Position numbers and translations under genes: made by a program
From: Clostridiales bacterium
GTDB lineage: Bacteria; Bacillota; Clostridia; Lachnospirales; UBA12420
Direction: 5' to 3'
NCBI GenBank assembly: GCA_003452395.1
Contig: DMOI01000041.1
Coordinates: 8,362 to 72,361 of the forward strand
DNA: 64,000 nt
Part shown: in pieces, positions 1 through 64,000 of the stretch
Position numbering within the stretch: the first letter of the stretch is position 1
How the letters are laid out: each line of letters starts with the position of its first letter
Notes under the pieces: generated by a model
The model's input: the letters and a program-made list of their open reading frames with translations, nothing else
Told to the model about the DNA's origin: nothing
Databases searched by the model: none

Positions 1-1073
1 AACTCTTCTCCATTCGTTTTTTCATCTTGCTCTAGTTTTGTTACTATCGCATCAAGCTTGGCTATGTGTACTTCATTATTATCTATTAAATCGTTTATTT
101 TACCTATAGCTTTAGTTATATCTACCTCATCTACACTTCCTATAGCAGGCATGTCCAAAACATCTAGATAATAATCAACTTTAGGATCATATATAAGTCC
201 CGCTACTGGTATCCTTTGTTTTGCAGCAAATATTATACCATGTAGTCTCATACTTATCATGGTTTTAAAATTTGCTGTTACCCCAAGTACTTCAAGTGAA
301 GATAGCTTTTCAGTTATCATATATGATTTATTTTTCATTTTTGCTATTATCTTTTCTGAAACTTTTTTGTCCTGTTTGTACTGCATATTTAAAAAAACTA
401 TATTCATATTTTTGTTTTCTACCACATAATCACATATTTTAGCTATCCTTTCTACAAAATAGCTTTCTTTATTTTTCCACTCCCTTACAGATACTCCAAA
501 TAGCTCTTTATCAAGTGGTATATTGTTTCTTAGAAGGACATATTTATAATCATCTTTATAAAGTCTATCAAGCCCAAAAACTGAGTCAGCTGTAACAAGC
601 ATTTTGGGTTTTTTTACTCCAATACTCTCCAAAAATTCTCTTGAAGATTCTTCTCTAAAAGTTATTACATCCACATTGTTTACTATTTTGCTAGTTAATT
701 TTAAATTGAATTTTCCTGTTATTGGTCCCACCCCATTTGAATAAAGTATTACCTTCTTACCTAACAATTTTGCTGCAAATATAACACTTAGGTAATATAT
801 GATAGATCTTTTACTTGATCCATCTTGAAGTAATGTTCCTCCACCACCGAGTAACAAATTACACCTTATTACCCTCCAAAGCAGACCAAATGGATTAAAG
901 CGATAAACCGCATTAACCCCATATAGCTTTCTAGTCGTCTTAGGTCCATTTGATAATACTGTTATATTTATATCTTTATTAATATTTTCCAACACATCTT
1001 TTATGGATATTAATATAGCATCATCACCACAATTTTCATATCCATAAGCTCCTAATACTAATATGTTTTTCAT
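1..1073 (-). CDS. csaB: polysaccharide pyruvyl transferase CsaB-like (3' end runs off the window)
   Basis: Absent from the ORF track because it is open to nt 1. My translation from ATG at 1073..1071 gives MKNILVLGAYGYENCGDDAILISIKDVLENINKDINIT..., with the GxYGxxNxGDDAIL N-terminus typical of pyruvyl transferases. The frame stays open to nt 1 (...KLDAIVTKLEQDEKTNGEE). Confidence 0.7.
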   Translation of the reverse strand, partial: MKNILVLGAYGYENCGDDAILISIKDVLENINKDINITVLSNGPKTTRKLYGVNAVYRFNPFGLLWRVIRCNLLLGGGGTLLQDGSSKRSIIYYLSVIFAAKLLGKKVILYSNGVGPITGKFNLKLTSKIVNNVDVITFREESSREFLESIGVKKPKMLVTADSVFGLDRLYKDDYKYVLLRNNIPLDKELFGVSVREWKNKESYFVERIAKICDYVVENKNMNIVFLNMQYKQDKKVSEKIIAKMKNKSYMITEKLSSLEVLGVTANFKTMISMRLHGIIFAAKQRIPVAGLIYDPKVDYYLDVLDMPAIGSVDEVDITKAIGKINDLIDNNEVHIAKLDAIVTKLEQDEKTNGEE

Positions 1074-1092
1074 TTTTATTCCTCATCTCATA

Positions 1093-2340
1093 CTAATTAT
1101 TTTGCAACGTTGTTTCTCGTTTTGTGGTCAATGCTGCTCCTATGCCTACAACGATCCAAAACATTCCCACTACTCTAAAATCCGACCAAGTGTATTCAGC
1201 AAATCCATTTACAAGTATCCCTAAAAATGCAGCAAGTATACCTAATACAATATACTTCTTAAATTTATCATTTTCCTGAACATAGTTTTTCATTAAATTT
1301 ATTATAACACTAAATACGAAATATGCAAATACTAAAAACCCAATAATTCCTGTTTCTGCAAGTATTTCGAGATATAAATTGTGTGCATGAAGCGCCGTTA
1401 AGTATTGATGCTTATAAAATAAATATATACCCGAAAATGCAGCAACTCCAAATCCAACACCTGTCAAGAAGTAATCTTTTATTATCTGTATTACATCCTG
1501 CCAAAGAGTCATTCTACTTGAAATAGAAGTATCCTTTGTATTAAAGCTAGTAAGTAATCTTTCAAGTACTCTTGGAGCAAATATAATCAAAGCAATTATC
1601 GCTACAGGTATCATTAATATTAAAGCTTGTGTGTAATTTAAAATTCCTATTGTAAGCAAAGATACTATCAGTCCAAGCAAAGAGGCTCTTGAGTAAGTTA
1701 CTAATAAACAAACTAAAATCACTATATTAAACACAGCTAAAATAGATTTATGCCATAACTTTTTCTTATACATCATAAACATTATGCCAATTGGAAGAGC
1801 TAATAATAAATATTGTGATAATATATTAGGATTCCCTAGGACTGAATACGCTCTTACTTGTAAATCTGGGTTTACAGTAGCATCTACCCACTCAGTTTTA
1901 ATTGGCTTTTCAATAAAAAATTGATACAATCCATATAAACTTATGGTTACATTTGAAATAATTATCGCTGTTATAATGTTTATATAGTCTTGCTTCTTTT
2001 CTAAAATTTGTATACATATAAAACAAAAGAGTAATCCTAACGTGCTTATAATAAGATCTGTTATACTCTTTATTATACTTACAGATGTAAGTGTGGTAGT
2101 AATCCAGACTACAAAAAGCATAGAACCTGATACGTCAAAGAATGTTCTTTTATATAACGGTTGCTTACTTGAAATTATTCTAAATACTATCTTAAGTGCA
2201 AGTAACCCAACAATTAAGCATAGTACTTGTGCCTGTGATGCTCTTATGAAAGGCAAAATTAAAACTAAAAAATACAAACAAAATTTTTCATTATATATTA
2301 GTAGTAGGCCGCCTACTACTAGCATCACTAGATTCAACAT
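1093..2340 (-). CDS. O-antigen ligase / Wzy_C-family polytopic membrane protein
   Basis: 415 aa with many hydrophobic helices. TYSRASLLGL and HAHNLYLEILAETGIIGF match the Wzy_C signature. Lies between csaB and murJ. Confidence 0.7.
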   Translation of the reverse strand: MLNLVMLVVGGLLLIYNEKFCLYFLVLILPFIRASQAQVLCLIVGLLALKIVFRIISSKQPLYKRTFFDVSGSMLFVVWITTTLTSVSIIKSITDLIISTLGLLFCFICIQILEKKQDYINIITAIIISNVTISLYGLYQFFIEKPIKTEWVDATVNPDLQVRAYSVLGNPNILSQYLLLALPIGIMFMMYKKKLWHKSILAVFNIVILVCLLVTYSRASLLGLIVSLLTIGILNYTQALILMIPVAIIALIIFAPRVLERLLTSFNTKDTSISSRMTLWQDVIQIIKDYFLTGVGFGVAAFSGIYLFYKHQYLTALHAHNLYLEILAETGIIGFLVFAYFVFSVIINLMKNYVQENDKFKKYIVLGILAAFLGILVNGFAEYTWSDFRVVGMFWIVVGIGAALTTKRETTLQNN

Positions 2341-2344
2341 AATA

Positions 2345-2758
2345 TCATATCACTTCACTCTCTATCCAATCTATATACATACTATAAATCATGCTATTTT
2401 TATACACTTTGAGTAAATTTTCGAAACATCTTGTGCCTACTTTTTTGATAGCCCTCAATAATATAAATAATACACTATCATTAGACCACCTAATTAGACA
2501 CCTTAATATATCTCCCTTAATTTTGTATGCCCTTATTATAATCCTATATGTTATACTATTTTCAAAATATTCATTTTTCTTGTTTTCATTAAATATAAAC
2601 CCTACTACATAACTATTCTTTAACATATTAATAGCATGATCTATCATTCTTTGTGTAATTATATATATCATACTATTTTGGTAATAAATTTTTATATTGT
2701 GCATGATGATAACTAGACCTGAGTTATTAACTATATTCATGTGTTTACAACTCCCCAT
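2345..2758 (-). CDS. hypothetical protein
   Basis: 137-aa ORF ending 5 nt before the Wzy-like start. No recognisable motif and no SD before the first ATG; an internal ATG at 2740 follows GGGGAG. Confidence 0.3.
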   Translation of the reverse strand: MGSCKHMNIVNNSGLVIIMHNIKIYYQNSMIYIITQRMIDHAINMLKNSYVVGFIFNENKKNEYFENSITYRIIIRAYKIKGDILRCLIRWSNDSVLFILLRAIKKVGTRCFENLLKVYKNSMIYSMYIDWIESEVI

Positions 2759-2847
2759 TTTCGCATATGTTAATCAATTAAGCCCGCAAGGTATTAAGAT
2801 GTTCTAGAGGACAGATTACTATTTGTTATTCCAACAAATAGCAACAA

Positions 2848-3345
2848 TCATTCTTTAACTTCTATATTATATATAGTACCTGCAAACTTTATTTTTGAAG
2901 ATTTTATTACTATAGATCCGCCCGCTTGCCAATCTCTGTTTCCCAGCATAAGACCTTTTTGTTTATCAAATTGTCCCATTCCTTTAATAGTAATAGTAAC
3001 ATCTCTTCTTGTTACTACCTCTGCACTCACAACTCTACCATCATCAGTAGGTATTTCATTTTTTGTTACATCCGTTTCTACATTTGTTACTTCACCTATT
3101 TCAGCGTTTAACGCATCTTCAAAAATTATATCTTTAACTTTAACTTGTTCAGCCATTTCTGGAAGTATTGCTTTTACAAGAACTTTAATTTCATATGCCT
3201 TTTTGTCTTCTAATAAGTTTACCTTGTTCATAAAATTAATCTTCATTAGTACTACCCCACCAATAGCAACAATAAATAATATAACAAGTAAGTCTATAAT
3301 ATTTATACTACTAAACAATCTTCCTTTTTCATCAATAATTTTCAT
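2848..3345 (-). CDS. DUF4330-like membrane-anchored protein
   Basis: 165 aa. The N-terminus MKIIDEKGRLFSSINIIDLLVILFIVAIGG resembles the DUF4330 family as I recall it. Confidence 0.5.
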   Translation of the reverse strand: MKIIDEKGRLFSSINIIDLLVILFIVAIGGVVLMKINFMNKVNLLEDKKAYEIKVLVKAILPEMAEQVKVKDIIFEDALNAEIGEVTNVETDVTKNEIPTDDGRVVSAEVVTRRDVTITIKGMGQFDKQKGLMLGNRDWQAGGSIVIKSSKIKFAGTIYNIEVKE

Positions 3346-3356
3346 GTTTTTTCTCC

Positions 3357-4934
3357 TTATTTTATTATGATTTTTGTTATTTTCTTAAACAACTCTCTTG
3401 TTTGTTTTACATTTAAAATATATGTAGCTAATGAGTAAACTAAAATCCCAAAAATAGATGCTACTACAAGACTTATTAGATTATACACAAAGTTGCTGTT
3501 TATAGCAATAACTTTGTTGAAATTTGTTAATAAATAATTTACTGAAAAGTACATTATTAAACTTGCTATAAGTACCTTTATCACACTCGATGCAATCTCC
3601 ATATTATTCCACCTTCCATACTTTATTTGGAATACTACATACATAACAATTGCATTAAAGGTTATTGCTATAGATGTCGATAGTGCAAGTCCTTTCATAC
3701 CTAGTGGTCCTATTAATATAATATTTAATATAATATTTAACAAAACACTAAGTATTGCAGTAATTGTGGGGGTCTTTGTATCATTTACTGAAAAATATGT
3801 CTTACTAATTATCTCCTGAAGTGCAAAGCCCACAAGTCCTAAACTAAAAAATATAAACGCCGATTGTGTGAGGTTTGCAGAGTTTACATCAAACTTACCT
3901 CTCATAAATACCATTTCAACAAAAGGACGACTAAGAACTATAAGCCCCAACTGTGCTGGAATCATTACATAAAAAATATTATTTATTATATTTTGAGCAT
4001 CGTTTTTGAATTCCGTAAAATCCTTAGCATTATAATTATCCACTAGTTTTGGAAATAAAACTGCACTTATGCTATAAATGAGAGTTTGTGCTATTGCTGC
4101 ATACATCCCATATCCATAGTTTAATGCAGATACTCTGCCTTCTGGCAAACTAGATGCAAACCTTGAATCAATTATTGTGCTCACACTATAAATCAAAGTA
4201 GAAAATAGTATCGGCATAAATAATATAAAAAATTTTCTTATATCTTTGTCTTTTACAATTCTAAAATCAAGCGCATACTTCATTTTATCTTTTACAGTAA
4301 AAGGAATTTGAATAACTAGCTGAAATCCCCAAGCAACTAATGTTGAAACTACTAATCCATATATACCATAATCTCCAACCCAAAACATTAAATATAAAAT
4401 CAAAAACATGTTAAAAGGTACACTCATTATGGAATAGCCTATAAAACTTTCCCTTGATTGAAGGACTGCTCTTATTACATAAGCCGCAAATATGATAATA
4501 CAACTTGGAAATAATATTTTTACAAAATCTATGGTCAACCCTAATCTTTCACCTGTGAATCCTCCTGCAATTAATGATGTGTATTCTTTTGCAAAAAGCA
4601 ATACAAGTATTGAAATACCTGCCGATATTATTAAGAAAAATGTAATTACCTTATTAATAAATTTATTTGCTTTTTCATTTTCTCCATTAGAATAATACTT
4701 TGTTATTATTGGTACAACACTCACAGTTATTGCTGCACCTATGGCCATAAATATGGTTATTGTTACTCTCTGAGCCATTTGATATGCGTCTGCCTCAACG
4801 CCTGTCCCAAAGTTACTCCCTATAAGTGCTTCCCTAACAAATCCTAAGAGTTTGGTTGCAACAGTTAGTATTAGAACAATTATAACTGAATTTAAAGTGT
4901 TTTTTCTTTTATTAATATTTGTTGCATTATCCAT
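3357..4934 (-). CDS. murJ: lipid II flippase MurJ/MviN
   Basis: 525 aa, ~14 TM segments. N-terminal region LGFVREALIGSNFGTGVEADAY is typical of MurJ. Confidence 0.85.
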   Translation of the reverse strand: MDNATNINKRKNTLNSVIIVLILTVATKLLGFVREALIGSNFGTGVEADAYQMAQRVTITIFMAIGAAITVSVVPIITKYYSNGENEKANKFINKVITFFLIISAGISILVLLFAKEYTSLIAGGFTGERLGLTIDFVKILFPSCIIIFAAYVIRAVLQSRESFIGYSIMSVPFNMFLILYLMFWVGDYGIYGLVVSTLVAWGFQLVIQIPFTVKDKMKYALDFRIVKDKDIRKFFILFMPILFSTLIYSVSTIIDSRFASSLPEGRVSALNYGYGMYAAIAQTLIYSISAVLFPKLVDNYNAKDFTEFKNDAQNIINNIFYVMIPAQLGLIVLSRPFVEMVFMRGKFDVNSANLTQSAFIFFSLGLVGFALQEIISKTYFSVNDTKTPTITAILSVLLNIILNIILIGPLGMKGLALSTSIAITFNAIVMYVVFQIKYGRWNNMEIASSVIKVLIASLIMYFSVNYLLTNFNKVIAINSNFVYNLISLVVASIFGILVYSLATYILNVKQTRELFKKITKIIIK

Positions 4935-4955
4935 TCTTATTTCTCCATTCTTCTT

Positions 4956-5921
4956 CTATTGTTTACTCCATATCCTCGTGTTCAAATTTAACTCCTCAAC
5001 TATGCTTATCGCAAACTGCAAATCTTCAAAATACTGTTGCATTGGTGCAAAATCGTATAGTGTTTTAAATACATCAGGTTCAAATAGATTTCTATTATAT
5101 TGGATTGCTATGTGTATCTTATCACCTTTAAACGATGCATAAACAGGTCTTCCTGTTTTTTGTTTAAACTTCTTCAGTCTATCCATTAGACTTGGTGTTA
5201 ATATGTATCTTGCTTCTATTTGGTCAGTGCTATACACTTCAAAAAGCTTTTCAAACTCTGGGTCTTCTAGTGCTACTCTATCTTTGCTACCAAACAGCCA
5301 GTTTTTTCTATAGTCAGGTATTACTTTAGTAAATCCAGTAAAATTTTTGTTGTAATCTGCTATAAAAAATAATCCCTTAAATATTTTTTCCACATGTCTA
5401 TTCTTCCCTGATCCGGTTTCTCTTTCTGCATCTATTTCTGAAAATTCTATATTTGTTCCTTTTCTTTCTTGTGTTTTTTCAAGACATTCTTCATCAACAA
5501 TAAACCCCCGAACATAATCGTCTCCTGAATACCTATTTGGAATAGTATTAAATATCTTACAATCTTCAAAAATTGATTGACGAATACAGCATGCTTTTTC
5601 ATATTTAAAATTACTATCAAAAAAAGTTACTATTCTTTCTATTATTTTATCCTTAAACTCTGAAACATATGATTTTTTGAACCAATATAGTATTATACCA
5701 CACAAAAATATATACCCAACTATTATAAATTGAATTGCATCACCACCCATATTAAATATAAAGCTATGTCCAACTATTATTAAAAATATAGGTATGATTA
5801 TCATTATAGCAATGGCTACGGTACTCTTTCTCATCACTTTTATTCTTTCATTTTCCAATGGTTCTATTACTGGTTTTATTTCATTTTCAAAATAACCTCT
5901 AAACTCCTCTAATGTCTTCAA
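4956..5921 (-). CDS. DUF3137-like membrane protein
   Basis: 321 aa with two N-terminal TM helices followed by a soluble domain. The overall layout resembles DUF3137; this is recollection only. Confidence 0.4.
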   Translation of the reverse strand: MKTLEEFRGYFENEIKPVIEPLENERIKVMRKSTVAIAIMIIIPIFLIIVGHSFIFNMGGDAIQFIIVGYIFLCGIILYWFKKSYVSEFKDKIIERIVTFFDSNFKYEKACCIRQSIFEDCKIFNTIPNRYSGDDYVRGFIVDEECLEKTQERKGTNIEFSEIDAERETGSGKNRHVEKIFKGLFFIADYNKNFTGFTKVIPDYRKNWLFGSKDRVALEDPEFEKLFEVYSTDQIEARYILTPSLMDRLKKFKQKTGRPVYASFKGDKIHIAIQYNRNLFEPDVFKTLYDFAPMQQYFEDLQFAISIVEELNLNTRIWSKQ

Positions 5922-6039
5922 GATTTTTCCACCTTCCCTAATATAGTTCCATTATATATTCCTAATTTTGTGTATAAATTCATTTTATACTAAAACTCAA
6001 ATTTTTTCAACTATTATAGTAAAAAAGTAGGCAATTTTT

Positions 6040-6546
6040 TCAATTATCTGCTTTTTTATCTATATAATATCGTCGTTCTAAAACTTTTTTTTCGCACAGC
6101 ATTTCGAATTTTCCATCATATATAATATTAAGCAGGTCACTTGCACAACTTAATGCGTATAAAAGCTGTGTTTCTGTTATAAGCCCGTTTCTTCTTGCAT
6201 CTACTAGTTCATCTAAATCAACTACTTTAATTTTCCCATCTGGGTATACCACTACATCTACAAGTAAGTCTATCTCTGTATATACCTTTTTTTCGTCGTC
6301 AACTTCCACTTGCATTATATCACAGTAATAATGGTCAAGGTCTCCCTTTTGATTATATATTTTAGCTATTTTAAATCCTCTTTTTATATATAAATATGCA
6401 ATTCCTTCTTTAATATCCTCACGTTTATGTATTGGAACCCATTTGCTAACTAGTAACTCATCATCTAAATAAAGTATTTCATCACTTGATATATCAATTA
6501 CTTCATCAGGAATATATCTTTTTCGTATTAATGTTATGTCTTGCAT
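6040..6546 (-). CDS. DUF402 domain protein
   Basis: 168 aa. HYYCDIMQVEVDD...IDLLVDVVVYPDG matches the DUF402 core pattern. Confidence 0.55.
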   Translation of the reverse strand: MQDITLIRKRYIPDEVIDISSDEILYLDDELLVSKWVPIHKREDIKEGIAYLYIKRGFKIAKIYNQKGDLDHYYCDIMQVEVDDEKKVYTEIDLLVDVVVYPDGKIKVVDLDELVDARRNGLITETQLLYALSCASDLLNIIYDGKFEMLCEKKVLERRYYIDKKADN

Positions 6547-6579
6547 ATGTTTTATCCCCCCATTATGATATTTATTGTT

Positions 6580-7578
6580 CTACCTCACTTCATTTTCAAG
6601 TTCCTCACCTGCTCTATGTTTCCTTATGTTTTCTAGTGTTACGTGCGCAATACTGTCTAATGCTTCTTCCGTAAAAAAGGCTTGATGTGACGTGATTAAA
6701 ACGTTTGGTAGTGTGAGTAGTCTAGACAATACATCATCTTTTATTATCTCATCTGAATTATCCTCAAAGAAGTAATCTGCCTCCTCTTCGTAAACATCAA
6801 GTCCTGCATATCCGATTTTACCTGATTTTAATGCCTCTAGTAGTTCTACTGTATCTATAAGACTTCCTCTGCTTGTATTTATAATCATTACACCATGTTT
6901 CATCTTACTTATTGAATCTCTGTTTATTATGTGCATGGTTTCTTTCGTAAGTGGGCAATGAAGTGTAATTATGTTTGACTCTGTGTATAATCTATCTAAA
7001 TCAACATATAAAAATCCTTTCTCCTTTGCATAATCAAAGTTTGGATATGGATCGTATGCTAATATGTTTACGCCATATCCTTTTAATATATCAATCGTGA
7101 CTTTACCGATTTTTCCTGTACCTATTACTCCTACTGTCTTTCCGTGCATATCAAACCCTAATAATCCCTTAATTGCAAAATTATTTTCTCTTGTTCTAAA
7201 ATATGCTCGATGACATTTTCTATTTAGTGTCATCATAAGGGCTATAGCATGCTCCGCAACCGCATATGGGGAGTAATCAGGTACTCTCACAGCTTTTACG
7301 CCACTACCTAGTGCCTTCAAATCTACATTATTATACCCTGCACATCTTAATGCTATAAGTCCGACTCCATATTCTCTTAATTTTGATATTACTCGTTCAT
7401 TTACAGTATCATTTACAAAAATGCAAACTACATCATAATTCTTCGCAAGCTCTACCGTATCCTCATCTAGCTTGTACTCAAAGTATTTGATCCTTGCTTT
7501 ATGTTCTTCGTTATGCTTATTAAAAAACTCCATATCATATGATTTAGCATCAAAAAATGCAATTTTTGTTTTATTCAT
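6580..7578 (-). CDS. ldhA: D-lactate dehydrogenase / D-isomer-specific 2-hydroxyacid dehydrogenase
   Basis: 332 aa. Starts MNKTKIAFFDAKSYD, has the NAD-binding motif GVIGTGKIGKV, and a C-terminal TSHQAFFT catalytic His region. Confidence 0.85.
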   Translation of the reverse strand: MNKTKIAFFDAKSYDMEFFNKHNEEHKARIKYFEYKLDEDTVELAKNYDVVCIFVNDTVNERVISKLREYGVGLIALRCAGYNNVDLKALGSGVKAVRVPDYSPYAVAEHAIALMMTLNRKCHRAYFRTRENNFAIKGLLGFDMHGKTVGVIGTGKIGKVTIDILKGYGVNILAYDPYPNFDYAKEKGFLYVDLDRLYTESNIITLHCPLTKETMHIINRDSISKMKHGVMIINTSRGSLIDTVELLEALKSGKIGYAGLDVYEEEADYFFEDNSDEIIKDDVLSRLLTLPNVLITSHQAFFTEEALDSIAHVTLENIRKHRAGEELENEVR

Positions 7579-7739
7579 GAATCACACCTCCAACTTTGTA
7601 TTTCTTTATTGTATACTACTATAATAAAAATATCAATAAAAACAAATATATTATTTGCAATATTTTTGTTTTTATAGTAAAATAAACACGATAACAGTTG
7701 TTAGATATCAGATATGATTAATGAAAGGATTGAAATAAT

Positions 7740-8840
7740 ATGAAACTTGGAATAGTTGGATTGCCTAATGTAGGCAAAAGCACACTTTTTAACTGTCTCA
7801 CAAATAGCACAAATGCGGAGGCTGCAAATTATCCATTTTGCACTATCGACCCAAATGTTGGAATTGCACAAGTATCGGATGAGCGTTTAGCCAAACTACA
7901 AGCTCTTTACAAAGCACAGAAAACGTTACCTGCAATTGTAGAGTTTGTTGACATCGCAGGACTCGTAAAGGGTGCTAGCAAAGGCGAAGGTCTTGGCAAC
8001 AAATTTTTGTCGCATATAAAAGAGGTAGATGCAGTTTTACAAGTTGTAAGATGCTTTGAAGACTCTAATGTTACTCATGTTGAAGGTTCTGTAAATCCTA
8101 CCCGTGACATCGAGATTATAAACCTTGAGCTTATATTTTCAGATCTTGAAATAGTAGATAAGCGTCTACCAAAAGCAGAAAAAAACATGAGACAAGATAG
8201 ATTACTTGCAAAGGAATTTGATATGCTTAAAAGATTAAAAGAATCTCTTGAAAAGGGACTATTCGCGAGAACTTTTGAGACAGCTGATAATGAAGAATTA
8301 GAAATGCTTGAAACACTAAATCTTCTTACGTATAAGCCCGTTATATATGCTGCAAATGTTAATGAGGAGGACTTAGCAGATGATGGTGGGTCTAACCCGT
8401 ATGTTAATGCTGTCAGAGATTTAGCTGCAAAAGAAAATTCAAAAGTATTCGTTATATGTGCAAAAATAGAAGAGGAACTTGCAGGAATGGAAATAACCGA
8501 GAAAAAAGAATTCTTATCTGAGCTAGGACTTTCTTCTTCAGGACTTGATAAACTTATAGTTGCAAGCTATGACCTACTAGGCCTCATGAGTTTCCTTACA
8601 GCAGGCGTGAAAGAAGTACGAGCATGGACTATAAAAAAAGGTTCTACAGGACCTCAAGCAGCCGGCAAAATTCACTCCGATTTTGAAAAAGGATTTATTC
8701 GCGCTGAAGTCGTAAAATACAACGACCTTATAAATCTTGGCTCATATGTAGCTGCTAAGGAAAAAGGACTAGTCCGCATGGAAGGAAAAACATATATCGT
8801 TCAGGATGGAGATATTATAGAGTTTCACTTTAACGATTAA
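7740..8840 (+). CDS. ychF: redox-regulated ATPase YchF
   Basis: 366 aa. G1 motif GIVGLPNVGKSTLFN, and a C-terminal TGS-like ...IHSDFEKGFIRAEV. Confidence 0.95.
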   Translation: MKLGIVGLPNVGKSTLFNCLTNSTNAEAANYPFCTIDPNVGIAQVSDERLAKLQALYKAQKTLPAIVEFVDIAGLVKGASKGEGLGNKFLSHIKEVDAVLQVVRCFEDSNVTHVEGSVNPTRDIEIINLELIFSDLEIVDKRLPKAEKNMRQDRLLAKEFDMLKRLKESLEKGLFARTFETADNEELEMLETLNLLTYKPVIYAANVNEEDLADDGGSNPYVNAVRDLAAKENSKVFVICAKIEEELAGMEITEKKEFLSELGLSSSGLDKLIVASYDLLGLMSFLTAGVKEVRAWTIKKGSTGPQAAGKIHSDFEKGFIRAEVVKYNDLINLGSYVAAKEKGLVRMEGKTYIVQDGDIIEFHFND

Positions 8841-8875
8841 TGATAATAGTCATCACTATATATGCTAGACAAAGA

Positions 8876-8905
8876 GCGCATAAAACTTTTTTGAGTTTTA
8901 TGCGC
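8876..8905. terminator. hairpin between convergent ychF and spoVS
   Basis: Perfect 12-bp stem GCGCATAAAACT / AGTTTTATGCGC with loop TTTTTG. No clean U-tract on either side. Confidence 0.5.
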
Positions 8906-8943
8906 CCCACTACTTACAAATAACCTTTAGCTTACCTTACTTT

Positions 8944-9207
8944 CTACTTTCTACATTCTACTATTAATTTTACTGCTGTTCTTTCTTCTCCATCTATCTC
9001 TATTTCTGTAAATGCTGGAATACAAATTAAATCTATTCCAGCTGGTGCAACGTATCCTCTTGCAATAATTACTGCTTTTACTGCCTGATTAATCGCTCCA
9101 GCACCTACTGCTTGAACTTCTGCTGTTCCTTTTTCACGAATTGTATTTGCTAATGCTCCTGCCACGGAATTAGGATTAGATTTTGCTGCCACTTTTAATA
9201 CTTCCAT
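8944..9207 (-). CDS. spoVS: stage V sporulation protein S
   Basis: 87 aa. MEVLKVAAKSNPNSVAGALA is nearly invariant in SpoVS. Confidence 0.9.
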   Translation of the reverse strand: MEVLKVAAKSNPNSVAGALANTIREKGTAEVQAVGAGAINQAVKAVIIARGYVAPAGIDLICIPAFTEIEIDGEERTAVKLIVECRK

Positions 9208-9289
9208 TATTATTACCTCCTGGTATTGTGAAAATTTATTTTAAAATTATCTTAAGATTAAGAATAATTTTTTTGGCTGTCATTTGTAT

Positions 9290-10858
9290 TTATTTAGCGT
9301 ACTCTACTGATCTTGTTTCTCTTATAACGCTAACTTTTATTTGTCCTGGGTACTCCATAGAAGATTCTATTTGTTTTGCTACTTCTCTTGATAACACTAC
9401 CATTGCATCGTCATCAACTTCTTCTGGAATAACCATTACCCTGATTTCTCTACCTGCTTGAATAGCATAAGACTTTTCAATTCCCTTAAACGAATTTGCT
9501 ATACCCTCAAGTTTTTGCAATCTCTTTATATATGATTCGAGTGTCTCACGTCTTGCACCTGGTCTTGAAGCTGATATAGCATCAGCAACTTGTACTAACA
9601 CTGATATGATATACTTTGGTTCTTCATCTCCATGATGAGACGCAAGAGCATTCTTCACTATATCGTTTTCCCCGTATTTATTACACAACTCTAGACCTAT
9701 TTCAATATGTGTTCCCTCTTTTTCATAATCTACTGCTTTACCTATATCATGTAAAAGTCCTGCTCTTTTTGCCATGGCTACATTCTCACCAAGCTCAGCT
9801 GCAAGTAATCCAGATAAATGTGCAACCTCTATAGAATGTTTAAGTACATTTTGTCCATAACTTGTCCTATATTTTAGTTTTCCTAAAAGTTTAACAAGTT
9901 CCGGATTTATTAGTGTCACACCTAGCTCCATAAGAGCTTGTTCACCTGTTTCTTTTATTTCGTCTTTTATTTCTTTTTCAACTTTTGCGATAGTTTCTTC
10001 TATCCTAGCTGGATGAATTCTTCCATCAGCTATAAGTCTCTCTAAAGTAATTCTTGCAATTTCTCTTCTTACAGGATCAAATCCTGATAATATTACTGCA
10101 TCTGGTGTGTCATCTATTATCAAATCTATACCCGTTAGAGTTTCAAGTGCCCTTATATTTCTGCCTTCTCTACCTATTATTCTGCCTTTCATATCATCGC
10201 TAGGTAAAGTTACAACAGATACTGTGGTTTCTGCTACATGATCAACTGCACATTTTTGAATTGCACTTACTATCACTTCTTTAGCTCTTTTATTTGCCTC
10301 TTCTTTTGCCTTGTTTTCTTCTTCTCGTATTACCTTAGCCATCTCATGAGTCATATCATCTTTTACAGACTCTAGTAAATATACTTTAGCTTGTTCTGTT
10401 GTGAAATTCGACATTTTTTCTAGTAACTCTACCTCTTTTAATTTTAAACTTTCAATTTCATTTCTGGTTTCATCTAATTTTTCTAATTTCTTTTCTATTG
10501 TTTCTTCTTTCTTGTCAAGAGATGATGATTTTCTGTCAAGAGAATCTTCTTTTTGGATTAGTCTTTTTTCTGCTAATTGCAGTTCATCTCTTCTTACTTT
10601 AATTTCTTTTTCGATTTCTGATTTCATTTTCAGTTTTTCTTCTTTTGCTTCTAATATCATTTCTTTTTTTGTTGCTTCTGTTTGTTTTACTGCATTATCT
10701 ATAATTTGTTTTGCTTTTATTTCGGCACTTTCAATCTTCCCTTCAGCAAGTCTTTTCCTTATTACAATACCTGCTACGAAAGCTACTATTCCAGTAATTA
10801 TCGCCACTATCATCGTTATTAGTATATCGATGACTATCACCTCCTGTTTAAAGTACAC
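9290..10858 (-). CDS. rny: ribonuclease Y
   Basis: 522 aa: N-terminal TM helix, long coiled coil, KH ([12 protein letters not shown]) and HD (LLHDIGKA) domains. The track start is GTG with a poorly placed SD, so the exact start is uncertain. Confidence 0.93.
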
Positions 10859-10957
10859 TCCCTCCGACGCACTCGCGCCACCTCTCTCAAAGATGTAGAT
10901 ACTATATCTCCCCTCACTGAGGAAAACGTCACAATGGTGACAGAGGACGTGCCTATG

Positions 10958-11992
10958 TTATTCATTATCTTCCAATTTCTCTGTTTCTAGGTTTGAAATA
11001 GATTTTAGGTTAAAATGAGTTCTTACAGTATTCTCTATTTCAAAACATACATCTGTGTTTTCAACAAGGAATTGCTTTGCATTTTCCCTTCCTTGACCTA
11101 TCCTCATGTCACCATAAGAATACCATGCTCCGCTTTTTACTACTATATTTAGTTTTGAAGCTAAATCCAAAATATCTCCTTGTTTTGATATGCCTGTCCC
11201 ATACATAATATCAAATTCAGCTATTTTAAATGGAGGCGCTACCTTGTTTTTTACTACTTTTACTTTTGTCCTGCTCCCAATAAATTCTTCACCTTGTTTT
11301 ATTGTGTCAGTTTTTCTCACATCGAGTCTAATTGTTGCATAAAACTTAAGAGCTCTTCCACCTGTTGTAGTTTCTGGACTTCCAAACATGACCCCTACTT
11401 TTTCACGTAATTGATTTATAAATATAACAGATGTTTTTGACTTACTAACTATTGCAGTTAACTTTCTTAGTGCTTGCGACATTAATCTTGCTTGCAAGCC
11501 TATATGAGAATCACCCATATCACCTTCGATTTCTGCTTTTGGTACCAAAGCCGCAACAGAATCGACAACCACTAAATCTACTGCCCCTGAGCGTACCATT
11601 ATTTCAACTATCTCAAGTGCTTGTTCACCATTATCAGGCTGTGAAATATAAAGCGAGTCTATATCCACTCCTAATTTTTTTGCATACGCAGGATCAAGTG
11701 CATGTTCTGCATCTATAAAAGCTGCTATGCCCCCTCTTTTCTGAACCTCTGCTATCATATGTAATGATACCGTTGTTTTACCAGAAGATTCAGGTCCAAA
11801 TATTTCTACTATTCTACCTCTTGGTACTCCGCCAACTCCTAATGCAATATCAAGGCTTATTGAGCCTGTTGGAGTTGCAGGTATGTTTGAATGATCCATC
11901 GAATCTCCAAGCTTCATTATTGCACCTTTGCCAAACTCTTTTTGTATTTGTGTTAATGCTGAGTCTAATGCTTTTTGCCTATTTTCGTCCAT
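10958..11992 (-). CDS. recA: recombinase RecA
   Basis: 344 aa. Walker [10 protein letters not shown], plus [13 protein letters not shown]. Confidence 0.98.
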
Positions 11993-12143
11993 TTATAACA
12001 ATCATCCTTTCGAAGCAAATTATGTATGTAGTTTACTAGTAAATAGTTCATATTTCCTCACAAATGTCTGTTTCTACCATTCATTAGTGCATATTCTCCA
12101 TTTACTAACTTATAGTATAACTTAATTTTAAATAATGGTCAAT

Positions 12144-12184
12144 AAAAAAAGTCATAATTTTTTAAAAAATTATGACTTTTTTTA
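12144..12184 (-). terminator. rho-independent terminator after secF (palindromic, could act on both strands)
   Basis: AAAAAAAGTCATAATTTTTT/AAAAAATTATGACTTTTTTT, an inverted repeat flanked by A/T runs, 16 nt after the secF stop. Confidence 0.7.
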
Positions 12185-12199
12185 TAAAATTGAAAATAT

Positions 12200-13360
12200 T
12201 TAGGCATTTTTTTCATCATTTTTAATCATATCATACCATAATGGACTTGAATTTGCTATAGAAGAGTATGTCCCTATAATTATACCTACCATAAGAGGGA
12301 ATGTAAATTCTCTTAGTGCCTCCACTCCAAATGTAAATAAAACTGCTACCACCATAACTGTTGTAAGTGATGTGTTTACTGATCTACCAAAAGTTTCTGT
12401 TATGCTTCTATTTATTAATTCTGCTAAGTTGAGTTTTGTATATAGTTTTTTATTTTCTCTTATTCTATCAAATATTATTACCGTGTCATTTATAGAATAA
12501 CCTATTATAGTCAAAATAGCTGCAATAAAAGCGGTATTTATTGGTATTCTAAATATTGCATAAACCGCAAGTACAATCAATACATCATGTAATAACGTTA
12601 TTCCTGATGCAATACCCATTTTCATATCCCTAAATCTAAATGCTATATATACCATTATTAAAAAGGTACCTAGCAGTATAGAACCAATAGCATTTACTGT
12701 CATTTCATTACTTATTGTTGGTGATATATCTTCTGTAGATACAAATGCATCACTATTTAGCTCATATTTTTCAGTTAGTCCTTTTATTACCTCATCAATA
12801 TAATTTTTATACGTTGTAGTTTCCACTGTCTGTGCAGTTGTATCAGTAATTACCTCTGGCACTGCCTGCGTAGTTGTTTCATTTGATGTAGTCGCCGTAA
12901 CTGGTGTAACATCTTGTGTCACCTCTGTATTCAAAGGCTGTACATCAGTAGCTTGTACATCTTTCACCTGTACTTCTGATGCTTCTACTGATAATTGCTT
13001 ACTGATATCAGATGTCTGACTTTCTGGTAAAGCTGCCGCTTCTACTATATTACCTTGTACAACTTTTTCTGGTATTTGATATTTGATTATAACTGTATTT
13101 TCGCCTTGTACCTTTTGAACTTGTACACTTTCTGATTTTGTTACATCATAAACTATCTTCATTATATCATCTTTGTTAAATTCTTTTCCTATATTTACTT
13201 TCATTATCGTTCCGCCAGTGAAGTCTATATCATAATTTAACATAGTGTCACCATTCATAAATTTATACGTAAACATAGTAATAAAGCCTGCTAATATTAT
13301 AACTATTGAAAACGTATAGAACTTCATTCTATTCTCTATTATTTTCATTATTTTCATCAA
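12200..13360 (-). CDS. secF: protein translocase subunit SecF with a low-complexity insertion
   Basis: 386 aa. The C-terminal six-TM SecF core (IGYSINDTVIIFDRIREN) is present. Residues ~105-183 are a T/Q/V/E-rich insert. Confidence 0.85.
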   Translation of the reverse strand: MMKIMKIIENRMKFYTFSIVIILAGFITMFTYKFMNGDTMLNYDIDFTGGTIMKVNIGKEFNKDDIMKIVYDVTKSESVQVQKVQGENTVIIKYQIPEKVVQGNIVEAAALPESQTSDISKQLSVEASEVQVKDVQATDVQPLNTEVTQDVTPVTATTSNETTTQAVPEVITDTTAQTVETTTYKNYIDEVIKGLTEKYELNSDAFVSTEDISPTISNEMTVNAIGSILLGTFLIMVYIAFRFRDMKMGIASGITLLHDVLIVLAVYAIFRIPINTAFIAAILTIIGYSINDTVIIFDRIRENKKLYTKLNLAELINRSITETFGRSVNTSLTTVMVVAVLFTFGVEALREFTFPLMVGIIIGTYSSIANSSPLWYDMIKNDEKNA

Positions 13361-13393
13361 TTTCTCTCCTTTTCTTTTGGCAAGTGGATATAT

Positions 13394-15244
13394 TTATTTT
13401 TTCTTTAAATCCATAACTGTTTTAGATCTTAAACGTGCTCCAAATAAAGTTGGATTCTTTACGCCTAAATCAACAAACGAATTTAATAATATTTTGGTTA
13501 CTATTAAAGCTGTAAACATAGAAACTATTAAACCTATCATTAATGTTTGTCCAAATCCTTTGATAGGTCCTGTTCCAAACCAGTACAATATTAGTGCTAT
13601 TATGAACGTCGTTGCATTCCCATCTATTATTGCACTCATAGCTTTTTTAAATCCTGCAGCCATAGCTGCTCTTGTTGTTTTTCCTGCATTAAGTTCTTCC
13701 TTTAACCTTGAGAATATTATAACATTTGCATCAACTGCCATACCTATTGAGAGTATCATACCTGCTATACCCGGTAAAGTAAGTGTAACATTAAATAAGC
13801 TAAATGCTGCAAGTACTAGAAATACATACCCTACAAGAGCTATGTCTGCAACGATACCTGGAAATCTATACATTACAAACATAAACACTAACACTAATAA
13901 AGCTCCAATTATACCCGCCTTTATACTTCCTGCTAATGCATCTTGTCCTAGTCTAGCTTCTATAGCTGTTCTTTGAATGTCTCTAAGTTCAAAAGGAAGA
14001 GCCCCAGAATTTATCAATTCCGCTACTGATTTTGCTTCCTTTTCACCTTCCATACCTGTTATTACTGCTGAACCTGTATCAATTTCAACATTAACTTTTG
14101 GCATACTAAGTATATCATTATCTAATAATATCACTATATAATTGTTTATATATTTTTTAGTTGCATTAGCAAACTTTTTTGTCCCCACTGGTGTCATTTC
14201 AAGCTTTACAACTGGTTCTAGAGGGCTTACTTGTGAAGCTTGCTCATAATCCATGCTTGCTCTACTTATATCTTTACCTCTTAAAACTAGTTCACCTTTT
14301 TGTTGAATACCTTGTATTATAGCTGTTGGCATCATCCCTTGTATTTGTTCTTCGGTAGCTGTCATACCTAATTGTGCAAATAATGCTTCAACTTCTTTTC
14401 GAGCATCCGTTTGTATTCCTTTAAATTGTTCATCTGTTATCCCATAAAATTTTAGTTCCGCTGTTCTTCCTATTTCACTAACCGCTTTATTTGGATCACC
14501 GATCCCTGGTATCTCAACTCTTATTCTATTACTTCCTTGTAGAGATACTTCTGCTTCTGTATAATTTTTTTCATTTAGTCTTTTTCTAAGTAATTCTACT
14601 GCAGAGTCCATATCTTCTTTTGAAGGATTCTTAATACCTGCCTCATATACAATACTTACTCCACCTTTTAAATCGAGTCCCAAATTTATATGTTGATAAC
14701 TTAAAGGGTTATTAAACGTAAGTAATGGCTTTTTTGGAGCTTGCTTTACTGGTGCTGCAGTTGTAGTTGTTGGTGTTGGTGTTGTTACAGTTGGTTCTAC
14801 TATATCTTCACCTGTTGTAGTTATCTCAGGGGCAGCAACTGTAGTTTTTGCTGGTGTAGCATCTGGTGTTCCTGCTGGTGCTACTGTCTTTGCTCCTGTT
14901 GTAGTTGGTGCTATCGTTGCAGTTGCTGTTTCTGCTGGCACTGTAACTATTTCTGTATCAACTGTTGCCTCTTTTACTACTGGTGCTGGCTTAGCTATTG
15001 GAATTGTTGTTGCTAGTTCCTCATTGCCTACTACCGGTGTATTAGTCGTTGTTACATCTGGGGCAACAGCTCCATCTGTTTTTGGCACTACTTCCTTATT
15101 TTCTGCGCTTTGTTCAACATTTTTTGTTTCTACTTTTTTTTCTTCCCCACCAATTGTGATAACTTTACCTGATAAAACCATATATCCAATAATCGCTATC
15201 ACAAGTAATATTCCTAAAATTTTTAATAAACTCTTTGCTTTCAT
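13394..15244 (-). CDS. secD: protein translocase subunit SecD with a long T/P/A-rich insertion
   Basis: 616 aa. SecD core (GLDLKGGVSIVYEA, IGMAVDANVIIFSRLKEE) is present. Residues ~40-175 are T/P/A/V low complexity. Confidence 0.85.
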   Translation of the reverse strand: MKAKSLLKILGILLVIAIIGYMVLSGKVITIGGEEKKVETKNVEQSAENKEVVPKTDGAVAPDVTTTNTPVVGNEELATTIPIAKPAPVVKEATVDTEIVTVPAETATATIAPTTTGAKTVAPAGTPDATPAKTTVAAPEITTTGEDIVEPTVTTPTPTTTTAAPVKQAPKKPLLTFNNPLSYQHINLGLDLKGGVSIVYEAGIKNPSKEDMDSAVELLRKRLNEKNYTEAEVSLQGSNRIRVEIPGIGDPNKAVSEIGRTAELKFYGITDEQFKGIQTDARKEVEALFAQLGMTATEEQIQGMMPTAIIQGIQQKGELVLRGKDISRASMDYEQASQVSPLEPVVKLEMTPVGTKKFANATKKYINNYIVILLDNDILSMPKVNVEIDTGSAVITGMEGEKEAKSVAELINSGALPFELRDIQRTAIEARLGQDALAGSIKAGIIGALLVLVFMFVMYRFPGIVADIALVGYVFLVLAAFSLFNVTLTLPGIAGMILSIGMAVDANVIIFSRLKEELNAGKTTRAAMAAGFKKAMSAIIDGNATTFIIALILYWFGTGPIKGFGQTLMIGLIVSMFTALIVTKILLNSFVDLGVKNPTLFGARLRSKTVMDLKKK

Positions 15245-15473
15245 AAAATTCTCCTTTCGTTAATACAATGAACAATTTGCATTTTATAAATGCTAAATTT
15301 CATTGAGGACAAAGCCCGTTACAGTGTACTTTAAGGTATTTCATATGTATTGATATCTAATATTCTGATATCCATTTATACCTTCCATATTATAGTAGTT
15401 TTTTGTAAAATAGTCAAGCCTTTTATGCAATTTCATAGGATAAACTTATTAAAGGCTTTTCTTTCAAATGCAA

Positions 15474-15500
15474 AAGACAACCGCTTTCGCTAGTTGTCTT
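15474..15500 (-). terminator. terminator after the Rpn remnant
   Basis: AAGACAAC-11 nt loop-GTTGTCTT. On the minus strand it is followed by TTTTG. Confidence 0.6.
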
Positions 15501-15532
15501 CTGATCCTCTAATAGTAAAATCAGATTGAAAG

Positions 15533-16284
15533 TTATTGCCTTTTTGATTTTTCTTGCTCCATAATTACCTCAATTTTTTCTTTTGAAACCTTTGTTATTT
15601 TAGAAATCGTATCTTGATCCATATTTGAGTTTATCATATTTATTACAACACCCTCTATACCTTTTTCTATACCTTTTTCTATACCTTCTTTTATACCTTC
15701 TTTTATACCTTCTTCTCTTGCTCGTTCTTCTAGTCTTCGTCTTTCTCCCTTCCACATAGCTTCATCGTGTAGCCACATTTCTCTTCTTAGGTATTTGTCT
15801 CTTTCTTTTTCGTCTTCACTTATTTTTTCGAGTGTTTCATATGCCATTCGTATAGTCTCCTCTCTTTCTATAATTTTTTTGATTATTCTTTCTTTTTTCT
15901 CATCTCCTGCATCTCTTACAAATGTTAACCACATTTCTAGCTTGCTTAGTTCTTCTATATTTTCTTCTACGCCGAGTAACTTCTCTAATTCTATTATATG
16001 TATTTCTAGATCTTCAATATACTCAAAACCTTCTTCTACTTCTTTTATTTTATATTTTGTATGATATTTTTTTGTTTCTTTAATTAAGTTTTCCTTTAGT
16101 ATAACAACCTGTATTACTTTTTGGAGTTTCTCATATTCATTACCTTGGTTTAAATTATCTGTGTATAGCTTTGACCAATAATATAAAAACCTTTTTTTCA
16201 GTTGCTCACTAGAGGCTATTTGCATTCTGGTTTGTCTAGTCCAAATACTAGTTTGAACGCAAAGTCGATGGTCAAATCCATCAT
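15533..16284 (-). pseudogene. Rpn/YhgA-like (TIGR01784-type PD-(D/E)xK) recombination-promoting nuclease remnant with internal deletion
   Basis: The 230-aa ORF MQIASSEQLKKRFLYYWSKLY... matches only the part downstream of the nuclease core. Just upstream (16284..16219, other frame) I read MMDLTIDFAFKLVFGLDKPECK*, the family N-terminus (DxAFKxxFG). The core between them is missing and the frames differ. Confidence 0.6.
15656..15715 (-). repeat. 12-nt coding tandem repeat (5 units) encoding GIKE/GIEK
   Basis: Plus strand reads TATACCTTTTTC x2 then TATACCTTCTTT x2 and TATACCTTCTTC. The protein reads GIKEGIKEGIEKGIEKGIEG. Confidence 0.85.
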
Positions 16285-16654
16285 CTTAAATTTCTTATTT
16301 TGTGCCACTTATATCATCCTTTCTCTTTTGTATATTTTTATATTAGTATAGCATATTTTTTTTTATTTTCAATGCAGAATGCTGATTTTTGTATAGTTAT
16401 TTTTATATTTATTGTTTCAAAAATCGGCGGCTACGCCGCACTGATTTCCTAACTTACTCCCCTTCTCCATTTTCCTTCCTAAAAATAAAGCTCCTCCCAA
16501 ATAAAATTGCCCATCTAGGGCAATTTTATTTGAAGTCCGTTGCACTCTTCGAGTATAGTTTAACTAAGCTTTGAAAATACCAAAGCTAAGTTTCCACTTA
16601 CCGCGTACAACACTAATTCCGCGGCTCTTCTCTTCCAATATTTTTCCATCCTTT

Positions 16655-18037
16655 TTATTCCCACGTTATCGTATTTGCTTCCCCGACACTAGCTCCGCTC
16701 GCTCCATCTAGTGTCATACCCGACGGACTTAAAAACAAAGCCGGGCGAACACCCCTGTAACCGATATAGGCGACACTGACGTCCACCGTGCCAACCTCGG
16801 ACACGAGGCGGACGTGGCACGAACCAGGCGCATACGAGTCCCTTAACCAATAATACCAATACGCCCCTGTATTTAATCCTGCATTTGTGTATCCTCCTGT
16901 TGCACTTTGCGTTACTGCTTGACCCGTTGGATATGCTTTTGTCCATGCTTCTCTTTCTTCTAATGTTCCTAATACTACATTACTATATACATAGTCATTT
17001 AGTTCCTTTATTCCTAGTAAAAATACACTTTCTGTTGTATCTTTGTATCTTGCCATATTATAATCATTTACTCCTGTTGCTGCCCCATTATTATCTAATG
17101 CATATCTTGGATTTGTTGTCCAATATCCATGTTCTTCTGTTCCTCCCGTTTTTGCGACTGCATCTGTTGTTGCTAGTATTGTTTTATGGGTTACCGGCAT
17201 TATTTTACTTCTTTCTTCTCCGTCAAAGTTTCCTTCTGCTAGAAATCCTTTTTCTATATTATATGGGTTATACCCCGATGGTGCATTCAACAAGTGTGTT
17301 GCGTCTGGCGATATATATTCTAGCCAGTCTACTAAGTTCGCATTTGCACTACTGTTTAGCCATGCTTTTAGGTTGCTTTTATCCCAGTAGTTACTTCCGT
17401 ATAGTCCTCTATCTGCATCTCCCCCTGCTCCTGCTATATTCTCTTCTCCTGTTGCGTCAAATGCTTTTATACTTATTATTTTATCGCTAAATAGCATGAG
17501 GTCTCCCACATGTAATCCACTTCCTGGGTTTGCATCTAGGTATGCCTGGTCTACTTTGTTTATTACTCTCCATACTATATCTGCATCGTTATATTTGCCA
17601 AACTTTATATACTTCCCTACTGCCACATCTGCTACTACTGGTGGCTCTGGTTCTCCTCCTCCACTTGCTACTCCTGTTACTTCTACTACTATCGGTGTTA
17701 CTGTTGCTACTCCACTTGCGCTTACTGCTACTACGTATGGTCCTGCTTGTGGATGTCCTGCTGGTAATGGATTTGTTGGTACTTCTTTTATGTACCCCTT
17801 TGTTGCCATATCTTCTATTATATTTGCTTGTGGCATTGCTATTTCTTCTTGCCATAGATATGCCTGTGCTTGTGTTTGTAGTGTTGTCACATTAGCATTA
17901 TGTGCTATCTGCTTTGCTGTTTCACTCTTATTCATAAATATTGGTATCGCTATTGTTGCTAGCGCCGCTAGAATTACTAGCACTGCTAGTAATTCTAGCA
18001 ACGTAAACCCTTTTTTGTCATTTTTCTTTACTCCCAT
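16655..18037 (-). CDS. prepilin-type N-terminal methylation-domain protein fused to a large DUF6273-like C-terminal domain
   Basis: KKGFTLLELLAVLVILAALATIAIPIF is a class III signal / pilin N-terminus. C-terminal features are WRVINK...LMLFSDKII and YWYYWLRDS...GYRGVRPALFLS (WWLRS...GVRPAL pattern). Start moved to ATG 18037, preceded by AGAGGAGAG; the ORF is open to 18103. Confidence 0.7.
   Translation of the reverse strand: MGVKKNDKKGFTLLELLAVLVILAALATIAIPIFMNKSETAKQIAHNANVTTLQTQAQAYLWQEEIAMPQANIIEDMATKGYIKEVPTNPLPAGHPQAGPYVVAVSASGVATVTPIVVEVTGVASGGGEPEPPVVADVAVGKYIKFGKYNDADIVWRVINKVDQAYLDANPGSGLHVGDLMLFSDKIISIKAFDATGEENIAGAGGDADRGLYGSNYWDKSNLKAWLNSSANANLVDWLEYISPDATHLLNAPSGYNPYNIEKGFLAEGNFDGEERSKIMPVTHKTILATTDAVAKTGGTEEHGYWTTNPRYALDNNGAATGVNDYNMARYKDTTESVFLLGIKELNDYVYSNVVLGTLEEREAWTKAYPTGQAVTQSATGGYTNAGLNTGAYWYYWLRDSYAPGSCHVRLVSEVGTVDVSVAYIGYRGVRPALFLSPSGMTLDGASGASVGEANTITWE
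16681..16870 (-). other. GC-rich, sense-strand adenine-depleted 3' segment of the pilin-like gene
   Basis: Hand count over 16681-16860: about 57% G+C and about 15% A on the coding strand. The rest of the gene and its neighbours are AT-rich. Third codon positions switch to G/C/T. Confidence 0.7.
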
Positions 18038-18113
18038 GTTTTTTCTCTCCTCTTTCGCTGTCTTATTTTCCCTAATATTATCATTTTTTAGATAGTGAGT
18101 CAAGAATTTTTTG

Positions 18114-19124
18114 TCATTTTTTTACGGTTTCAACAAAGTTAAGTCCAAAATGTTGATACGTAAGTTTTGTTGCAATTCGTCCTCGTGGTGTTCTATCAAT
18201 ATATCCAAGTTTTATAAGATAAGGCTCATACACATCTTCTATCGTTCCTGCATCTTCGCCAATCGATGCAGCTAGAGTATCAAGTCCTACAGGCCCACCT
18301 GAATACTTGTCTATTATGCAAGTTAGTAGCTTTCTATCTACATCATCAAGTCCAACTGTATCTATCTCTAAAGCATTTAAAGCCTCATTTGCTACGTTCT
18401 CCGTTATAACACCATCATGCATAACCTGAGCAAAATCTCTCACCCTCTTAAGTAATCTATTTGATATTCTCGGGGTTCCTCTAGACCTTCTTGCTAATTC
18501 TTTTGCACCTGTTTCATCTATTCCCACTGATAATATCTTCGAAGAACGATTCACAATTTGAGTTAACTCTTCATTATCGTAAAATTCGAGTTTATGAATC
18601 ACTCCAAATCTATCCCTAAGCGGAGATGATAGTAGTCCTATCCTTGTAGTTGCACCTATTAGCGTAAATTTAGGTAACTCAAGTCTTATAGACTTTGCGC
18701 CCGGCCCTTTACCTATAATTATATCAAGTGCATAATCCTCCATAGCAGGATACAAAACCTCTTCTATTGTCTTATTTAACCTATGTATTTCATCAATAAA
18801 AAGGATATCATTCTCGTCAAGACTAGTCAAGATAGAAGCCAAGTCCCCAGGCTTTTCTATTGCTGGTCCCGATGTTATCTTTATATTCCCCTTCATCTCA
18901 TTAGCTATTATCCCTGCAAGTGTAGTCTTTCCAAGCCCCGGAGGACCATATAGCAAAACGTGATCGAGCGGCTCACTTCTCTGCCTAGCTGCTTGTATAA
19001 AAATATTTAGATTCTTCTTAATCTTACTCTGCCCAATATACTCATTAAGACTAACAGGCCTAAGCTTAGGCTCTAAATCCTTATCCTCACTATCAATATC
19101 CGCAGTAATTATCCGTTTTTTCAA
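18114..19124 (-). CDS. ruvB: Holliday junction branch migration helicase RuvB
   Basis: 336 aa. Walker [12 protein letters not shown], plus [20 protein letters not shown] start preceded by GGGGAGG. Confidence 0.97.
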
Positions 19125-19360
19125 TAAAATCGCCTCCCCTCAGTTTTATAACTTGTTTTTTATTTATTACAACCACTACTACCCTCACCCTACCCTCTCC
19201 CTACAACAAAGGGAGAGGGTAACCAACTCTTTATCTTTTATTTTTTTTGTTTTTTATTTTTTGTTTTTTATTTCTTATTTCTTATTTTTTATAAATTTGC
19301 GAAGCTCCTTACTCACAATCGTGCGTGTGACGCGATAGCGAAGTAGCTAAGTTTGTGAGC

Positions 19361-19432
19361 CATCCCCCTTAAAGGGTAAGGGGTTAGGGGTTTTGAGTTT
19401 TTTTGTTACTTTTTTTTGAAAAAAAGTAAGAG
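19361..19432 (+). repeat. dispersed ~70-bp element, copy 1 (G/C hairpin + TTAGGGG + AT palindrome)
   Basis: CCCCTTA-aaggg-TAAGGGG hairpin followed by TTAGGGGTTTTGAGTTTTTTTGTTACTTTTTTTTGAAAAAAAGTAA. The 35-nt core 19395-19429 is identical to 45467-45501. Confidence 0.8.
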
Positions 19433-19474
19433 AGCTTTTTTATATTTATTACTTTTTTAAAAGCAAAATACTCC

Positions 19475-20596
19475 TCATTCAAACAAAGCCTCCACAAATT
19501 GCTCCGCATCGAATTCTTGCAAATCTTCAATGCCTTCCCCAACCCCAATATACCTCACAGGAATACTGAGTTCCTTATTTATTGCCACCACAATACCACC
19601 CTTAGCAGTACCATCAAGCTTAGTAAGTATAAGTCCATCTATATCAACTATCTCCCCAAAAAGCTTCGCCTGTTGCAAAGCATTCTGCCCTGTAGTCGCA
19701 TCAAGTACAAGCAGCATCTCCTTCTGGGCTTCTGGATACTCCTTCTCTATTATCTTATATATCTTTTTCAATTCATCCATAAGGTTTTTCTTATTATGGA
19801 GTCTCCCCGCTGTATCACAAATCAACAAATCTATCTTCCTAGCCTTCGCAGCTGCTATCGCATCAAATACAACTGCCCCAGGATCTGCACCCTCTTTATG
19901 CTTTATTATATCTATATTTGCCCTATTAGCCCATTCCGCAAGCTGCTCTATCGCAGCGGCCCTAAATGTATCGGCAGCAGCCAGTAAAACCTTCTTTCCC
20001 TCTTTTCTATACTTACTTGCAAGCTTTCCAACGCTTGTTGTTTTCCCTGCTCCGTTTACACCAATTATAAGCATTACCTTTTTGCCTGTACCTTCATTTA
20101 TTTCTTTTTTATCAGAACCAATTAAGATCCTCACAATTTCTTCTTTAAGCAAACTTTTTATCTCACTTGGCTCCTTAAGTCTACCATCTTTCGCCTTTTG
20201 TCTCAAATCTGCTATTATATCAAGTGTCGCGGCAACACCGATATCTGCCATAATAAGCTGCTCCTCAAGCTCCTCGAAAAGTTCTTCATCAATCTTTGTA
20301 AAACCTTTTAGTACGTTATCTATATTACCTATTATGTTGCTCTTAGTTTTAGAAAGACCTTTAACTAACTTCTGAAAGAAATTTTCTTTCTTTTCTTCTA
20401 TCGTAACCTCTTCTTGCATTTCTTCTTGTATTTCTTCTATATTTCTTTCTTCAACTTTTATTTTATCCTCTACAATATCATGAGTTTTGTCCTCTACTTG
20501 TACTTCCTTTTTTTCTCCCTCATTCTCTTTCCAAGTCACTGGAATAATCTTTTTTTCTTCCTCTTTCTTCTTAAATATATTATCAAACAATCCCAT
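19475..20596 (-). CDS. ftsY: signal recognition particle receptor FtsY
   Basis: 373 aa: acidic N-terminal domain, GVNGAGKTTSVGKLA, DTAGRLHNK. Confidence 0.95.
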   Translation of the reverse strand: MGLFDNIFKKKEEEKKIIPVTWKENEGEKKEVQVEDKTHDIVEDKIKVEERNIEEIQEEMQEEVTIEEKKENFFQKLVKGLSKTKSNIIGNIDNVLKGFTKIDEELFEELEEQLIMADIGVAATLDIIADLRQKAKDGRLKEPSEIKSLLKEEIVRILIGSDKKEINEGTGKKVMLIIGVNGAGKTTSVGKLASKYRKEGKKVLLAAADTFRAAAIEQLAEWANRANIDIIKHKEGADPGAVVFDAIAAAKARKIDLLICDTAGRLHNKKNLMDELKKIYKIIEKEYPEAQKEMLLVLDATTGQNALQQAKLFGEIVDIDGLILTKLDGTAKGGIVVAINKELSIPVRYIGVGEGIEDLQEFDAEQFVEALFE

Positions 20597-20618
20597 TATT
20601 GTACCCCTTTCATCAATA

Positions 20619-20870
20619 TTAATTATACTTTTGCCAAACTTTTCTTATCAAACCCAAAGACTGCGTTGATAAGTAGAAACCTATTACTGGTATTAATGCA
20701 CTAAAAAATACATTCTGTGTATTTACACTTTTCATGAACATTACAGCAATTATGTAAGTTATAAAGCATATAAAAATCACCCTCGTCTTACTTGTCTCCC
20801 ATAACTTGTCCGTCTCTACTTTTTTATTCCTTTCTTCTATTATTAATATTCTTTTTTCTAAGTCTTTCAT
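20619..20870 (-). CDS. small two-TM membrane protein, hypothetical
   Basis: 83 aa, lying between smc and ftsY. SD-like GGAAGGG sits inside the smc 3' end. Confidence 0.4.
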   Translation of the reverse strand: MKDLEKRILIIEERNKKVETDKLWETSKTRVIFICFITYIIAVMFMKSVNTQNVFFSALIPVIGFYLSTQSLGLIRKVWQKYN

Positions 20871-20873
20871 CTT

Positions 20874-23800
20874 CTACCCTTCCACTTCCTCAAGCTTCAC
20901 CGAAATCACCTTACTGATTCCCTTCTCCTGCATCGTCACCCCATACAGGTAGTCCGAAATCTCCATCGTTCCCTTTCTATGAGTTATAACTAAAAATTGC
21001 GTATTCTTCGAGTAGTTTTTTATGTAGTTTGCATACCTCGTAACATTTGCGTCATCTAAGGCTGCCTCTATCTCGTCTAGCACGCAAAATGGTGATGGTC
21101 GTAGCTTTAATATCGCAAATAATAGTGAAATGGCTGTTAGTGCTTTTTCTCCGCCTGATAGTAGCATAATGTTTTGAAGATGCTTTCCTGGTGGCTCGAC
21201 AACTATTTCTATGCCTGATTCTAGTGTATTCTCTTCATTTACTAGTTTTAGATGGGCTCGACCTCCACCAAACATTTCTTTAAATATCTCATCAAAATTC
21301 TTATCTATTTCTTTAAATTCGTACTCAAATTGTTTTTGCATGGCTTGTAATAATTCTCTTATTATTTCTTCTAGTTTTTTCTCTGCCTTCTGTATGTCGT
21401 CTCGTTGATATACAAGAAAATCATACCTTTCCTTTATCGTCTTATATTGCTCTATCGCATCTAGGTTTACATTGCCAAGCCTTTCAATCTGTGATTTATA
21501 TTCTCTTATGCTTTCCTTTGCTTTATTATAGCTAAATTTATCATTTTCATGGGCTTTTGCCTCATCATATGTAAGTTTATATTTTTCAAACAACTGTTCT
21601 TCTATGTTTTCCATTTTTATTTTGTACTCTACGTTACTATTTTCAAGCTTGTATATCTTGTCTTGAGTTGCATTAATCTTAGTACTTAGCTCTATTATCT
21701 CTTCATCTGCTACTTTCATCTTATTTTCAAAATCGATAAAAGTTTTTCCATCTACTTCTGTTTTTTTAGATAGCCCTATAATAATATCTTTTTCTATCTG
21801 AATCTTTTGGATTAAAAGTTTCTTAGCTTCTACGTTCTTATCTATTAAAACATTATGACCTTCTATCTTTGTTTCCAACTCTTTTACTTCGTCAGCTATT
21901 CCCGAAACTTCCTGTTCTAGCCTGCTTTGTTCTTCTTTCCCTGTTGTATTTTTTTGCATGATTCCCGAAAGCTCTACTTTAATGGTAGTAATCTCTTCCG
22001 TTATATTAAATTTTGAGAGTTTCTCCGCATCAAGTGAGCTCCTATGTGTTTCTATCTTTTGTTTACTTTCCTCAATATTTTCTTCTACCTCTTTTACTTT
22101 CATTTCTTTATATTTAATTTCTTCCTCTATTTCAATAAGTTGTTTTTTTATGCTTGCCTTCTCGAGAGTACTCCTGCTATTTTTCTCTAAGCTATCGCTC
22201 TTTGCTCTTTCTATCATTTCATAATTATTTTTTATTTTCACAAGTTCATATTCTAGATTTTGAAGTTCTTTATTCTTTATTATTAATTCGCGTTCTTCTA
22301 ATTGTTTACTCTCTGTTACTTTTTTAATATCCTCATGTTGTCTATTTATGTCTACTTCAAGTTTTTCTATATTTACTTTTAACACTTCTATTTCACGACT
22401 ACGTGTAAAAAGATTTGCAGTATTTGAAGAAATACTTCCTCCTGTTACAGAACCCCCTGCATTAAACACTTCTCCCTCAAGAGTCACTACTTTATATGCA
22501 TATTTATACTTTTTAGCAAAGATTATAGCGTTTTCTATATTATCTATTACTATAGTTTTGCCTAACATACTATCTACTATGGAACTGTATATATCTTCAC
22601 ACGTTACAAAATCACTCAGAACTCCAAGTACACCTGCCTCTAGTAAAATGTTTTTTGCTAGACTCTTTCTCTCATTTGATTTTACAGAACTAATAGGTAA
22701 AAATGTGGCTCTTCCATGTTTGTTTTGTTTTAGAAAATCAATTACCTCTTTTGCAGTTTTTTCCTCATCTACAACTATATTTTGTACTCGTGCCCCAAGC
22801 GCCACATCCACCGCAATTTCATAGCCTTCATTAACATTAATAAGTTCGCCAAGCACGCCACATATACCTTTCCACTTTATTTCATTATTTTTCTTTAGCT
22901 CTAAAATGGTCTTTATGCTTTTACCATAACCTTCGTGGTGATTTTTCATATCAACGTATACATTATGTTTTGAGCGTATATTACTTAGATCTTTACTACT
23001 TTCTCTTTCCTTATTCTGCAGATTTATTATCTCTTTTGCATATTCAGTTTGTTTATTCGTAAGTTCTGATATCTTATCTCCTACATTTTTCTTTTGCAAA
23101 AGATATAAATCAAGTTGTTTTTTGTTTACTATGATTTCGTTATCTATTCCAAGGGCAGTCTTATCAGTATTTGCTATTTCACTTATAAGTGATGCCAGCT
23201 TTTCTTTCAAACTATCTACTACAAATATAAGTTTTTCTTTTTCAGTCTTTAAATCATACGACTTATTTATTTTATCTGCTATATCAGTTTTTATATTTTC
23301 CAAATCATTTTCTTTATCTTTTGTCGCAGTATCTAGCATTTCATAATGTTCTTGCTTTAGTAATAACAGTTGCTCCTTCTTTTCTATGTTAGATAAAATA
23401 ATTTTATATTCTGCACTAACCTTTGATAATAGTTCTTGCTTTAATTTTAATGCATCTAGGAGAGAATTTTTTCGTTCATTTAACTCCTTTATACCTGACT
23501 GTGCATTATTTATTTTTTCTTCTATTATTTTGGTTTCTCCATCTTTTCTCTCAACTTCAAGCTCCAAATGTGAAAGCTCTCTTTTTTTATTTTCCATTTC
23601 TTCTTTTACTTTATTATGCTCTTCATACAACTTAGTCTTGTCCGATTTTACTTGCAAAAGCTTATCACTTGCACCCACATTTTCCTTTTTTAAAGCGTCT
23701 TCCTTACCTTCTATATTATCTACCTGCTCTTTAGCTTTTTTATAATCATATATGTATATATTTAACTCATCTTCTTCTAGCTTTTCTTTAATAATCAGAT

Positions 23801-24443
23801 ACTTCTCGGCCTTCTCTGATTGCTCACACAAAGGTTCTATTTGATTCGTGAGTTCTGACACAATATCATTAACTCGAGTTAGATTTTGCTTTTCTTCATC
23901 TAGCTTCTTTTCAGTATCCTTAAGCCTTATCCTATACTTACTTATACCCGTAGCTTCCTCAAAAAAGCTCCTACGTTCAGCAGGCTTGTTATTGAGAATC
24001 TCATCTATTTTACCTTGCCCTATTATTGAATATCCTTCTTTACCTATTCCCGTATCGTAAAAAAGGTCATAGATATCCTTGAGTCTACACGCAGAGTCAT
24101 TAATTAAATACTCAGCTTCTCCAGATCTATAAACTCGCCTTTTAATCTCAACCTCGTTAAACTCAGTATTTAATTTACCTTGCGAATTATCGATATGCAT
24201 GCATACCTCAGCCATACCAAGTGGTTTTCGAGTTTGTGTACCAGAGAATACTATCTCATCCATCTTTGCACCACGCAAAGATTTCGCACTCTGCTCACCC
24301 AAAACCCATCTTATAGCATCTGCGATATTTGATTTTCCACTTCCATTTGGTCCAACTATGCACGTTATTCCATCATCAAATTCTAGATTAAGTTTATCCG
24401 CAAAAGATTTAAAACCTTTTATCTCAAGTCGTTTTAGTTTCAA
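20874..24443 (-). CDS. smc: chromosome segregation protein SMC
   Basis: 1189 aa. N-terminal GPNGSGKSN, a long coiled coil and hinge, C-terminal LSGGEKALTAISLLFA and VLDEIEAALD. Confidence 0.97.
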   Translation of the reverse strand: MKLKRLEIKGFKSFADKLNLEFDDGITCIVGPNGSGKSNIADAIRWVLGEQSAKSLRGAKMDEIVFSGTQTRKPLGMAEVCMHIDNSQGKLNTEFNEVEIKRRVYRSGEAEYLINDSACRLKDIYDLFYDTGIGKEGYSIIGQGKIDEILNNKPAERRSFFEEATGISKYRIRLKDTEKKLDEEKQNLTRVNDIVSELTNQIEPLCEQSEKAEKYLIIKEKLEEDELNIYIYDYKKAKEQVDNIEGKEDALKKENVGASDKLLQVKSDKTKLYEEHNKVKEEMENKKRELSHLELEVERKDGETKIIEEKINNAQSGIKELNERKNSLLDALKLKQELLSKVSAEYKIILSNIEKKEQLLLLKQEHYEMLDTATKDKENDLENIKTDIADKINKSYDLKTEKEKLIFVVDSLKEKLASLISEIANTDKTALGIDNEIIVNKKQLDLYLLQKKNVGDKISELTNKQTEYAKEIINLQNKERESSKDLSNIRSKHNVYVDMKNHHEGYGKSIKTILELKKNNEIKWKGICGVLGELINVNEGYEIAVDVALGARVQNIVVDEEKTAKEVIDFLKQNKHGRATFLPISSVKSNERKSLAKNILLEAGVLGVLSDFVTCEDIYSSIVDSMLGKTIVIDNIENAIIFAKKYKYAYKVVTLEGEVFNAGGSVTGGSISSNTANLFTRSREIEVLKVNIEKLEVDINRQHEDIKKVTESKQLEERELIIKNKELQNLEYELVKIKNNYEMIERAKSDSLEKNSRSTLEKASIKKQLIEIEEEIKYKEMKVKEVEENIEESKQKIETHRSSLDAEKLSKFNITEEITTIKVELSGIMQKNTTGKEEQSRLEQEVSGIADEVKELETKIEGHNVLIDKNVEAKKLLIQKIQIEKDIIIGLSKKTEVDGKTFIDFENKMKVADEEIIELSTKINATQDKIYKLENSNVEYKIKMENIEEQLFEKYKLTYDEAKAHENDKFSYNKAKESIREYKSQIERLGNVNLDAIEQYKTIKERYDFLVYQRDDIQKAEKKLEEIIRELLQAMQKQFEYEFKEIDKNFDEIFKEMFGGGRAHLKLVNEENTLESGIEIVVEPPGKHLQNIMLLSGGEKALTAISLLFAILKLRPSPFCVLDEIEAALDDANVTRYANYIKNYSKNTQFLVITHRKGTMEISDYLYGVTMQEKGISKVISVKLEEVEG

Positions 24444-24569
24444 AATAATTCATTCCCTTCTCAAATTAATCCGTCTACCTCATCATTTATCCTCTTAAAA
24501 AATTCAACCATATAATTATGCCTTTCCTCTGCTATTTTCTTGCCTTCTTTTGCTAAATCTCCTATTTGC

Positions 24570-24875
24570 TCATCTCTCAAACACGACTTTACCCACCCTA
24601 TCAATATGTTCCTTTAAATCCTTATTGCTAATAGTTTCATAATTCACAATGTCAAACAGGTATGGCATTGGGCTTTCTTCTTCTAAAATAGTATGAAGCC
24701 TTGCTACTGTCCCAAATGAAATGCTATCCCCAAATATAGCAATGTCAATATCTGATCCTTGCTTATAGTTCCCTTTTGCACGCGAACCGAATATAACAGC
24801 TTTTTTTATTTCTTCGAACTGTGCAATTTTTTCTGTTATGAATTTTGTATCATCTTCTCTAAGTCCAAAATTCAT
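24570..24875 (-). CDS. mntA: minimal nucleotidyltransferase (MNT/MntA-like, type VII antitoxin candidate)
   Basis: 101 aa. GSRAKGNYKQGSDIDIAIF matches the GSxxxGxxxxxSDxD NTase motif. Overlaps the HEPN gene by 4 nt. Confidence 0.8.
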   Translation of the reverse strand: MNFGLREDDTKFITEKIAQFEEIKKAVIFGSRAKGNYKQGSDIDIAIFGDSISFGTVARLHTILEEESPMPYLFDIVNYETISNKDLKEHIDRVGKVVFER

Positions 24876-25267
24876 AGCAGTTCACCCATCTTTATATAAA
24901 GTTCATTTAGTATTACGTAGTAATTATTTCTAATCAACTCTTCTGCTTGATTAATCAAATTTTCATCATAAGTATGTGCCATTAAATTTCTTTTTTCTAG
25001 TGCATCAATCCACGCATGTCCATCCATTACAAGACTAGACTGAAATGCAGATTGTATTGTTTCTCTCGGACTTTTTACTTCAAATCCCTGTTCCTCAAGG
25101 TAATCTTTCATGGTCTTCCATCCAAGTTCAAATGTGTACTCAAAACATTGCACAAGTCCTTGCTTTTCAAATTTATTTAGTTCAGGTTTCTCAACAAATT
25201 CAGTTAATTGTGTAATCGCCTTTTTGAAATTGCCAAATCTTTGTTTCCACCTAATATCTTCTTTCAT
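24872..25267 (-). CDS. hepT: HI0074-family HEPN protein (HepT-like toxin candidate)
   Basis: 131 aa. FEYTFELGWKTMKDYL and RNLMAHTY (Rx4HxY HEPN motif). Confidence 0.8.
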   Translation of the reverse strand: MKEDIRWKQRFGNFKKAITQLTEFVEKPELNKFEKQGLVQCFEYTFELGWKTMKDYLEEQGFEVKSPRETIQSAFQSSLVMDGHAWIDALEKRNLMAHTYDENLINQAEELIRNNYYVILNELYIKMGELL

Positions 25268-25273
25268 AAGCTA

Positions 25274-25984
25274 TCACTCCTCCAGTATCTTAAAATTCTC
25301 CAACGCTTCTTTTGCTGCGTTTTGCTCTGCTTCTTTCTTAGATTTTCCTGTTCCAATTCCAATAACTTCATTACCATGCATAACTTGTGATACAAACTCT
25401 TTGTCATGTGCGGGACCTTTTTCTTTTATAATATTATATTCTATTTTTTTATTGCTTTTCTTTTGCAGTATCTCTTGCAGTCGAGTTTTTTCATCATTTA
25501 TACTAAAGTTAAAATCAACCTTTTCAATTATATACTCTTCTACAAATTTTTTTACCACACTATAACCACCATCTAGGTAAATAGCTCCTACTAAAGCCTC
25601 AAGGGCATCAGCAAGAATAGATGGTTTATTTCTTCCTCCACCTAGATTTTCACCTTTTGCTAGATATATATAGTTTCCAAGATTTATTTTTTTAGCAAGT
25701 CTAGCAAGAGTCGATTCACAAACCCCATTTGAACGCATTTTAGTAAGCTGACCCTCAGGCACATCTGTGTATTTACTATACAAATATTCACTAACAATAA
25801 TTTCGAGCACAGCATCCCCTAAAAACTCAAGTCGCTCGTTGCTCTCAAATTTCGCCCCATTATTTTTGGCATCATTAACATAAGACCTATGCATCAAGGC
25901 TTTCTTTAAAAGTGTAGTATCCTTAAATTTATATCCTATTTTTTCTTCTAAAACATCTTTTTTTTCGTCTGTTTTTGATGTCAT
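25274..25984 (-). CDS. rnc: ribonuclease III
   Basis: ERLEFLGDAVLE signature and a C-terminal dsRBD (KSKKEAEQNAAKEAL). The ORF is open to 26098, but that would overlap plsX by 74 nt, so I prefer the ATG at 25984 (MTSKTDEKKDVLEEKIGYKF). Confidence 0.9.
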   Translation of the reverse strand: MTSKTDEKKDVLEEKIGYKFKDTTLLKKALMHRSYVNDAKNNGAKFESNERLEFLGDAVLEIIVSEYLYSKYTDVPEGQLTKMRSNGVCESTLARLAKKINLGNYIYLAKGENLGGGRNKPSILADALEALVGAIYLDGGYSVVKKFVEEYIIEKVDFNFSINDEKTRLQEILQKKSNKKIEYNIIKEKGPAHDKEFVSQVMHGNEVIGIGTGKSKKEAEQNAAKEALENFKILEE

Positions 25985-26024
25985 CTTCTTTATTTTATCA
26001 ATTATATTATCTATTTGCTTCAAA

Positions 26025-27050
26025 TCACTCACCCTTTTCTTCTTCCTTATCGTTCTCCATCTTTTTAGCAATTTCATTTGCAATATCTTGTTCAACAAAT
26101 TTTACACATTGATTTAATGCCGCCTGTATATCACTTGCTTTAGAACTTCCATGCGCCTTTACAACTAGATTTTCAAGCCCCAGAAGTGGAGCTCCACCGT
26201 ATTCCGAATAATCAAAAATTTTCTTTATATTTTTAAAAGCACCTATGGCAAACAATGCCCCTATTTTAGACATTATGCTGCTATTTAGCTCTTTTTTAAT
26301 AAGTCCGAATATATCTTTCACTAAACCTTCACTATGCTTTAAAATAATATTTCCAACAAAAGCATCGCAAACTATTATGTCTGCTTCCCCTCTAAATATA
26401 TTTCTTGCTTCCAAGTTTCCTGTAAAATTTAAGTCAGAATCCTTTAAAAGTTTAAAAGACTCGCGCACTAGCTCATTTCCTTTTTTATCTTCTGTTCCTA
26501 TATTTACAAGCCCTACTCTAGGCTCTTTTACACCGACTACATTTCTAAAATATATCGACCCCATTTGGGCAAATTGTTTTAAATAAATCGGCTTCGCATC
26601 TACATTCGCTCCAACATCTATAAGTAAAGAGATACCATTAAGTGTAGGAAACATACAAGCAAGTGCAGGCCTTTTTACACCTTTGATCCTACCCACTATA
26701 AGCGTACTACCTGCAACAAGAGCGCCTGTGTTACCAGCAGATATAAAAGCATCAATCTTTTTTTCTTTCAACATATATAATCCTATAACCATTGAAGATT
26801 GTTTTTTAGTTTTTATAGCTTCAGTTGGAGAATCATCATTAGATATGATTTCCGATGCATCTACTACATCTATCATATCCTGCGAATACTTATATTGTAA
26901 AAGTTGACTATATATTAGATCTGCCTTACCAACCAATATTACCTTTACCTTATTTTTATTAATAAATTCAACTACTCCTTTTACAATCTCTGTTGGTGCA
27001 TTATCTCCACCCATTGCATCAACAGCAATCTTTATTTCACTTATATTCAT
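26025..27050 (-). CDS. plsX: phosphate acyltransferase PlsX
   Basis: 341 aa. IAVDAMGGDNAP N-terminus and GAPLLGL...VVKAHGSS. Confidence 0.95.
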   Translation of the reverse strand: MNISEIKIAVDAMGGDNAPTEIVKGVVEFINKNKVKVILVGKADLIYSQLLQYKYSQDMIDVVDASEIISNDDSPTEAIKTKKQSSMVIGLYMLKEKKIDAFISAGNTGALVAGSTLIVGRIKGVKRPALACMFPTLNGISLLIDVGANVDAKPIYLKQFAQMGSIYFRNVVGVKEPRVGLVNIGTEDKKGNELVRESFKLLKDSDLNFTGNLEARNIFRGEADIIVCDAFVGNIILKHSEGLVKDIFGLIKKELNSSIMSKIGALFAIGAFKNIKKIFDYSEYGGAPLLGLENLVVKAHGSSKASDIQAALNQCVKFVEQDIANEIAKKMENDKEEEKGE

Positions 27051-27099
27051 TATATCACCCCTATGTTTTACTATTCTATCCCTAATAACTTATTATAGC

Positions 27100-27147
27100 A
27101 TATATAGAAAAAAATTCAAGCACAGCTTGAATTTTTTTCTATATATG
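27100..27147 (-). terminator. perfect 22-bp hairpin between the small ORF and plsX
   Basis: CATATATAGAAAAAAATTCAAG-cacag-CTTGAATTTTTTTCTATATATG. Confidence 0.7.
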
Positions 27148-27157
27148 TGGCTTTTTG

Positions 27158-27328
27158 TTACATTAACGCATCTTCTAATTTGTCTAAATGCTCAATTGGA
27201 AAATGTTTCAAAAGCTGTTTATACTGATTTTGTGTAAGTCCTTCTAAGGTAGTATAAATTTTTATTTTTCCATCTATATCTGCATTTTGAAACTCCTCAC
27301 TTACTTCTCTAAATTCCTTAGTATCCAT
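27158..27328 (-). CDS. small hypothetical protein (56 aa, below the track cutoff)
   Basis: My translation: MDTKEFREVSEEFQNADIDGKIKIYTTLEGLTQNQYKQLLKHFPIEHLDKLEDALM. Strong SD AAGGAGAAATAT-ATG, followed by the 27100-27147 hairpin. Confidence 0.45.
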   Translation of the reverse strand: MDTKEFREVSEEFQNADIDGKIKIYTTLEGLTQNQYKQLLKHFPIEHLDKLEDALM

Positions 27329-27449
27329 ATATTTCTCCTTTCCAGTGTTTTTTTTTATAATTTGAGATTGTGATATTGCTTTTTTATGCTTTTTCTATTA
27401 TAATAAATTAGTTGAGATTTATTATAGTTTATTTATGGGGGATAGATAG

Positions 27450-28766
27450 ATGTTAAAACGACATAAGTTATTTATATGTTTATTTATAATGTTCATTTTT
27501 TTACTTAATATTATTGTTTCTCATGCTGAGAATAATATACCAACAATTTCAGCTGAATCAGCAATCGTTTACTGTATAAATACAAAACAAATATTATATG
27601 AAAAAAATATATATGAAAAACACTTTCCTGCTAGCATAACAAAAGTAATGACGGCACTGCTAGCTATCGAGAATAATAAACTCGATGATAGAATTACTTA
27701 TTCAAGTACTGCAGTCAACTCTATAGACCGTAATAGTAGCCATCTTTGGGTTGTTGCTGATGAGCAAATTACAGTGGAAAATTCACTTTATGGTCTACTC
27801 ATGAAATCTGCAAATGAAATGGCAAATGGTTTGGCAGAGAAAACAAGCGGTTCGATATCCGAATTTGTAAATTTGATGAATAAAAAAGCAAATGATTTAG
27901 GTTGCATAAATACTCATTTTGAGAATACAAATGGGCTACCAAATGATAATCATTATACCACTGCTTACGATATGGCTCTCATTTCTGCTGAGGCATTTAA
28001 GAGTTCTACTTTTAGAGAAATTATAGGAACTACAATTCATACAATTCCACCTACAAATAGAAACGTAGAACGTGTAATTGGGAATTCACATAAAATGCTT
28101 TTAAATACTAAGTATCATTATGATTACTGTTTAGGTGGGAAAACTGGTTACACTGTTGTCGCTGGACATACATTAGTAACCTATGCAGAAAAGGATGGTA
28201 TGCAGCTTATCTCTGTCTTACTAAAATCAGATAAAGAAAATCTATATCTTGATGCCACAAAGACACTTGATTATGCTTTTAATAACTACAAGCTTATAAC
28301 ACTTACTGAACAAAATAAAGCAATAAAAAAATTACCTGTTTTTCAAGGTAATAAAATAAAAGATAATATATCCGCTCTTAGCTCTCAAAAGTTTGTATTT
28401 GCAGTACCTTCGGATTACATTGAATCTGACATACGAGTAGAGCACAGTATACCTGAACAATTTAAAGAAACTGTAGCTAAAGGTGTGAAACTAGGAACTA
28501 TAAAGTACTATTACAAAAACAATGTAATAGCCTACACAGATTTAGTTTCTGATAAAACAGTTGAAATCAAACCATCAATCTTTGATTTTAAAGATGGGTT
28601 ATTTTTAGGACTTATAGGGTTAGTAATTGCACTGGTCATGCTTATATTGAAAATCTTATTAACACTTGTTTTAATAATTATTCTACTTATTATTGTTGCT
28701 AAAATGTTTAAATTTAAGATAAAAGTTAAAAGAAAAAGGAAAAATAATGCTATACTAAAAGATTAG
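27450..28766 (+). CDS. serine-type D-Ala-D-Ala carboxypeptidase (PBP5/DacB-like) with C-terminal membrane anchor
   Basis: 438 aa: signal peptide, SITK (SxxK), SAN (SxN) and KTG motifs, and a C-terminal TM helix plus basic tail. Confidence 0.85.
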   Translation: MLKRHKLFICLFIMFIFLLNIIVSHAENNIPTISAESAIVYCINTKQILYEKNIYEKHFPASITKVMTALLAIENNKLDDRITYSSTAVNSIDRNSSHLWVVADEQITVENSLYGLLMKSANEMANGLAEKTSGSISEFVNLMNKKANDLGCINTHFENTNGLPNDNHYTTAYDMALISAEAFKSSTFREIIGTTIHTIPPTNRNVERVIGNSHKMLLNTKYHYDYCLGGKTGYTVVAGHTLVTYAEKDGMQLISVLLKSDKENLYLDATKTLDYAFNNYKLITLTEQNKAIKKLPVFQGNKIKDNISALSSQKFVFAVPSDYIESDIRVEHSIPEQFKETVAKGVKLGTIKYYYKNNVIAYTDLVSDKTVEIKPSIFDFKDGLFLGLIGLVIALVMLILKILLTLVLIIILLIIVAKMFKFKIKVKRKRKNNAILKD

Positions 28767-28773
28767 TATAGCA

Positions 28774-29376
28774 TTATTTTTTTGAGTACCACTCATATGC
28801 TTCTTTCGTCAGATAACATAATTTCAGTTTTCTTTCTTCCACGTATTTTATCGTTCTCTCTAATATAAAACCAACAGCTTTATCTAAATCTTCGCATGCA
28901 AGCTTTCTTCCTTCTTCTAGATATCCATACTCTTCTCTACCGGGTTCAATAGCATCTGCTAAATAAACTATTTTCTCAAGTACTGTCATATCTGGTTTTC
29001 CTGTCGTATGATATTTTATAGCACCCAGTATTTCTTCATCTTCTATGCCATACTCTATTTTAGCTACAAATACCCCTAGAAAACTATGAATTACTTTAAG
29101 GTGTTTTAATATATCATAATCTAATTTTATATCATGCTTTCTTGCAAAATCCTCGTATTTATAAAATTTTGCACAGTCATGTAACAATGCTGCTACCCTC
29201 GCCTTTTCTACATCCGCACCATACATCTTAGCTAGCTTTTCGGCAGTTTCTACCACACCGAGAGTATGTGTAAATCTTTTTTCAGCATATGCTACATCTT
29301 CAGGCGACTTACCTCTTGTAAAGTTTTCATGTAATTGTTGTTTAAGTTGTTCAAAGTTATAGTTTGTATTCGACAT
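28774..29376 (-). CDS. yqeK: HD-domain bis(5'-nucleosyl)-tetraphosphatase YqeK
   Basis: 200 aa. RFTHTLGV...ALLHDCAK...YLADAIEPGR. Confidence 0.8.
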   Translation of the reverse strand: MSNTNYNFEQLKQQLHENFTRGKSPEDVAYAEKRFTHTLGVVETAEKLAKMYGADVEKARVAALLHDCAKFYKYEDFARKHDIKLDYDILKHLKVIHSFLGVFVAKIEYGIEDEEILGAIKYHTTGKPDMTVLEKIVYLADAIEPGREEYGYLEEGRKLACEDLDKAVGFILERTIKYVEERKLKLCYLTKEAYEWYSKK

Positions 29377-29394
29377 GTTGTTCCTCCTATCATC

Positions 29395-30675
29395 CTACTC
29401 CATATACTCAAACTCTATGTCATATATTCTCACTGTATCGCCTTCTTTTAATCCTTTGCGCTTTAGTTCATCTATTATTTTGTGTTCCTTCATAAATTTT
29501 TGTACGAAGTCAAGTCCTTTTTCTGTTTCAATATTTGTGTAGCCTATCATTTTTTCTACACCTCTACCCTCAACTACATAATAATCATCACTGTATTTTG
29601 TTACTGTAAATTCATTATATTTTTCATCAGTATTCTCACTAATAAAATACTCTTGCTTAAATTCTACATTTTCAAATTCATTGTTATCAAGCATTGTTGC
29701 AACGTAGTTAAACAATTCATCTAATCCCTTGTGAGCAAATCCAGATATAGGAAAAACTCTAACATTAGGTTCAAATTCTGATTTTATTTTTTCTATTATG
29801 TCATCACCCTCTGGTAGCACATCTATCTTATTAGCAGCTATAACCTGTGGCTTTTTAGCTAATTTTTCACTGTATGAATGTAACTCATTATTTATCTTTT
29901 CTATATCAACAAGTGGATTTCTCCCTTCTGTTCCTGCTGCATCAACCACGTGTATCAGTACTTTTGTTCTTTCTATATGCCTCAAAAATTCAAATCCTAA
30001 TCCTGCACCTTTGTGTGCATCTTCTATAAGCCCCGGTATGTCTGCCATAAGAAAGGTCTTTCCTGATTTTATTTTCACAACTCCCATGTTAGGTGATAGC
30101 GTCGTAAACTGATAACTACCTATTTTAGGGTTTGCATTTGTCACAGCAGAAAGTAGAGTTGACTTTCCTGCATTAGGGAATCCAACTAATCCAACATCAG
30201 CTATCGTTTTAAGCTCAAATATAACGAGTAGTTCTTTCCCTTCCTTGCCATTTTCTGCATATCTAGGTGCTTGCTGTCTCGAAGTCGCAAAATGCTGATT
30301 CCCAAGTCCACCCTTACCACCTTTAAGTAACACAAACTCTTGATTTTCCTTATTCATATCTATTATTACCTGACCAGACTCCGCTTCTTTCACAACAGTC
30401 CCAACTGGTACTTTTATAATAAGATCATCCGCACTTTTTCCATGGCAGTTTTTCTTTAAACCCTTTCCACCATTTTCAGCTCTAAAATGCTTTTGGTGTT
30501 TATACGCTATCAGGTTATTCATTCCTGTATCTGTCTTTAGGATTATGTCCCCACCATTACCACCATCTCCACCATCTGGTCCACCAGTTGGAACATACTT
30601 TTCTTTTCTAAATGATGACGACCCATTCCCACCATCTCCAGCTTTTACATATATTTTTGTTTTATCTATAAACAT
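29395..30675 (-). CDS. obg: GTPase Obg/CgtA
   Basis: MFIDKTKIYVKAGDGGNG, glycine-rich Obg fold, GFPNAGKSTLL, C-terminal TGS/OCT. Start set at ATG 30675 (SD AAGGAGAA 7 nt upstream); the ORF is open to 30702. Confidence 0.95.
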   Translation of the reverse strand: MFIDKTKIYVKAGDGGNGSSSFRKEKYVPTGGPDGGDGGNGGDIILKTDTGMNNLIAYKHQKHFRAENGGKGLKKNCHGKSADDLIIKVPVGTVVKEAESGQVIIDMNKENQEFVLLKGGKGGLGNQHFATSRQQAPRYAENGKEGKELLVIFELKTIADVGLVGFPNAGKSTLLSAVTNANPKIGSYQFTTLSPNMGVVKIKSGKTFLMADIPGLIEDAHKGAGLGFEFLRHIERTKVLIHVVDAAGTEGRNPLVDIEKINNELHSYSEKLAKKPQVIAANKIDVLPEGDDIIEKIKSEFEPNVRVFPISGFAHKGLDELFNYVATMLDNNEFENVEFKQEYFISENTDEKYNEFTVTKYSDDYYVVEGRGVEKMIGYTNIETEKGLDFVQKFMKEHKIIDELKRKGLKEGDTVRIYDIEFEYME

Positions 30676-30777
30676 ATTCATTTCTCCTTCGCAATCTAAC
30701 ATTACTATTTGTTATTATAATATCATATTTTTACCATTTTATCAATGTTTTTTAGAAACTAAAAAAACCAGAAAATT

Positions 30778-31386
30778 CTATTCCTGATTTTTATTGTTTA
30801 TTTCATAGTCCAATTGTCTTTTTATATACTCTTTTAAATCAGTTATATTAAGAACCGACTTCCTCATTATGTCAAGATACTCTTCCTTATTTATCATATC
30901 AAACCTCAGGTTATGTCCTGCTGCCTCAGCTAAAAGTTCTATAAATTTTCTTATTGTGCGCCCATTGCCTTCACGAAAAGGATGAATTATATTAAATTCT
31001 GCTTTATAATATGCAAGCCTTTCTGATAATCTATCACTATCCATGTCTTTCAAATAATTATCGTCCTTTAACTCCCCAAATACTCTTTTAAGTTCACTTT
31101 TTATATTTTCAGGATAGGCAAAAGTAGTATTGTCTTTATGTATTCTTACCTTTCTATATTCTCCTGCCCAATCAAGAATTTCTTCAAGCAAAAACTTATG
31201 AATAGCTTTAAAATACTTTTCATCTAAAACCTTGCCTAACCTTTTTGTTTCTATCTCAATAAGTTTAAGCCCTGTGAGGTCACGCTCAAGGCTTATTAGT
31301 TTTTCTTTATCCCTTATGTTAAACTTATTTTTTAAGACACCTGTATTCTTGTAACAATAAATATCATCCTGTATATCATAATCCAT
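30778..31386 (-). CDS. fic: Fic family protein (AMPylase-type toxin candidate)
   Basis: 202 aa. The Fic motif HPFREGNGRTIR is intact. Confidence 0.85.
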   Translation of the reverse strand: MDYDIQDDIYCYKNTGVLKNKFNIRDKEKLISLERDLTGLKLIEIETKRLGKVLDEKYFKAIHKFLLEEILDWAGEYRKVRIHKDNTTFAYPENIKSELKRVFGELKDDNYLKDMDSDRLSERLAYYKAEFNIIHPFREGNGRTIRKFIELLAEAAGHNLRFDMINKEEYLDIMRKSVLNITDLKEYIKRQLDYEINNKNQE

Positions 31387-31392
31387 AATCCA

Positions 31393-31569
31393 TCACCCTA
31401 TATATTGATTTAAAATCATTTTTCTTGCAGCATCTATAGTACATTCTCCAATAAGTACTTGCCTATACAAATCAATAGTTTCTTGTGGCAATTTCATTCC
31501 TTCAAACTCCATGGTACATTTTATATTATTTAGCTTCTTTTCTACCTCATTATGAGTATGTTTTTTCAT
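31393..31569 (-). CDS. VbhA-like Fic antitoxin candidate
   Basis: Small protein directly upstream of fic. It contains TMEFEG, which fits the (S/T)xxxE(G/N) inhibitory motif. Start moved to ATG 31569 (MKKHTHNEV...); the ORF is open to 31605. Confidence 0.6.
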   Translation of the reverse strand: MKKHTHNEVEKKLNNIKCTMEFEGMKLPQETIDLYRQVLIGECTIDAARKMILNQYIG

Positions 31570-31699
31570 GAATTCAATCCTTTCTTTATATATTATACTA
31601 CACACAAAACAATCTCTACTTACAGATAATTATCCTAATTTCATTATACTACAAATTAAATATTTTTCAATACATTGTTATAATCTTTTATCCATTATA

Positions 31700-31757
31700 A
31701 TAAATTCACCCTAAAAAATTATCATAAAACTATAATAACTTTTTAGGGTGAATTTAT
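31700..31757 (-). terminator. long hairpin after the 153-aa gene
   Basis: AAATTCACCCTAAAAA ... TTTTTAGGGTGAATTT, a 16-bp perfect stem with a ~22-nt loop. Confidence 0.6.
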
Positions 31758-31786
31758 TCAAGACCATTTTATATCTTACGCTCTTA

Positions 31787-32248
31787 TTACTCTAATTCTG
31801 CCAGCTCAACCTTTAACTCTAGTCCTGAAAAATCTCCTGTTAAGTTAGCTACAAATTGTTTACTCCCATTTGCTTGTATTTTATCTGCAAACGCATTTGC
31901 AGTTATTACTAGTTTATTATTATTATCATAAAAATATATGTTCATATATGGAGTAATTACGTCACTCGTTAAGTTTTCTATTGTCCCTGTTACTGTTGTT
32001 ATGTTATCTTTCACACTTGATGTTATACTAGAAAATTTTACTTTATCTTGTATTTTCTTTGTTTCTTCCGATACTTCTATTTTTAGCTCTTCTGGATTTT
32101 CTACTTTTATTTGTACTTTTTCTTCTGCATTTTTAGTATCTGCTCCATTAATTGTTTCCTGCTTTGAATTATTACCTATAATAGACATTATGATTATTAT
32201 TAACCCTATTGCGATTACTGCTCCTATTATTATTTTTTTCTTTTCCAT
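31787..32248 (-). CDS. membrane-anchored hypothetical protein
   Basis: 153 aa with an N-terminal TM helix. NIYFYDNNNK weakly resembles FxLYD-domain proteins. Confidence 0.35.
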   Translation of the reverse strand: MEKKKIIIGAVIAIGLIIIIMSIIGNNSKQETINGADTKNAEEKVQIKVENPEELKIEVSEETKKIQDKVKFSSITSSVKDNITTVTGTIENLTSDVITPYMNIYFYDNNNKLVITANAFADKIQANGSKQFVANLTGDFSGLELKVELAELE

Positions 32249-32377
32249 TTACTTATCTCTCCTTTTTATTTTAGTATATACTATACTTCTTATTAATATA
32301 ATACTACTTTTTTCACCTTTTTGCAATAGCTTTTAACATTTTTTAATGTATATCCGTCTGTTTTACTAAACATCAAT

Positions 32378-33208
32378 TTAAAGCACTGCAATCCCTACAG
32401 CCCCAGGCCCTAGATGCACTCCTATAGTAGGTCCCATATCGCATTTATGTACACTACTCGCTCCGTATTCCGTTTTTAATCTTTCTATCATTTTTTCAGC
32501 TGCCTCATCACATGCAGCATTCAACACAAATATATCAGAATCTTCTTTTATGTAATCTTTCATATACTCCAATATGTATGTTACACCTTTCCCAGTTCCG
32601 CGAACCTTATCAAGAGTATCAATACGACCATCTTTTAGTACAAGTATTGGTTTTAAATTGAGAACTGTTCCTATCATAGCTTTTGCAGCTGATAGTCTTC
32701 CGCCTTTTTTTAAATACTCAAGAGTATCTGCCATAACAACAAGTTTAGAATTACCTTTTATCTGCTCTATCTCTTTAACTATTTCATCTATCGTTTTTCC
32801 TTTTTCTATTAGTTTTGCAGCATGTAAAATTATACCTCCCAAACCAACAGTAACATTTCTAGAATCTATTATGTGAATTTTATCACTCTCTATTAACTCT
32901 TTTGCAATTTGAGCTGAATTAAAAGTACCACTTAAATCACTAGATATAAATATACCTAATACCTCGTCTTTTGCTTTTAAAATTTCTTCAAATATATCTT
33001 CAAACTCCGCTGGATTTACTTGAGATGTTTTTGGAAGTTCCTCACAAGTCTTCAATTTTTCATAAAACATTTTTGCTGAGATTTCTACCGTATCCTTGTA
33101 ACTTTTATCTTTAAAATGCACAGTAAGTGGTGCTATTTTAATATTATACTTCCTTATTAGCACGTCATTTAAATCCGATGTACTATCAGTTACTATCCTT
33201 ATCCCCAT
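32378..33208 (-). CDS. DegV family fatty-acid-binding protein
   Basis: 276 aa. IRIVTDSTSDL N-terminus and the overall DegV pattern. Confidence 0.9.
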   Translation of the reverse strand: MGIRIVTDSTSDLNDVLIRKYNIKIAPLTVHFKDKSYKDTVEISAKMFYEKLKTCEELPKTSQVNPAEFEDIFEEILKAKDEVLGIFISSDLSGTFNSAQIAKELIESDKIHIIDSRNVTVGLGGIILHAAKLIEKGKTIDEIVKEIEQIKGNSKLVVMADTLEYLKKGGRLSAAKAMIGTVLNLKPILVLKDGRIDTLDKVRGTGKGVTYILEYMKDYIKEDSDIFVLNAACDEAAEKMIERLKTEYGASSVHKCDMGPTIGVHLGPGAVGIAVL

Positions 33209-33337
33209 ATCATCAGCTCCCCTATGTTTTTTGATATTTAAATATATTCTACCTTTTTATCTATCATATGTCAAGTGAATTTATGTACAATAACTTAGTA
33301 TGTATCCCTAAGTCAAAGTCTTTCACTTTCAACTTAC

Positions 33338-34486
33338 TTAGTCCAAACTCTTTCTAAACCTCAGCACCGCAATGGTAAGTATAACAACCCCAAATATCAT
33401 CAGTGCAACAACATCTTGCCATATATATTCTAATCCCACACCCTTTGACACTATTCCTCTTATTATATTCAAGAAATATGTAACGGGTATTGCATATCCT
33501 ACCCAATTTATAGCTGTGGGCATTGCTTCTCTTGGAAATATATATCCTGAGAGTAGTATACTTGGTAGAATTACTAATATAATAAACATCATCGCTTGCA
33601 TTTGGTTATTTGCGAATGTGGATATAAGCATTCCAATAGCTAGTGAACATACCACAAACAGGAACCCTAGCACAAGTAAGAGTGGTATGCTTCCGACTGG
33701 CCATATTCCAAACCAAAATATGCATATCGCGAGTGCGAACAAAAATCCTGCATAACCTATAAATATGTACGGTATCAATTTTCCCAGTATCAGTTCTACT
33801 GGTCTAATGGGTGATACCATGAGTTGTTCTATCGTTCCTCGTTCTTTTTCACGTACTAGTGCAAATGCTGTTAGCATTATAGTTATGTTCTGAAGTATGA
33901 TTCCTACAAGCCCCGGTATCGTGAATTTATTGCTTTCAAGATTGGGATTATAAAAAACCTTTGTATTTATTTTAACACCTGGCATGTCTAAAAAGGATAG
34001 CCCTTTCTCTTTCAACATTTTCTTTTTGAATTCTGTAGAATATATTTCATTGACAAGCACGCCACTACTCATAGCCGTTCTAGCAGTCGTAGGATCAGTT
34101 CCATCTATAACAAGCAATGTTTCTGGGGTCTTACCTTTGCTAATATCCTCTGCATAATTCGCAGGTATTACGAGTCCTGCTTTTATTTTACCTTTGTCAA
34201 TAAGATTTGCCATCTCTTTATCACTAAGGACATAATCAGTAACTTCAAAATAATTGGATGCCTCGAATTTATCTATATACTCCCTGCTTTCTTGTGTCCT
34301 ACTTTGATCAAATATAGCCGTTCTTATATCATCAACTTCAGTATTAACAGCATATCCAAATAAAAGCATCATCATTATTGGCATAGCAATAGGTAGTCTA
34401 AGTGCAATTGGATCCCGTCTCATCTGAATAAACTCTTTTTTTACTATTGCAAAAAACCTTTGTAGATTAAAACCCATGTAGATCAC
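33338..34486 (-). CDS. ABC-2 type transporter permease
   Basis: 382 aa: one N-terminal TM helix, a large extracytoplasmic loop, then five C-terminal TM helices. Follows the ATPase gene by 3 nt. Confidence 0.8.
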   Translation of the reverse strand: MIYMGFNLQRFFAIVKKEFIQMRRDPIALRLPIAMPIMMMLLFGYAVNTEVDDIRTAIFDQSRTQESREYIDKFEASNYFEVTDYVLSDKEMANLIDKGKIKAGLVIPANYAEDISKGKTPETLLVIDGTDPTTARTAMSSGVLVNEIYSTEFKKKMLKEKGLSFLDMPGVKINTKVFYNPNLESNKFTIPGLVGIILQNITIMLTAFALVREKERGTIEQLMVSPIRPVELILGKLIPYIFIGYAGFLFALAICIFWFGIWPVGSIPLLLVLGFLFVVCSLAIGMLISTFANNQMQAMMFIILVILPSILLSGYIFPREAMPTAINWVGYAIPVTYFLNIIRGIVSKGVGLEYIWQDVVALMIFGVVILTIAVLRFRKSLD

Positions 34487-34489
34487 CTC

Positions 34490-35266
34490 CTACTCATTCA
34501 AAAACTTCATATCTCCAAACGAACTTACCTTTATTCCATTTATCTCTTCAACATACTTTATAAATACATCCTCTAAGTCTTTCGAGTTTGCGTGTGCAAT
34601 TATGTCGCTCGGTGCAGCTATTTCCCCTATCAAATTACCATTAAATATAAAGCCTATCATATCACAGCTTTCAGCTTCATCCATATAATGAGTTGTGACA
34701 AGTATAGTTATTCCCTGGGTAGCAAGTTTGTGTATTATCTCCCAGAATATCCTTCTCGACACAGGGTCTACTCCAGCAGTAGGCTCATCTAATACTAATA
34801 GCTTTGGTTTATGTATAAGAGCGCAGCCTAGTGCAAGTCTTTGTTTCCAACCTCCAGAAAGATTTTTGGCTAATGTTTTCTCCTTACCATTTAGACTTGC
34901 CATAAATATTAGTTCTTCTTTTCGTTCATCCCTAACCTTTCTATTTAAACCATATACTCCTGCATAAAAATCTAGATTTTCTTCTACAGTCAAATCATCA
35001 TATAAGCTAAACCTTTGTGACATATATCCTAGATTTTGTTTTACTTTCTCTGGGTTTCTTAATATATCATATCCCATAACAGTTCCCGTTCCCGATGTAG
35101 GGGTCAAAACTCCACATAGCATTCTTATTGTCGTAGACTTTCCTGAACCATTAGGTCCTAGGAATCCAAATATCTTGCCTTTTGGAATTTTAAAACTAAT
35201 ACTATTTACAGCTACATAATTATCAAATTTTTTAGTAAGATTATCTATTTCTATTGCATACTCCAT
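34490..35266 (-). CDS. ABC transporter ATP-binding protein
   Basis: 258 aa. GPNGSGKST, LSGGWKQRL, LLVLDEPT. Confidence 0.9.
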   Translation of the reverse strand: MEYAIEIDNLTKKFDNYVAVNSISFKIPKGKIFGFLGPNGSGKSTTIRMLCGVLTPTSGTGTVMGYDILRNPEKVKQNLGYMSQRFSLYDDLTVEENLDFYAGVYGLNRKVRDERKEELIFMASLNGKEKTLAKNLSGGWKQRLALGCALIHKPKLLVLDEPTAGVDPVSRRIFWEIIHKLATQGITILVTTHYMDEAESCDMIGFIFNGNLIGEIAAPSDIIAHANSKDLEDVFIKYVEEINGIKVSSFGDMKFLNE

Positions 35267-35282
35267 GTTTTCACCCCCTAAT

Positions 35283-35379
35283 GAAAGTTGAAAGTTGAAA
35301 GTTGAGAGTTGAAAGTGAAGAACTAAAAATTAACTACGTAATAACTTTTCACTTTTCTTTTCAACTTTCCACTTTCAAC
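35283..35379. repeat. palindromic GTTGAAA-heptad array between the hlyD-like and ABC ATPase genes
   Basis: The left arm 35287-35321 reads GTTGAAA GTTGAAA GTTGAGA GTTGAAA GTGAAGA. The right arm 35346-35379 is the imperfect reverse complement (TTTTCAC TTTTCTT TTCAAC TTTCCAC TTTCAAC) and overlaps the hlyD stop. Confidence 0.85.
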
Positions 35380-36490
35380 TTAATATAACGTCCAACGTCA
35401 TACCTGGTCTTAGTTTTTCAATATTATCCAGTACTTCAACTTTTATCTTAAATACTGTGTTTTCTTTTGCCTCACTTGTTTCAGTATTTTTAGGTGTATA
35501 TTCAGCTTCCGATGATATATAAGTAATCTTACCTTTAATAATTTGTTTAGGATTTAGATTTGATTTTAGTGTAACTTCATCATTAACCTTAACTAATCCT
35601 AAATTTCTTTGCGTAACATAAGTTGTTATAAACATATTTGAAAGATCAGATACTGTTCCTATGTTTGTTCCCATGTTTACGATATCACCAATCTCTAGAT
35701 TTTTTTGTACCAAGGTACCTCTCACCTGAGATTTTATCTCATATCTTGAAAGCACCAATTTTGCTTGTTCGAGTAATATTTTCGATGATTCTAGTTCCGC
35801 TTCTACCATTTTTATTGCTTCTACTGTAGAACCACTTTTTAGTAATTCTAAATTTGCAACTGCTTGTTCTACCCCTGCATCAGCCACTTTTATAGTTTCC
35901 TTTGTAGGTCCATTTTTTAAAAGTTCAAGACTCGCAATTGCAGAATTATAATTACCCAAAGATGTATCAAATTTATACTTTATTTCTGCTAGCTCATCAT
36001 TTGATATTGCATTTGTTTCATGTAACTTTTTGGCTTCTTCATATTTTTCTGACAAATAATCATAACTTATTTTTGCCGTATTCACAGCTATTTGGGCCTT
36101 ATTTATCTCTTCTTGTCTTGTACCATGTTTAAGCTCATCAAGTTTAGTCCTTGCTGCTTTGACTTGTGCTTCGGCTTGCTTTATCTGTTCTTTCCTCGTA
36201 CCTGCCTTTATATCTAAGAGCTTCAGCTCCTTTAATTTGACGTTTTCCTCAGCTGATTTAACTAAAAGTTTTTGGTTCTCAGAATCTACAATTGCAACAA
36301 TCTCTCCTTCTTGTACACTGTCACCCTCTTCTTTTAGAACTTTTGTAATTTTCCCCTGAACCTCTGAATTAATATCAATTTGCACGGTCTCTATCGTCCC
36401 ACTGATATTAAACTTCTTTTCATTACAACCAGTAAAAATAAAACATTCAACTAATAAAATTATTAATATATTTACTTTAAAACAATTCAT
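35375..36490 (-). CDS. HlyD-family / periplasmic adaptor lipoprotein
   Basis: Lipobox FIFTGC, biotinyl-lipoyl-like GEIVAIVD, long coiled coil, C-terminal beta-barrel. Start set at ATG 36490 (SD GGAAGGGAG); the ORF is open to 36517. Confidence 0.8.
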   Translation of the reverse strand: MNCFKVNILIILLVECFIFTGCNEKKFNISGTIETVQIDINSEVQGKITKVLKEEGDSVQEGEIVAIVDSENQKLLVKSAEENVKLKELKLLDIKAGTRKEQIKQAEAQVKAARTKLDELKHGTRQEEINKAQIAVNTAKISYDYLSEKYEEAKKLHETNAISNDELAEIKYKFDTSLGNYNSAIASLELLKNGPTKETIKVADAGVEQAVANLELLKSGSTVEAIKMVEAELESSKILLEQAKLVLSRYEIKSQVRGTLVQKNLEIGDIVNMGTNIGTVSDLSNMFITTYVTQRNLGLVKVNDEVTLKSNLNPKQIIKGKITYISSEAEYTPKNTETSEAKENTVFKIKVEVLDNIEKLRPGMTLDVILS

Positions 36491-36604
36491 ATCAACACTC
36501 CCTTCCTCACTATTCATTCCTTACTTCTATAATACTAAATTTTTTAAAAATTGCAAGGTCTTAAAATAAAAAAGAGCAGCTTTGGCCCTTTTTTTATTAT
36601 TCGC

Positions 36605-36961
36605 TTATTGTCTACACTTATCTAATTGCCATTTATATACATATGCTCGTAAATTTTTTTCCGTATTATATGGCATCTTTTCAAACTTCGCCCCGCATTT
36701 ATGCATTTTATTTTCAGAACTCACTCTAATTATTTTACAAATAATTATTTCAATTGTTTGGTTTATCTGCAATTCTATTATATATCTTTTTCCTTCCTCT
36801 ATCTTCTCATCAGTAATAAAATGTATCCCTGTTGCACTTATGTCAGAAATTTCTACATTAAATTTATCTTTTTCCATTACTTGTTCCCTTGGGTAATCTA
36901 ATGCCTTAGCCATTTTTACTATTATATTACAGTGTGCCCTTAAATCATTCCTGTGTTGCAT
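36605..36961 (-). CDS. PilZ domain protein (c-di-GMP receptor candidate)
   Basis: 118 aa. RNDLR (RxxxR) near the N-terminus and DISATG (DxSxxG). Confidence 0.7.
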   Translation of the reverse strand: MQHRNDLRAHCNIIVKMAKALDYPREQVMEKDKFNVEISDISATGIHFITDEKIEEGKRYIIELQINQTIEIIICKIIRVSSENKMHKCGAKFEKMPYNTEKNLRAYVYKWQLDKCRQ

Positions 36962-36995
36962 ATTATCCTCTCCTCATATGTTTTATTATACTTTT

Positions 36996-37682
36996 TTAAT
37001 AATTTTTCTCTATCCTTGCTGGAAGCGTTCCAATAAACTCTAGTTTATCGTCATCTATATATAATTGACCAATAGAAAGTCCAACATATTTTGAAATTAT
37101 AAAGTTAGCAAATGGTGATAACGATACTTGAACTTTATCTACTACCTCAGTTCCCAAATGAATATTCCCTATATATATTGTTTCTACAGATGCGTCTATA
37201 TTATATTTACCGTATGAATTAATCTTTCCTTTCATATATACAGGAGTACCCACCATCATATCTAAGAATGATGCGTACTTGCCCATCTTAGGATCTTCCT
37301 TAGCTGTCTCCTTTAAAAAATCAACAGTAGCTTTTTCTAAAGTGAAGTTTACCTCCATTTCATTATAATTTAAAAATTTTACTTTTATATTACTTATAGG
37401 TCCAAGTTCATCATTCGCTGTAGACAATATTGCGCTCATTTCTTTACTTGAAAAACTAGTTTGTACTACATTTTGTCCGTAACATATAATTTTATTATTC
37501 AATGCATCTGTTAAGTTTAAATCATTAATATTTCCAACTGCCAGTTTTGTCTTTTCTATTCCGCTTTCATAATCAGCCGTAGTCCACTCTACTTCAACAT
37601 TTTTCGTCATCCGTAAAAAACATGTAAAGCCAATAGCAAAAATTATTAAATCAAAAATTATAAATTTTATAAATTTATTCAT
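36996..37682 (-). CDS. membrane-anchored hypothetical protein
   Basis: 228 aa with an N-terminal TM helix. No motif recognised. Confidence 0.4.
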   Translation of the reverse strand: MNKFIKFIIFDLIIFAIGFTCFLRMTKNVEVEWTTADYESGIEKTKLAVGNINDLNLTDALNNKIICYGQNVVQTSFSSKEMSAILSTANDELGPISNIKVKFLNYNEMEVNFTLEKATVDFLKETAKEDPKMGKYASFLDMMVGTPVYMKGKINSYGKYNIDASVETIYIGNIHLGTEVVDKVQVSLSPFANFIISKYVGLSIGQLYIDDDKLEFIGTLPARIEKNY

Positions 37683-37789
37683 TTAGCACCTCCCCTTATA
37701 GATTCGCAATGCTAATATCAACTATCATATGTATGATTTTATTCCAATATATTAATAATAACTCAACACTATTTTATACATTTCTACAT

Positions 37790-37820
37790 AAAAAGTCAAG
37801 CACTATTTGCTTGACTTTTT
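37790..37820 (-). terminator. rho-independent terminator after nifJ
   Basis: AAAAAGTCAAGC-loop-GCTTGACTTTTT, with a U-run on the minus strand. Confidence 0.85.
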
Positions 37821-37867
37821 ATATCTATAAATGACACACTTAATTATTTCTTTTAATTGTACATGTT

Positions 37868-40800
37868 TTAGTATTCCATCTTACTCATTCTTATGTATCC
37901 TTCATATCTATCTTTCGCTTGTTCTTCAGCTTCTTCAAACATTTTGTCAGCTATTTTAGGGAATTGTTTTTGAACTGCTGTGTATCTTACTTCGCCCTCT
38001 AAATATTCTCTAAAGCTCATTTTAGGTTCTCCTGAGTCTAGTACAAATGGATTTTTACCCTGTTCTTTTAATCTTGGGTCAAATCTCCACAAATGCCAGT
38101 ATCCTGAATCAACAGCAAGCTTCATTCGTTCTTGGGTCCTTCCCATACCTGCTTTTATTCCATGATTTATACATGGAGCATATGCGATTATAATTGATGG
38201 CCCATCATAACTTTCAGCCTCTTGCACTGCTTTCATGAATTGATTTTTATTTGCTCCCATAGCTACTTGGGCTACATATACATATCCATAGCTAGAAGCC
38301 ATAATACCTAAATCCTTTTTCTTTGTTCTCTTTCCTGCAGCTGCAAATTTTGCCATTGCAGCAGTTGGAGTTGATTTTGATGATTGTCCACCTGTATTTG
38401 AGTAAACTTCTGTATCAAATACAAGTACATTTACATTAGCACCTGACGCAAGAACATGGTCAAGTCCACCGTATCCTATGTCATATGCCCATCCATCTCC
38501 ACCTAATATCCATATTGATTTTTGTGTTAGATATTCATGATTAGCCTTAAAGAAATCTGTTATTTCTTGTAACTCATTATCGTTATACTTATATTCAAGT
38601 ACCTTATCGAGTTCTATAGTTGCTTCTTTAGATGCTTCGTAGTTATCTTTTCCGTCTATCCATTTTTTAAATGCTGCTTTAACATCATCACCAACATTAA
38701 GTTCTAATAAACTTTCTGCTTTTGTCTTTAACTGTTCTCTAACCTTCTTAATACCTAGTGACATACCGTATCCATACTCTGCATTATCTTCAAATAATGA
38801 GTTAGCCCATGCTGGACCTTGCCCTTTATCATTTTTGCAGTATGGAGTAGAGGGTGCTGAAGCTCCCCATATAGAAGAACATCCTGTCGCATTAGCTATA
38901 ACCATTTTTTCTCCAAATAATTGCGTAACAACCTTAATATATGGAGTTTCTCCACAACCCGCACATGCACCACTAAATTCAAATAATGGTTGGGAAAATT
39001 GTGATCCCTTAACATTATCTTTTGACACTAAATTATCCTTCGCTGGAAGAGCTCTGACATAATTCCAATTTTTTATTTCCATTTCTGTTTGAGTTTCAAT
39101 CGGTTTCATTTCAAGTGCCTTTTGTTTTGCTGGACATACTTCAGCACAGTTTCCACAACCAGTACAATCTTTTGTTGAAACTTGTATTTTATAATTCAAG
39201 CCTTCGAGGCCCTTTCCTATTGCCTTCTTAGTTTCTATTCCTTCTGGTGCATTAGCCAACTCTTCATCTGTAAGTAAGAATGGTCTTATTGCAGCATGAG
39301 GACATACAAATGAACATTGATTACACTGAATACAATTTTCTGGTATCCATTCTGGTACATTTGTAGCTATACCCCTCTTTTCATATGCCGCAGAACCATT
39401 TTCAAAAGTACCATCTTCTGAATTCTTAAAAGTACTTACTGGTAGTTTATCTCCCTCGAGTGCATTCATAGGAATTAGTCTATCTTTTATAAAAGTTGGC
39501 AAATTACCCTCATCTAAATCTTTAAATAATTCTAGCTTACTCCATGCCCCAGGAACATTTACTTTAACTATATTTTCTATTCCTTCATCTACTGCATCGT
39601 AGTTCATCTTAAGAACATCCTGTCCTTTTTTTCCATATGATTTATCTATTGCATCCTTTAAATGTTTTATAGCCAAATCTAGAGGTATAACATTTGCAAG
39701 CTTAAAAAATACTGCTTGCATTATCATATTTATCTTTCCACCTAATCCTAAATCCTGAGCAAGTTTTGTAGCGTTTATTGTATAGAAATTTATATTGTTT
39801 TCTGCTATGTATTTTTTTATTTTTACATGTAATTTTTCTTCTATTTCTTTTTCATTCCATATACAGTTTAGAACAAAAGTTCCACCCTTTCTGAGTCCTG
39901 CTATCACATCATATTGGTCCACATATGCCTGAGCATGACATGCAATGTAATCAGCTTCGTCTATAAGATAAGTTGACTTTATCGGTTGCTTACCAAATCT
40001 TAAGTGAGATACTGTTGCCCCTCCTGATTTCTTAGAATCATACGAGAAATACCCCTGAGCATATAGCTCTGTATCATCACCTATAATCTTGATTGCATTT
40101 TTATTTGCTCCAACTGTACCATCTGAGCCAAGACCATAAAATTTACATCTTACTGTTCCTAGTTTTTCTGTAACTATTTTATCTTTTATATCGAGTGAAA
40201 GATATGTAACATCGTCATTTATACCTATTGTAAAATTATTTCTTGGATTATCCCGAGTCATATCAAATACTGCCTTAATTTGAGATGGAGTCGTATCTTT
40301 TGAACCAAGTCCATATCTACCACCAACTATCTGTGGCTTGTTTTCTATGTCATAAAACATATTTCTAATATCTTTATATAATGGTTCTCCTTCTGCTCCT
40401 GGTTCTTTAGTCCTATCAAGTACAGCGATTTTCTTAACTGTGGCAGGAAGTACATCAAAAAGATATTTAGCCACAAAAGGTCTATATAATCTTACTTTGA
40501 TAAGACCCACTTTTTCACCCTTTGCCATTAGATAATCTATTGTTTCCTCTATCGTTTCACATACTGAACCCATAGCAACTATTATCCTATCAGCATCTGG
40601 TGCTCCATAATAGTCAAATGGCTTGTAGCTTCTACCTGTAAGCTCTGATATTTTATTCATATAATCAACAACAGTATCAGGTAACCTATCATAAAAACTG
40701 TTTGAGGCTTCTTTTGCTTGGAAAAAAATATCTGGGTTTTGAGCAGTCCCCCTCGTAACTGGTCTCTCTGGGTTTAAAGCCCTATTCCTAAAAGCTTGAA

Positions 40801-41401
40801 TAGCATCGTGATCTACTAGTTTATTAAATTCTTCATAACCTATTGTTTCAATCTTCTGTACTTCATGTGAAGTTCTAAATCCATCAAAAAAATGAAGAAA
40901 AGGAATCCTAGATTTGATAGCCGAAAGATGAGCTATTCCTGCTAAATCCATAACTTCTTGAACTGAACTTGATGCAAGCAGAGCAAAACCAGTTTGTTTT
41001 GCAGCCATAACATCGGAATGATCTCCAAATATCGATAATGCATGCCCCGCAAGAGCCCTTGCAGTTACATGAAATACGCAAGGGAGTAATTCACCTGCTA
41101 TTTTATACATATTAGGTAACATGAGTAACAAACCTTGTGATGCAGTAAAAGTAGTCGTAAGTGAACCACCTTGAAGTGAACCATGAACTGCCCCTGCTGC
41201 TCCCGCTTCTGATTGCATTTCCGCAACTAGTACCTCCTGTCCAAAAATATTTTTCTTACCTTGTGATGACCATTCATCAACCACTTCCGCCATCGTTGAT
41301 GATGGTGTTATTGGATATATAGCCGCTACCTCAGTAAATGCATAAGCTACATAAGCAGCTGCTGTATTTCCATCCATAGTTTTCATAACTTTATTTGACA
41401 T
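37868..41401 (-). CDS. nifJ: pyruvate:ferredoxin (flavodoxin) oxidoreductase
   Basis: 1177 aa. Two 4Fe-4S motifs (CIQCNQCSFVCPH, CTGCGNCAEVCP) and a TPP-binding GGDGWAYDIG. Confidence 0.97.
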   Translation of the reverse strand: MSNKVMKTMDGNTAAAYVAYAFTEVAAIYPITPSSTMAEVVDEWSSQGKKNIFGQEVLVAEMQSEAGAAGAVHGSLQGGSLTTTFTASQGLLLMLPNMYKIAGELLPCVFHVTARALAGHALSIFGDHSDVMAAKQTGFALLASSSVQEVMDLAGIAHLSAIKSRIPFLHFFDGFRTSHEVQKIETIGYEEFNKLVDHDAIQAFRNRALNPERPVTRGTAQNPDIFFQAKEASNSFYDRLPDTVVDYMNKISELTGRSYKPFDYYGAPDADRIIVAMGSVCETIEETIDYLMAKGEKVGLIKVRLYRPFVAKYLFDVLPATVKKIAVLDRTKEPGAEGEPLYKDIRNMFYDIENKPQIVGGRYGLGSKDTTPSQIKAVFDMTRDNPRNNFTIGINDDVTYLSLDIKDKIVTEKLGTVRCKFYGLGSDGTVGANKNAIKIIGDDTELYAQGYFSYDSKKSGGATVSHLRFGKQPIKSTYLIDEADYIACHAQAYVDQYDVIAGLRKGGTFVLNCIWNEKEIEEKLHVKIKKYIAENNINFYTINATKLAQDLGLGGKINMIMQAVFFKLANVIPLDLAIKHLKDAIDKSYGKKGQDVLKMNYDAVDEGIENIVKVNVPGAWSKLELFKDLDEGNLPTFIKDRLIPMNALEGDKLPVSTFKNSEDGTFENGSAAYEKRGIATNVPEWIPENCIQCNQCSFVCPHAAIRPFLLTDEELANAPEGIETKKAIGKGLEGLNYKIQVSTKDCTGCGNCAEVCPAKQKALEMKPIETQTEMEIKNWNYVRALPAKDNLVSKDNVKGSQFSQPLFEFSGACAGCGETPYIKVVTQLFGEKMVIANATGCSSIWGASAPSTPYCKNDKGQGPAWANSLFEDNAEYGYGMSLGIKKVREQLKTKAESLLELNVGDDVKAAFKKWIDGKDNYEASKEATIELDKVLEYKYNDNELQEITDFFKANHEYLTQKSIWILGGDGWAYDIGYGGLDHVLASGANVNVLVFDTEVYSNTGGQSSKSTPTAAMAKFAAAGKRTKKKDLGIMASSYGYVYVAQVAMGANKNQFMKAVQEAESYDGPSIIIAYAPCINHGIKAGMGRTQERMKLAVDSGYWHLWRFDPRLKEQGKNPFVLDSGEPKMSFREYLEGEVRYTAVQKQFPKIADKMFEEAEEQAKDRYEGYIRMSKMEY

Positions 41402-41424
41402 ATAAAAATCCCCCCTATTAAAAT

Positions 41425-41475
41425 AATTGAAAATTGAAAGTGAAAAAATATTTTTTCTGTTTTTAATTTTCTATT
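41425..41475. repeat. degenerate heptad palindrome in the nifJ leader
   Basis: AATTGAAAATTGAAAGTGAAAAAATA / TATTTTTTCTGTTTTTAATTTTCTATT, imperfect inverted arms. Lies between a possible promoter (TTGTAA-17-TATAAT, 41513..41485 minus) and the nifJ SD. Confidence 0.6.
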
Positions 41476-41555
41476 TGTATAACCATTATATATTTCTTTT
41501 GATAATTTTACAAGAAAATTATAGAAATTTTTAAAAGGTTTTATGTTTTTTGGGA

Positions 41556-41592
41556 TAAAAACACAACCTAAGATTATGTTAGGTTGTTGTTT
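41556..41592 (-). terminator. terminator after the 96-aa gene
   Basis: ACAACCTAA-loop-TTAGGTTGT. On the minus strand it is followed by GTTTTTA. Confidence 0.7.
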
Positions 41593-41630
41593 GATATATT
41601 TTATATTACGTTTTTGATTATAAATGTATG

Positions 41631-41921
41631 TTACATAGTCATTTGATTATTAGCAAGTGTTTCATCTAGTATGCTTAAACTAGGACCATTTTCCTTTTCT
41701 ATTTCTGTCCAATCATACATACTTGGATATTCTTTACTTTGCAGTGTTCCCTCATTTTTCAATATACGGTCTAGCCTAGGTTGCTCTTCCATTCTATAAC
41801 GCTCAATACCAACCTCTGATATCCTCTTTTCGTGCTTTTGATAACAAATATCATTCCAGTTTAATATTTTAGTTACTACTTGTAAAGGATCTACAACATA
41901 TCTTTCATATCCAATCGCCAT
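41631..41921 (-). CDS. hypothetical protein
   Basis: 96 aa. Good SD (AGGAGGTTTTAAG-ATG). No motif recognised. Confidence 0.45.
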   Translation of the reverse strand: MAIGYERYVVDPLQVVTKILNWNDICYQKHEKRISEVGIERYRMEEQPRLDRILKNEGTLQSKEYPSMYDWTEIEKENGPSLSILDETLANNQMTM

Positions 41922-42105
41922 CTTAAAACCTCCTAGTATTTTTTTTATATTATATGATTTGTTTGGATAAAAGTCAATACCTTTTGAATTTTTTTACATT
42001 TTTTTATAACACTATTAAAAAATTACAAATTACGTAAATTGTCCAGTTGACATATTTTATAATTAATGATATATTTTTTATATTATATTTAAGGAGGTTT
42101 TATTA

Positions 42106-42300
42106 ATGGCCAATCATTTAAAATTAATTATTAATAATGGAGTTAAGGTGTCTGAATTTCCTAAAAAAGTTCCTAAAGAAACAGATATTGCAACTGATTT
42201 ATCGGGAAAATTTTTTGCGTCACCTGAAGACATTGGTATTCATCCATATAATTCAGAAGTTAATACAAGTATTGCAGACGAACCAGAATTATCTAACTGA
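42106..42300 (+). CDS. hypothetical small acidic protein
   Basis: 64 aa. SD AAGGAGG, promoter-like TTGACA-17-TATATT at 42047-42075, followed by a terminator. Confidence 0.45.
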   Translation: MANHLKLIINNGVKVSEFPKKVPKETDIATDLSGKFFASPEDIGIHPYNSEVNTSIADEPELSN

Positions 42301-42307
42301 TTATAAA

Positions 42308-42350
42308 TAAAAGAGATCTTTTTGTAAAACTCATCAAAAGGATCTCTTTT
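42308..42350. terminator. bidirectional terminator between the 64-aa gene and the GH18 gene
   Basis: AAAAGAGATCTTTTTG ... CAAAAGGATCTCTTTT, a near-perfect inverted repeat. Confidence 0.8.
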
Positions 42351-42356
42351 ATTTCG

Positions 42357-43697
42357 TTAATTTGACATACTACTTATCTTACTCATATATGCTGCATCCT
42401 CTAGTCCAAGTCTCCATATCGCCACACCCAAAAGTCCATAATCATTCACCATATTTAGTTTAAAAGGTATGCTATATGAGTTTTCGAACCACACTTCATG
42501 ACTTACTCCTAGTGTATCAATATAAGTGTAATGTGGTGTTTGTGATACTGAATCCCATATTATAGTTGCACCATATGTAGTTGCTATCTCATATGCTTTG
42601 CTTACACTATATGATTTTGTACCGCTACTAGACCAATCATATCCATATGCTGCAACGCCTAACAATATTTTTTCTTTTGGTATTACTGTAACTGCATATT
42701 CCACAACTCTTTTTACCCAACCATATGATGCTATAGCCCCTAGTGTTCCCCCTGGATAATGTTCGTCGTATGTCATTATCACTATTTGATCTGCATACAT
42801 ATTTAAACTTTTATAGTCAAACGCTCCATTCCAGCCATCTGTTGTACTGTCATATGTTTTTGCTGGAACTGCTATTGTGACCAAATATCCCTTTGGATTC
42901 AAAGTCTCATATAATTCTTTCATAAATGTAGTCATATGCTCCCGGTTAATTGCATAAACCCCTTCTATATCAACATTTACCCCTGCATAGCCATACTTTC
43001 CTATCTCTACTAATATATTGTTTATTAGTGTCGCCCTATTTGTAGCACTTTCTAGAAGTTGTTTAGCAACAAGGCCGCTAAATTGATTTGAGATAGAAGC
43101 CTGAACTTTTATGTTATTACTTTTTGCATATTGTATTTGCTCTAAAGGAATGATTCCAGTAAGATTTCCGCTCCCATCTACTGTATATGTATGAGTAACT
43201 ATTTCATCAATCGCATCTTTGTTTGCAACCATGGAGTTATATGATGACTTGTCCCCTGAATAATAATAAGTAGCATATCCAAGGACCACTTTTTCAGTAC
43301 TTACAGGTGGGGTTATCACTGGTAATGCCTCTGTTGTAAAATTTACATGTACTGATTCACTTGAAACTGTAAATTTGTTAAATGCCACTATGTAATACGA
43401 ATAAACAGTACTTGACTGTAAATTAGTATGATTATAGTTCATTGCATACACTGTGCCTAGCAACTTGTAGCTAATATCACTAGAAGTAGCCCCATAAACT
43501 CTATATCCTGTGGCATTCACTACACTATCCCATTGCAAATCTATTTCATCTTTCGTAATACTCCCAGCAATCAAATTTGTAGGTGCTGTTAAAATATTTT
43601 TTGTTGTCCCTTTTCCAGCCTCTGTTACACCAACAAAACATGTAACAAACATAACAAAAGCCAAAAATACTGCAAAGTACCTTTTTAAACATTTCAT
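42357..43697 (-). CDS. secreted FN3 + glycoside hydrolase family 18 (chitinase/YaaH-like) protein
   Basis: 446 aa: signal peptide, FN3-like LTAPTNL...WDSVVNATGYRVY, and the GH18 motif YAGVNVDIEG. Confidence 0.75.
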   Translation of the reverse strand: MKCLKRYFAVFLAFVMFVTCFVGVTEAGKGTTKNILTAPTNLIAGSITKDEIDLQWDSVVNATGYRVYGATSSDISYKLLGTVYAMNYNHTNLQSSTVYSYYIVAFNKFTVSSESVHVNFTTEALPVITPPVSTEKVVLGYATYYYSGDKSSYNSMVANKDAIDEIVTHTYTVDGSGNLTGIIPLEQIQYAKSNNIKVQASISNQFSGLVAKQLLESATNRATLINNILVEIGKYGYAGVNVDIEGVYAINREHMTTFMKELYETLNPKGYLVTIAVPAKTYDSTTDGWNGAFDYKSLNMYADQIVIMTYDEHYPGGTLGAIASYGWVKRVVEYAVTVIPKEKILLGVAAYGYDWSSSGTKSYSVSKAYEIATTYGATIIWDSVSQTPHYTYIDTLGVSHEVWFENSYSIPFKLNMVNDYGLLGVAIWRLGLEDAAYMSKISSMSN

Positions 43698-43785
43698 AGT
43701 AAAACCCCCTTATATTGTATTGGTTACCTATATTTACATTATAAATCTTTTTTGTGTATAAAACAATGGGAATAAAGCCTAAATA

Positions 43786-43808
43786 AAACAGGACCGAAGT
43801 CCCGTTTT
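43786..43808 (-). terminator. terminator after the CDF transporter gene
   Basis: Minus strand reads AAAACGGGAC-ttcg-GTCCTGTTTTATTT. Confidence 0.7.
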
Positions 43809-43857
43809 AGCATAATACTATTTTTTTACTGTTTTCGATTTTTTTGTTCTTTGTTCC

Positions 43858-44748
43858 TTACTCTCCCGGTTCTATATGTATAAGCACATCCGTATTTTTC
43901 AATACTTCCTCTAAATCTCTCTCTATCTCTTCACATATTTCATGTGACTCCTCTACAGATAGTCTTTTATTTACAGTCATATGAAATTCAATATATTTTG
44001 TATTACCTGCTTTTCTTGTACATAAATTATGATAATCTATTATATGATCCTTATAACTCTCCATAACAATACAAATCTTTGCTTCTTCTTCCTCTGATAA
44101 TCTCGAATCTATTAGTGGTTTTAATGCATTATCACATAAATGATAGGCTTCTTTCATAATGAGTAGTGCAACACTAATAGCAATCAATGAATCGAGTATT
44201 ACAAGCTTTGTTATTTCTAAAGCTATAAGCCCTACCCCTACTCCTATCGAAGTATATACATCTGTTTTCAAATGAAGTGCATCTGCTTCTAGTGCCATAG
44301 AATCTTCTTCTTTTGCAACTTTATATAAAAATTTTGACACCACAACATTAACTATTGCAGATACAAACATAATAATTATCCCTATCCACGTTTCTCCCAC
44401 TTCACTTGGATTAATTAATTTAACAACAGCTTCATTAATAATAAAAAACGCAGCTATAAATATAAGCAATCCCTCTATAAGTCCAGAAAAATTCTCGATT
44501 TTTCCATGTCCATATGGATGCTCATAATCTGGTGGTTTCGATGAAATTTTAACTGAACAGTACGCAATAAATGAAGCAATCAGGTCAATACCTGAGTGTA
44601 TAGCTTCACTTATTATACTTACAGACCCACTCAAAATCCCCGCAAATACTTTAAGAGTTATTAATGATGTGTTTGATATTACCGATATGAGTGCCGCATT
44701 TGCCTTTTTATTATCTGCTTTAAATTTCAATTTTGCATCCCCTCTCAT
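43858..44748 (-). CDS. cation diffusion facilitator family transporter
   Basis: 296 aa: six TM helices, HSGIDLIAS and HLKTDVYTS metal-site helices, and a C-terminal cytoplasmic domain. Confidence 0.9.
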   Translation of the reverse strand: MRGDAKLKFKADNKKANAALISVISNTSLITLKVFAGILSGSVSIISEAIHSGIDLIASFIAYCSVKISSKPPDYEHPYGHGKIENFSGLIEGLLIFIAAFFIINEAVVKLINPSEVGETWIGIIIMFVSAIVNVVVSKFLYKVAKEEDSMALEADALHLKTDVYTSIGVGVGLIALEITKLVILDSLIAISVALLIMKEAYHLCDNALKPLIDSRLSEEEEAKICIVMESYKDHIIDYHNLCTRKAGNTKYIEFHMTVNKRLSVEESHEICEEIERDLEEVLKNTDVLIHIEPGE

Positions 44749-44754
44749 ATACTC

Positions 44755-44862
44755 ATACGATAAAAAACAGTGGTACCTATAATGTTGCTATAGTCCCACA
44801 GTTCATACTGTTGCTAGATTCCTAGCCCGAGTCATGCTATTTACATACCCTGCTCTATATTT
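44755..44862 (-). promoter_or_regulatory. probable czcD (NiCo) riboswitch
   Basis: Minus-strand leader reads AGAGCAGGGU...GGGCUAGGAAUCUAGCAACAGUAUGAACUGUGGGACUAUAGCAAC...GGUACCACUGUU. The GAGCAGG, GCAACAG and CUGUGGGAC blocks match my recollection of the czcD motif. It is directly 5' of a CDF transporter, the usual context. Confidence 0.55.
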
Positions 44863-44931
44863 AAAATATTCACTTTTATAAAAATTATATCAAATAATTA
44901 TAAATTGTCAATAAGTTTTTTTAAAATTTAC

Positions 44932-44960
44932 TTGACAAAAAATGTATTTTATACTATATT
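44932..44960 (+). promoter_or_regulatory. sigma-A-type promoter for the tyrS leader
   Basis: TTGACA (44932-44937), 17-nt spacer, TATATT (44955-44960). Confidence 0.65.
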
Positions 44961-44974
44961 ATATAGAACTAAAT

Positions 44975-45255
44975 AAAAAGTCTATGATAGAGACACAGTA
45001 GATATTTGTGGTTACAACCCCAGAGAGTGAGTTACTCGGTGCAAAACTCACAGCACACAAACAATCGAATTACACTCAGGAGACGGGAGAAAATGAAGAA
45101 GTTGAAAGTTGAAAGTTGAAAGTTGAAAGTTAAAAGAATTACTTAACTCTCGGTCTCAACCTCAATCCCCTTAACTTAAACTTGGGTGGTACCACGGGTA
45201 AAAAACTCGTCCCATATAATACACACGTATTGTATGAGACGAGTTTTTTCAATTT
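44975..45255 (+). promoter_or_regulatory. T-box riboswitch, tyrosine specifier (UAC)
   Basis: Stem I elements (GATAGAGA, CAGTAG, CCAGAGAG...GGTGCAAA). Specifier loop GAATTACAC contains UAC followed by A. T-box AAACTTGGGTGGTACCACGG. Terminator AAAAAACTCGTC...GACGAGTTTTTT at 45200-45249. Confidence 0.85.
45101..45135 (+). repeat. GTTGAAA heptad tandem array (4 perfect + 1 degenerate unit) inside the T-box leader
   Basis: GTTGAAA x4 then GTTAAAA, read directly from the sequence. Confidence 0.9.
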
Positions 45256-45434
45256 CTATGTTAGTTTTAATTTTAGTTTTAACGAACACGCAGGGATGTC
45301 CCGGCGCTCAGTACTTTTGAGCGGAAAGGGCAGACCGTCAACCTTACTCTCACCAAAAATAAATTAATCTTTTTTCCTAATCCGCAAACTGTTTGAGTAA
45401 GTGCAGCGAATGCGTAACGAACGAGTTCTTGCGG

Positions 45435-45504
45435 CTATCCCCCCAAGGATGGGGGGTTAGGGGGCTGAGTTTTTTTGTTACTTTTTTTTGAAAAAAAGTA
45501 ATTA
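45435..45504 (+). repeat. dispersed ~70-bp element, copy 2
   Basis: CCCCCC-aaggat-GGGGGG hairpin followed by TTAGGGGGCTGAGTTTTTTTGTTACTTTTTTTTGAAAAAAAGTAA. The core 45467-45501 is identical to 19395-19429. Confidence 0.8.
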
Positions 45505-45635
45505 AGTTTTAAGTAATTAAATTTTAAACTTTTTAAGTCTTTAAATTTTGAAATTTTTAAGTCTTTAAGTTTTTAATTATTACCCAATTAAGTTATTAAA
45601 TCTTTTATCATTCAATAAAAAACGGAGGTTTTCAC

Positions 45636-46847
45636 ATGAACGCATTTGATATTCTAAAAGAAAGAGGCTTCATAGCCCAATGTAGCAACGAACAAGAAAT
45701 AAGAGAAAGTTTCGAAAAAGGTCAAGTCACAATGTACTGTGGTTACGACGCAACAGCCGACAGCCTAACAGCTGGCCATTTCCTAACCCTAATGGCACTA
45801 AGCCACCTACAAAAAGCCGGGCACAGACCCATAATTCTAATAGGTGGAGGCACAACAATGATAGGTGACCCATCCGGCAAAACAGACATGCGAAAGATGC
45901 TAACCATAGAAGACATAAACTACAATGCAGAATGTTTCAAAAAACAAATGGCTAGATTCATGGACTTTTCAGACGGTAAGGTTATTATGGATAACAATGC
46001 CAATTGGCTCCTTGGTCTTGAATACCTTCCATTCCTCCGAGATATTGCAGTTCATTTTTCTGTAAATAGAATGCTATCTGCAGAATGTTACAAATCTCGC
46101 TTAGAAGAAGGCTTAACATTATTTGAATTCAACTATATGGTTATGCAATCATACGACTTCCTAGAGCTATACAAACGCTACAATTGCACGCTTCAGGTAG
46201 GTGGCGACGACCAATGGTCAAACATGCTTGGTGGTATAGACCTAATCCGCAAAAAAGAACGTGCGAGTGCTAACGTTATGACATTCACCCTGCTCACTAC
46301 TAGCGAAGGCAAAAAAATGGGTAAAACAGAAAAAGGAGCACTATGGCTTGACCCTGCTAAAACAACTCCTTACGAATTCTACCAATACTGGAGAAACGTA
46401 GAGGATGTTAATGTAGAAAAATGCCTAGGACTGCTCACATATCTACCAATGGATGAGGTTAGAAAACTCGGAGAACTCAAAGATGCAAAAATAAATAAAG
46501 CAAAAGAAATCTTAGCATTTGAAGTTACCAAAATAGTCCACGGTGAGGCAGAAGCACAAAAAGCACAAGAAGCCGCCAAAGCTTTATTTAGCGCTGGTGG
46601 AGACATGAGTAACGTACCTAGCTTTGAACTCGAAAAAGACGATGTAGATATTTTATCACTTATGGTTACAACCAAACTTGCACCTTCACGTGCCGAAGCA
46701 AGACGTTTAGTAGAACAAGGTGGTGTTATAATCGGAGGAGAAAAAATTGACAATACAAATTACATAGTGACTAAAGATGCCTTTAAAAATAATGAACTTA
46801 TTATACAAAAAGGAAAGAAAACATTTTTAAAATTAGTAATAAAATAA
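45636..46847 (+). CDS. tyrS: tyrosine--tRNA ligase
   Basis: 403 aa. A HIGH-region variant (TAGHFL), KMGKT (KMSKS), and a C-terminal S4 domain. Confidence 0.97.
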
Positions 46848-46868
46848 GCCCTTGTGGGCTTTTTTTAT
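46846..46868 (+). terminator. rho-independent terminator after tyrS
   Basis: AAGCCC-ttgt-GGGCTT followed by TTTTTTT. Confidence 0.85.
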
Positions 46869-46870
46869 TG

Positions 46871-47599
46871 TCAACTTATTGACTGTTCCATTATATCATC
46901 GTATGCCACCTCATTCACTAAAGGTAATATTACTGCCTTTTCCGGTAAAGGTGATAAACCTGCTTTTTTTGCTAAAGTCGCTAAAACTTTAGGGTTTAAA
47001 GTTCCGAGAATTTTCTCTAACAACTCCATGTATTTCCTATCTACTACTCTATCCCGCATTGAATGATATTTTACTTTTTTCCCATTATTATTGAAAATTA
47101 ATTCAACTGCATATCCAGAGTTTTCATTACCTTCTATCGTTATTGAATTATTTTGTTTGAATTTTTTATCTTCTTCTTTATCTATTGATACTTCCTCACT
47201 ACTTAATAATATCATTTGTTTTTCTTCCCATAAATGAAATTGGCTATTACGTTTTACAGAATGAATACTATAATCTATTTCAACTTTATGATTACTCATA
47301 CCCATAAAACATATATAATCTTCACTTATAGTCTTACCAACTTTATCTTTTTTAACATTAGCAGCTTTTAAAATTATTCCATTTTGTGAATTTGTTTCTT
47401 TGTATCCTTTATCTTCACTTGCAGCTGGTTGAGGTATATCATATTCTGTTGGAATTCCATTTTCCATTTCCCTTGCAGTCTTAAGGCTAAAACTAAATTT
47501 CCCAAGTTCCATTTCTATATAATCATTTAAACCTTCTTTTTCCTTTATACTTTCTTCTACAACATCGTCTACTTGCATTATGTACGTTCCAAAATTCAC
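46871..47599 (-). CDS. hypothetical protein downstream of the FliI-like ATPase
   Basis: 242 aa, soluble, no motif recognised. The track start is GTG with a weak SD; the alternative ATG is at 47578. Confidence 0.4.
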   Translation of the reverse strand: MNFGTYIMQVDDVVEESIKEKEGLNDYIEMELGKFSFSLKTAREMENGIPTEYDIPQPAASEDKGYKETNSQNGIILKAANVKKDKVGKTISEDYICFMGMSNHKVEIDYSIHSVKRNSQFHLWEEKQMILLSSEEVSIDKEEDKKFKQNNSITIEGNENSGYAVELIFNNNGKKVKYHSMRDRVVDRKYMELLEKILGTLNPKVLATLAKKAGLSPLPEKAVILPLVNEVAYDDIMEQSIS

Positions 47600-47693
47600 C
47601 CTGCTTTTTTAATAATTTATTCAATATATCTCACCTAGTTTTAGCCATTAACAGGTATATGATGGCGCTCAGTATCTTTGAAATGAACGTCGT

Positions 47694-48992
47694 CTAATCC
47701 TTAAATATCCCACTCATAATTTCCAGTGTTTCAAATAAAGTAAAGTTCTCCTCAACCCGTTGTGTCAAAAATTCATTCGCCTTCCCTATTTTAGCTATTG
47801 CATAATCTATCTCCTTATTACTCCCTTTTACGTATGCCCCTATATTTATCAAATCTTCTGCCTCTTTATATATGGCCATTATTTTCTTTATATTATTCGA
47901 AAGTTCCTTCTGCTCAGGAGTAACTACATCTGACATAACCCTCGATATACTTTGCAGTATGTCTATTGATGGATAATGGTTTTTGTGCGCAAGTGACCTT
48001 GACAAAACAATATGTCCGTCCAGTATACTCCTCGCAGTATCTGATACTGGTTCCGACATGTCATCCCCCTCTACAAGCACAGTATATATACCTGTAATCG
48101 AGCCCTTATCTGAGTTACCCGCTCTCTCTAGTAACTTAGGCATGGTAGTAAACACCGATGGGGTGTATCCCTTACTAACTGGAGGCTCACCTACTGCAAG
48201 CCCTACCTCTCTCTGTGCCATAGAAAATCTCGTGAGAGAGTCCAGCATTAGTGCGACATCTTTCCCTTGTCCCCTAAAATGCTCTGCTATACTAGTTGCC
48301 ACATATGCCGCCTTGAGTCTGATAAGCGATGGCTGATCTGATGTTGCCACAACTACAACCGAGCGTTTAAGCCCTTCTTCTTGTAAATCCTTTTCTATAA
48401 ATTCCCTTACTTCACGACCTCTCTCACCTATAAGTGCAATAACGTTAACATCTGCTACCGCGTTTCTAGCTATCATACCCAAAAGAGTACTCTTACCTAC
48501 CCCGCTTCCTGCAAATATACCTATCCTTTGTCCTTTACCGACTGTAAGCATTCCGTCAATGGCTTTAACACCTAATTCAAGCGGCTTTGTTATCCTATTT
48601 CTTTTAAGTGGTGTCGGACAATCATTGAGTACACTACATTGCACTTCGTGACTTATATCACCTAAATCATCAATAGGTCTTCCCAGCCCATCAAGTACAC
48701 GTCCTAATATATTGTCGCATATATTAATTTTAAATATTTCACCTGTAGCTTCTACTAAATTTCCAGGTCCAACACCCTGCATATCACCAAGTGGCATAAG
48801 CAACAAGTTTTTGCTTTTAAAACCAACAACCTCTGCTAATATATGTTTTTCCTCTGTGTATATTTTACACACCTCACCCATAGTAGCTTGTGGTCCAGTT
48901 GACTCTATTGTAAGCCCCACTATTTGCGAGACTTTACCATAATATTTTACATGATCTTTATCTATAACACGTTCATACTTTTCAAAATCCAT
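47694..48992 (-). CDS. fliI: FliI/YscN-family (type III secretion / flagellar export) ATPase, orphan
   Basis: 432 aa. Walker A GSGVGKST, RGREVREF, DSLTRFSMAQREVGL, and the overall FliI pattern. Good SD GAGAGGTGA. Confidence 0.85.
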   Translation of the reverse strand: MDFEKYERVIDKDHVKYYGKVSQIVGLTIESTGPQATMGEVCKIYTEEKHILAEVVGFKSKNLLLMPLGDMQGVGPGNLVEATGEIFKINICDNILGRVLDGLGRPIDDLGDISHEVQCSVLNDCPTPLKRNRITKPLELGVKAIDGMLTVGKGQRIGIFAGSGVGKSTLLGMIARNAVADVNVIALIGERGREVREFIEKDLQEEGLKRSVVVVATSDQPSLIRLKAAYVATSIAEHFRGQGKDVALMLDSLTRFSMAQREVGLAVGEPPVSKGYTPSVFTTMPKLLERAGNSDKGSITGIYTVLVEGDDMSEPVSDTARSILDGHIVLSRSLAHKNHYPSIDILQSISRVMSDVVTPEQKELSNNIKKIMAIYKEAEDLINIGAYVKGSNKEIDYAIAKIGKANEFLTQRVEENFTLFETLEIMSGIFKD

Positions 48993-49071
48993 ATTTATTC
49001 ACCTCTCAAATCAATACCCTATCATAAATTAGTGTACCTTAACTCTTCATTGTTTTATTCTATCCTATAAG

Positions 49072-49105
49072 CAAAAAAATTGCAACCATTTAGTTGCAAC
49101 TTTTT
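49072..49105 (-). terminator. terminator after the transglutaminase-like gene
   Basis: Minus strand reads TTGCAAC-taaatg-GTTGCAA followed by TTTTTTT. Confidence 0.8.
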
Positions 49106-49129
49106 ACTATTCTATCTTAAACCACTCTT

Positions 49130-49930
49130 CTAATATTCTTTATCAGTTGTATAGTTTGATGCGCTCTTTTTAAATGTATAGCTTCTGTCATGTTGTTCTT
49201 TGTATGCATCATATGTTGTATCTACTATAACCCATTTACCATTTATATAAACTTCATTCCAAGCATGATATACATCTGTTACCTTTGAGTATCCTTTAAT
49301 AAGTTTTGCTTTTACATCAACACTTCTTAACATTGCTGCATATAATGATGAGTAATCATAACAAATACCTTTTTCATCTTTTAATACTTCATCTATGTCT
49401 GGTACATAATTTGAACTTATTGTTTTAATTTTTTTGCTATCATATTTTATGTTTTTTACTATGTATTTGTATATTGCTTTTGCTTTTTCTTCATCATTAT
49501 CTGCATCTTTTGTTAACTTTTTAGCTAGCTTTACTGCTGCACTATCTTCATCGTATTTTATATTTTGTACTGATTTAGTATATATACTTTCTTCATCTTC
49601 TATTTGCACATTAATTGTATCTTCAAATACCCTTCTATATTTTGTTCCATATACATTTTCATAAACTACTAATGTATATTCACCATCTCCCATTTGTAAA
49701 GAAAATTCTTCATATCTATCTGTGTTTTTCAAACTATAATAATCCTTTTTTGAATCCTTTTCTATCATAAATTTAGCTTTGTCTACATCTTCATTTTCAT
49801 ACAAAACTTTTACTATTCCTTCATCTGCATCCGTAGTATCAACTTCAACTGTTCTTTCGGAATATGCTATAGTTGTAAAAGCTATCATAAACACAAGAAT
49901 AGCAACTAGTGAACCAACTTTTTTAAACAT
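49130..49930 (-). CDS. secreted transglutaminase-like cysteine protease-fold protein
   Basis: Signal peptide MFKKVGSLVAILVFMIAFTTIAYS. Putative Cys-His-Asp triad: GICYDYSSLYAAMLR ... YHAWNEVYINGKWVIVDTT. Start set to the second ATG (49930) because AAGGAG abuts the first ATG at 49939. Confidence 0.75.
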   Translation of the reverse strand: MFKKVGSLVAILVFMIAFTTIAYSERTVEVDTTDADEGIVKVLYENEDVDKAKFMIEKDSKKDYYSLKNTDRYEEFSLQMGDGEYTLVVYENVYGTKYRRVFEDTINVQIEDEESIYTKSVQNIKYDEDSAAVKLAKKLTKDADNDEEKAKAIYKYIVKNIKYDSKKIKTISSNYVPDIDEVLKDEKGICYDYSSLYAAMLRSVDVKAKLIKGYSKVTDVYHAWNEVYINGKWVIVDTTYDAYKEQHDRSYTFKKSASNYTTDKEY

Positions 49931-49940
49931 ACCAACCATC

Positions 49941-50032
49941 TCCTTCGATAACTGGCTACCACCTGCTTATGCAGAAGGCCCTTTAGTTTTGCGTCCTTAT
50001 CTTTCGATAAGTTTGCCATTTTCGGGTGAAAA
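49941..50032 (-). promoter_or_regulatory. c-di-GMP-I (GEMM-I) riboswitch
   Basis: Minus strand reads AAAAUGGCAAACUUAUCGAAAGAUAAGGACGCAAAACUAAAGGGCCUUCUGCAUAAGCAGGUGGUAGCCAGUUAUCGAAGGAG. It shows the GGCAAAC, GAAA tetraloop hairpin, GGACGCAAA, GGGCC and GGUAGCC blocks of GEMM-I. The 3' end runs into the SD. Confidence 0.8.
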
Positions 50033-50235
50033 GTTAAGTTTAGTTTGTTTTGTCAAGCTAAATCTAGCTTATCACTCATTACTTTACTTTTTCCTGTATT
50101 AAATTGTACTTGATATTTTTTATCTTCCTTACACATATATAATACCATATTTTTACACTTTTTGCAATAGATTTTGTTAATATTTATGTAATATTTTGTT
50201 GATTTTTGCAAATAAAAAAAGGCTAATGCCCTTTC

Positions 50236-50763
50236 CTATCTTGCTTCTTTCTCTAATTCCTCAAGAACCTCTGCAAACTCCGTATCTGGTGGATACGCCT
50301 TAGCTTTAGCAAATCCCTTTATCACCAACATAGCATTAAACATCCTATCCCTTATTTCATCTTTCGAGTAATTATTTGGTACACCTATCCAAACGTACCT
50401 AAGGAGTCGCCCATATTTATCTGTCTCAGATATATCTTTAGTGAGCCATATTTCTCTTCCAACATATAATATTTGCTTAGTATAGTTCGTAGCGTCTTGT
50501 CCAAGATTTTCACCTTCTTTTTCAGCATTAATCATTTCTGGTGTATCCACTCCTATTAGCCTTACTTTATATGTTTTATTATTAATCTGTACTTTTATAG
50601 TATCTCCATCCACAATATATATTACCTTTGCTTTAGTTATCTCTGTAGTATACGTTTTATTAAATATCTCATAAATTAAGCCTTTTTCTGTAATACCTAC
50701 CTTTATCAAAGCTGCAAATACTAAAATAATAACTATTATTCCATATAATATGGCTCTTTTCAT
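50236..50763 (-). CDS. thermonuclease (SNase) family protein, membrane-anchored
   Basis: 175 aa. DGDTIKV...RLIGVDTPE...YGRLLRYVW. Confidence 0.85.
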   Translation of the reverse strand: MKRAILYGIIVIILVFAALIKVGITEKGLIYEIFNKTYTTEITKAKVIYIVDGDTIKVQINNKTYKVRLIGVDTPEMINAEKEGENLGQDATNYTKQILYVGREIWLTKDISETDKYGRLLRYVWIGVPNNYSKDEIRDRMFNAMLVIKGFAKAKAYPPDTEFAEVLEELEKEAR

Positions 50764-50778
50764 ATATAAAATCCCACC

Positions 50779-51213
50779 TTATGCATCTCTACAAAGCTTT
50801 CTAAATATACTCTCAAACCTTTCATCATCCGATTTCTTTCTTTTTTTATGCTTCGAACAAGTCCTACCAGTTTGTCTACTCTTTCTTGCCATCTCTCTTT
50901 CAAATAGTAAACTGTCTATGTTTTCATTTGTAAATATCAGTCCATTTTGATTTATGACATATGCACGTTTAGAAAGTGCTATCGTAGCCACACCATAATC
51001 TTGCGTTACTACAATATCTTTATTTTCTATCCTGTTTACTAGTGCCATATCAACTGAGTCTTTACCTTTATCTACTGTGATAATCTCCGCATAGTCATCA
51101 TATAAAATATGACTCGTATCAATAAGCATGATAACTTTTATCTCAAACTCTTTTGCTACCTTTATTATTTCGTCCTTAACTGGACAAGCATCAGCATCTA
51201 CTAATATTTTCAT
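50779..51213 (-). CDS. YaiI/YqxD family (UPF0178/DUF188) protein
   Basis: 144 aa. MKILVDADACPV N-terminus and VVTQDYGVA. Confidence 0.8.
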   Translation of the reverse strand: MKILVDADACPVKDEIIKVAKEFEIKVIMLIDTSHILYDDYAEIITVDKGKDSVDMALVNRIENKDIVVTQDYGVATIALSKRAYVINQNGLIFTNENIDSLLFEREMARKSRQTGRTCSKHKKRKKSDDERFESIFRKLCRDA

Positions 51214-51227
51214 TGCTTTCTCCTCTA

Positions 51228-52841
51228 TTAATCAACCTTAAACACATTTGTCCCTGTATAGTAAAATCTCAGTATTTCATCATATTTAAAGCCTTCTTCG
51301 GCCATACCTTTCGCTCCGTATTGGCTCATGCCTACTGCGTGCCCCCAACCAGAACCACGCAATACAAACTTATCATCTGACAAATTTGTAGTTTGAGTAG
51401 TCAGTTTTTTTGAGTTTTCCGAGCCCTTTATTACTAATGTACCCGTACTTGAATCAATCTTCTTGACACTACCATCTACTCCACGAACATACGTGCCAGC
51501 AAATATATTTTTATTATTCGCACTTTCACTTCCTTTTATATAAACAGTACTCGAACCTATATCACTTGACTTTATTACATCAAAATCTCTACTTTTTAGT
51601 ATGCTTCCTAATATAGGTTTGAAGAAGGTTCTTATACTCTCTTTTTGCAAAGTATGTGTCCCGCTTGTACCAACAATAGTAAAATCTAAAACTCTACCTG
51701 ACACTTCAGATTTTTTTACTTTTAAATCCACTATATCACCAATATATTTTCCTAAACTTAATAAAGTAGTATTTATATCATTTTTGCTAATAGTTACCTC
51801 CCAATTACTATGGCTATTAGTCTTTTCATAAATATCTTTTACTGCTTTTAAATACGCTACCGTATTTGTCCATACATTTTGAGAGTCCTCCGTATATCCA
51901 CCACTACTTGAAAAATAAAATGTACTTGCTAACTTTCCATCATATAAAAGTACCTCACCTGTAGTTTCATTTACCGCTCTACGTGCATTTTCACTCTCGA
52001 TACTATAGCCCTTATATGCCTGATCATTTGTCGTATCAGATATATTATAATACTTATATTTTTTATTATTTATAATCAGTATCACGTAGTTTTTAATTGC
52101 AATTGTTTGAGCCTTTAGTGCCTCTATATGCCACGAAGGACCCATTTCTGCGCAAACAACTCCATATAAATACTCATTAAATAAAACTGTATTTACTGCT
52201 GTCATCTTACCACTATCTACTCTCACAAACTGAATATAACCCTTATACTTCCTAGTTATAAGACTTATCAATCTATCTCGTGTAGTAAAACAAACGTATC
52301 CATCACTATTTTCAAAGATTATTTTGTCATTACTGTCTTTCGATACTATATAGTTTCGTGTTAGCGTTGCAACAACGGTTTTTAGTTTTAATTCTGGATA
52401 TGTTTTTGCAAGTGAAATCATCCCGCTATTCATTTCAGATTGGCTTGCATACTCTCCCAAATATATCTCCCACATACCATCAGAAACGTATGCTACACAT
52501 TTACTCACTCCACCAATTTCTAAAGCACCTAACGCACTTTTTGCGTCAGCATATGTAAAATATTCTTTATCAATACCTACGTAAAATTTATAATCTGCAT
52601 ACATACTAAATCCACTATTTGAACTCATACTAAAAAGCTCTGTAAACTTATCGCCATCTAGATTACCTGCTACAATCTCTTTCGAGCCTATATCAATCTT
52701 ATTAAGCTCTTTATAATAAGACTCAAGCCCCACTCTAATCATATCTGGCATTTGTATATCAAGTGCAAATACTGTATGTACGAATAACACCATAAATAAT
52801 ATACTTGTAACTATGTACTTTAGCTGTTTCATAATATTCAT
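51228..52841 (-). CDS. SpoIID/LytB domain protein
   Basis: 537 aa with a signal peptide. EYLYGVVCAEMGPSWHIEALKAQTIAIKNY and the C-terminal GSGWGHAVGMSQYGA are SpoIID hallmarks. Confidence 0.8.
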   Translation of the reverse strand: MNIMKQLKYIVTSILFMVLFVHTVFALDIQMPDMIRVGLESYYKELNKIDIGSKEIVAGNLDGDKFTELFSMSSNSGFSMYADYKFYVGIDKEYFTYADAKSALGALEIGGVSKCVAYVSDGMWEIYLGEYASQSEMNSGMISLAKTYPELKLKTVVATLTRNYIVSKDSNDKIIFENSDGYVCFTTRDRLISLITRKYKGYIQFVRVDSGKMTAVNTVLFNEYLYGVVCAEMGPSWHIEALKAQTIAIKNYVILIINNKKYKYYNISDTTNDQAYKGYSIESENARRAVNETTGEVLLYDGKLASTFYFSSSGGYTEDSQNVWTNTVAYLKAVKDIYEKTNSHSNWEVTISKNDINTTLLSLGKYIGDIVDLKVKKSEVSGRVLDFTIVGTSGTHTLQKESIRTFFKPILGSILKSRDFDVIKSSDIGSSTVYIKGSESANNKNIFAGTYVRGVDGSVKKIDSSTGTLVIKGSENSKKLTTQTTNLSDDKFVLRGSGWGHAVGMSQYGAKGMAEEGFKYDEILRFYYTGTNVFKVD

Positions 52842-52955
52842 CTCCCATACCTAATCTTTGTTCTCATTTTACCACACTTTTTGCTTTTTTTCATTATAAT
52901 TATATAAAAAAATAATTTTTCCAAGTTGGTACTGGTTTTACTGCAGATTAATACA

Positions 52956-52995
52956 TAAAAAGAGCAGACTCTCTTTTTTAGATCGTCTACTCTTT
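52956..52995 (-). terminator. probable terminator after lysS
   Basis: Minus strand reads AGAGUAGAC-15 nt-GUCUGCUCU (one G-U pair) followed by UUUUU. Confidence 0.55.
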
Positions 52996-53075
52996 GGTTT
53001 ACACTTGATATTGTTACATTTTATCTGTATTTTAAATACCATTTCAAAATTCAGCTTTTTCTATAATGTAAATAC

Positions 53076-54557
53076 TTATTTTTGCTCATCATCATCATTT
53101 ATAGGTCTCATTACCGGAAACAACACACAATCCCTTATATTGTCAGCATTAGTAAGTATTTGAACTATCCTATCTATTCCCATACCCCATCCTGAAATAG
53201 GTGGCATACCATATTCCATTGCTTCTATATATTCTTTATCCATCACCATTGCATCTTCGTCTCCATTAGCATTTAGTTTTGATTGTTCTTCAAGTCTTTT
53301 CTCCTGTTCTATCGGTTCAACCAACTCTGAGTATGCATTAACTACTTCAGCTCCATTTATAATAAGCTGAAATCTATCAGTAATATTAGGATTTTCATCA
53401 TTTGCTCTTGCGAGTGGTGACAAATCTATTGGGTGCTCAGTCAAAAATGTAGGATTTATTATTTTGGGTCTACTTACTTTTTTATATAGCACATCAATTA
53501 AATTACCAAAACCTAAAACATTTATACTCGTTTCCGAATCTAATTCTATTTTTTTATCAGCTATTTTTTTTCTTAATTCATCTGCTGTTTTACATTCATT
53601 TATATCTATACCACAATCTTTTAAAATTATTTCTCTAAATGTAACTATTTCCCATTCTTTATCAAAATTAATTATTTTATCATCAATTGTTATCTCATAC
53701 TTTCCAAACAAATCATATATTACCTTTTTCATCATATCTTTTATTAAAATCATATTGTCCTTATAATTATAATATGCACAATAACATTCTAGCATCGTAA
53801 AGTCTTGTAAATGTACTGGACTTATACCTTCATTTCTAAAACATCTTGCAAATTCAAATACCCTAGTAAATCCACCAACAATCGCTCTCTTTAAATACGT
53901 TTCCGGAGCAATTCTCAGATATACATCTATATCTAATGCATTATGATGAGATATAAAAGGCTTTGCTAATGCGCCTGCCGGTTTATTAATTAATGTAGGC
54001 GTTTCAATTTCTAAATACCTATTTTCCTCTAAGTAATTTCTTATTTTACTAATAAACTTAGACTTGAAAATAAATCTATTTTTTGATTCGTCATTCATAA
54101 TTAAATCTAAATATCTATTTCTATAGCATAACTCTTTATCTGACAATCCATGCCATTTTTCTGGTAATGTTTTCAAGCTTTTCCCCAAAAATGTAAACTC
54201 ACTAACTCTAACTGTCTTTTCACCTGTCTGCGTTGTAAACATTTCACCTTTTACACCTACAAAATCACCTATATCAACATAGTTCATAAAAAATTCATAT
54301 TTTTCATCTCCAAGTACATCCTTTTTAAAAGCAACTTGCAGTTTCCCTTTTATATCTTTAATCATTGCAAAAGTAAGCTTCCCCATTTTCCTCATAAAAA
54401 CAATTCTTCCCGCAATACTTATGTTACTTTCACCATCATTTAATGACTGTGCATCTTCGAGTTCATGAGTAACCTCATATCTTTCTGGATACGCATTTAC
54501 ATGGTTTTTGATTTCTTCTAATTTATTTCTTTTAATTATCTCTTGTTCCGAATACAT
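53076..54557 (-). CDS. lysS: lysine--tRNA ligase (class II)
   Basis: MYSEQEIIKRNKLEEIK..., an OB anticodon-binding domain, and class II motifs (FRNEG, GxGxGxDR as GWGMGIDR). Start set at ATG 54557 (SD AAGGAG, 8-nt spacer). The longer track ORF to 54608 would cover the promoter. Confidence 0.95.
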   Translation of the reverse strand: MYSEQEIIKRNKLEEIKNHVNAYPERYEVTHELEDAQSLNDGESNISIAGRIVFMRKMGKLTFAMIKDIKGKLQVAFKKDVLGDEKYEFFMNYVDIGDFVGVKGEMFTTQTGEKTVRVSEFTFLGKSLKTLPEKWHGLSDKELCYRNRYLDLIMNDESKNRFIFKSKFISKIRNYLEENRYLEIETPTLINKPAGALAKPFISHHNALDIDVYLRIAPETYLKRAIVGGFTRVFEFARCFRNEGISPVHLQDFTMLECYCAYYNYKDNMILIKDMMKKVIYDLFGKYEITIDDKIINFDKEWEIVTFREIILKDCGIDINECKTADELRKKIADKKIELDSETSINVLGFGNLIDVLYKKVSRPKIINPTFLTEHPIDLSPLARANDENPNITDRFQLIINGAEVVNAYSELVEPIEQEKRLEEQSKLNANGDEDAMVMDKEYIEAMEYGMPPISGWGMGIDRIVQILTNADNIRDCVLFPVMRPINDDDEQK

Positions 54558-54579
54558 TAAACCAACTCCTTTTTTAACT

Positions 54580-54608
54580 ATTATAAATGCTTTTACCAAA
54601 TTAGTCAA
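54580..54608 (-). promoter_or_regulatory. promoter for lysS
   Basis: Minus strand reads TTGACT, 17 nt, TATAAT. Confidence 0.55.
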
Positions 54609-54667
54609 TATTTTGTTAGTTAATTTTTATATATATAAGAATTGTACTATAATACAAAAAGTCCCTC

Positions 54668-55264
54668 TTAACCCAAAGAGAGACCTCCAATCGTACTTCC
54701 ATAACTATTTTCAGTTGTTGTTTTACTTGGGATTACTATATCTTCAATACGATATATTATTCTAGTAAGCTCTTCAATCATTATATCATTATGATAATTT
54801 GCTACTGGATCTATTGTTTTTTCTTTTTCTAAGATTTCTATACTATCTGCCATAAAGCGAACTACGTCCTCTATTCCAGTTTGATTTGTACCACTTCTAA
54901 TTCCTATTTCAGAATTCAACCCATTATAAATACTTTCATCGAAACTTACTGTTTCCCCAAACATAATCAAACCACAATTCGGCTTGCTAAATCTGTCATC
55001 TTGCCTTTGTTCATCTTTAAATAAAATTGTACCATCATCCAGTGTTTCCCTACTCGTCTTTTTATGTACCTTCCCTTGATTTTTGCTTTTATCTGTTTCC
55101 CTTGATTTATTATTTGCCCTCGCTTTATGCCTCATATCAGTCAATTCACCTTCGCAGGTCCCTTTTATCATCTCTAAGATTTCTTTTTTACTATCCTTCC
55201 TCAAACTATCTCCGGCATATCCAATGAAATTTAAAACTGCAATACAATTATCATTATACCACAT
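54668..55264 (-). CDS. hypothetical protein (reading frame stays open 64 codons upstream of the first ATG)
   Basis: 198 aa from ATG 55264, with no motif recognised. The same frame is stop-free up to 55456 (KCRFIEKQKKLAEAKTYTLKGGIKVTPQYIVIGDKRFVIDKNIRDWLEERIINEGFENIEVDKQ-M...) but has no ATG, GTG or TTG there. Confidence 0.4.
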   Translation of the reverse strand: MWYNDNCIAVLNFIGYAGDSLRKDSKKEILEMIKGTCEGELTDMRHKARANNKSRETDKSKNQGKVHKKTSRETLDDGTILFKDEQRQDDRFSKPNCGLIMFGETVSFDESIYNGLNSEIGIRSGTNQTGIEDVVRFMADSIEILEKEKTIDPVANYHNDIMIEELTRIIYRIEDIVIPSKTTTENSYGSTIGGLSLG

Positions 55265-55469
55265 TTGTTTATCAACCTCAATATTCTCAAATCCTTCATT
55301 AATAATCCTTTCCTCAAGCCAATCACGAATATTTTTATCTATTACAAATCTTTTATCACCGATTACTATATATTGTGGAGTAACTTTTATTCCACCTTTT
55401 AAAGTATACGTTTTTGCTTCAGCTAATTTTTTTTGTTTCTCAATGAATCTACATTTTTAGTAATATTTA

Positions 55470-55991
55470 TCAATGACCAATTTTTTGTTCTTCTAATTCT
55501 TTTAATTCACTTTCAGAAAGATGCTTATAAATATCCCCGTTTACGCCAAATTCCTGTATATATACTTTAATGTTTTCTATTCCTAGACTTTCGATTTCCT
55601 TTTTGTCAAGCTTCTTAAGTTTTTCAGCTATCCACTCAAAAATATGCCTATTTATACGAATAACCCTATCTTCAATTATTATATCTTGGCACCCTTGTAT
55701 ATTATTTCCTATTTGCCACTGGGCTTGAATTATTTGTGTACCGTCCCCTAACTTATAAATAACCTTAGAATTATTTTCATTGGATTTCGTTACAACTTCC
55801 TTTTCTTTTATCCCACTTTCTTGTTCTTTTAATCGTACATATTTCTCAATATCTTCTATTGCTAAAGATTCCTGATTACCTTTTTTATCAATATTCGACA
55901 TTTGATTAATATTCTCTATCACCTTAATGCCCGCATTTATTCTCTGATCTCGTATTTTTCCGTGTTCCTTATTTCTAGTACGTCTAGCCAT
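55470..55991 (-). CDS. hypothetical protein with a basic N-terminus
   Basis: 173 aa. Strong SD (AAGGAG, 8 nt, ATG). No motif recognised. Confidence 0.5.
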   Translation of the reverse strand: MARRTRNKEHGKIRDQRINAGIKVIENINQMSNIDKKGNQESLAIEDIEKYVRLKEQESGIKEKEVVTKSNENNSKVIYKLGDGTQIIQAQWQIGNNIQGCQDIIIEDRVIRINRHIFEWIAEKLKKLDKKEIESLGIENIKVYIQEFGVNGDIYKHLSESELKELEEQKIGH

Positions 55992-56423
55992 TCTAGCATC
56001 TCCTTTTGTTTTAATCTAAATATCTTTTTATATATATTTATTAATACTACTTTTCTACGCTTAATACTCGTTCAATAAAACCCTAACATTTACACTTTAA
56101 TAATATACCATATTTTACAGTTTTTGTCAATATTTTGTCGATTATTATTATATTTTTTAACACTATATAATTAAATACATATCCTTTTGATACAACTTTT
56201 CTATTGCTTTATCGACCTGTTGTGTTCCTTGAATTATCTTTGGTAGTGGCGTTTCTTTTACTTCTATTAATAAGTGTATACCCTATTCATTTTAATTTCT
56301 CCTTACTTTTCTATTTTATTCTGTATTTTAATAATTCTAATCAAAGGTTTTTACCTACCGTTCGTACGAACATACACTTCGCTAGTATCACTCCTACATT
56401 TTTCATCTAGACTTTATTAACTC

Positions 56424-56482
56424 AAAAAATATCGTGTTACACACTTTAATTATACCATAATCAGTGTATCTACACGATATTT
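56424..56482 (-). terminator. long hairpin downstream of the SLH-cohesin gene
   Basis: AAATATCGTGT ... ACACGATATTT, an 11-bp stem with an internally paired loop. A T-run follows on the minus strand. It lies ~120 nt after the stop. Confidence 0.55.
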
Positions 56483-56604
56483 AAACTACATTTTATCTCG
56501 AAGAATTTTTATTTCCTAAAACTACTCTCTATATTCATTACTTACTACATCGTTCATTGCACTCTTGCTTCAATTCTACCTGTAATTACACTTAATACTA
56601 AATT

Positions 56605-58257
56605 TTACAATATATCTACTTCACCATTCATAGTTTCGCTTATAATTGGGTTTGCATCAAAGTCATATAACTTTGCGTTCTCAATACTAACTCCCGTACT
56701 TCCTTTTTCTACATCTTTTATTTTAAAAGTAATTATAAATAAACTTCCTGCTTTAGTAATCGGTTTTGTACCTGCCCACGTTGCTCTAATTTTATTTACT
56801 GTATATTTTTCATTAGATATTGCTAACATATCTGACATCAGTTCTCCTGAGACTACACTTATAACTTCCAACTTGTTGTTGTCATAAACTAAATTAAAAC
56901 TACCTCCGCAAACCTGTGATTTTTCAGTCAATTGAACATTCACTATTACGTTTGCTTCAGTTTTCCCGCTAACTCTACCCACAGTAATTGTTGGTGCTGA
57001 TAATGTTTCTGGTACTATTGATGTTTCTGGTATAGTTATTGTTATTATGTTACTTGCATCCCTGTTAAAATATAAATTTGAATTAAAATAACTCGTATAT
57101 TTATAGGTCTTACCTGATTCTGCAGTAGTATCTATATAAAAATTCTCATCTTTATCTATCGTTCCAGCTAAGCAAATGCCATCTCTATATATATCTGTTG
57201 TATAATCTTTTTTATCCCATGTTAATTTTACTGTTCCATCATCCAAAAGAATTCCTTTAAAATTCGATGGTGCTTCTAAATGAACAGTTTTATAGTCATT
57301 TGCTGTACTTGTCATTTTAACTACTTTTTCTGGTTCTGTACCCATAGTCCAAAACTTCCATGTCCCATCAGTTTGTTTTCTAATAGTCATATACCTGCTA
57401 TTTATTCCTTTTTCCCATCTCGTGCTTTGTGGATTAATTGCATCTATTTTTACACTATACTCAATTCTATTGTTTTTATCAATCTCATTAACATATACTT
57501 CATATGATTTTAAAACATAATTTTGATCAGCTTCGAAACATTCTTTTAATGCCGCTTCAGCTTTAACTTCATCTTCACTTTTTACTATACCATTATCAAC
57601 CAGATTTGTTGTTTCATCTAAATTAACCGCAACTACTTTTTCACCTTTTGCCTTGTATAGTAGCACACATGCCTCAGCCCTTGTCAAAGTCTTTTGCGCA
57701 TTGAAGTTTGTACCATCGCCTTCCATTATTTTATTTTTCACTGCTATAGCTACATATCCTCTTAAATCCATTGATATATCATTTTTATCTGCAAATTTAT
57801 CTAATAACGTTAGGTCTGGAGTTTCTTTCAACAACCCCTTTGCTCTTACGATTGCTACTGCCATATCTTCCCTTACTGCATTCTCGCTACCCCTAAAAGA
57901 CATTGTGCTTCCAATTTTATACCCCGTAAGGTATTGTTTTGCTGCCTCTACATATGTATATGCCCATTCTGATTTAGTTACATCGCTGAATGTTTGTGTT
58001 GTTTCAGTATCTTTTGGCAAGTTTAATGCCAAAACTAATATTTTTGCAAATTGTTCTCTCGTTACTGGTTCTTCTGGTCTAAACGTACCATCTTCAAATC
58101 CTTTTATTACTCCCTTATTAACCATATCACTTACTGCATTATATGCCCAGTGGCTACTTGGTAAATCCTCAAAACCTACTACTTGTGCATTTGATACTGG
58201 TACTATTTGTACCATCATTGCTAAACACATTATAAAACTGATAATTCTTTTTACCAC
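56605..58257 (-). CDS. cell-surface protein: signal peptide, 3 SLH domains, FN3-like module, C-terminal cohesin-like domain
   Basis: 550 aa. SLH repeats (FEDLPSSHWAYNAVSDMVNKGVIKGFEDGTFRP, FSDVTKSEWAY..., FADKNDIS...). C-terminal GGSFNLVYDNNKLEVISVVSGELM...GSLFIITFKIKD fits the cohesin pattern. Confidence 0.75.
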   Translation of the reverse strand: MVKRIISFIMCLAMMVQIVPVSNAQVVGFEDLPSSHWAYNAVSDMVNKGVIKGFEDGTFRPEEPVTREQFAKILVLALNLPKDTETTQTFSDVTKSEWAYTYVEAAKQYLTGYKIGSTMSFRGSENAVREDMAVAIVRAKGLLKETPDLTLLDKFADKNDISMDLRGYVAIAVKNKIMEGDGTNFNAQKTLTRAEACVLLYKAKGEKVVAVNLDETTNLVDNGIVKSEDEVKAEAALKECFEADQNYVLKSYEVYVNEIDKNNRIEYSVKIDAINPQSTRWEKGINSRYMTIRKQTDGTWKFWTMGTEPEKVVKMTSTANDYKTVHLEAPSNFKGILLDDGTVKLTWDKKDYTTDIYRDGICLAGTIDKDENFYIDTTAESGKTYKYTSYFNSNLYFNRDASNIITITIPETSIVPETLSAPTITVGRVSGKTEANVIVNVQLTEKSQVCGGSFNLVYDNNKLEVISVVSGELMSDMLAISNEKYTVNKIRATWAGTKPITKAGSLFIITFKIKDVEKGSTGVSIENAKLYDFDANPIISETMNGEVDIL

Positions 58258-58514
58258 TAAAATACAACTCCTTTTATTTTTAGATTTAACTTAAGTTTTT
58301 ATAAGTTAATTGTACCTTATTTTCTATATACTGTCAATTGTTTTCCTACAGTTTTTCAGTATAAACACTTAAATTGCAAAACTAAGTTCAACCCTTTTCT
58401 TATTTTATAGTTGACTTTAGTCTTGCAAACTTATGGGTTGATGTTAATCTTGCAAATTTATGTTCCTCATTATAAAATATTATCATGTTATTCTTTGTGG
58501 TGCCTCTACAAAGG

Positions 58515-58657
58515 AACATTCGGGGTCAGGCATGAATTTTAGAGTTTCTTTTATAGGTTTCCACTACTGAAATAGCATATTCTGTTAGGTTGATGTCTCT
58601 ATTTTTAATCTTAGATACCATAGTTGCATCTATGTTTAACTTGTTACTTATACTTAT
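58515..58657. repeat. direct repeat A (fragment copy of the 3' part of the HTH gene at 63.7 kb)
   Basis: 143 nt. Differs from 63656-63797 by two substitutions and one extra T by my alignment. In this copy the indel breaks the HTH reading frame. Confidence 0.9.
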
Positions 58658-58898
58658 GCTGTATACCTTGCATTATTTTAGCTGATTTCGTTTTTACTAC
58701 CTCTATAAGCATATGTGCATGATTATCCATGATGCAGTATGCATAAAATTTAAATTCATACTTTTCTTTATAGTTTGTAATTATATCTAAGTAATGCATT
58801 TTGTCTTGCATATCCTTTAAAATATATTCTCCATTATTACCTCTAACCATTATGTGATACAATGCACCTTCGTAATGTATCCTTTGTTTTCTTGCCAC
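58644..58898 (-). pseudogene. truncated IS200/RAYT-like HUH (Y1) transposase
   Basis: 84 aa from a GTG start. ARKQRIHYEGALYHIMVRGNN...YAYCIMDNHAHMLIE carries the HUH motif (HAH). The C-terminal half with the catalytic Tyr is missing, and the ORF ends where repeat A begins. Confidence 0.7.
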
Positions 58899-59046
58899 TA
58901 TTCCTCACCCCTTGACATTACAATATCATGTGCTTGTGCAATTATCAAGATTGTTCTCTTTAAAATCCTAAAATTCATGCCTTATCCCATTTCTTTTTTC
59001 TTTATCCGCCTAATTTAAAGCCGACTTGTTTGTTTCTATAAATTAC

Positions 59047-59075
59047 TTGACATTTTATATAATACATTGTATAAT
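59047..59075 (+). promoter_or_regulatory. consensus sigma-A promoter for the histidine-phosphatase-fold gene
   Basis: TTGACA (59047-59052), exactly 17 nt, TATAAT (59070-59075). SD GGAGG lies before ATG 59125. Confidence 0.7.
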
Positions 59076-59124
59076 TATGGAAATTGTTATGATATATTCA
59101 CATACTTACTAGTGGAGGTACAAT

Positions 59125-59958
59125 ATGAAGAAAATAATTTTTTTCAGGCATGGTGAGTCTTATAAGAATGCAACTGATATAACTGGCGGAAACGGAGCAC
59201 CATTAACACCTAATGGTAAAAATCAAGTCAATGACATTTCGACTAGGTTAAATACTATACTAGAAGATAGTCAAGAAAAAATAAATATTTATATGTCATG
59301 TAATCGTGTACAAGTACAAGAAACAGCTAACATCATTAAAGAAAACCTAGGAATTACTGATCAAATTAATATGTCATCGGATTATAGACCTTGGAAATTG
59401 GGAGTGTTTGATTCACTAAGTGCAGAACTAAGAAAATCCAGATACCCTGAAGCTTATGAAAAATCAAGATTATGGTTATCTGGGAATTTAGATGTGAAAA
59501 GTGCACGAGCTCCAGGTATGGAAGATATCGTAACATATTATGATATGATTAATGGGTTTATTGAGCAATTACCTGATAATGAGATTTATATTATGGTTGG
59601 AGTTAGGTCAGACTTAGAAGCCTTTATTAATATATTTAATAACGGTTCTCCTCGCGAAGAAATGAAATATAAGCATTACGACACTACATATTGTGAAGAA
59701 ATGGTTTATGATGAGAGAAATGGTAATTATTCTTTAAATTGTGACCAGAGTTCACCAGAAATGATCCTAAAAATTGTACAAGTTACCTCTGACCAAAAAG
59801 TTTCAGAAACTATTGAAAGTATCTCATCTCCTAATCCCGATTTGGATAATAAGAATATTGATGATGATTTTTGTAATCTTCTTGCAGATGGTTGTCTCAA
59901 TGCTTCCGATAATACTTTTGAATTAGTTTCCTCTGAAGAAGACGAGAAGATTTTATAA
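59125..59958 (+). CDS. histidine phosphatase superfamily (PGM-like branch) protein, divergent, with an acidic C-terminal extension
   Basis: 277 aa. IIFFRHGESYKN carries the RHG motif. The region where the second catalytic His (SHG) is expected reads MVGVRSDLEAF. About 80 extra C-terminal residues are D/E/S-rich. Confidence 0.65.
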   Translation: MKKIIFFRHGESYKNATDITGGNGAPLTPNGKNQVNDISTRLNTILEDSQEKINIYMSCNRVQVQETANIIKENLGITDQINMSSDYRPWKLGVFDSLSAELRKSRYPEAYEKSRLWLSGNLDVKSARAPGMEDIVTYYDMINGFIEQLPDNEIYIMVGVRSDLEAFINIFNNGSPREEMKYKHYDTTYCEEMVYDERNGNYSLNCDQSSPEMILKIVQVTSDQKVSETIESISSPNPDLDNKNIDDDFCNLLADGCLNASDNTFELVSSEEDEKIL

Positions 59959-59975
59959 TACCTACGTTTTATAAA

Positions 59976-60021
59976 TTGCAAATAAGAACAGCATTATTAT
60001 ATTTGCTGTTTTTATTTGCAA
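59976..60021. terminator. bidirectional terminator between convergent genes
   Basis: TTGCAAATAAGAACAGCA-loop-TGCTGTTTTTATTTGCAA, an 18-bp stem with one mismatch. Confidence 0.8.
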
Positions 60022-60118
60022 TTTTAAATTAAATCTTCTTGTTTTTCATTATATTCTATCTCTATATTCTTAATCTCTATTTTAAATTTTTTCCATCTTA
60101 TATTTTCCTGTAGATGAA

Positions 60119-60952
60119 TCATTTATACAATAATATTGCCAATAATTGAGTAATGTTTTTCATCTTAGTTCTATTTACTTCTATATAATCTTGATGTTTA
60201 TATACCACTTGACATTCTTCTTTCTTTTCTACAAACAATTCTTCATTAATTATATTACTGCTTAAACATATTCCTTTTTCCCTTACTTTACTAATTAAAT
60301 TACAATCCTCTAAAATGTTATCAACATTACTTTCTATATGTATATTTTTTATTTTATTTAATTGCAACTTATTATAGTAATATTCTGCAACAAAGTCTCT
60401 ATACGGCAAGTCTGCTTTATTCAGCTTTAAACTTTTAAAATTTTTTATAAACTCAGAAAAATACTTTTCTCCTTCTTCACTATCTTCATGTACTATTATC
60501 TCAAATTCTATAAATTCTCCTACGTTTAAAATTGAATCAATAAGAATATTATATGTAATCTCATTTTCTGTTTTGCTATAATAATCCCTTATCTTATCTA
60601 CAACTACATATGAATGATATCCAAAAACTTTAAACAATTCAACTATGTTTTCATATGACTTTACTTCTGATATAATATTAGACTCTTTCTTTGCATAGAA
60701 ACTCGAAAATATCTCTGATTTACCTTTGTACGTTATTTCAAGTTCCTTGTCATCTATTGTCCTAATCCTCAAGCAGGTCCTATTTTTTATAAATTCGCCT
60801 GCTAAATCAGTAAAGTATTCATCCTTTTCGTTTATTCTTTTTATAAACTTAAATCCTTCTTTTTCTATTTTATTTTTTATTATCTCAGTATCACTATCAC
60901 ACAAAAACTTCTCTTCGATTTCTACAACTGTTCTATGGTCAGATTTTTTCAT
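60119..60952 (-). CDS. CYTH-domain protein (class IV adenylyl cyclase / triphosphate tunnel metalloenzyme-like) with a C-terminal extension
   Basis: VEIEEKF (ExExK), CLRIR, TYKGK and NVGEFIEFEI follow the CyaB/CYTH pattern. Start set at ATG 60952 (SD GGAGGA 8 nt upstream, 1 nt after the upstream TGA); the ORF is open to 60994. Confidence 0.75.
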   Translation of the reverse strand: MKKSDHRTVVEIEEKFLCDSDTEIIKNKIEKEGFKFIKRINEKDEYFTDLAGEFIKNRTCLRIRTIDDKELEITYKGKSEIFSSFYAKKESNIISEVKSYENIVELFKVFGYHSYVVVDKIRDYYSKTENEITYNILIDSILNVGEFIEFEIIVHEDSEEGEKYFSEFIKNFKSLKLNKADLPYRDFVAEYYYNKLQLNKIKNIHIESNVDNILEDCNLISKVREKGICLSSNIINEELFVEKKEECQVVYKHQDYIEVNRTKMKNITQLLAILLYK

Positions 60953-60953
60953 A

Positions 60954-63494
60954 TCAGCATTCCTCCAGCTCTTTAATGTTTTTATGTTCATCATAAATTT
61001 TTATGAGAATTTCAGCTAATTCATCAAAAACATCAACTTCAATACCCTCAAAACTATCTTTAGTAGCTAATGTATTTTCTAGGACACATACACATTTTAA
61101 TCCTGCTCTTTTCGCGGCTTCTATACCTCTTTTTGAATCTTCAAAAACTATACATTTTTCTTTAGAAGTTTTCATTTTATTTAAAGCTTTCAAGTAACTT
61201 TCAGCATCCGGTTTATACTTTTCCACATCGTCTCTAGAAATTATTACATCAAATACATCATCTGCATCTAATTTGTTAAGAATATTTTTTACAAACTCTT
61301 TTTTTGAAGATGTTACCAATGCTAACTCCAACCCTTTTTCTTTTAATTTCTTGATAAGCCTGATATTTTTCAAACCTTCCGTCTCGCTGGTTATCACATC
61401 TATTCTGTCTTTATATTCTTCATATACCTTATCCATCATTTCTTTTTTATCAACTTTTTCATCTATCTCTTTTCTTGCTTTTAAGTATACCATTAGTTTT
61501 TCATTGTTCTCTAACTCATATTTTATGTAATCTTCTTTCTCTATTTGAACACTATAATCCCTTCCTAAAATAAATTGCCACGATTCAAAAAATACTTTTT
61601 CTGATGGCACTATAGTCCCATCTAAATCAAATAGTATTCCATTAATATTCTTTAAATCTCCTAACTTCCCTATCTGTTTTCTTGATATAATATCTCTGTA
61701 CGGTTCACATGCAGGTATTAAGTTCAATTCTTTAAATTGAGACATAAATTCATTAAACTTATCTTCTAACTTTTGCTTATCATCAGATATAATCTCAAAT
61801 TCAACAAAACTTCCAATATTCTTTATTTCGTCAAAATAAATATTATACTCATATTCCTTTGTACTTTTAGTATAAATTATCCTTTCTTTGTTTATTTTTA
61901 CATACTTATAAAAATTCAACATTTCAAGTATCTTCTTTGTTTTCTCTAGTCCTTCTTTATTTATTGAAACGTTAAACTCTCTCTTTGAATATTGATTGCT
62001 ATAGTCTTCGGATTCTCCTTTATATGTGAGTATAAAGTCTTTTGATTCATTCTTCCTAATTCGCAAGCATGTTCTATTATCAATAAATTCTCCTTCACTA
62101 TCTGTAAAGTATAAATCCTCTTCTTTTCCCTTTGTTTTATAAATATATCCAATTTTCTTAATATACTGTAATATTTCATCTTTTAGCTTATCGTCAAGTT
62201 CGAACTTTCCTTGTTTAACAAAAACTTTATTTTCATTGTTTTTTATACTTATTTTATGCTTCTTTACGATTTCAGCAATCATATATCTTCCTTGAATATT
62301 TGTAAAATAGTTATAATTTATTTCTGCCTCATTTTCAAATAGATTATTTAATAACTCTTCAAATGCTTCTTTACTTAAATATGCTCCACCAACATCCCCA
62401 AGAAACCCCATATACCAATACTTATTTAAAACATATGGGAAGCCTCCCATAATTTTCGGATCCTCTATTTCAACGATAACTATTTTTTTAGATACTTCAA
62501 ACATTTTCCTTAACATACCTATCAGATGGTCTTTACCAGGCATATGATGAAGCGTATTACTACAATATGAAACATCAAATATGCTCTCTTTAAAAGGAAA
62601 ATAAACTGCATTATGATTTGTAAATAGTACTTTTGGGTTTTTGATTTTACTGCTTAGGATTTCTATTTGACTCCAACTTATATCATTTCCTATCACATAT
62701 TTTGTAAGATTTAAATCTGCCAATTTTGATAAAAAGGAATCTTCCCCGCATGATACATCAACTATTCTCTCAGCAGAACCTATAGCCTTATTTATAATCA
62801 TATTGAATTCATTTTTTCTTTTTCTCTTATCTGTAAGAATATACTTTTTTATTATATTGTTATGCAGCAAATACCTGCTTTTGTAGTTTTCATTAGTTGA
62901 AATTTCATCATCTTGAAAATCTGATTTTTGAGTATTTATAAATTTTTTAAATCTTTTTTCAAAAATTCTAACAACTTCTCTATTTGCAAATCTATTTATA
63001 CTTTCTAATTCTTCTTCAGTAACTTCAACAAAACTACCTGTAAAATTCCTTGTATTGATATCCTCTTTATTTCTAATTCTCGCTATAAACGCAAGCCCAT
63101 TATGTTCATATTCTTGTGAATCATAAGTGAATTTATTTTTTATATATGCAATAGGTTCTACCTCTCCTATTTTTATTTCTTTCGATATCTTCTCTGATGT
63201 TCTTTTAATTGCATTATGAATATTTTCACTCTTATATATACTTCCACCCGGAACAGACCAAAACAACTTATCTTGCATATTCTTTTCCAAATAAACTTTT
63301 CCTTCATTATCATATATAAGAAGAAGTATAAAGTATTTTCTTTGTTTTACATAATCATATAGTCTTTTAGAAACCTCTCCCTTATAAGTAATGTCATTTA
63401 AGTCATATATTTCTCTATAAACTTCAAAAGCAAACCTTGTTTCCCCTACACTTTCTTTAAATATTTTATCACACAAAATATCCACGTTTCCCAT
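60954..63494 (-). CDS. four-domain fusion: Nudix-like / class I SAM methyltransferase / CYTH / HAD-IA hydrolase
   Basis: 846 aa, with four recognisable modules. Residues ~52-178 are a Nudix fold with a degenerate box (GGSIYKSENIHNAIKRTSEKI). Residues ~225-345 are a methyltransferase (IVDVSCGEDS, GNDIS, FDVSYCSNTLHHM). Residues ~423-603 are CYTH (CLRIR, TYKGE, IGSFVEFEI) with ExExK replaced by VKQGK. Residues ~617-815 are HAD (FDLDGT, LVTSS, KPD, FEDSKRG). Confidence 0.75.
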   Translation of the reverse strand: MGNVDILCDKIFKESVGETRFAFEVYREIYDLNDITYKGEVSKRLYDYVKQRKYFILLLIYDNEGKVYLEKNMQDKLFWSVPGGSIYKSENIHNAIKRTSEKISKEIKIGEVEPIAYIKNKFTYDSQEYEHNGLAFIARIRNKEDINTRNFTGSFVEVTEEELESINRFANREVVRIFEKRFKKFINTQKSDFQDDEISTNENYKSRYLLHNNIIKKYILTDKRKRKNEFNMIINKAIGSAERIVDVSCGEDSFLSKLADLNLTKYVIGNDISWSQIEILSSKIKNPKVLFTNHNAVYFPFKESIFDVSYCSNTLHHMPGKDHLIGMLRKMFEVSKKIVIVEIEDPKIMGGFPYVLNKYWYMGFLGDVGGAYLSKEAFEELLNNLFENEAEINYNYFTNIQGRYMIAEIVKKHKISIKNNENKVFVKQGKFELDDKLKDEILQYIKKIGYIYKTKGKEEDLYFTDSEGEFIDNRTCLRIRKNESKDFILTYKGESEDYSNQYSKREFNVSINKEGLEKTKKILEMLNFYKYVKINKERIIYTKSTKEYEYNIYFDEIKNIGSFVEFEIISDDKQKLEDKFNEFMSQFKELNLIPACEPYRDIISRKQIGKLGDLKNINGILFDLDGTIVPSEKVFFESWQFILGRDYSVQIEKEDYIKYELENNEKLMVYLKARKEIDEKVDKKEMMDKVYEEYKDRIDVITSETEGLKNIRLIKKLKEKGLELALVTSSKKEFVKNILNKLDADDVFDVIISRDDVEKYKPDAESYLKALNKMKTSKEKCIVFEDSKRGIEAAKRAGLKCVCVLENTLATKDSFEGIEVDVFDELAEILIKIYDEHKNIKELEEC

Positions 63495-63638
63495 GCTTGC
63501 CTCCCCTAAAATATCACACTTAAATCATGATTAATTGAGTGTTTATTCACTTTTCATATCTTACCATATTATAATTTTTTCTGCAATAAAAAAACATAAA
63601 TTACAAGAGAAACTGAAAATTGCAAATTATATCAAATT

Positions 63639-64000
63639 TTATTTTCTTATAGAAAAACATTCGGGGTCAGGCATGAATTTTAGAATTTCTTTATAGGTTT
63701 CCACTACTGAAACAGCATATTCTGTTAGGTTGATGTCTCTATTTTTAATCTTAGATACCATAGTTGCATCTATGTTTAACTTGTTACTTATACTTATATT
63801 GTTTATTTCACAATTTGTCTCTGATAAAATAATAATAGCTTTTCTTATATCAGAAATATTTCGTTTTTTTGTCTTCTTTACTATTTCTTCAACCTCTACC
63901 ATTTCTTGTTTTGAAACCTCTTCAATTAAATCTTCTATATTTATCAGCTTTTTACTACATCTCAGTTTAAACCTTTGTGCTTCTTCTATTTTATATTCCT
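63639..64000 (-). CDS. helix-turn-helix protein (5' end may lie beyond the window)
   Basis: The track gives 87 aa from ATG 63902, but the frame is open to nt 64000 (...EYKIEEAQRFKLRCSKKLINIEDLIEEVSKQE-MVEVEE...). ISNKLNIDATMVSKIKNRD looks like an HTH. Confidence 0.5.
   Translation of the reverse strand, partial: EYKIEEAQRFKLRCSKKLINIEDLIEEVSKQEMVEVEEIVKKTKKRNISDIRKAIIILSETNCEINNISISNKLNIDATMVSKIKNRDINLTEYAVSVVETYKEILKFMPDPECFSIRK
63656..63797. repeat. direct repeat B (inside the intact HTH gene)
   Basis: 142 nt, ~98% identical to 58515-58657. Confidence 0.9.

Follow-up and report, generated by a model that had tools for sequence, protein, structure and literature searches.

A conserved two-gene module, pairing a pseudo-Nudix–methyltransferase–TTM–HAD fusion with a second CYTH protein, in an accessory region of a Clostridiales genome

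The TTMs of the CYTH superfamily, among them SaTTM (Saci_0718), PH1819 and CthTTM, are known as stand-alone proteins of ~150–200 aa, and published work has set out both the triphosphatase signature (ExExK, RxR and ExE) and three class IV cyclase determinants (PMC8233210). We examined positions 58,515–64,000 of a 64,000-nt stretch of DNA from a Clostridiales bacterium (GCA_003452395.1, contig DMOI01000041.1, positions 8,362–72,361 of the forward strand; hereafter the window), which encodes two CYTH domains that both match these TTMs best (PDB 2een, E = 1.3e-20; 7ns8, E = 4e-20). Unlike the known proteins, one of the two forms part of a four-domain protein and has no ExExK, while the other carries a tail of ~80 aa.

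With about even confidence, we consider the whole block best explained as three unrelated neighbours in an accessory region that recombination has scarred. These are a two-gene module made up of a promoter, an 846-aa fusion gene, a second CYTH gene (CYTH2) and a terminator; an orphan His-phosphatase-like gene that has a strong promoter of its own and is not a conserved partner; and a RAYT-like Y1 transposase that ends in a DnaA_C-like HTH and is present in two decayed copies. A sequence-only reading of this DNA had already taken the block for accessory cargo, in agreement with our finding that the module sits between transposase remnants and that the locus differs in a sister genome. It had also joined an HTH gene, the fusion, the CYTH paralogue and a histidine phosphatase into a four-gene cassette, and this we could not uphold: the HTH gene is an artefact, and the His-phosphatase is unlinked to the module in other genomes, so that the set does not co-occur outside the source genome. 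Its statement that the genes belong to no described pathway, toxin-antitoxin or defence system was borne out in the libraries searched (PADLOC, Pfam and NCBIfam), with PADLOC empty and Pfam and NCBIfam returning domain matches only, bar TIGR00318 ‘cyaB’.

The conserved unit spans 59973–63598 of the window. Nothing outside 59984–63598 is shared with a sister Clostridiales MAG (L004), where a blastn block (60088–63598, 89.7% identity) lies at a different locus in different surroundings. All module genes are on the minus strand. The 5′ leader and promoter region (63495–63598), kept in the sister genome within the blastn block, is followed by the fusion gene (60954–63494), present as the sequence-only reading had described it, whose product comprises a pseudo-Nudix domain, a class I SAM methyltransferase, a CYTH/TTM domain without ExExK and a HAD-IA phosphatase (ORF and Pfam/NCBIfam evidence). 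CYTH2 does begin 1 nt past the stop of the fusion, with its ATG at 60952 just after the TGA and a GGAGGAA preceding it, and is probably translationally coupled to it. CYTH2 and the His-phosphatase gene converge on an inverted repeat (59973–60024; 21-nt arms, 95% complementary) that is likely a bidirectional terminator and is partly kept in L004. Compared with the sister genome, dN/dS was 0.05–0.14 for every domain (0.069 for the fusion as a whole, 0.083 for its CYTH domain and 0.11 for CYTH2), and all parts of the module are under purifying selection.

The CYTH domain of the fusion (aa 430–606; 61677–62207; Pfam CYTH at residues 439–592, E = 1e-14) keeps RxR (CLRIR) and ExE (FVEFE) and reads VKQGK in place of ExExK. 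In an alignment of 44 family CYTH domains, ExExK was absent only from the window fusion and its sister and was kept by all others. CYTH2 (277 aa; 60119–60952; Pfam CYTH E = 7e-11), a stand-alone TTM followed by the ~80-aa tail, has the complete triphosphatase signature of ExExK (EIEEK), RxR and ExE. Its identity to the CYTH domains of other family members is 43–52%, versus 41% to that of the neighbouring fusion, and a separate CYTH2 gene was found only in the window’s lineage. A parallel, independent two-CYTH arrangement was seen at another locus (L026). The CYTH2 tail, whose end (...ITQLLAILLYK) resembles the C-terminus of the family’s HAD domains and whose match to the HAD profile is weak, looks like a decayed HAD domain. 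We read this pattern as a division of labour between the two proteins of the window’s lineage, with the fusion contributing an intact HAD domain and a TTM without the metal-binding ExExK glutamates, and CYTH2 a complete TTM site and a HAD-like tail that has apparently decayed.

Class IV adenylate cyclases (CyaB, YpAC-IV) share the fold, and the fusion passes TIGR00318 ‘cyaB’ (64.5 vs. a cut-off of 57.95 bits); the public names in use are ‘HAD-IA hydrolase’ and ‘class IV adenylate cyclase’. However, the window CYTH domains fail three of the three published cyclase determinants (PMC8233210), and therefore should not be filed as cyclases. Because the HFx4ExExK motif is missing while the central Arg and the second Glu of ExE are kept, the domains fit the triphosphatase type and not the cyclase type, contrary to the ‘cyclase-like generator’ proposed earlier.

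Bacterial Hen1, of the Pnkp/Hen1 RNA repair system, is the described protein to which the class I SAM-dependent methyltransferase domain (aa 196–418; 62241–62909; Pfam Methyltransf_25/11, with Methyltransf_25 matched at residues 244–336, E = 7e-11) is predicted to come closest in structure. The top seven Foldseek matches of its AF2 model (pLDDT 90.1) were CthHen1 and AvaHen1 methyltransferase domains (E = 5e-11 to 3e-10; TM 0.71–0.73 on the target), but generic small-molecule methyltransferases (NodS, AtmM/RebM, ChlM and Coq5) trailed them by no more than roughly one order of magnitude. Sequence-profile matches were generic, and the domain differs from Hen1 in its sequence (13–14% identity), in reading N-T-L-H-H, the common Methyltransf_11 motif, at the Hen1 metal ligands E-x-x-E-H, and in having no Pnkp or ligase partner.

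The C-terminal domain (aa 612–840; 60975–61661; Pfam HAD_2 at residues 620–804, E = 8.8e-37) shares with the HAD-IA phosphatases (the beta-phosphoglucomutase family, TM_1254, PpaX/BT2127 and the YjjG nucleotidase) all four motifs (DLDGT, TSS, K and EDS), a C1 cap and strong profile matches. It differs from them in scoring under every equivalog cut-off and in being fused C-terminally to a TTM. Its PDB matches included TM_1254, beta-PGM and the BT2127 pyrophosphatase, with sugar-phosphate phosphatases and pyrophosphatases as close as nucleotidases.

At the other end of the protein, the Nudix-like domain recognized earlier (aa 20–195; 62910–63437) was confirmed as to fold, its AF2 model (pLDDT 86.5) matching Ap4A hydrolase, NudI and RppH in Foldseek with probability 1.0. 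Its chemistry was not: the Nudix box keeps G84, E90 and R98, but alignment places T99, K102 and I103 at the catalytic REx2EE positions, and the Pfam NUDIX score (17.7 bits) falls below the cut-off of 21.1. The domain thus looks inactive, at odds with a ‘decapping-type Nudix’, and is most like the non-catalytic, ligand-binding Nudix domains of the NrtR/AraR regulators and the MutY C-terminus, with which it shares both fold and degenerate box; Bacteroides AraR, a non-catalytic regulator, was its best PDB match by sequence profile, and MutY was found among the fold matches. In those proteins the domain is joined to a DNA-binding or glycosylase domain, whereas here it is joined to enzymes.

Converging on the module is the His_Phos_1-like gene (59125–59958, plus strand; 277 aa), preceded by a consensus sigma-70-type promoter (TTGACA-17-TATAAT, 59047–59075, plus strand) matching at 12 of 12 positions. 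The open reading frame and the textbook promoter reported earlier are both present, but the Pfam match, to residues 4–119 of the protein, covers only the N-terminal half of the profile. The RHG and second Arg are present, nothing matches in the C-terminal half, and the protein ends in an acidic tail of low complexity. A word-indexed search of 5.8 billion proteins returned no homologue other than the protein itself, and the gene was absent from L004 and from ~135 related loci. On these comparisons it is an orphan outside the conserved module. GC skew flips inside this gene.

RAYT and IS200-type Y1 transposases are the described counterparts of the elements on either side, which share with them Y1_Tnp and REP_Tyr_transpos matches, an HUH motif (DNHAHM) and flanking inverted REP-like motifs; both window copies differ in being truncated pseudogenes, in scoring under the equivalog cut-off and in carrying a C-terminal DnaA_C-like HTH extension. 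Copy A, the HUH-transposase stump noted earlier (58644–58898, minus strand; Y1_Tnp E = 8e-10), consists of the N-terminal 84 aa, an internal deletion and an out-of-frame join to the 3′ end of the gene, a junction that we read directly. It covers positions 1–81 of the REP_Tyr_transpos profile, and copy B (63639–64000, minus strand), of which the window holds the 3′ part, covers 55–136. A separate HTH gene at 63639–63902 was considered and rejected: its frame is open to the window end, and on the parent contig it runs on as the C-terminus of the N-terminally truncated 248-aa copy B pseudogene. The direct repeats, reported at 143 bp and ~98% identity and here found identical at 140 of 142 positions with one 1-nt gap (58515–58657 and 63656–63797), are therefore the 3′ ends of the two decayed transposase copies plus a REP-like hairpin motif. 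This motif, GGGRTMAGGCATGAATTTTAG, has three copies in the window vs. 0 expected by chance, and its inverted copy (58963–58988) flanks copy A together with 58522–58547.

The fusion family is rare, with 141 clusters among 1.84 billion representatives, and full-length homologues are 38–44% identical to the window fusion. Its Nudix-fold (N), methyltransferase (M), CYTH (C) and HAD (H) domains are found together, in one protein or in neighbouring genes, in CPR bacteria, DPANN archaea, Bacilli, Clostridia and Bacteroidota. At 56 loci from genomes and 80 from metagenomes, the arrangements were N-M-C-H, [N-M][C-H], [N][M][C-H], [x-M][C-h][H], N-M-C, [N-M][C] and [N-M], with N and M as the invariant core. 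Because they are elsewhere fused or split among adjacent genes, the four domains are functionally linked. Family neighbours include Tmk/CMPK2-like kinases, Cmk, Ham1, Nudix and PRTase genes, in support of the nucleotide-centred context suggested earlier; they lie mostly beside HAD-less relatives ~28–30% identical to the window protein, and the HAD-containing subfamily, the window copy included, is mostly solitary.

From folds and neighbours alone, we infer that a ribonucleotide-like phosphoester is the substrate of the module, which would process it in several enzymatic steps. In this scheme, the non-catalytic Nudix domain would bind the nucleotide moiety; the Hen1-like methyltransferase would methylate it, most plausibly at a ribose hydroxyl; the TTM, provided in trans by CYTH2, would hydrolyse a triphosphate; and the C1-capped HAD-IA phosphatase would take off the remaining phosphate or pyrophosphate. 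In one order or another, these steps could serve to make, salvage or destroy a modified nucleotide.

A more specific, though on balance unlikely, reading makes the family the core of a nucleotide-analogue system directed against transcription, for which prokaryotic viperin (pVip) with its NMP kinase is a described counterpart. The methyltransferase would make a ribose-O-methylated chain-terminating or inhibitory nucleotide, to be kept in check or broken down by TTM and HAD; where relatives lack HAD, a viperin-type NMP kinase would feed the substrate and a specialised Gre paralogue would shield the host RNA polymerase, and the window module would be a self-contained, HAD-bearing variant. In a set of 92 non-redundant loci, 17/36 N-M-C and 15/23 N-M loci have a Gre-like gene at their flank, and 14 and 7 of these classes a Tmk-like gene, in shuffled gene orders. 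Two PADLOC models are matched by the kinases, VakA (viperin-associated kinase; E down to 4e-23) and PDC-M51B (1e-33). The Gre paralogues, distinguished by a WHDN tip, occur alongside canonical GreA at two loci (L033 and L095), and at two more (L023 and L092) a methyltransferase-viperin fusion, which brings in a viperin-like radical SAM enzyme, shares an operon with a TTM. Linkage of viperins to kinases, and their fusion to a ‘triphosphatase or cyclase domain’, have been reported (bioRxiv 10.1101/2023.09.13.557418), and the patchy spread of the family across phyla is also consistent with this role. However, the viperin operons are identical in arrangement and probably represent one lineage; of 33 HAD-containing members none has a Gre paralogue alongside and three have a kinase; and the 64-kb window contains neither, nor does the module have a viperin or radical SAM partner. 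The chemistry predicted for the family, moreover, is methylation and phosphohydrolysis, not radical dehydration. The core proteins, the fusion included, had no PADLOC match, defence genes were not clearly enriched among 150 neighbours, the surroundings were not clearly those of a defence island, and no phage, plasmid or viral-contig relatives were found; in Bacilli, nearby LysR regulators and housekeeping genes point to metabolism.

Somewhat less probable still, and argued by analogy, is an RNA-end healing or modification role like that of Pnkp/Hen1, with Hen1-like 2′-O-methylation of 3′ ends, the TTM as 5′-triphosphatase, the HAD domain as 3′-phosphatase and the Nudix-like domain gripping ends in the manner of RppH. 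Hen1 domains and the Pnkp1/Rnl/Hen1 complex among the structural matches, RppH among the top Nudix-fold matches, a HAD-region match to a PHROG family with a polynucleotide kinase annotation, and P-loop kinases and Gre-like factors beside relatives all point this way. Yet no ligase or guanylyltransferase occurred at any locus surveyed, the CYTH domains have their nearest counterparts in SaTTM and PH1819, both small-molecule TTMs, and not in Cet1, the neighbouring kinases are of the NMP-kinase type, and the HAD domain is of the capped IA type, capped forms usually excluding macromolecular substrates.

We regard as doubtful, and slightly more so, a housekeeping or regulated pathway handling a non-nucleotide small molecule (for example sugar-phosphate, thiamine triphosphate or inorganic triphosphate/pyrophosphate), in which the TTM might split PPPi and a PpaX/BT2127-like HAD clear inhibitory PPi. 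The HAD matches to beta-PGM-family sugar phosphatases and to pyrophosphatases would suit it, as would the inhibition of SaTTM by its product PPi (PMC8233210), the LysR regulators adjoining the operon in 14 flanks and one locus (L060) among pta-ackA and asnB. It nevertheless leaves the invariant Nudix-fold and methyltransferase core unexplained, the aromatic residue of the ThTPase-type W/YxRxR is missing (CLRIR), and the family is rare and patchy, not universal.

Least credible is the original cassette as one conflict system, with a cyclase-like CYTH generator and with Nudix, HAD and His-phosphatase turnover of a nucleotide second messenger or of the nucleotide pool. Adjacency in an accessory region and the ‘cyaB’ score favour it, but it is already contradicted on three counts: its HTH frame is a transposase tail, its His-phosphatase is an orphan linked to the module at no other locus, and its CYTH domains are of phosphatase type. 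Its catalytic Nudix residues are also lost, and PADLOC matches are absent. On our preferred reading of three unrelated neighbours, the interest of the module is confined to the rare and so far undescribed family of enzymes, from uncultured microbes, to which it leads.

All of the long ORFs that an earlier sequence-only reading had listed at the right end of the window (58515–64000) were present. The largest (60954–63494, minus strand) encodes an 846-aa fusion of Nudix-like, methyltransferase, CYTH and HAD domains, with Pfam matches to HAD_2 (E = 8.8e-37), CYTH (1e-14) and Methyltransf_25/11 (7e-11) and a sub-threshold match to NUDIX (17.7 bits against a cut-off of 21.1). As had been noted, the next gene on the same strand, here called CYTH2 (277 aa, Pfam CYTH), starts at 60952, 1 nt past the TGA of the fusion; it is preceded by the RBS GGAGGAA. 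A His_Phos_1-like ORF (59125–59958, plus strand), matched by Pfam in its N-terminal half only, converges on this pair, and the promoter noted for it was confirmed as a 12/12 match at 59047–59075 (plus strand). An inverted repeat with 21-nt arms (59973–60024) lies between the two convergent genes, and near-identical direct repeats do bracket the block (58515–58657 and 63656–63797; 140 of 142 positions identical, one gap). On its left the block adjoins a 550-aa protein of the cell-surface scaffold type (56605–58257, minus strand; with two SLH domains and, at its C-terminus, a cohesin domain), to the left of which two hypothetical genes (54668–55264 and 55470–55991) have no Pfam matches on record. 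Elsewhere in the window, a c-di-GMP-I-GGC riboswitch (49943–50026, minus strand; 62.7 bits, gathering score 59) directly precedes the ORF of a 269-aa transglutaminase-like protein (49130–49939, minus strand).

The 87-aa ORF that had been counted as the HTH gene of a cassette told a different story. Its reading frame was open up to the window end. On the parent contig, which belongs to a Clostridiales MAG (GCA_001797235.1) and is one of seven contigs recorded with the exact fusion protein, the ORF extends to 248 aa and begins with MDNHAHMLIEV, an HUH motif. This longer protein (copy B) matched positions 55–136 of the REP-associated tyrosine transposase profile and has a DnaA_C-like HTH at its C-terminus; the supposed HTH gene is thus the C-terminal part of a truncated transposase. 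The 84-aa stump at the other flank (copy A, 58644–58898) matched positions 1–81 of the same profile and was 84% identical to copy B over the shared stretch. Read directly, its sequence jumps out of frame past residue ~79 and continues with the gene's final ~50 codons. Neither copy combines an HUH motif and a catalytic Tyr in one intact Y1 domain of ~150 aa, as a RAYT/IS200-like Y1 transposase would: copy A has an HUH motif and stops at residue 84, and copy B opens with its HUH motif, the N-terminus being absent. Both are pseudogenes derived from the family, not active members of it. The two 143-nt repeats, which had been taken as a sign of mobile cargo, are therefore what two decayed copies of a single RAYT-like gene have left at their 3′ ends. 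Three copies of a REP-like motif occur in the window, against zero expected by chance, including one in each direct repeat, and the stump is flanked by two inverted copies. Past the right end of the window we found an ExeA/AAA_22-type ATPase, which matched a PEP-CTERM-system ATPase model below cut-off, and then the contig end. This gene (L001:9–812 on the parent contig) lies about 0.8–1.6 kb beyond the window, at the very end of the contig, which suggests that a repeated mobile element there broke the assembly.

Comparison with the related locus in a sister genome, Clostridiales bacterium GWD2_32_19 (L004), showed which part of the block is conserved. Only 60088–63598 (89.7% nucleotide identity) and the terminator region were shared, with homology running from about 115 bp upstream of the fusion ATG to a point past CYTH2. 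The flanks were wholly different, with EamA and polysaccharide deacetylase gene fragments upstream in the sister genome and an AAA_14/DUF4143 ATPase downstream. The sister module is likewise bracketed by direct repeats (~97% identical); these, L004:8536–9537 and L004:15208–17214, are made up of pieces of the EamA and polysaccharide deacetylase genes and of the DUF4143 ATPase gene downstream, and could be an assembly artefact. Between the two genomes, dN/dS was 0.053–0.083 across the fusion, 0.10 in the TTM part of CYTH2 and 0.14 in its tail, values that indicate purifying selection on every domain of both proteins. The window's genome and the sister type also occur together in one metagenome sample (JGI 3300025011, loci L002 and L064), where the sister-type fusion protein is 92% identical and the module sits in different genomic contexts.

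The His-phosphatase-like gene was found neither in the sister genome nor at any other related locus, and a homologue search among 5.8 billion proteins returned only the protein itself. Of the features of His-phosphatase branch 1, the RHG motif and the second Arg are present; the Pfam match ends at profile position 109 of 194, and the place of the second His expected in the C-terminal proton-donor region is, as read from the sequence, apparently taken by Arg in GVRSD. Independent assemblies in NCBI, JGI and Logan data all show the order of fusion, CYTH2 and His-phosphatase, so the juxtaposition is real, though lineage-specific. With one proposed member reduced to transposase debris and another missing from related loci, the four-gene cassette of the sequence-only reading is not a system; judged from these comparisons, only two of the four genes make up the conserved unit.

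The family to which the fusion belongs is real and rare, and none of its members has been characterised. The fusion was matched by 48 protein clusters, most of them 825–855 aa long and aligned over the whole length at 38–44% identity; a second group of relatives (~570 aa) lacks the HAD domain and passes the Pfam NUDIX cut-off. Among 185,579 species genomes we found 56 loci, all in MAGs, from Patescibacteria (including Saccharibacteria), SR1/Absconditabacteria, one Aenigmatarchaeota MAG, RF39-like Bacilli and Mollicutes, Clostridia, Muribaculaceae and others, and a metagenome scan added a further 80. A profile of the Nudix-like domain retrieved 141 representatives (E ≤ 1e-10) among 1.84 billion proteins, most of ~400 aa and corresponding to a Nudix-like/methyltransferase core, while phage, plasmid and IMG/VR collections searched with the fusion yielded generic HAD matches or none, and no family member. 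Domain HMMs revealed that the Nudix-like (N), methyltransferase (M), CYTH (C) and HAD (H) domains are distributed over genes in several ways: all in one gene, [N-M][C-H], [N][M][C-H], [x-M][C-h][H] and [x-M][C-h], where brackets enclose one gene, h is a decayed HAD and x an unassigned N-terminal region, and, in HAD-less relatives, N-M-C, [N-M][C] or [N-M] alone. Such alternation between fused and separate forms is good evidence that the four domains function together. Literature searches on the domain combination, TTM-methyltransferase fusions and viperin/GreA links returned no description of the family, in keeping with the earlier view that the block is undescribed.

Public databases name members "HAD-IA family hydrolase" or "class IV adenylate cyclase", and a cyclase-like CYTH generator had also been proposed for the window. 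Class IV adenylate cyclases differ from TTM phosphatases in three determinants: an HF before ExExK (HFxxxxExExK), a small neutral residue in place of the central Arg in the xRxR strand, and change of the second Glu of ExE to Ala (PMC8233210). None of these was found. The corresponding segments read DHRTVVEIEEK in CYTH2 and ENKVFVKQGK in the fusion, with no HF there in any family member; CLRIR is kept in both window domains and across the family; and both Glu residues are present in FVEFE (fusion) and FIEFE (CYTH2). By these motifs the family CYTH domains fit the phosphatase type, the idea of a cyclase generator falls away, and the public annotation is probably misleading.

The two CYTH domains of the window differ from each other. 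ExExK is present in all other CYTH domains of a 44-sequence family alignment, CYTH2 (EIEEK) among them, whereas the window fusion and its sister have VKQGK. CYTH2 is therefore a predicted TTM triphosphatase, and the fusion CYTH, lacking ExExK, is predicted to be non-catalytic. The tail of CYTH2 (~80 aa) ends in ITQLLAILLYK, like the C-terminus of the family HAD, lacks all HAD motifs and matches the HAD profile weakly; we infer that it is a decayed HAD. Taken together, these motifs and the motif-less tail give a predicted arrangement of [N-M-C(dead)-H(live)] followed by [C(live)-h(decayed)], in which triphosphatase activity appears to have been outsourced to a separate gene. A recent tandem duplication of the fusion CYTH was considered as the origin of CYTH2 and rejected, since CYTH2 is nearer to the CYTH of other lineages' C-H genes (43–52% identity) than to that of its neighbour (41%), although the neighbour-joining tree was long-branched. 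An independent operon with two CYTH genes (L026:9788–13252, [x-M][C-h][C-H]) mirrors the reciprocal decay: in its second CYTH, ExE is without its first Glu.

We also examined the remaining domains of the fusion. The AF2 model of the Nudix-like domain (pLDDT 86.5) has a clear Nudix alpha/beta/alpha fold, and its top Foldseek matches were Ap4A hydrolase, NudI and RppH (probability 1.0). The Nudix box (GX5EX7REUXEEXGU) is broken at its catalytic REx2EE glutamates: G84, E90 and R98 are kept, followed by T99, K102 and I103, and the family consensus at these positions is R-I-x-x-x-I. The best sequence-profile match in the PDB was AraR, a non-catalytic Nudix regulator, and the domain may well be a ligand-binding pseudo-enzyme. 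The methyltransferase domain has motif I (IDVSCG(D/E)), the acidic residue expected at the end of beta-2 (in an invariant N-D) and a Rossmann-type class I SAM fold, modelled at pLDDT 90.1 with >1000 methyltransferase fold matches. The top seven PDB fold matches were bacterial Hen1 methyltransferase domains, with generic small-molecule methyltransferases close behind; sequence-profile matches were generic. Family methyltransferases share an invariant N-T-L-H-H in the short helix after beta-4, which we take to correspond to the generic Methyltransf_11 motif "evlhhv". It was accordingly dropped as evidence for a metal site of Hen1 type, in which the ligands are E-x-x-E-H in this helix and a His after beta-5 (PMC10781085). 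All four HAD motifs of the fusion are intact (LFDLDGT, LVTSS, KYKPD and FEDSKRG), and the domain is of the capped IA type, nearest to TM_1254, the beta-PGM family and PpaX/BT2127 pyrophosphatases.

When neighbouring ORFs were clustered without bias and 150 flanking genes were scanned with Pfam and PADLOC, the family proved to have three recurrent partners: Tmk-like NMP kinases, Gre-family proteins and, in Bacilli loci, LysR regulators. Ham1, canonical Nudix, Cmk, phosphoribosyltransferase and Vut_1 genes were occasional neighbours. The kinases are divergent, falling below the dTMP-kinase cut-off and matching the PADLOC models PDC-M51B and VakA (viperin-associated kinase), which argues in part against housekeeping genes. 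The Gre-like proteins, below GreA cut-offs, have a coiled-coil tip that reads G-x-x-W-H-D-N instead of GDLxENxEY. For them a housekeeping explanation was rejected, since L033 and L095 encode a canonical-tip GreA as well (L033:540–1091 and L095:11716–12240, which show the canonical motif alongside the E. coli GreA reference of the alignment). The WHDN paralogue lies next to HAD-less relatives at L033:11763–12275, L095:2750–3226 and about 35 other loci (e.g., L030:8813–9349). In the operon at L023:4932–11769, the gene of a Tmk-like kinase is followed by those of an unknown 722-aa protein, a fusion of a class I methyltransferase with a viperin-like radical SAM enzyme, a TTM, an N-M protein and a Gre-like protein, an order repeated in L092; a radical-SAM motif hit in L049 was rejected as viperin, the proteins being SkfB/SPASM-like.

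These associations depended on architecture. After de-replication to 92 loci, Gre-like and Tmk-like genes accompanied 17 and 14 of the 36 N-M-C loci and 15 and 7 of the 23 with N-M only, compared with none and three of the 33 HAD-containing loci. The window, a member of the last group, has neither partner within 64 kb. The neighbours thus point to a family concerned with nucleotides and possibly transcription, and are not directly transferable to the window copy. PADLOC-DB 2.0 gave no significant match for the fusion, CYTH2, the His-phosphatase, the stump or the core proteins of relatives, its matches being confined to the relatives' neighbouring kinases (VakA and PDC-M51B), and PADLOC and PHROGs scans of all window ORFs returned nothing specific.

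The best-supported reading is that the fusion and CYTH2 form a two-gene, four-activity ribonucleotide-processing unit with the triphosphatase supplied in trans, whose steps would be binding, methylation, triphosphate hydrolysis and dephosphorylation. The nucleotide-centred, accessory character first proposed for the block is retained here. That the wider family serves in conflict is unproven, though still a live option. We consider it rather unlikely that the pseudo-Nudix-methyltransferase(-TTM-HAD) family provides the enzymatic core of a hitherto undescribed system that targets RNA polymerase through a nucleotide analogue, in which a ribose-O-methylated nucleotide would be made and controlled by the TTM and HAD phosphohydrolases. 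In HAD-less relatives the enzyme would work with an NMP kinase of viperin type and with a dedicated Gre paralogue, WHDN-tipped, by which the host polymerase is shielded or reprogrammed, and the window module would be a self-contained variant.

Although the cassette does not stand, the fusion offers a clean entry point into a rare family without a characterised member, which reaches from CPR bacteria and DPANN archaea to gut Bacilli, Clostridia and Bacteroidota. The window lineage amounts to a natural dissection of the enzyme, in which a predicted dead domain is still under selection. The HAD-less relatives in the family reveal a conserved, undescribed trio, in which a Nudix-methyltransferase-TTM protein is joined by a viperin-type kinase and a Gre paralogue with the WHDN tip. 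Should the trio turn out to work through a nucleotide analogue or to be directed at RNA polymerase, it would well deserve the attention of the phage-defence and transcription fields.

Follow-up and report, generated by a model that had tools for sequence, protein, structure and literature searches.

Direct repeats around a NUDIX-methyltransferase-CYTH-HAD gene in a Clostridiales contig as the probable tails of two decayed TIRtron copies

Results

The window, i.e., the whole stretch of 64,000 nucleotides analysed here, is part of a metagenome-assembled contig of a Clostridiales bacterium. Near one end it carries two direct repeats, copy A and copy B, with a histidine-phosphatase gene, a CYTH gene and a fusion gene between them. 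Below they are read in terms of the TIRtron, a known but little-studied mobile element in which terminal inverted repeats (TIRs) with the motif GGGGWSAS enclose the gene of a TIR-associated tyrosine transposase (TIRYT), a Y1/HUH enzyme extended by a DnaA_C-like HTH. The features are as follows (coordinates in the window, strand, description).

56214..56279, minus: third, tiny TIRYT relic (IHLLIEVKETPLPKIIQGTQQV, codons ~61-82), of a different, P0012-like lineage, matched by 106 of 119 family members
58515..58988, minus: copy A, read as a mini-TIRtron of 474 bp with both TIRs kept, from the TIR pair, an N-terminal Y1_Tnp match and a C-terminus colinear with relatives
58515..58657, minus: repeat copy A, comprising the last ~44 codons of a putative DnaA_C-like HTH (ISISNKLNIDATMVSKIKNRDINLTEYAISVVETYKRNSKIHA, then stop), the right TIR and 7 nt beyond
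58522..58547, minus: right TIR of copy A, GGGGTCAGGCATGAATTTTAGAGTTT on the plus strand, fitting GGGGWSAS
58657..58658, minus: deletion junction of copy A, where 514 bp of copy B are absent and the frame is shifted
58658..58898, minus: transposase stump, TIRYT codons 1-80, from a GTG start via the HUH motif to ...KIMQGIQ
58963..58988, minus: left TIR of copy A, degenerate, GGGATAAGGCATGAATTTTAGGATTT on the gene strand, with 2 mismatches in the GGGGWSAS core
59125..59958, plus: histidine-phosphatase gene, between the copies and outside the segment common to another genome
59984..63598, minus: module found elsewhere in another genome, CYTH gene (60119-60952) plus NUDIX-methyltransferase-CYTH-HAD fusion gene (60954-63494)
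63639..64000, minus: 3' part of the copy B ORF, which runs off the window
63656..63797, minus: repeat copy B, the same 3' segment of a second TIRtron, with a derived 1-nt deletion
63663..63688, minus: right TIR of copy B, GGGGTCAGGCATGAATTTTAGAATTT on the plus strand

The repeats (58515-58657 and 63656-63797) are identical at 140 of 143 positions (E = 2e-66); two bases are substituted and a run of A differs by a 1-nt indel, which leaves perfect blocks of 29, 4, 23 and 84 bp. This bears out the preliminary description, which had reported ~98% identical 143-bp direct repeats with these differences, and the two are genuine paralogues at the DNA level, directly oriented. The match ends abruptly at 58515/63656, outside of which 16 of the next 40 bases agree. 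Self-BLAST of the whole 64-kb window returned no further repeat of comparable size, a scan of metagenome contigs with an exact 40-nt repeat pattern gave 0 matches, and neither an RNA family (Rfam) nor a tRNA (ARAGORN) was detected in the vicinity of the repeats. RecA-dependent recombination through the 84-bp perfect block could possibly loop out the intervening 5.1 kb.

An assembly artefact, such as a chimera or the collapse of strain variants, might be suspected for a repeat in a MAG contig, all the more as short unitigs are interrupted precisely at the 84-bp perfect block, L003 and L025 having their first base 30 nt into it. The likelihood of this is negligible: the arrangement is identical over 13.5 kb in a number of long NCBI and JGI contigs, and the copies can be told apart by fixed differences and by their lesions. 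Long contigs with the flanking SLH-cohesin gene or the 248-aa ORF (see below) all have the same arrangement and are uninformative on polymorphism. No close relative of the host genome was found in the databases searched, the best non-self LysS being 68% identical at the amino-acid level.

Both repeats are parts of longer, damaged transposase genes. In copy A, the C-terminus is ancestral: it equals that of relatives in length and ends in an alanine (...HA, then stop), just as relatives end in ...QA or ...KA, and the ancestral stop TGA (58526-58528) lies within the right TIR. The stump upstream, whose protein matches Y1_Tnp with E = 8e-10 (39 bits, cutoff 23), is the 5' half of copy A and not cargo; the preliminary description had listed it with the genes between the copies. 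The two parts of copy A are out of frame with each other because of the 514-bp deletion, and the two sides of the junction are imperfectly similar (ATACAGCAAGTATA / AAACAATATAAGTATA). The TIR arms of copy A, 26 nt each (58522-58547 and 58963-58988), are 85% complementary. The frame break recognized earlier in copy A is thus explained by the deletion, while the different C-terminal sequence that had been attributed to the same copy is to be assigned the other way round, copy A being ancestral and copy B derived.

Copy B is a 5'-truncated element. A 1-nt deletion near its 3' end causes the ORF to read through the TIR, and the copy holds an in-frame TAA. Copy B had been placed within an intact 87-aa HTH gene; its ORF instead stays open to the window edge and continues into a truncated TIRYT gene. 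In the source contig this ORF has 248 aa, starts at the HUH motif of the Y1 transposase and extends as far as the HTH region, reaches the equivalent of window position ~64439 and is 5'-truncated at about codon 37-41. The HAH in DNHAHMLIE and the KYIHYNP motif are present. Copy B thus retains codons ~41 to the end and the right TIR; its 5' end and left TIR were lost beside IS-like DNA beyond the window, where the 5' edge adjoins repeat-like DNA that differs between two assemblies, an ExeA/TnsC-like ATPase gene and the contig end.

Aligned with each other, the copies overlap in two segments, an N-terminal one of 127 bp (92% identity) and the C-terminal 143 bp of the repeat. The first corresponds to 58658-58784 of the stump, which matches copy B DNA beyond the window end; it is contiguous with the repeat in copy A and 514 bp away from it in copy B. 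The 143-bp repeat is the part that survives in both TIRtron copies. In total, 14 positions differ over 279 alignable bases (~95% identity), and each copy has its own inactivating lesions, so that the near identity of the repeats, from which a recent event had been deduced, overstates how recent the event was. The difference in identity between the segments, 92% vs 98%, has a Fisher p of 0.03, which is too weak to claim gene conversion between the copies.

Together, these features make it probable (at about 0.85) that copies A and B are pseudogenised, 3'-end-sharing copies of one TIRtron lineage. The TIRtron/TIRYT class and its GGGGWSAS motif were defined by Di Nocera et al. 2013 (PMC3733652), and the class corresponds to TnpA_REP subclass 2.1.2 of Quentin et al. 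2018 (PMC6006769); neither paper reports transposition, mobility evidence or decayed copy pairs. The reconstructed protein has ~296 aa with a putative HTH and is accompanied by 678 full-length homologues of ~290 aa, many of them named transposase or RayT, with which copies A and B are colinear. On the C-terminus, Bac_DnaA_C matches with E = 7.5e-5 and 23.1 bits, below the gathering score of 31.5, and colinear relatives including P0004, P0025 and P0060 carry precomputed PF08299 matches. REP_Tyr_transpos is the only NCBIfam match (67 bits, below the cutoff of 80), and a PDB sequence search with the TIRYT gave no match at E <= 0.01. The best full-length relative is 68% identical at the amino-acid level, and no intact copy of the A/B lineage was found, so there is no evident transposase source.

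The TIR assignment has support of its own. The right TIR is GGGGTCAG in both copies, whereas the left one of copy A, GGGATAAG, is called degenerate because of its 2 mismatches to GGGGWSAS. TIRs of the A/B type are ~26 bp long and carry GGGGTCAGGC, and TIRs with a (G)GGGTCAGG core flank the gene in L004, L005, L006/8, L009, L010 and L020. The TIR sequence has 3 matches in the 64-kb window, all at copies A and B, against 0 expected by chance, and the arms do not fold by themselves (z = +0.6 and +1.0).

Other members of the family occur in the same genome, namely the diverged paralogues P0008 and P0015 and the third relic. The possibility that the repeat is a multi-copy element unrelated to this locus, which the preliminary description named as a refutation, is borne out at the family level; the window itself has no further copy of the repeat. 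Scanning genome contigs with the reconstructed protein gave distant relatives only, in a collection to which the source MAG does not belong.

The preliminary description took the repeats as the limits of a cassette. The CYTH and fusion genes are, however, found as a module (59984-63598) with different boundaries in the MAG of Clostridiales bacterium GWD2_32_19, at 89.7% nucleotide identity over 60088-63598 and 79% over 59984-60089. There the context is unrelated, the histidine-phosphatase gene is absent, and no TIRtron of the A/B lineage flanks the module. In the window, 57 bp separate the module from repeat B and 1.3 kb separate it from repeat A; its GC content is ~27% vs 30-33% in the flanks. 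We infer that the intervening genes are not a repeat-delimited cassette and that the NUDIX-MTase-CYTH-HAD and CYTH pair was exchanged horizontally alone. PADLOC assigned none of the three cassette proteins to a defence system. A duplicated TIRtron-plus-cargo unit was also considered, as P0008 in the same genome is adjoined by His_Phos and NUDIX genes, and was rejected because these have no BLASTP match to the cassette below E = 0.06 and are not homologous to it.

The module bears on the proposal that a 5-kb cassette was inserted into, or duplicated together with, one small HTH gene, the repeats being a target or gene duplication. Direct, 98% identical repeats that bracket accessory genes would fit such an event, as would the different context of the module in another genome. 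It is nevertheless hardly tenable: there is no small HTH gene, both copies belonging to ~296-codon TIRYT genes; they overlap in two segments, are not complementary halves and have separate lesions; the stump belongs to copy A; and the module ends at unequal distances from the two repeats.

A composite mobile unit, with copies A and B as its present or former ends and the genes between them as cargo, is also very improbable, if slightly less so. The lower GC of the cassette is in its favour, as are genes of accessory or defence-like type that separate TIRtron copies or fragments in relatives. For example, L029 has AAA_15/21 and RloB in this position, L146 has a DUF262-like gene, and in L116 a radical-SAM-like gene parts the N-terminal half of a single TIRtron from its C-terminal half. 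Against this, both copies in the window are dead, and GWD2_32_19 shares only 59984-63598, with unrelated flanks and neither an A/B-lineage TIRtron nor the histidine-phosphatase gene. Moreover, we know of no composite transposons formed by Y1 elements (IS200/IS605).

A further explanation is a local segmental (tandem) duplication of the TIRtron plus downstream DNA, followed by deletions, without transposition. In GWD2_32_19, patchy direct repeats with 96-97% identity lie on both sides of the module. They consist of ordinary genes (EamA, polysaccharide deacetylase and AAA_14 fragments), and internal deletions have shortened one of the copies; duplication followed by deletion therefore does operate around the module. 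Here, however, the A/B homology stops 7 nt outside the TIR, at the natural element boundary, and there is no trace of the cassette genes downstream of copy A. Furthermore, same-lineage TIRtrons are paired at at least 6 unrelated loci with different intervening genes, which points to a property of the element and leaves segmental duplication improbable. At these loci (L146, L095, L029, L005/L116, L041 and L103), same-lineage copies or relics lie close together in direct orientation, and in L146 a 409-bp deletion derivative, analogous to copy A, adjoins P0011.

The breakpoints of the relics also recur. The ends of three independent relics, those of window A, window C and L005/L116, lie no more than 5 nt apart, all in the loop that a small ssDNA hairpin forms at codons 80-82, between ...ATACAGC and AAGTATATAC, and 3'-end fragments tend to start near codons ~237-254. 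A fourth break at codon 81, in L095/L114, was discarded: a 1-nt frameshift lies there, and the real break is near codon 100.

Discussion

The reading that we prefer, two decayed copies of one TIRtron lineage, suggests the following history. A TIRtron would have been duplicated as a TIR-bounded unit, because the A/B match stops 7 nt beyond the TIR. The second copy would have landed ~5 kb away in the same orientation, which is the behaviour of Y1 'peel-and-paste' elements with insertion into the lagging-strand template, and both copies would then have decayed. The route of duplication, transposition vs local duplication plus deletion, is read solely from this homology endpoint, and only one element boundary is comparable between A and B because the left end of copy B is missing.

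To our knowledge, transposition has never been demonstrated for any TIRtron. The A/B pair, with its homology ending at the TIR, and the recurrence of such pairs in relatives provide modest circumstantial evidence, drawn from sequence comparison, that TIRtrons move and leave mini-derivatives. The more extensive proposal, that TIRtrons of this Clostridia clade are, or until recently were, mobile through local hops in fixed orientation, giving rise to TIR-bounded mini-derivatives and to direct-repeat brackets around accessory or defence-like genes, with breakage at preferred sites, is tentative and in our view rather doubtful. If breakage is site-preferential, the relic endpoints may reflect a Y1 enzyme that cuts aberrantly at pseudo-sites within the gene. 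Were this proposal true, both the mobility and the cleavage specificity of TIRYT, in a barely studied class, would find natural evidence in the A/B pair.

For the annotation of the window, the assignment removes a false lead, since it contains neither a split regulator gene nor a repeat-delimited cassette. The repeats being the tails of two broken TIRtron copies, they are not scars of a cassette insertion into a regulator gene. The 84-aa "transposase", the 87-aa "HTH" and the 248-aa ORF are to be re-labelled as two pseudogenised copies of one element, and the accessory genes separate into the NUDIX-MTase-CYTH-HAD and CYTH module and a resident histidine-phosphatase gene.

Among known systems, the IS200/IS605 elements (e.g., IS608 and ISDra2) belong to the same transposase superfamily, and the same orientation of the copies here is compatible with their strand-specific single-strand transposition. 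However, these elements lack TIRs and have subterminal hairpins, in contrast to the TIRs present here, and their TnpA of ~130-150 aa is without the putative HTH of the ~296-aa protein at this locus, which has no tnpB. REPtrons/RAYTs (e.g., E. coli TnpA_REP) have a homologous Y1 catalytic domain (the NCBIfam match below its cutoff) and a gene bracketed by an inverted short sequence. The repeats described here differ in that they do not fold into hairpins, have no GTAG tag and show no dispersal, the 3 copies in the 64 kb all being located at the two relics; the A/B-type protein has twice the length and a putative HTH. Copy A resembles the MITE-like internal-deletion derivatives, as its 474 bp keep both TIRs and the middle of the transposase gene is gone; unlike MITEs, it is the one such copy in the window, with no evidence of amplification and a degenerate left TIR.

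The closest likeness is to TIRtrons/TIRYT themselves. The pair differs from these in that both copies are pseudogenes, one internally deleted and the other 5'-truncated, in that two same-lineage copies lie 5 kb apart, and in the degenerate core of the left TIR. In agreement with this class, copies A and B have a Y1/HUH domain, in which both the HUH motif and the tyrosine of YxHxNP are present, a long C-terminal extension, and non-hairpin TIRs with GGGGWSAS that flank the gene, here GGGGTCAG, the 3' TIR overlapping the stop codon. The extension holds a candidate for the Bac_DnaA_C-like HTH of the class, its match being below the curated cutoff.

The direct repeats belong to two decayed TIRtrons

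The direct repeats at 58515–58657 (copy A) and 63656–63797 (copy B) match at 140 of 143 positions (BLAST E = 2e-66); two bases are substituted, and an A-run differs by a 1-nt indel. The near-identical pair reported in the preliminary description is thus genuine. Its perfect blocks measure 29, 4, 23 and 84 bp, and the pair is unique at such size within the 64-kb window. Homology ends sharply at 58515/63656; of the first 40 bases beyond this boundary, only 16 match. The repeat is real and non-random, and is accounted for by a known kind of element, the TIRtron, in which a TIRYT gene (Y1/HUH tyrosine transposase with a DnaA_C-like helix-turn-helix, HTH) lies between terminal inverted repeats (TIRs). 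Two pseudogenised copies of one TIRtron lineage, A and B, are present, and the 143 bp are the part left over in both, i.e., the last ~44 codons, the right TIR and 7 nt.

TIRtron-derived features in the window
56214–56279, minus strand: third TIRYT relic (window C), 66 bp, IHLLIEVKETPLPKIIQGTQQV, codons ~61–82
58522–58547: right TIR at the 3' end of copy A, pairs with 58963–58988
58644–58898, minus strand: transposase stump, the 5' half of copy A (Y1_Tnp, E = 8e-10)
58963–58988: left TIR of copy A, 26 nt, upstream of the start codon, inverted complement of 58522–58547
63663–63688: right TIR of copy B, same 3' sequence as in copy A

A separate short repeat (~40 nt, 90–94%) occurs at 35280–35381 and 45092–45136; its copy at 35285–35381 is itself an imperfect palindrome, and it is probably a terminator-like or small intergenic repeat.

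Structure of copies A and B

The window corresponds to positions 1574–65573, reverse complemented, of contig MGOV01000020.1 (GCA_001797235.1, Clostridiales bacterium GWD2_32_59); this source contig, L001, adds 1.5 kb past the right edge (window coordinate = 65574 − L001 coordinate). BLAST comparison of the A and B regions yields two colinear segments, L001 6790–6916/1135–1262 (92%) and 6917–7059/1777–1918 (98%), which abut in copy A and lie 514 bp apart in copy B, and copy A has therefore suffered an internal 514-bp deletion, flanked by the imperfectly similar sequences ATACAGCAAGTATA and AAACAATATAAGTATA. The transposase stump, previously counted among the genes between the copies, and repeat copy A are thus a single element. 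When the full-length protein is reconstructed and aligned with the nearest relatives, P0002–P0005 (TIRYT homologues, 61–68% identity), copy A is seen to retain codons 1–80 and the last ~44 codons. Its C-terminal frame (ETYKRNSKIHA, then stop) has the family length and the terminal alanine, cf. QA-stop and KA-stop in relatives, and its TGA stop sits within the conserved CCTGACCC. Copy B lacks one A in the A-run and reads through to end in KEILKFMPDPECFSIRK before its stop. Copy A is accordingly frame-broken, as first described, the deletion not being a multiple of three, but the different C-terminal sequence attributed to it belongs to copy B.

Copy B had been read as the 3' part of an intact HTH gene. 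The minus-strand frame holding this 87-aa HTH ORF is, however, stop-free to the window edge, and in the contig it forms a 248-aa ORF with a MDNHAHMLIE start (HUH motif of a Y1 transposase), a KYIHYNP tyrosine motif and the HTH end. DNA homology with copy A reaches ~55 bp upstream of the ATG of this ORF, with an in-frame TAA inside, and stops at about L001 1130–1135. The 300 bp upstream of this edge behave like a multi-copy repeat, with 25 differences between two assemblies otherwise identical over 13.5 kb, and farther upstream an ExeA/TnsC-like AAA+ ATPase gene precedes the contig end. Taken together, these features identify copy B as a 5'-truncated pseudogene adjoining IS-like DNA, and we infer that an IS caused the truncation. 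L001 1–1130 comprises the ATPase gene, a small ORF and these ~300 repeat-like bp; it probably represents one end of a multi-copy transposon that abuts copy B.

The near identity of the repeats had been taken to indicate a recent event. Over all 279 alignable bases, however, A and B differ at 14 positions, nearly all non-synonymous changes or indels, and each copy carries a separate large lesion, which argues that the duplication is not very recent.

DNA between the copies

The cassette between the copies encodes a histidine phosphatase (plus strand), a CYTH protein and an 846-aa NUDIX-methyltransferase-CYTH-HAD fusion. The same groundwater metagenome also yielded the MAG of Clostridiales bacterium GWD2_32_19, which carries an orthologue of the fusion (92% identical) and in which window 59984–63598 corresponds to 9899–13733 of locus L020; DNA identity is 89.7% over 60088–63598 and 79% over 59984–60089, with none farther. 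The context of the module there is unrelated to that of the window, with neither a histidine phosphatase gene nor a TIRtron of the A/B lineage at that locus. Since no non-self LysS in the database exceeds 68% amino-acid identity, yet the module is ~90% identical at the nucleotide level and lower in GC than its flanks, the fusion and CYTH pair would appear to have been exchanged horizontally on its own, probably by recent transfer between co-resident organisms. Fusion homologues of 830–850 aa (~40–44% identity) occur in Patescibacteria, Bacteroidota and Lachnospiraceae.

Between the module and repeat B lie 57 bp, and between it and repeat A 1.3 kb; the repeats consequently do not bound it. The proposal that the cassette was inserted into, or duplicated with, an HTH gene is largely unsupported, the repeats being TIRtron ends. 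PADLOC gave no match for the cassette proteins. The A-cassette-B arrangement is identical in several long contigs of NCBI and JGI origin, and unitig assemblies break at the 84-bp perfect block; loop-out of the cassette by homologous recombination would be physically plausible.

Origin of the pair and comparable loci

The A and B sequences remain homologous for 7 nt past the right TIR and are unrelated from there on, which speaks for copying of the element as a unit bounded by its TIRs, presumably by transposition. Tandem duplication followed by deletion could possibly have produced the same pair, and events of this kind do take place in these genomes: the surroundings of the GWD2_32_19 module contain patchy 96–97% duplications of EamA, deacetylase and AAA_14 genes. 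At L020, direct duplications (AAA_14, EamA, polysaccharide deacetylase; e.g., 8536–9537 versus 15208–17214) bracket the module, the upstream copy being shorter by two internal deletions, and several more short-range duplications of ~97% lie inside the same 22 kb.

In relatives, same-lineage copies or relics recur in direct orientation, at spacings between a few hundred bp and a few kb.

Same-lineage pairs at loci of relatives (L, locus; P, TIRYT homologue)
L146: P0011 and a 409-bp mini-element with both TIRs; repeat 95% and 89%; spacing 2.7 kb, with a DUF262-like gene inside
L095: two decayed copies; repeat 444 bp, 96%; spacing 3.4 kb
L029/L138: P0004 and a copy of its own left end; repeat 135 bp, 97.8%; AAA_15/21 and RloB bracketed
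L005/L116: P0005 and a copy of its own 3' end; repeat 136 bp, 96.3%; 290 bp downstream
L041: P0010 and a 3'-end fragment; repeat 80%; spacing 1.7 kb
L103: P0016 and a 3'-end fragment; repeat 89 bp, 91%; 1.6 kb, upstream of the gene

At L116 2358–4486 (GWD2_32_19), the middle of a P0008-type TIRtron (codons 82–238) is apparently replaced by 1.8 kb encoding a radical-SAM-like 374-aa protein and a 125-aa protein, flanked by the left TIR with an N-terminal fragment on one side and a C-terminal fragment on the other. Intact TIRYT genes in L004/L029, L005 and L146 adjoin defence-like genes (AAA_15/21 and RloB; PARIS-like AAA_15/21 and DUF4435; a KAP NTPase; a DUF262/GmrSD-like gene), which suggests that TIRtrons reside in variable or defence islands. 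The interest of the A/B pair is modest: recognising it corrects the annotation and provides circumstantial evidence for TIRtron mobility and mini-derivatives.

The window holds three TIRtron relics within 8 kb on one common strand. Window C, between a 173-aa gene and an SLH-cohesin gene, is of another lineage than A/B (82% identical to P0012). Three independent relics (copy A, window C and L005/L116) end at most 5 nt apart, at codons 80–82 (ATGCAAGGNATACARC/AAGTATATAC; motif ATACARC/AAGTATATAC), at window 58657/58658, window ~56214 and L005 5616 (= L116 2598). The single-stranded DNA of copy B folds into a small hairpin at this point (−4.9 kcal/mol, z = −3.3). L095 was rejected as a fourth case, as it proved to be a frameshift. 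Two 3'-end fragments have 5' edges 8 nt apart in the alignment. These breaks, three of ~7 relic breakpoints seen and hence a small sample, hint at site-preferential breakage, which might stem from slippage stimulated by the palindrome or from cuts that the Y1 enzyme makes at pseudo-sites.

Relation to known TIRtrons and REP-associated transposases

The reconstructed protein has 678 homologues, nearly all of ~290–300 aa, in Clostridia and other Bacillota; nearly all carry PF01797, some also PF08299, and they are named "transposase" or "REP element-mobilizing transposase RayT". The best NCBIfam model, REP_Tyr_transpos, scores under its cutoff. A collection of 5.8 billion proteins contains no intact copy of the A/B lineage, the best full-length match being 68% identical, and the host genome encodes two diverged intact paralogues, P0008 (MGOV01000065) and P0015. 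Downstream of P0008 (L008/L006) lie small His_Phos_1 and NUDIX genes without sequence homology to the window cassette; the shared domain types are probably coincidence.

The TIR sequence has three matches in the window, versus none expected by chance. The right TIRs of A and B read GGGGTCAG; copy A has a degenerate left TIR, GGGATAAG. Inverted repeats with the core (G)GGGTCAGG(C) and a lineage-dependent inner part bracket the gene in all relatives examined (L004, L005, L006/L008, L009, L010 and L020). L009, from a Syntrophomonas MAG, has four TIR copies (1206–1245, 2948–2985, 3900–3938 and 6442–6482), of which two bracket the TIRYT gene; the others form an outer inverted pair at distances of 1.7 and 2.5 kb, and the set represents either a nested arrangement or dispersed solo TIRs.

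In contrast to REPs, the TIR arms do not fold into hairpins and have no copies dispersed through the window, which sets them apart from these elements. TIRYT genes have been described within TIRtrons, whose bracketing TIRs share the consensus GGGGWSAS (Di Nocera et al. 2013, PMC3733652). The same group appears in Quentin et al. 2018 (PMC6006769) as TnpA_REP subclass 2.1.2, in which the C-terminus is Bac_DnaA_C-like. The arrangement of gene and TIRs found here and in the relatives is the one described for TIRtrons in the literature.

What the first reader, a model, noticed from the sequence alone, without database searches (positions are those of the whole stretch)
60119..60994. Stand-alone CYTH paralog keeps the catalytic ExExK that the fusion's CYTH has lost, and is translationally coupled to it
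The small protein aligns along its whole CYTH domain with residues ~455-603 of the fusion. Compare EYFTDLAGEFIKNRTCLRIR / LYFTDSEGEFIDNRTCLRIR, VGEFIEFEI / IGSFVEFEI and LPYRDFV / EPYRDII.
- It has VEIEEKF where the fusion has VFVKQGKF.
- Its preferred ATG (60952) lies 1 nt after the fusion's TGA, with GGAGGA 8 nt upstream.
- After PYRDFV, its tail (KIKNIHIESNVDNI...) occupies the place where the fusion starts its HAD domain (INGILFDLDGTIV). It looks like a decayed HAD remnant, implying tandem duplication followed by subfunctionalisation.

Class IV cyclase/CYTH enzymes work as dimers, so an active/inactive heterodimer is a plausible inference.
Basis: partly seen in the sequence, partly recalled or inferred. 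Interest (0 to 1): 0.7.

Follow-up and report, generated by a model that had tools for sequence, protein, structure and literature searches.

The report
Complementary half-dead enzyme gene pair
Two adjacent, co-expressed genes each carry a triphosphatase (CYTH) domain and a phosphatase (HAD) domain, but each gene keeps only one of them catalytically intact, so a full enzyme set seems to need both; this adds a bacterial example to a known pattern and is not a new kind of system.

Summary
The 277-aa protein (60119..60952, minus strand) and residues ~420-603 of the 846-aa fusion (60954..63494) are paralogous CYTH domains (41% identity, E=2e-34). The small one keeps ExExK. The fusion has VxQxK.

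New context:
- The fusion belongs to a widespread, uncharacterised four-domain family (Nudix-like, SAM-methyltransferase, CYTH, HAD).
- Among 37 family members, ExExK is lost only in this MAG plus its sister and in one Lachnospiraceae lineage.
- The small protein nests among stand-alone CYTH-HAD proteins. It is not a recent tandem copy of the fusion's CYTH (0/100 bootstraps).
- Its tail is probably a stripped HAD core, although the direct sequence statistics are weak.
- All domains, including both "dead" ones, are under purifying selection (dN/dS 0.05-0.11).
- The junction TGAtATG and its GGAGG are conserved in the sister MAG, and the pair forms a 3.5-kb cassette with its own promoter and terminator.
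- Other genomes split the same module differently. One (L051) independently shows CYTH-live/HAD-dead next to CYTH-dead/HAD-live.

Published sequence motifs indicate a triphosphate phosphohydrolase, not a class IV cyclase. Neither the heterodimer idea nor the substrate could be tested.

The parts
63558..63586 (-). Putative sigma-70 promoter of the two-gene operon: TTGCAG (63586-63581), 17-nt spacer, TAAGAT (63563-63558). It lies inside the ~100 nt upstream stretch that is conserved with the sister MAG.
   Evidence: Homology with L006 starts just upstream of this site. Consensus match only; the generic scan did not list it.
63500..63504 (-). GGAGG ribosome-binding site of the fusion gene, 5 nt before the ATG at 63494
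60954..63494 (-). 846-aa four-domain fusion: Nudix-like, SAM-methyltransferase, CYTH (ExExK lost) and HAD-IA
62895..63494 (-). Nudix-like N-terminal domain (aa 1-200). The Nudix box is degenerate (GGSIYKSE..RTSEK) across the whole family, yet this is among the best conserved domains.
   Evidence: Pfam NUDIX 17.7 bits, below the 21.1 cut-off; family consensus; per-domain identity
62250..62894 (-). Class I SAM-methyltransferase domain (aa 201-415; motif I VDVSCGED at 62739-62762)
   Evidence: Methyltransf_25 43.1 bits against a 27 cut-off
61686..62237 (-). CYTH/TTM domain of the fusion (aa 420-603). It is predicted to be catalytically dead but keeps CLRIR, YKG, KxE, KxR, FVEFEI and PYRD.
   Evidence: dN/dS 0.08.
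62205..62225 (-). VFVKQGK (aa 424-430) in place of ExExK: both metal-binding Glu are lost (to V and Q) and the Lys is kept. A further K-to-E change occurs in YKGESE (62007-62027).
61050..61652 (-). Intact HAD-IA phosphatase domain (aa 615-815): motif I FDLDGT, motif II LVTSS, motif III K(Y)KPD, motif IV FEDSKRG
   Evidence: HAD_2 E=9e-37; key residues DDT/TS/K/ED; coordinates
60950..60966 (-). Coupling junction: GGAGGA (60966-60961), fusion stop TGA (60956-60954), 1 nt, small-gene ATG (60952-60950)
   Evidence: The same TGAtATG and CTGGAGG occur in the sister MAG.
60119..60952 (-). 277-aa small protein: intact TTM-type CYTH domain plus a vestigial C-terminal domain
60389..60937 (-). Catalytically complete CYTH domain (aa 6-188): EIEEK at 60908-60922, CLRIR, YKGKS, FIEFEI, PYRD
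   Evidence: All 14 key positions match the family. The AF2 model's best PDB match is SaTTM 7nsd, E=5e-13.
60122..60388 (-). 89-aa tail (aa 189-277). Probably a HAD Rossmannoid core without its cap or any catalytic motif (IHIESNVDN in place of LFDLDGT), ending in the family's C-terminal helix KNITQLLAILLYK.
   Evidence: dN/dS 0.11.
59973..60024 (.). Hairpin with 21-nt arms between the small gene and the convergent histidine-phosphatase gene. Likely a bidirectional terminator and the end of the operon.
   Evidence: RNA fold -19.2 kcal/mol, z = -5.45.

Best explanation
The two genes form one operon that encodes a conserved four-part enzyme module, spread over two polypeptides with one working copy of each catalytic domain. 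The four parts are a Nudix-like domain, a SAM-methyltransferase, a triphosphate-tunnel (CYTH/TTM) phosphohydrolase and a HAD phosphatase.

The fusion supplies the methyltransferase and the HAD phosphatase. Its own CYTH has lost the two metal-binding glutamates but keeps the basic tunnel lining. It is therefore most likely a non-catalytic domain that binds a phosphate ligand or serves as a scaffold.

The small protein supplies the only competent TTM active site. It is of the metal-dependent triphosphate-hydrolase type, not a cyclase. Its tail is a stripped, catalytically empty relic of a HAD domain, kept for structural or docking reasons.

Shown here: paralogy, the residue losses, selection on every domain, the cassette structure, and the family-wide pattern.

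Inferred, not shown: that a one-nucleotide stop/start junction with a conserved Shine-Dalgarno site keeps the two proteins co-expressed; that they act together, probably in physical association; that the pathway cleaves a triphosphate and then dephosphorylates and methylates the product; and that the substrate is a nucleotide-like small molecule.
For: 1. Paralogy: E=2e-34. Both proteins score above the Pfam CYTH threshold.

2. The loss is targeted and restricted to few lineages.
- Of 35 invariant CYTH columns the fusion changes only E11, E13 and A189. It also carries one K-to-E change.
- Of 37 family members, only this MAG with its sister, and P0044/P0052, lack ExExK.
- Mutating these glutamates to Ala or Asp cripples many TTMs (PMC4641920).

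3. The small protein has all 14 key residues. Its confident AF2 model (pLDDT 87.9, pTM 0.87) best matches SaTTM (E=5e-13).

4. Window versus sister MAG dN/dS, at dS about 0.5:
- Nudix-like 0.05
- Methyltransferase 0.07
- Dead CYTH 0.08
- HAD 0.07
- Small CYTH 0.11
- Tail 0.11

5. The fusion's CYTH is only mildly accelerated: its identity ratio to family members is 0.85, against 0.89-0.94 for the other domains.

6. Homology between the two MAGs covers exactly 63598-60088, and the flanks differ. The junction and SD are conserved. A promoter-like site and a terminator hairpin bound the cassette.

7. The same module occurs elsewhere in several arrangements:
- as one gene;
- as [Nudix-like-MT]+[CYTH-HAD];
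- as [MT]+[CYTH-deadHAD]+[HAD] in 8 loci;
- in L051 as [MT]+[CYTH-deadHAD]+[deadCYTH-HAD].
In the arrangements that include a separate live partner (the 8 three-gene loci and L051) there is one live copy of each catalytic domain, and neighbouring module genes abut or overlap.

8. Tail as a HAD relic.
- The tails of the 293-aa and 347-aa relatives match the HAD profile at E=8e-11 and E=3e-7.
- The alignment is collinear.
- The C-terminal motif is shared: 1/678 unrelated ORFs and 27/5000 shuffles score as high.
- The model's beta-alpha-beta-beta-beta-beta-alpha order fits a Rossmannoid core.
Against: - No direct evidence of a physical or functional interaction.
- The direct tail-to-HAD sequence signal is weak: hhalign E about 0.02, and 68/1000 and 20/1000 shuffles score as high. 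MAFFT places the central helix differently in two runs.
- Small-type homologues occur without a fusion neighbour (L001; L005 sits next to a canonical Nudix). The small protein can therefore function alone.
- The second lineage with a dead CYTH in the fusion (P0044/P0052) is followed by a 2H phosphoesterase, not by a live CYTH. Compensation by a live CYTH is not obligatory.
- In 15 loci a CYTH-deadHAD gene has no live HAD next to it.
- The substrate is unknown. The nucleotide-metabolism neighbours (Ham1, Nudix, dTMP-kinase-like, PRTase) are seen in other genomes, not in this window.
Confidence: 0.6

Rival explanations
1. First reader's version. A recent tandem duplication of the fusion's own CYTH-HAD half occurred at this locus. 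Reciprocal decay followed, and the products now form an active/inactive CYTH heterodimer.
For: The genes are adjacent and share a strand, spaced 1 nt apart. The losses are complementary. The fusion's CYTH is about as similar to the small protein (40.6%) as to its best family match (41.7%). Dimerisation is common among CYTH proteins (PMC8233210).
Against: Small-plus-fusion monophyly appears in 0/100 NJ bootstraps. In 65/100 the small clade's sister is made up only of stand-alone CYTH-HAD proteins. The small protein is closer to P0004 (52%) than to its neighbour (41%). There is no excess of shared rare residues: 4, within the usual range of 3-6. A 70%-identical small-type gene exists beside a different neighbour. 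The fusion's long branch could still mask a true sister relationship.
Confidence: 0.15
2. The small protein is an independent housekeeping tripolyphosphatase or NTPase that merely lies downstream. The fusion works without any TTM activity.
For: Small-type and CYTH-deadHAD proteins occur alone in other genomes. The Lachnospiraceae fusion with a far more decayed CYTH has no CYTH partner.
Against: The pair is conserved as a discrete cassette with a conserved overlapping-type junction, in different flanks. CYTH-HAD genes are normally part of the module, sitting next to the methyltransferase gene. ExExK loss in the fusion coincides with the presence of the intact paralogue in this lineage.
Confidence: 0.15
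3. The fusion's ExExK-less CYTH is a regulatory sensor that binds a (tri)phosphate ligand and gates the fused methyltransferase or HAD, as proposed for AtTTM1. The small protein sets the level of that ligand. This can coexist with the main explanation.
For: The basic tunnel residues are all kept and are under purifying selection. In AtTTM1/2 the same glutamates are replaced by Gln, the tunnel still binds anions, and the domain contacts the fused kinase's active site (PMC9582702).
Against: There is no ligand or structural data for this protein. In most family members the CYTH is catalytically complete, so a regulatory role would be a secondary acquisition.
Confidence: 0.25
4. The small protein is a class IV adenylate (nucleotidyl) cyclase that makes a cyclic nucleotide signal.
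For: It hits NCBIfam TIGR00318 cyaB (48.1 bits), and NCBI names the fusion 'class IV adenylate cyclase'. YpCyaB structures appear among the fold matches.
Against: The small protein scores below the TIGR00318 cut-off of 57.95. There is no HF motif four residues before ExExK (it has DHRTVVEIEEK). Both arginines of xRxR are kept (CLRIR), and the second Glu of ExE is kept (FIEFEI). These are the three discriminators given in PMC8233210. The best fold matches are tripolyphosphatases.
Confidence: 0.03

Closest known systems
Triphosphate tunnel metalloenzymes of the tripolyphosphatase/NTPase type (SaTTM 7NS9/7NSD, C. thermocellum TTM, NeuTTM, E. coli YgiF)
   Same: The small protein has ExExK, xRxR, ExE and the other tunnel residues. 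Its predicted fold best matches SaTTM (E=5e-13, TM 0.75 on the target).
   Different: It carries an extra 89-aa C-terminal domain derived from, or replacing, a HAD domain. It is encoded in an operon with a multidomain partner. Its activity and substrate are untested.
Arabidopsis AtTTM1/AtTTM2: a catalytically incompetent TTM domain fused to a P-loop kinase (PMC9582702)
   Same: The ExExK glutamates are replaced, to Gln/Gln in AtTTM1/2 and to Val/Gln here (Gln/Gln in P0052). The basic tunnel is kept. The dead tunnel is embedded in a multidomain enzyme.
   Different: The fusion partners differ (methyltransferase and HAD instead of a uridine-kinase-like domain). Here a live paralogue is encoded immediately downstream. 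The ExE motif is kept here, whereas PMC8233210 reports it lost in AtTTM1/2.
CyaB-type class IV adenylate cyclases (Aeromonas CyaB, Yersinia pestis 2FJT/3N0Y)
   Same: Same superfamily and fold. This is the source of the database name attached to the fusion.
   Different: The HF motif, the small residue in place of the first Arg, and the ExA motif are all absent.
HAD-IA small-molecule phosphatases with a C1 cap (TM_1254 3KBB, beta-phosphoglucomutase, BT2127 pyrophosphatase 3QU2, pseudouridine-5'-phosphatase)
   Same: The fusion's HAD has all four motifs and a cap region. Its best PDB sequence match is TM_1254, E=1e-21.
   Different: It is fused behind a CYTH domain. The small protein's tail keeps none of the catalytic motifs and lacks the cap.
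Enzyme/pseudoenzyme paralogue pairs arising by complementary degeneration (duplication-degeneration-complementation); recalled from general knowledge, not searched here
   Same: Each of two paralogous two-domain units keeps a different active domain.
   Different: Here one unit is embedded in a four-domain fusion. The two units are not each other's closest relatives. The same outcome appears independently in L051.

Membership tests
CYTH / triphosphate tunnel metalloenzyme superfamily (PF01928): small protein | Pfam CYTH score above the gathering threshold | tested here: met
   42.8 bits against 23.2, aa 11-180
CYTH / triphosphate tunnel metalloenzyme superfamily (PF01928): small protein | N-terminal ExExK metal and substrate motif | tested here: met
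   EIEEK at aa 11-15
CYTH / triphosphate tunnel metalloenzyme superfamily (PF01928): small protein | Basic xRxR, tunnel lysines and C-terminal ExE | tested here: met
   Key-residue string EEKRRKKKEKREER is identical to the family consensus
CYTH / triphosphate tunnel metalloenzyme superfamily (PF01928): small protein | Eight-stranded beta-barrel tunnel fold | tested here: met
   AF2 pLDDT 87.9. Foldseek top hits are SaTTM, PH1819 and YpCyaB, probability 1.00. This is a prediction, not a solved structure.
CYTH / triphosphate tunnel metalloenzyme superfamily (PF01928): small protein | Metal-dependent triphosphate hydrolysis | not testable with these tools
   Needs an enzyme assay
CYTH / TTM superfamily: CYTH domain of the fusion | Pfam CYTH score above the gathering threshold | tested here: met
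   55.2 bits against 23.2, aa 439-592
CYTH / TTM superfamily: CYTH domain of the fusion | N-terminal ExExK | tested here: not met
   VFVKQGK: Glu to Val and Glu to Gln. Homologous in fold, but predicted inactive as a hydrolase.
Class IV adenylate cyclase (CyaB, TIGR00318) | HF motif extending the signature to HFxxxxExExK | tested here: not met
   The small protein has DHRTVVEIEEK. The fusion has no ExExK at all. Criterion from PMC8233210.
Class IV adenylate cyclase (CyaB, TIGR00318) | First Arg of xRxR replaced by a small residue, and ExE changed to ExA | tested here: not met
   Both proteins have CLRIR and F(I/V)EFEI
Class IV adenylate cyclase (CyaB, TIGR00318) | NCBIfam equivalog score above the cut-off (57.95) | tested here: inconclusive
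   Small protein 48.1 bits (below). Fusion 64.5 bits (above), despite lacking ExExK.
Thiamine triphosphatase subfamily | Aromatic W/Y in W/YxRxR | tested here: not met
   Cys at that position in both proteins (CLRIR) (PMC8233210)
HAD superfamily: fusion C-terminal domain | Motifs I (DxDxT), II (S/T), III (K) and IV (ED/DD) | tested here: met
   FDLDGT, LVTSS, KYKPD and FEDSKRG. HAD_2 E=9e-37.
HAD superfamily: tail of the small protein | Catalytic motifs I-IV | tested here: not met
   IHIESNV replaces FDLDGT. No motif III Lys and no motif IV acidic pair. No Pfam HAD hit.
HAD superfamily: tail of the small protein | Homology to a HAD Rossmannoid core (descent, not activity) | tested here: inconclusive
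   - Direct profile comparison: E about 0.02.
- Shuffle test: p 0.02-0.07.
- Intermediates link significantly to HAD: 8e-11 and 3e-7.
- C-terminal motif: p about 0.005.
- The tail-only AF2 model was too poor for a fold search (pLDDT 55).
Nudix hydrolases: fusion N-terminal domain | Nudix box GX5EX7REUXEEXGU and a Pfam score above threshold | tested here: not met
   17.7 bits against 21.1. The box reads GSIYKSE-7-RTSEKISKE, and the family consensus also lacks REUXEE.
Class I SAM-dependent methyltransferases: fusion aa ~240-340 | Pfam methyltransferase models above threshold | tested here: met
   Methyltransf_25 43.1/27, Methyltransf_11 39.3/21.2, Methyltransf_23 33.3/27
Known anti-phage defence systems (PADLOC) | Match to any PADLOC model | tested here: not met
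   No hit for either protein

The most novel reading that the evidence does not exclude
An uncharacterised but widespread module (Nudix-like, methyltransferase, TTM, HAD) works as an obligate multi-domain assembly. Catalytically dead copies of CYTH and HAD are retained as docking elements. Duplication or fission then repeatedly yields complementary pairs: live CYTH with dead HAD alongside dead CYTH with live HAD. This is seen here and, independently, in L051. The [CYTH-deadHAD]+[HAD] loci would be a further stage of the same process. The pair in this window would then be a true heteromer that processes a triphosphorylated, nucleotide-like metabolite in successive steps.
Probability: 0.3. Interest if true: 0.65.

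Novelty: new variant of a known kind. Interest (0 to 1): 0.5.

Why it matters
- The pair gives a clean, testable bacterial case of complementary domain inactivation. Each "dead" domain is still under purifying selection, and the nearest published precedent is the inactive TTM domain of plant TTM1/2.
- It points to a conserved four-part module that has no assigned function. The module has at least 103 clusters (at 50% identity) with E<=1e-30 for the Nudix-like-methyltransferase half. It occurs in Patescibacteria, Bacteroidota and gut Bacilli and Clostridia.
- It shows that the database name "class IV adenylate cyclase" is probably wrong for these proteins.
- The split and fused variants act as natural "Rosetta stone" evidence that the four activities belong to one pathway. 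This narrows a biochemical search for the substrate.

Tried and rejected
- **Tail-only AlphaFold job (alignment A2).** pLDDT 54.9 and pTM 0.24, all-helical, unusable. No fold search of the tail was therefore possible.
- **Foldseek with the full-length small-protein model.** Only CYTH matches were returned.
- **Direct profile-profile and HMM tests of the tail against HAD.** Only marginal signal. Two MAFFT runs aligned the central helix to different HAD segments.
- **phmmer of the small protein against PDB.** The top hits were designer PPR proteins with no single stretch passing threshold. I treat these as a composition or repeat artefact. The real hits were PH1012, PH1819 and YpCyaB.
- **Generic promoter/terminator scan.** No more sites than in shuffled sequence in this AT-rich DNA, and nothing useful at the junction.
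- **PADLOC.** No hits.
- **Test for a hidden sister relationship or gene conversion.** Counting rare shared residues between the small protein and the fusion's CYTH showed no excess.
- **Metagenome scan with the small protein.** It added only the sister-MAG contig, a 344-bp relic and one short gut contig.
- **Literature searches.** No paper describing CYTH-HAD or the four-domain fusion turned up.
- **Adenylate cyclase and thiamine triphosphatase assignments.** Considered and rejected on motif grounds.

Full report
**What is in the sequence**

The window comes from the MAG "Clostridiales bacterium GWD2_32_59", since both proteins are 100% identical to its records. On the minus strand, an 846-aa ORF (60954..63494) is followed by a small ORF (60119..60994 from the first ATG, 60119..60952 from the second).

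The junction reads GGAGGA(60966-60961)-ATGC-TGA(60956-60954)-T-ATG(60952-60950).

Pfam finds the following in the large protein:
- a sub-threshold NUDIX match (aa 56-159, 17.7 bits against 21.1);
- class I SAM-methyltransferase models (aa ~240-340);
- CYTH (aa 439-592, 55.2 bits);
- HAD_2 (aa 620-804, E=9e-37).

In the small protein Pfam finds only CYTH (aa 11-180, 42.8 bits).

BLASTP between the two gives 41% identity over 177 residues, E=2e-34.

**Which start codon**

The ATG at 60952 is the better start, for three reasons:
- It has a GGAGGA 8 nt upstream. The ATG at 60994 has none.
- All relatives begin 4-10 residues before ExExK.
- The 70%-identical homologue in locus L005 has a different upstream gene. 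Its ORF can begin only at the equivalent MKKHEH, and it has its own GGAGG 10 nt upstream.

**The fusion belongs to a conserved family, and its ExExK loss is exceptional**

The large protein has full-length homologues of ~830-850 aa. The named records come from Bacteroidota, Patescibacteria (Uhrbacteria and others) and Lachnospiraceae MAGs; many others are unnamed. A ~570-aa form lacks HAD.

In an alignment of 37 members, the window protein departs from positions that are at least 90% conserved at only a handful of sites. Two of those sites are the ExExK glutamates. Scoring 14 tunnel and metal residues in every CYTH domain collected gives the consensus string EEKRRKKKEKREER in 58 of 75 proteins.

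The exceptions fall into three groups:
- The window protein and its sister (P0028/P0029) lack both glutamates and carry one K-to-E change.
- A Lachnospiraceae pair (P0044/P0052) has QxQxK plus four more losses.
- The remaining deviations are single changes at one lysine, a truncated sequence, or an alignment offset in the ~570-aa forms, which do carry ExExK.

Of the 35 invariant columns of the stand-alone CYTH-HAD alignment, the fusion changes only E11, E13 and A189.

In solved TTMs these glutamates bind the catalytic metal. Changing them to Ala or Asp strongly reduces activity in plant, bacterial, fungal, viral and protozoan enzymes (PMC4641920). In Arabidopsis TTM1/2 the same glutamates are Gln. 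There the tunnel binds no metal and the domain is described as catalytically inactive, yet it still binds anions through its basic lining (PMC9582702).

The fusion's CYTH is therefore best read as a pseudo-enzyme domain that has kept its ligand-binding tunnel.

**The small protein is a TTM-type hydrolase, not a cyclase**

It has all 14 key residues. Its AlphaFold model is confident (pLDDT 87.9, pTM 0.87). The best PDB matches are the Sulfolobus tripolyphosphatase SaTTM (7nsd, E=5e-13), then Pyrococcus CYTH proteins, then YpCyaB.

PMC8233210 gives three discriminating motifs. On each, both proteins fall on the triphosphatase side:
- There is no HF four residues before ExExK.
- xRxR reads CLRIR, with a small first residue and both arginines kept. 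This argues against both a thiamine triphosphatase and a cyclase.
- ExE is intact.

The small protein scores below the NCBIfam cyaB cut-off. The fusion scores above it, and NCBI names it "class IV adenylate cyclase" although it lacks ExExK. That name looks wrong.

**Where the small protein comes from**

Apart from three close relatives, its homologues are mostly ~415-aa two-domain CYTH-HAD proteins (42-52% identity). There are also shorter forms of 263-353 aa.

In an NJ tree of 68 CYTH domains, the small protein's clade sits inside the stand-alone CYTH-HAD group, next to P0004 and P0005. The window fusion's CYTH sits on a long branch elsewhere.

The numbers are as follows:
- Over 100 bootstraps, small-plus-fusion monophyly was never recovered. 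The small clade's sister consisted only of stand-alone family members in 65 replicates.
- Identity of the small protein is 40.6% to the neighbouring fusion, 46.2% on average (52.5% at best) to CYTH-HAD proteins, and 40.3% on average to other four-domain proteins.
- The two neighbours share 4 rare residues, within the range of 3-6 seen for arbitrary pairs.

A recent in-situ tandem duplication is therefore not supported. The two are older paralogues from the same module family. One caveat remains: NJ on a long branch is not decisive.

**The tail**

A gap-tolerant alignment lines up four segments of the tail with HAD elements:
- IHIESNVDN with motif I (LFDLDGTxxN);
- LISKVREKGICLSSN with the helix and strand that carry motif II;
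- QVVYKH with the motif IV strand;
- KNITQLLAILLYK with a hydrophobic C-terminal helix shared by the whole family.

In this alignment the cap and the motif III segment are deleted.

Relatives form a length series. The ~415-aa proteins have all HAD motifs. The ~340-375-aa forms have the nucleophile lost (NxD, or no alignable motif). The 293-aa form has the cap deleted. The 263-277-aa forms are the shortest.

Profile-profile comparison links the 293-aa and 347-aa tails to the HAD domain significantly (E=8e-11 and 3e-7). It links the small protein's tail only weakly, to either the HAD domain or those intermediates (E about 0.02-0.03).

In a shuffle test against a profile of the other tails, 68/1000 (window protein) and 20/1000 (P0005) shuffles scored as high. 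The C-terminal motif is more convincing. Only 1 of 678 unrelated ORF C-termini and 27 of 5000 shuffles reach its score.

The full-length model predicts strand-helix-strand-strand-strand-strand-helix for the tail, with pLDDT 72-94, packed against the CYTH barrel. A tail-only model failed, so no structural search of the tail was possible. A second MAFFT run aligned the central helix to a cap helix instead.

My reading is that HAD descent is likely, at about 0.7. It rests mainly on family context rather than on direct similarity.

**Selection and cassette structure**

The sister MAG GWD2_32_19 has the same pair. Comparison of the two (dS about 0.5) gives these dN/dS values:

| Region | dN/dS |
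|---|---|
| Nudix-like | 0.051 |
| Methyltransferase | 0.068 |
| Fusion CYTH (dead) | 0.082 |
| HAD | 0.072 |
| Small CYTH | 0.110 |
| Tail | 0.114 |

Neither "dead" part is drifting. The fusion's CYTH is only slightly more diverged from family members than its other domains (ratio 0.85 against 0.89-0.94). The Lachnospiraceae dead CYTH is much more eroded (0.62).

DNA homology between the two MAGs covers window 63598-60088 at 89.7% and then stops. A further 79%-identical ~105-nt stretch covering the downstream hairpin region follows a ~210-nt insertion in the sister, and the flanking genes differ.

The conserved upstream ~100 nt holds TTGCAG-17-TAAGAT and a GGAGG before the fusion's ATG. TGAtATG and CTGGAGG are conserved at the junction. 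A hairpin with 21-nt arms (59973-60024, -19.2 kcal/mol, z=-5.45) separates the small gene from the convergent histidine-phosphatase gene. The cassette's GC is 0.26-0.27, against about 0.30-0.35 elsewhere in the window.

Together these features describe a self-contained two-gene operon in a variable region.

**The module in other genomes**

A scan of one genome per species returned 56 loci. Domain HMMs and residue scoring show the same four parts arranged in several ways:
- one gene of ~835 aa (L003, L019, L021, L056, L058, L059);
- [Nudix-like-methyltransferase, ~415 aa] followed by [CYTH-HAD, ~416 aa] (L009, L032, L033, L037, L041);
- [methyltransferase, ~345 aa] + [CYTH with dead HAD, ~350 aa] + [stand-alone live HAD, ~230 aa] in eight loci (L036, L038, L042, L043, L045, L047, L049, L061);
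- the first two of those genes without an adjacent HAD, in 15 loci;
- in L051, [methyltransferase] + [CYTH-live/HAD-dead] + [CYTH-dead/HAD-live]. The dead CYTH there reads EEKRRKAKVKRKEC, so it has lost a lysine, two glutamates (including the metal-1 Glu of ExE) and the PYRD arginine.

Neighbouring module genes abut or overlap by a few bases. L051 is an independent occurrence of the reciprocal pattern seen in the window. The three-gene loci show that a dead HAD stays attached to a live CYTH even when a live HAD is encoded separately.

This is the main argument that the dead domains have a structural role and that the parts work together.

The Nudix-like-methyltransferase half alone has 103 clusters (at 50% identity) at E<=1e-30 and 214 at E<=1e-10. 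Most are stand-alone ~400-aa proteins.

**Counter-examples**

- The small-type homologue P0005 (L001) has no module neighbour.
- L005 has a canonical 170-aa Nudix hydrolase upstream.
- The Lachnospiraceae fusion with a dead CYTH is followed by a 2H phosphoesterase (2_5_RNA_ligase2, 29.6 bits in L065), at 2 nt or overlapping, and not by a CYTH.

Pairing a dead CYTH with a live one is therefore one solution, not a rule.

**Function**

The substrate is unknown.

Hints that it is a small molecule: the HAD has a C1-type cap, and its nearest solved relatives are sugar-phosphate, pyrophosphate or nucleotide phosphatases.

Hints that it is nucleotide-like: in gut Bacilli and Clostridia MAGs the module follows a LysR regulator (34 loci). 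It lies near Ham1/ITPase, Nudix, two thymidylate-kinase-like genes, a phosphoribosyltransferase and a nucleotidyltransferase.

In some of the MAG loci with the one-gene form (including a Patescibacteria MAG) it sits between gatC and gatA, or beside a thymidylate-kinase-like gene.

I therefore commit, with modest confidence, to sequential processing of a triphosphorylated nucleotide-like small molecule. The TTM would cleave the triphosphate, the HAD would dephosphorylate the product, and the SAM-dependent domain would methylate it. The Nudix-like domain would act as a binding module. No PADLOC model matches.

**Verdict**

The losses are complementary, the two genes show co-expression signals, and the tail is probably of HAD origin.

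It is wrong or unproven in three others. The pair is not a recent tandem duplication, the proteins are not of cyclase type, and the heterodimer is untested. A heterodimer could not restore the fusion's tunnel in any case, because each protomer forms its own tunnel.

This is a new variant of known themes (TTM pseudo-enzymes, enzyme/pseudo-enzyme paralogue pairs) inside an uncharacterised module. It is of moderate interest.

Noticed in passing
L051 5828-9257: An independent reciprocal pair in a gut Bacilli MAG. The order is methyltransferase gene, then CYTH-live/HAD-dead (349 aa), then CYTH-dead/HAD-live (423 aa). The dead CYTH has lost a Lys, two Glu and the PYRD Arg.
   Followed up: partly
L064 4608-7783 and L065 178-3385: Lachnospiraceae four-domain proteins (P0052, P0044) have a heavily eroded CYTH (QxQxK plus four more losses). 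Each is followed at 2 nt, or overlapping, by a 2H phosphoesterase (2'-5' RNA ligase / CPDase superfamily). L064 flanks carry DUF2786 and zinc-ribbon genes.
   Followed up: partly
L036, L038, L042, L043, L045, L047, L049, L061 (about 6700-9700 in each): Three-gene form of the module: methyltransferase, then CYTH with a dead HAD, then a separate live ~230-aa HAD, with the genes abutting or overlapping. A LysR regulator lies just upstream in most of them.
   Followed up: partly
L015, L030, L038, L040, L047 and others (within 5 kb of the module): Recurrent nucleotide-metabolism neighbours: Ham1/ITPase, Nudix hydrolases, two thymidylate-kinase-like genes, a phosphoribosyltransferase, a nucleotidyltransferase and an SDR.
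   Followed up: partly
L058, L059, L044 (6400-10700): In these MAGs (one labelled Patescibacteria, two labelled Gammaproteobacteria) the four-domain gene sits between gatC and gatA, downstream of a LigA-like gene. The gene names are my reading of the N-terminal sequences only.
   Followed up: no
L067 8000-8343: A 344-bp relic (88% identical) of the 3' end of the small gene plus 31 nt downstream, with no start codon, lying after a ThrRS-like gene on another contig of the same metagenome as the sister MAG. It suggests the cassette has moved or been partly deleted.
   Followed up: partly
window 58644..58898 (-): Truncated REP-associated tyrosine transposase (84 aa; NF047646 E=4e-9, below cut-off), about 1.2 kb from the cassette. 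A 70%-similar stretch also lies near the sister MAG's cassette.
   Followed up: no
window 59125..59958 (+): A 277-aa histidine-phosphatase-superfamily protein (His_Phos_1, E=3e-9) with a long acidic C-terminal extension. It is convergent with the small gene and lies outside the conserved cassette.
   Followed up: no
window 62895..63494 (-), and the whole four-domain family: The N-terminal Nudix-like domain lacks the REUXEE catalytic core in every family member examined. Even so, it and the methyltransferase are the most conserved domains (about 54% mean identity, against about 40% for CYTH and HAD).
   Followed up: partly
window 60001..64000: The cassette region has GC 0.26-0.27, against about 0.30-0.38 across the rest of the window. 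In the sister MAG it sits among GmrSD_N, AAA_14/DUF4143 and gene fragments, which suggests a variable island.
   Followed up: no
window 63639..63902 (-): An 87-aa ORF with a faint helix-turn-helix-like match (Bac_DnaA_C, E=0.009), just upstream of the cassette but outside the stretch conserved with the sister MAG.
   Followed up: no
window 56605..58257 (-): A 550-aa protein with a signal-peptide-like N-terminus. It has only weak partial matches (E=5e-13, far below cut-off) to the C-terminal part of a NEAT/LRR surface-protein model. Not examined further.
   Followed up: no
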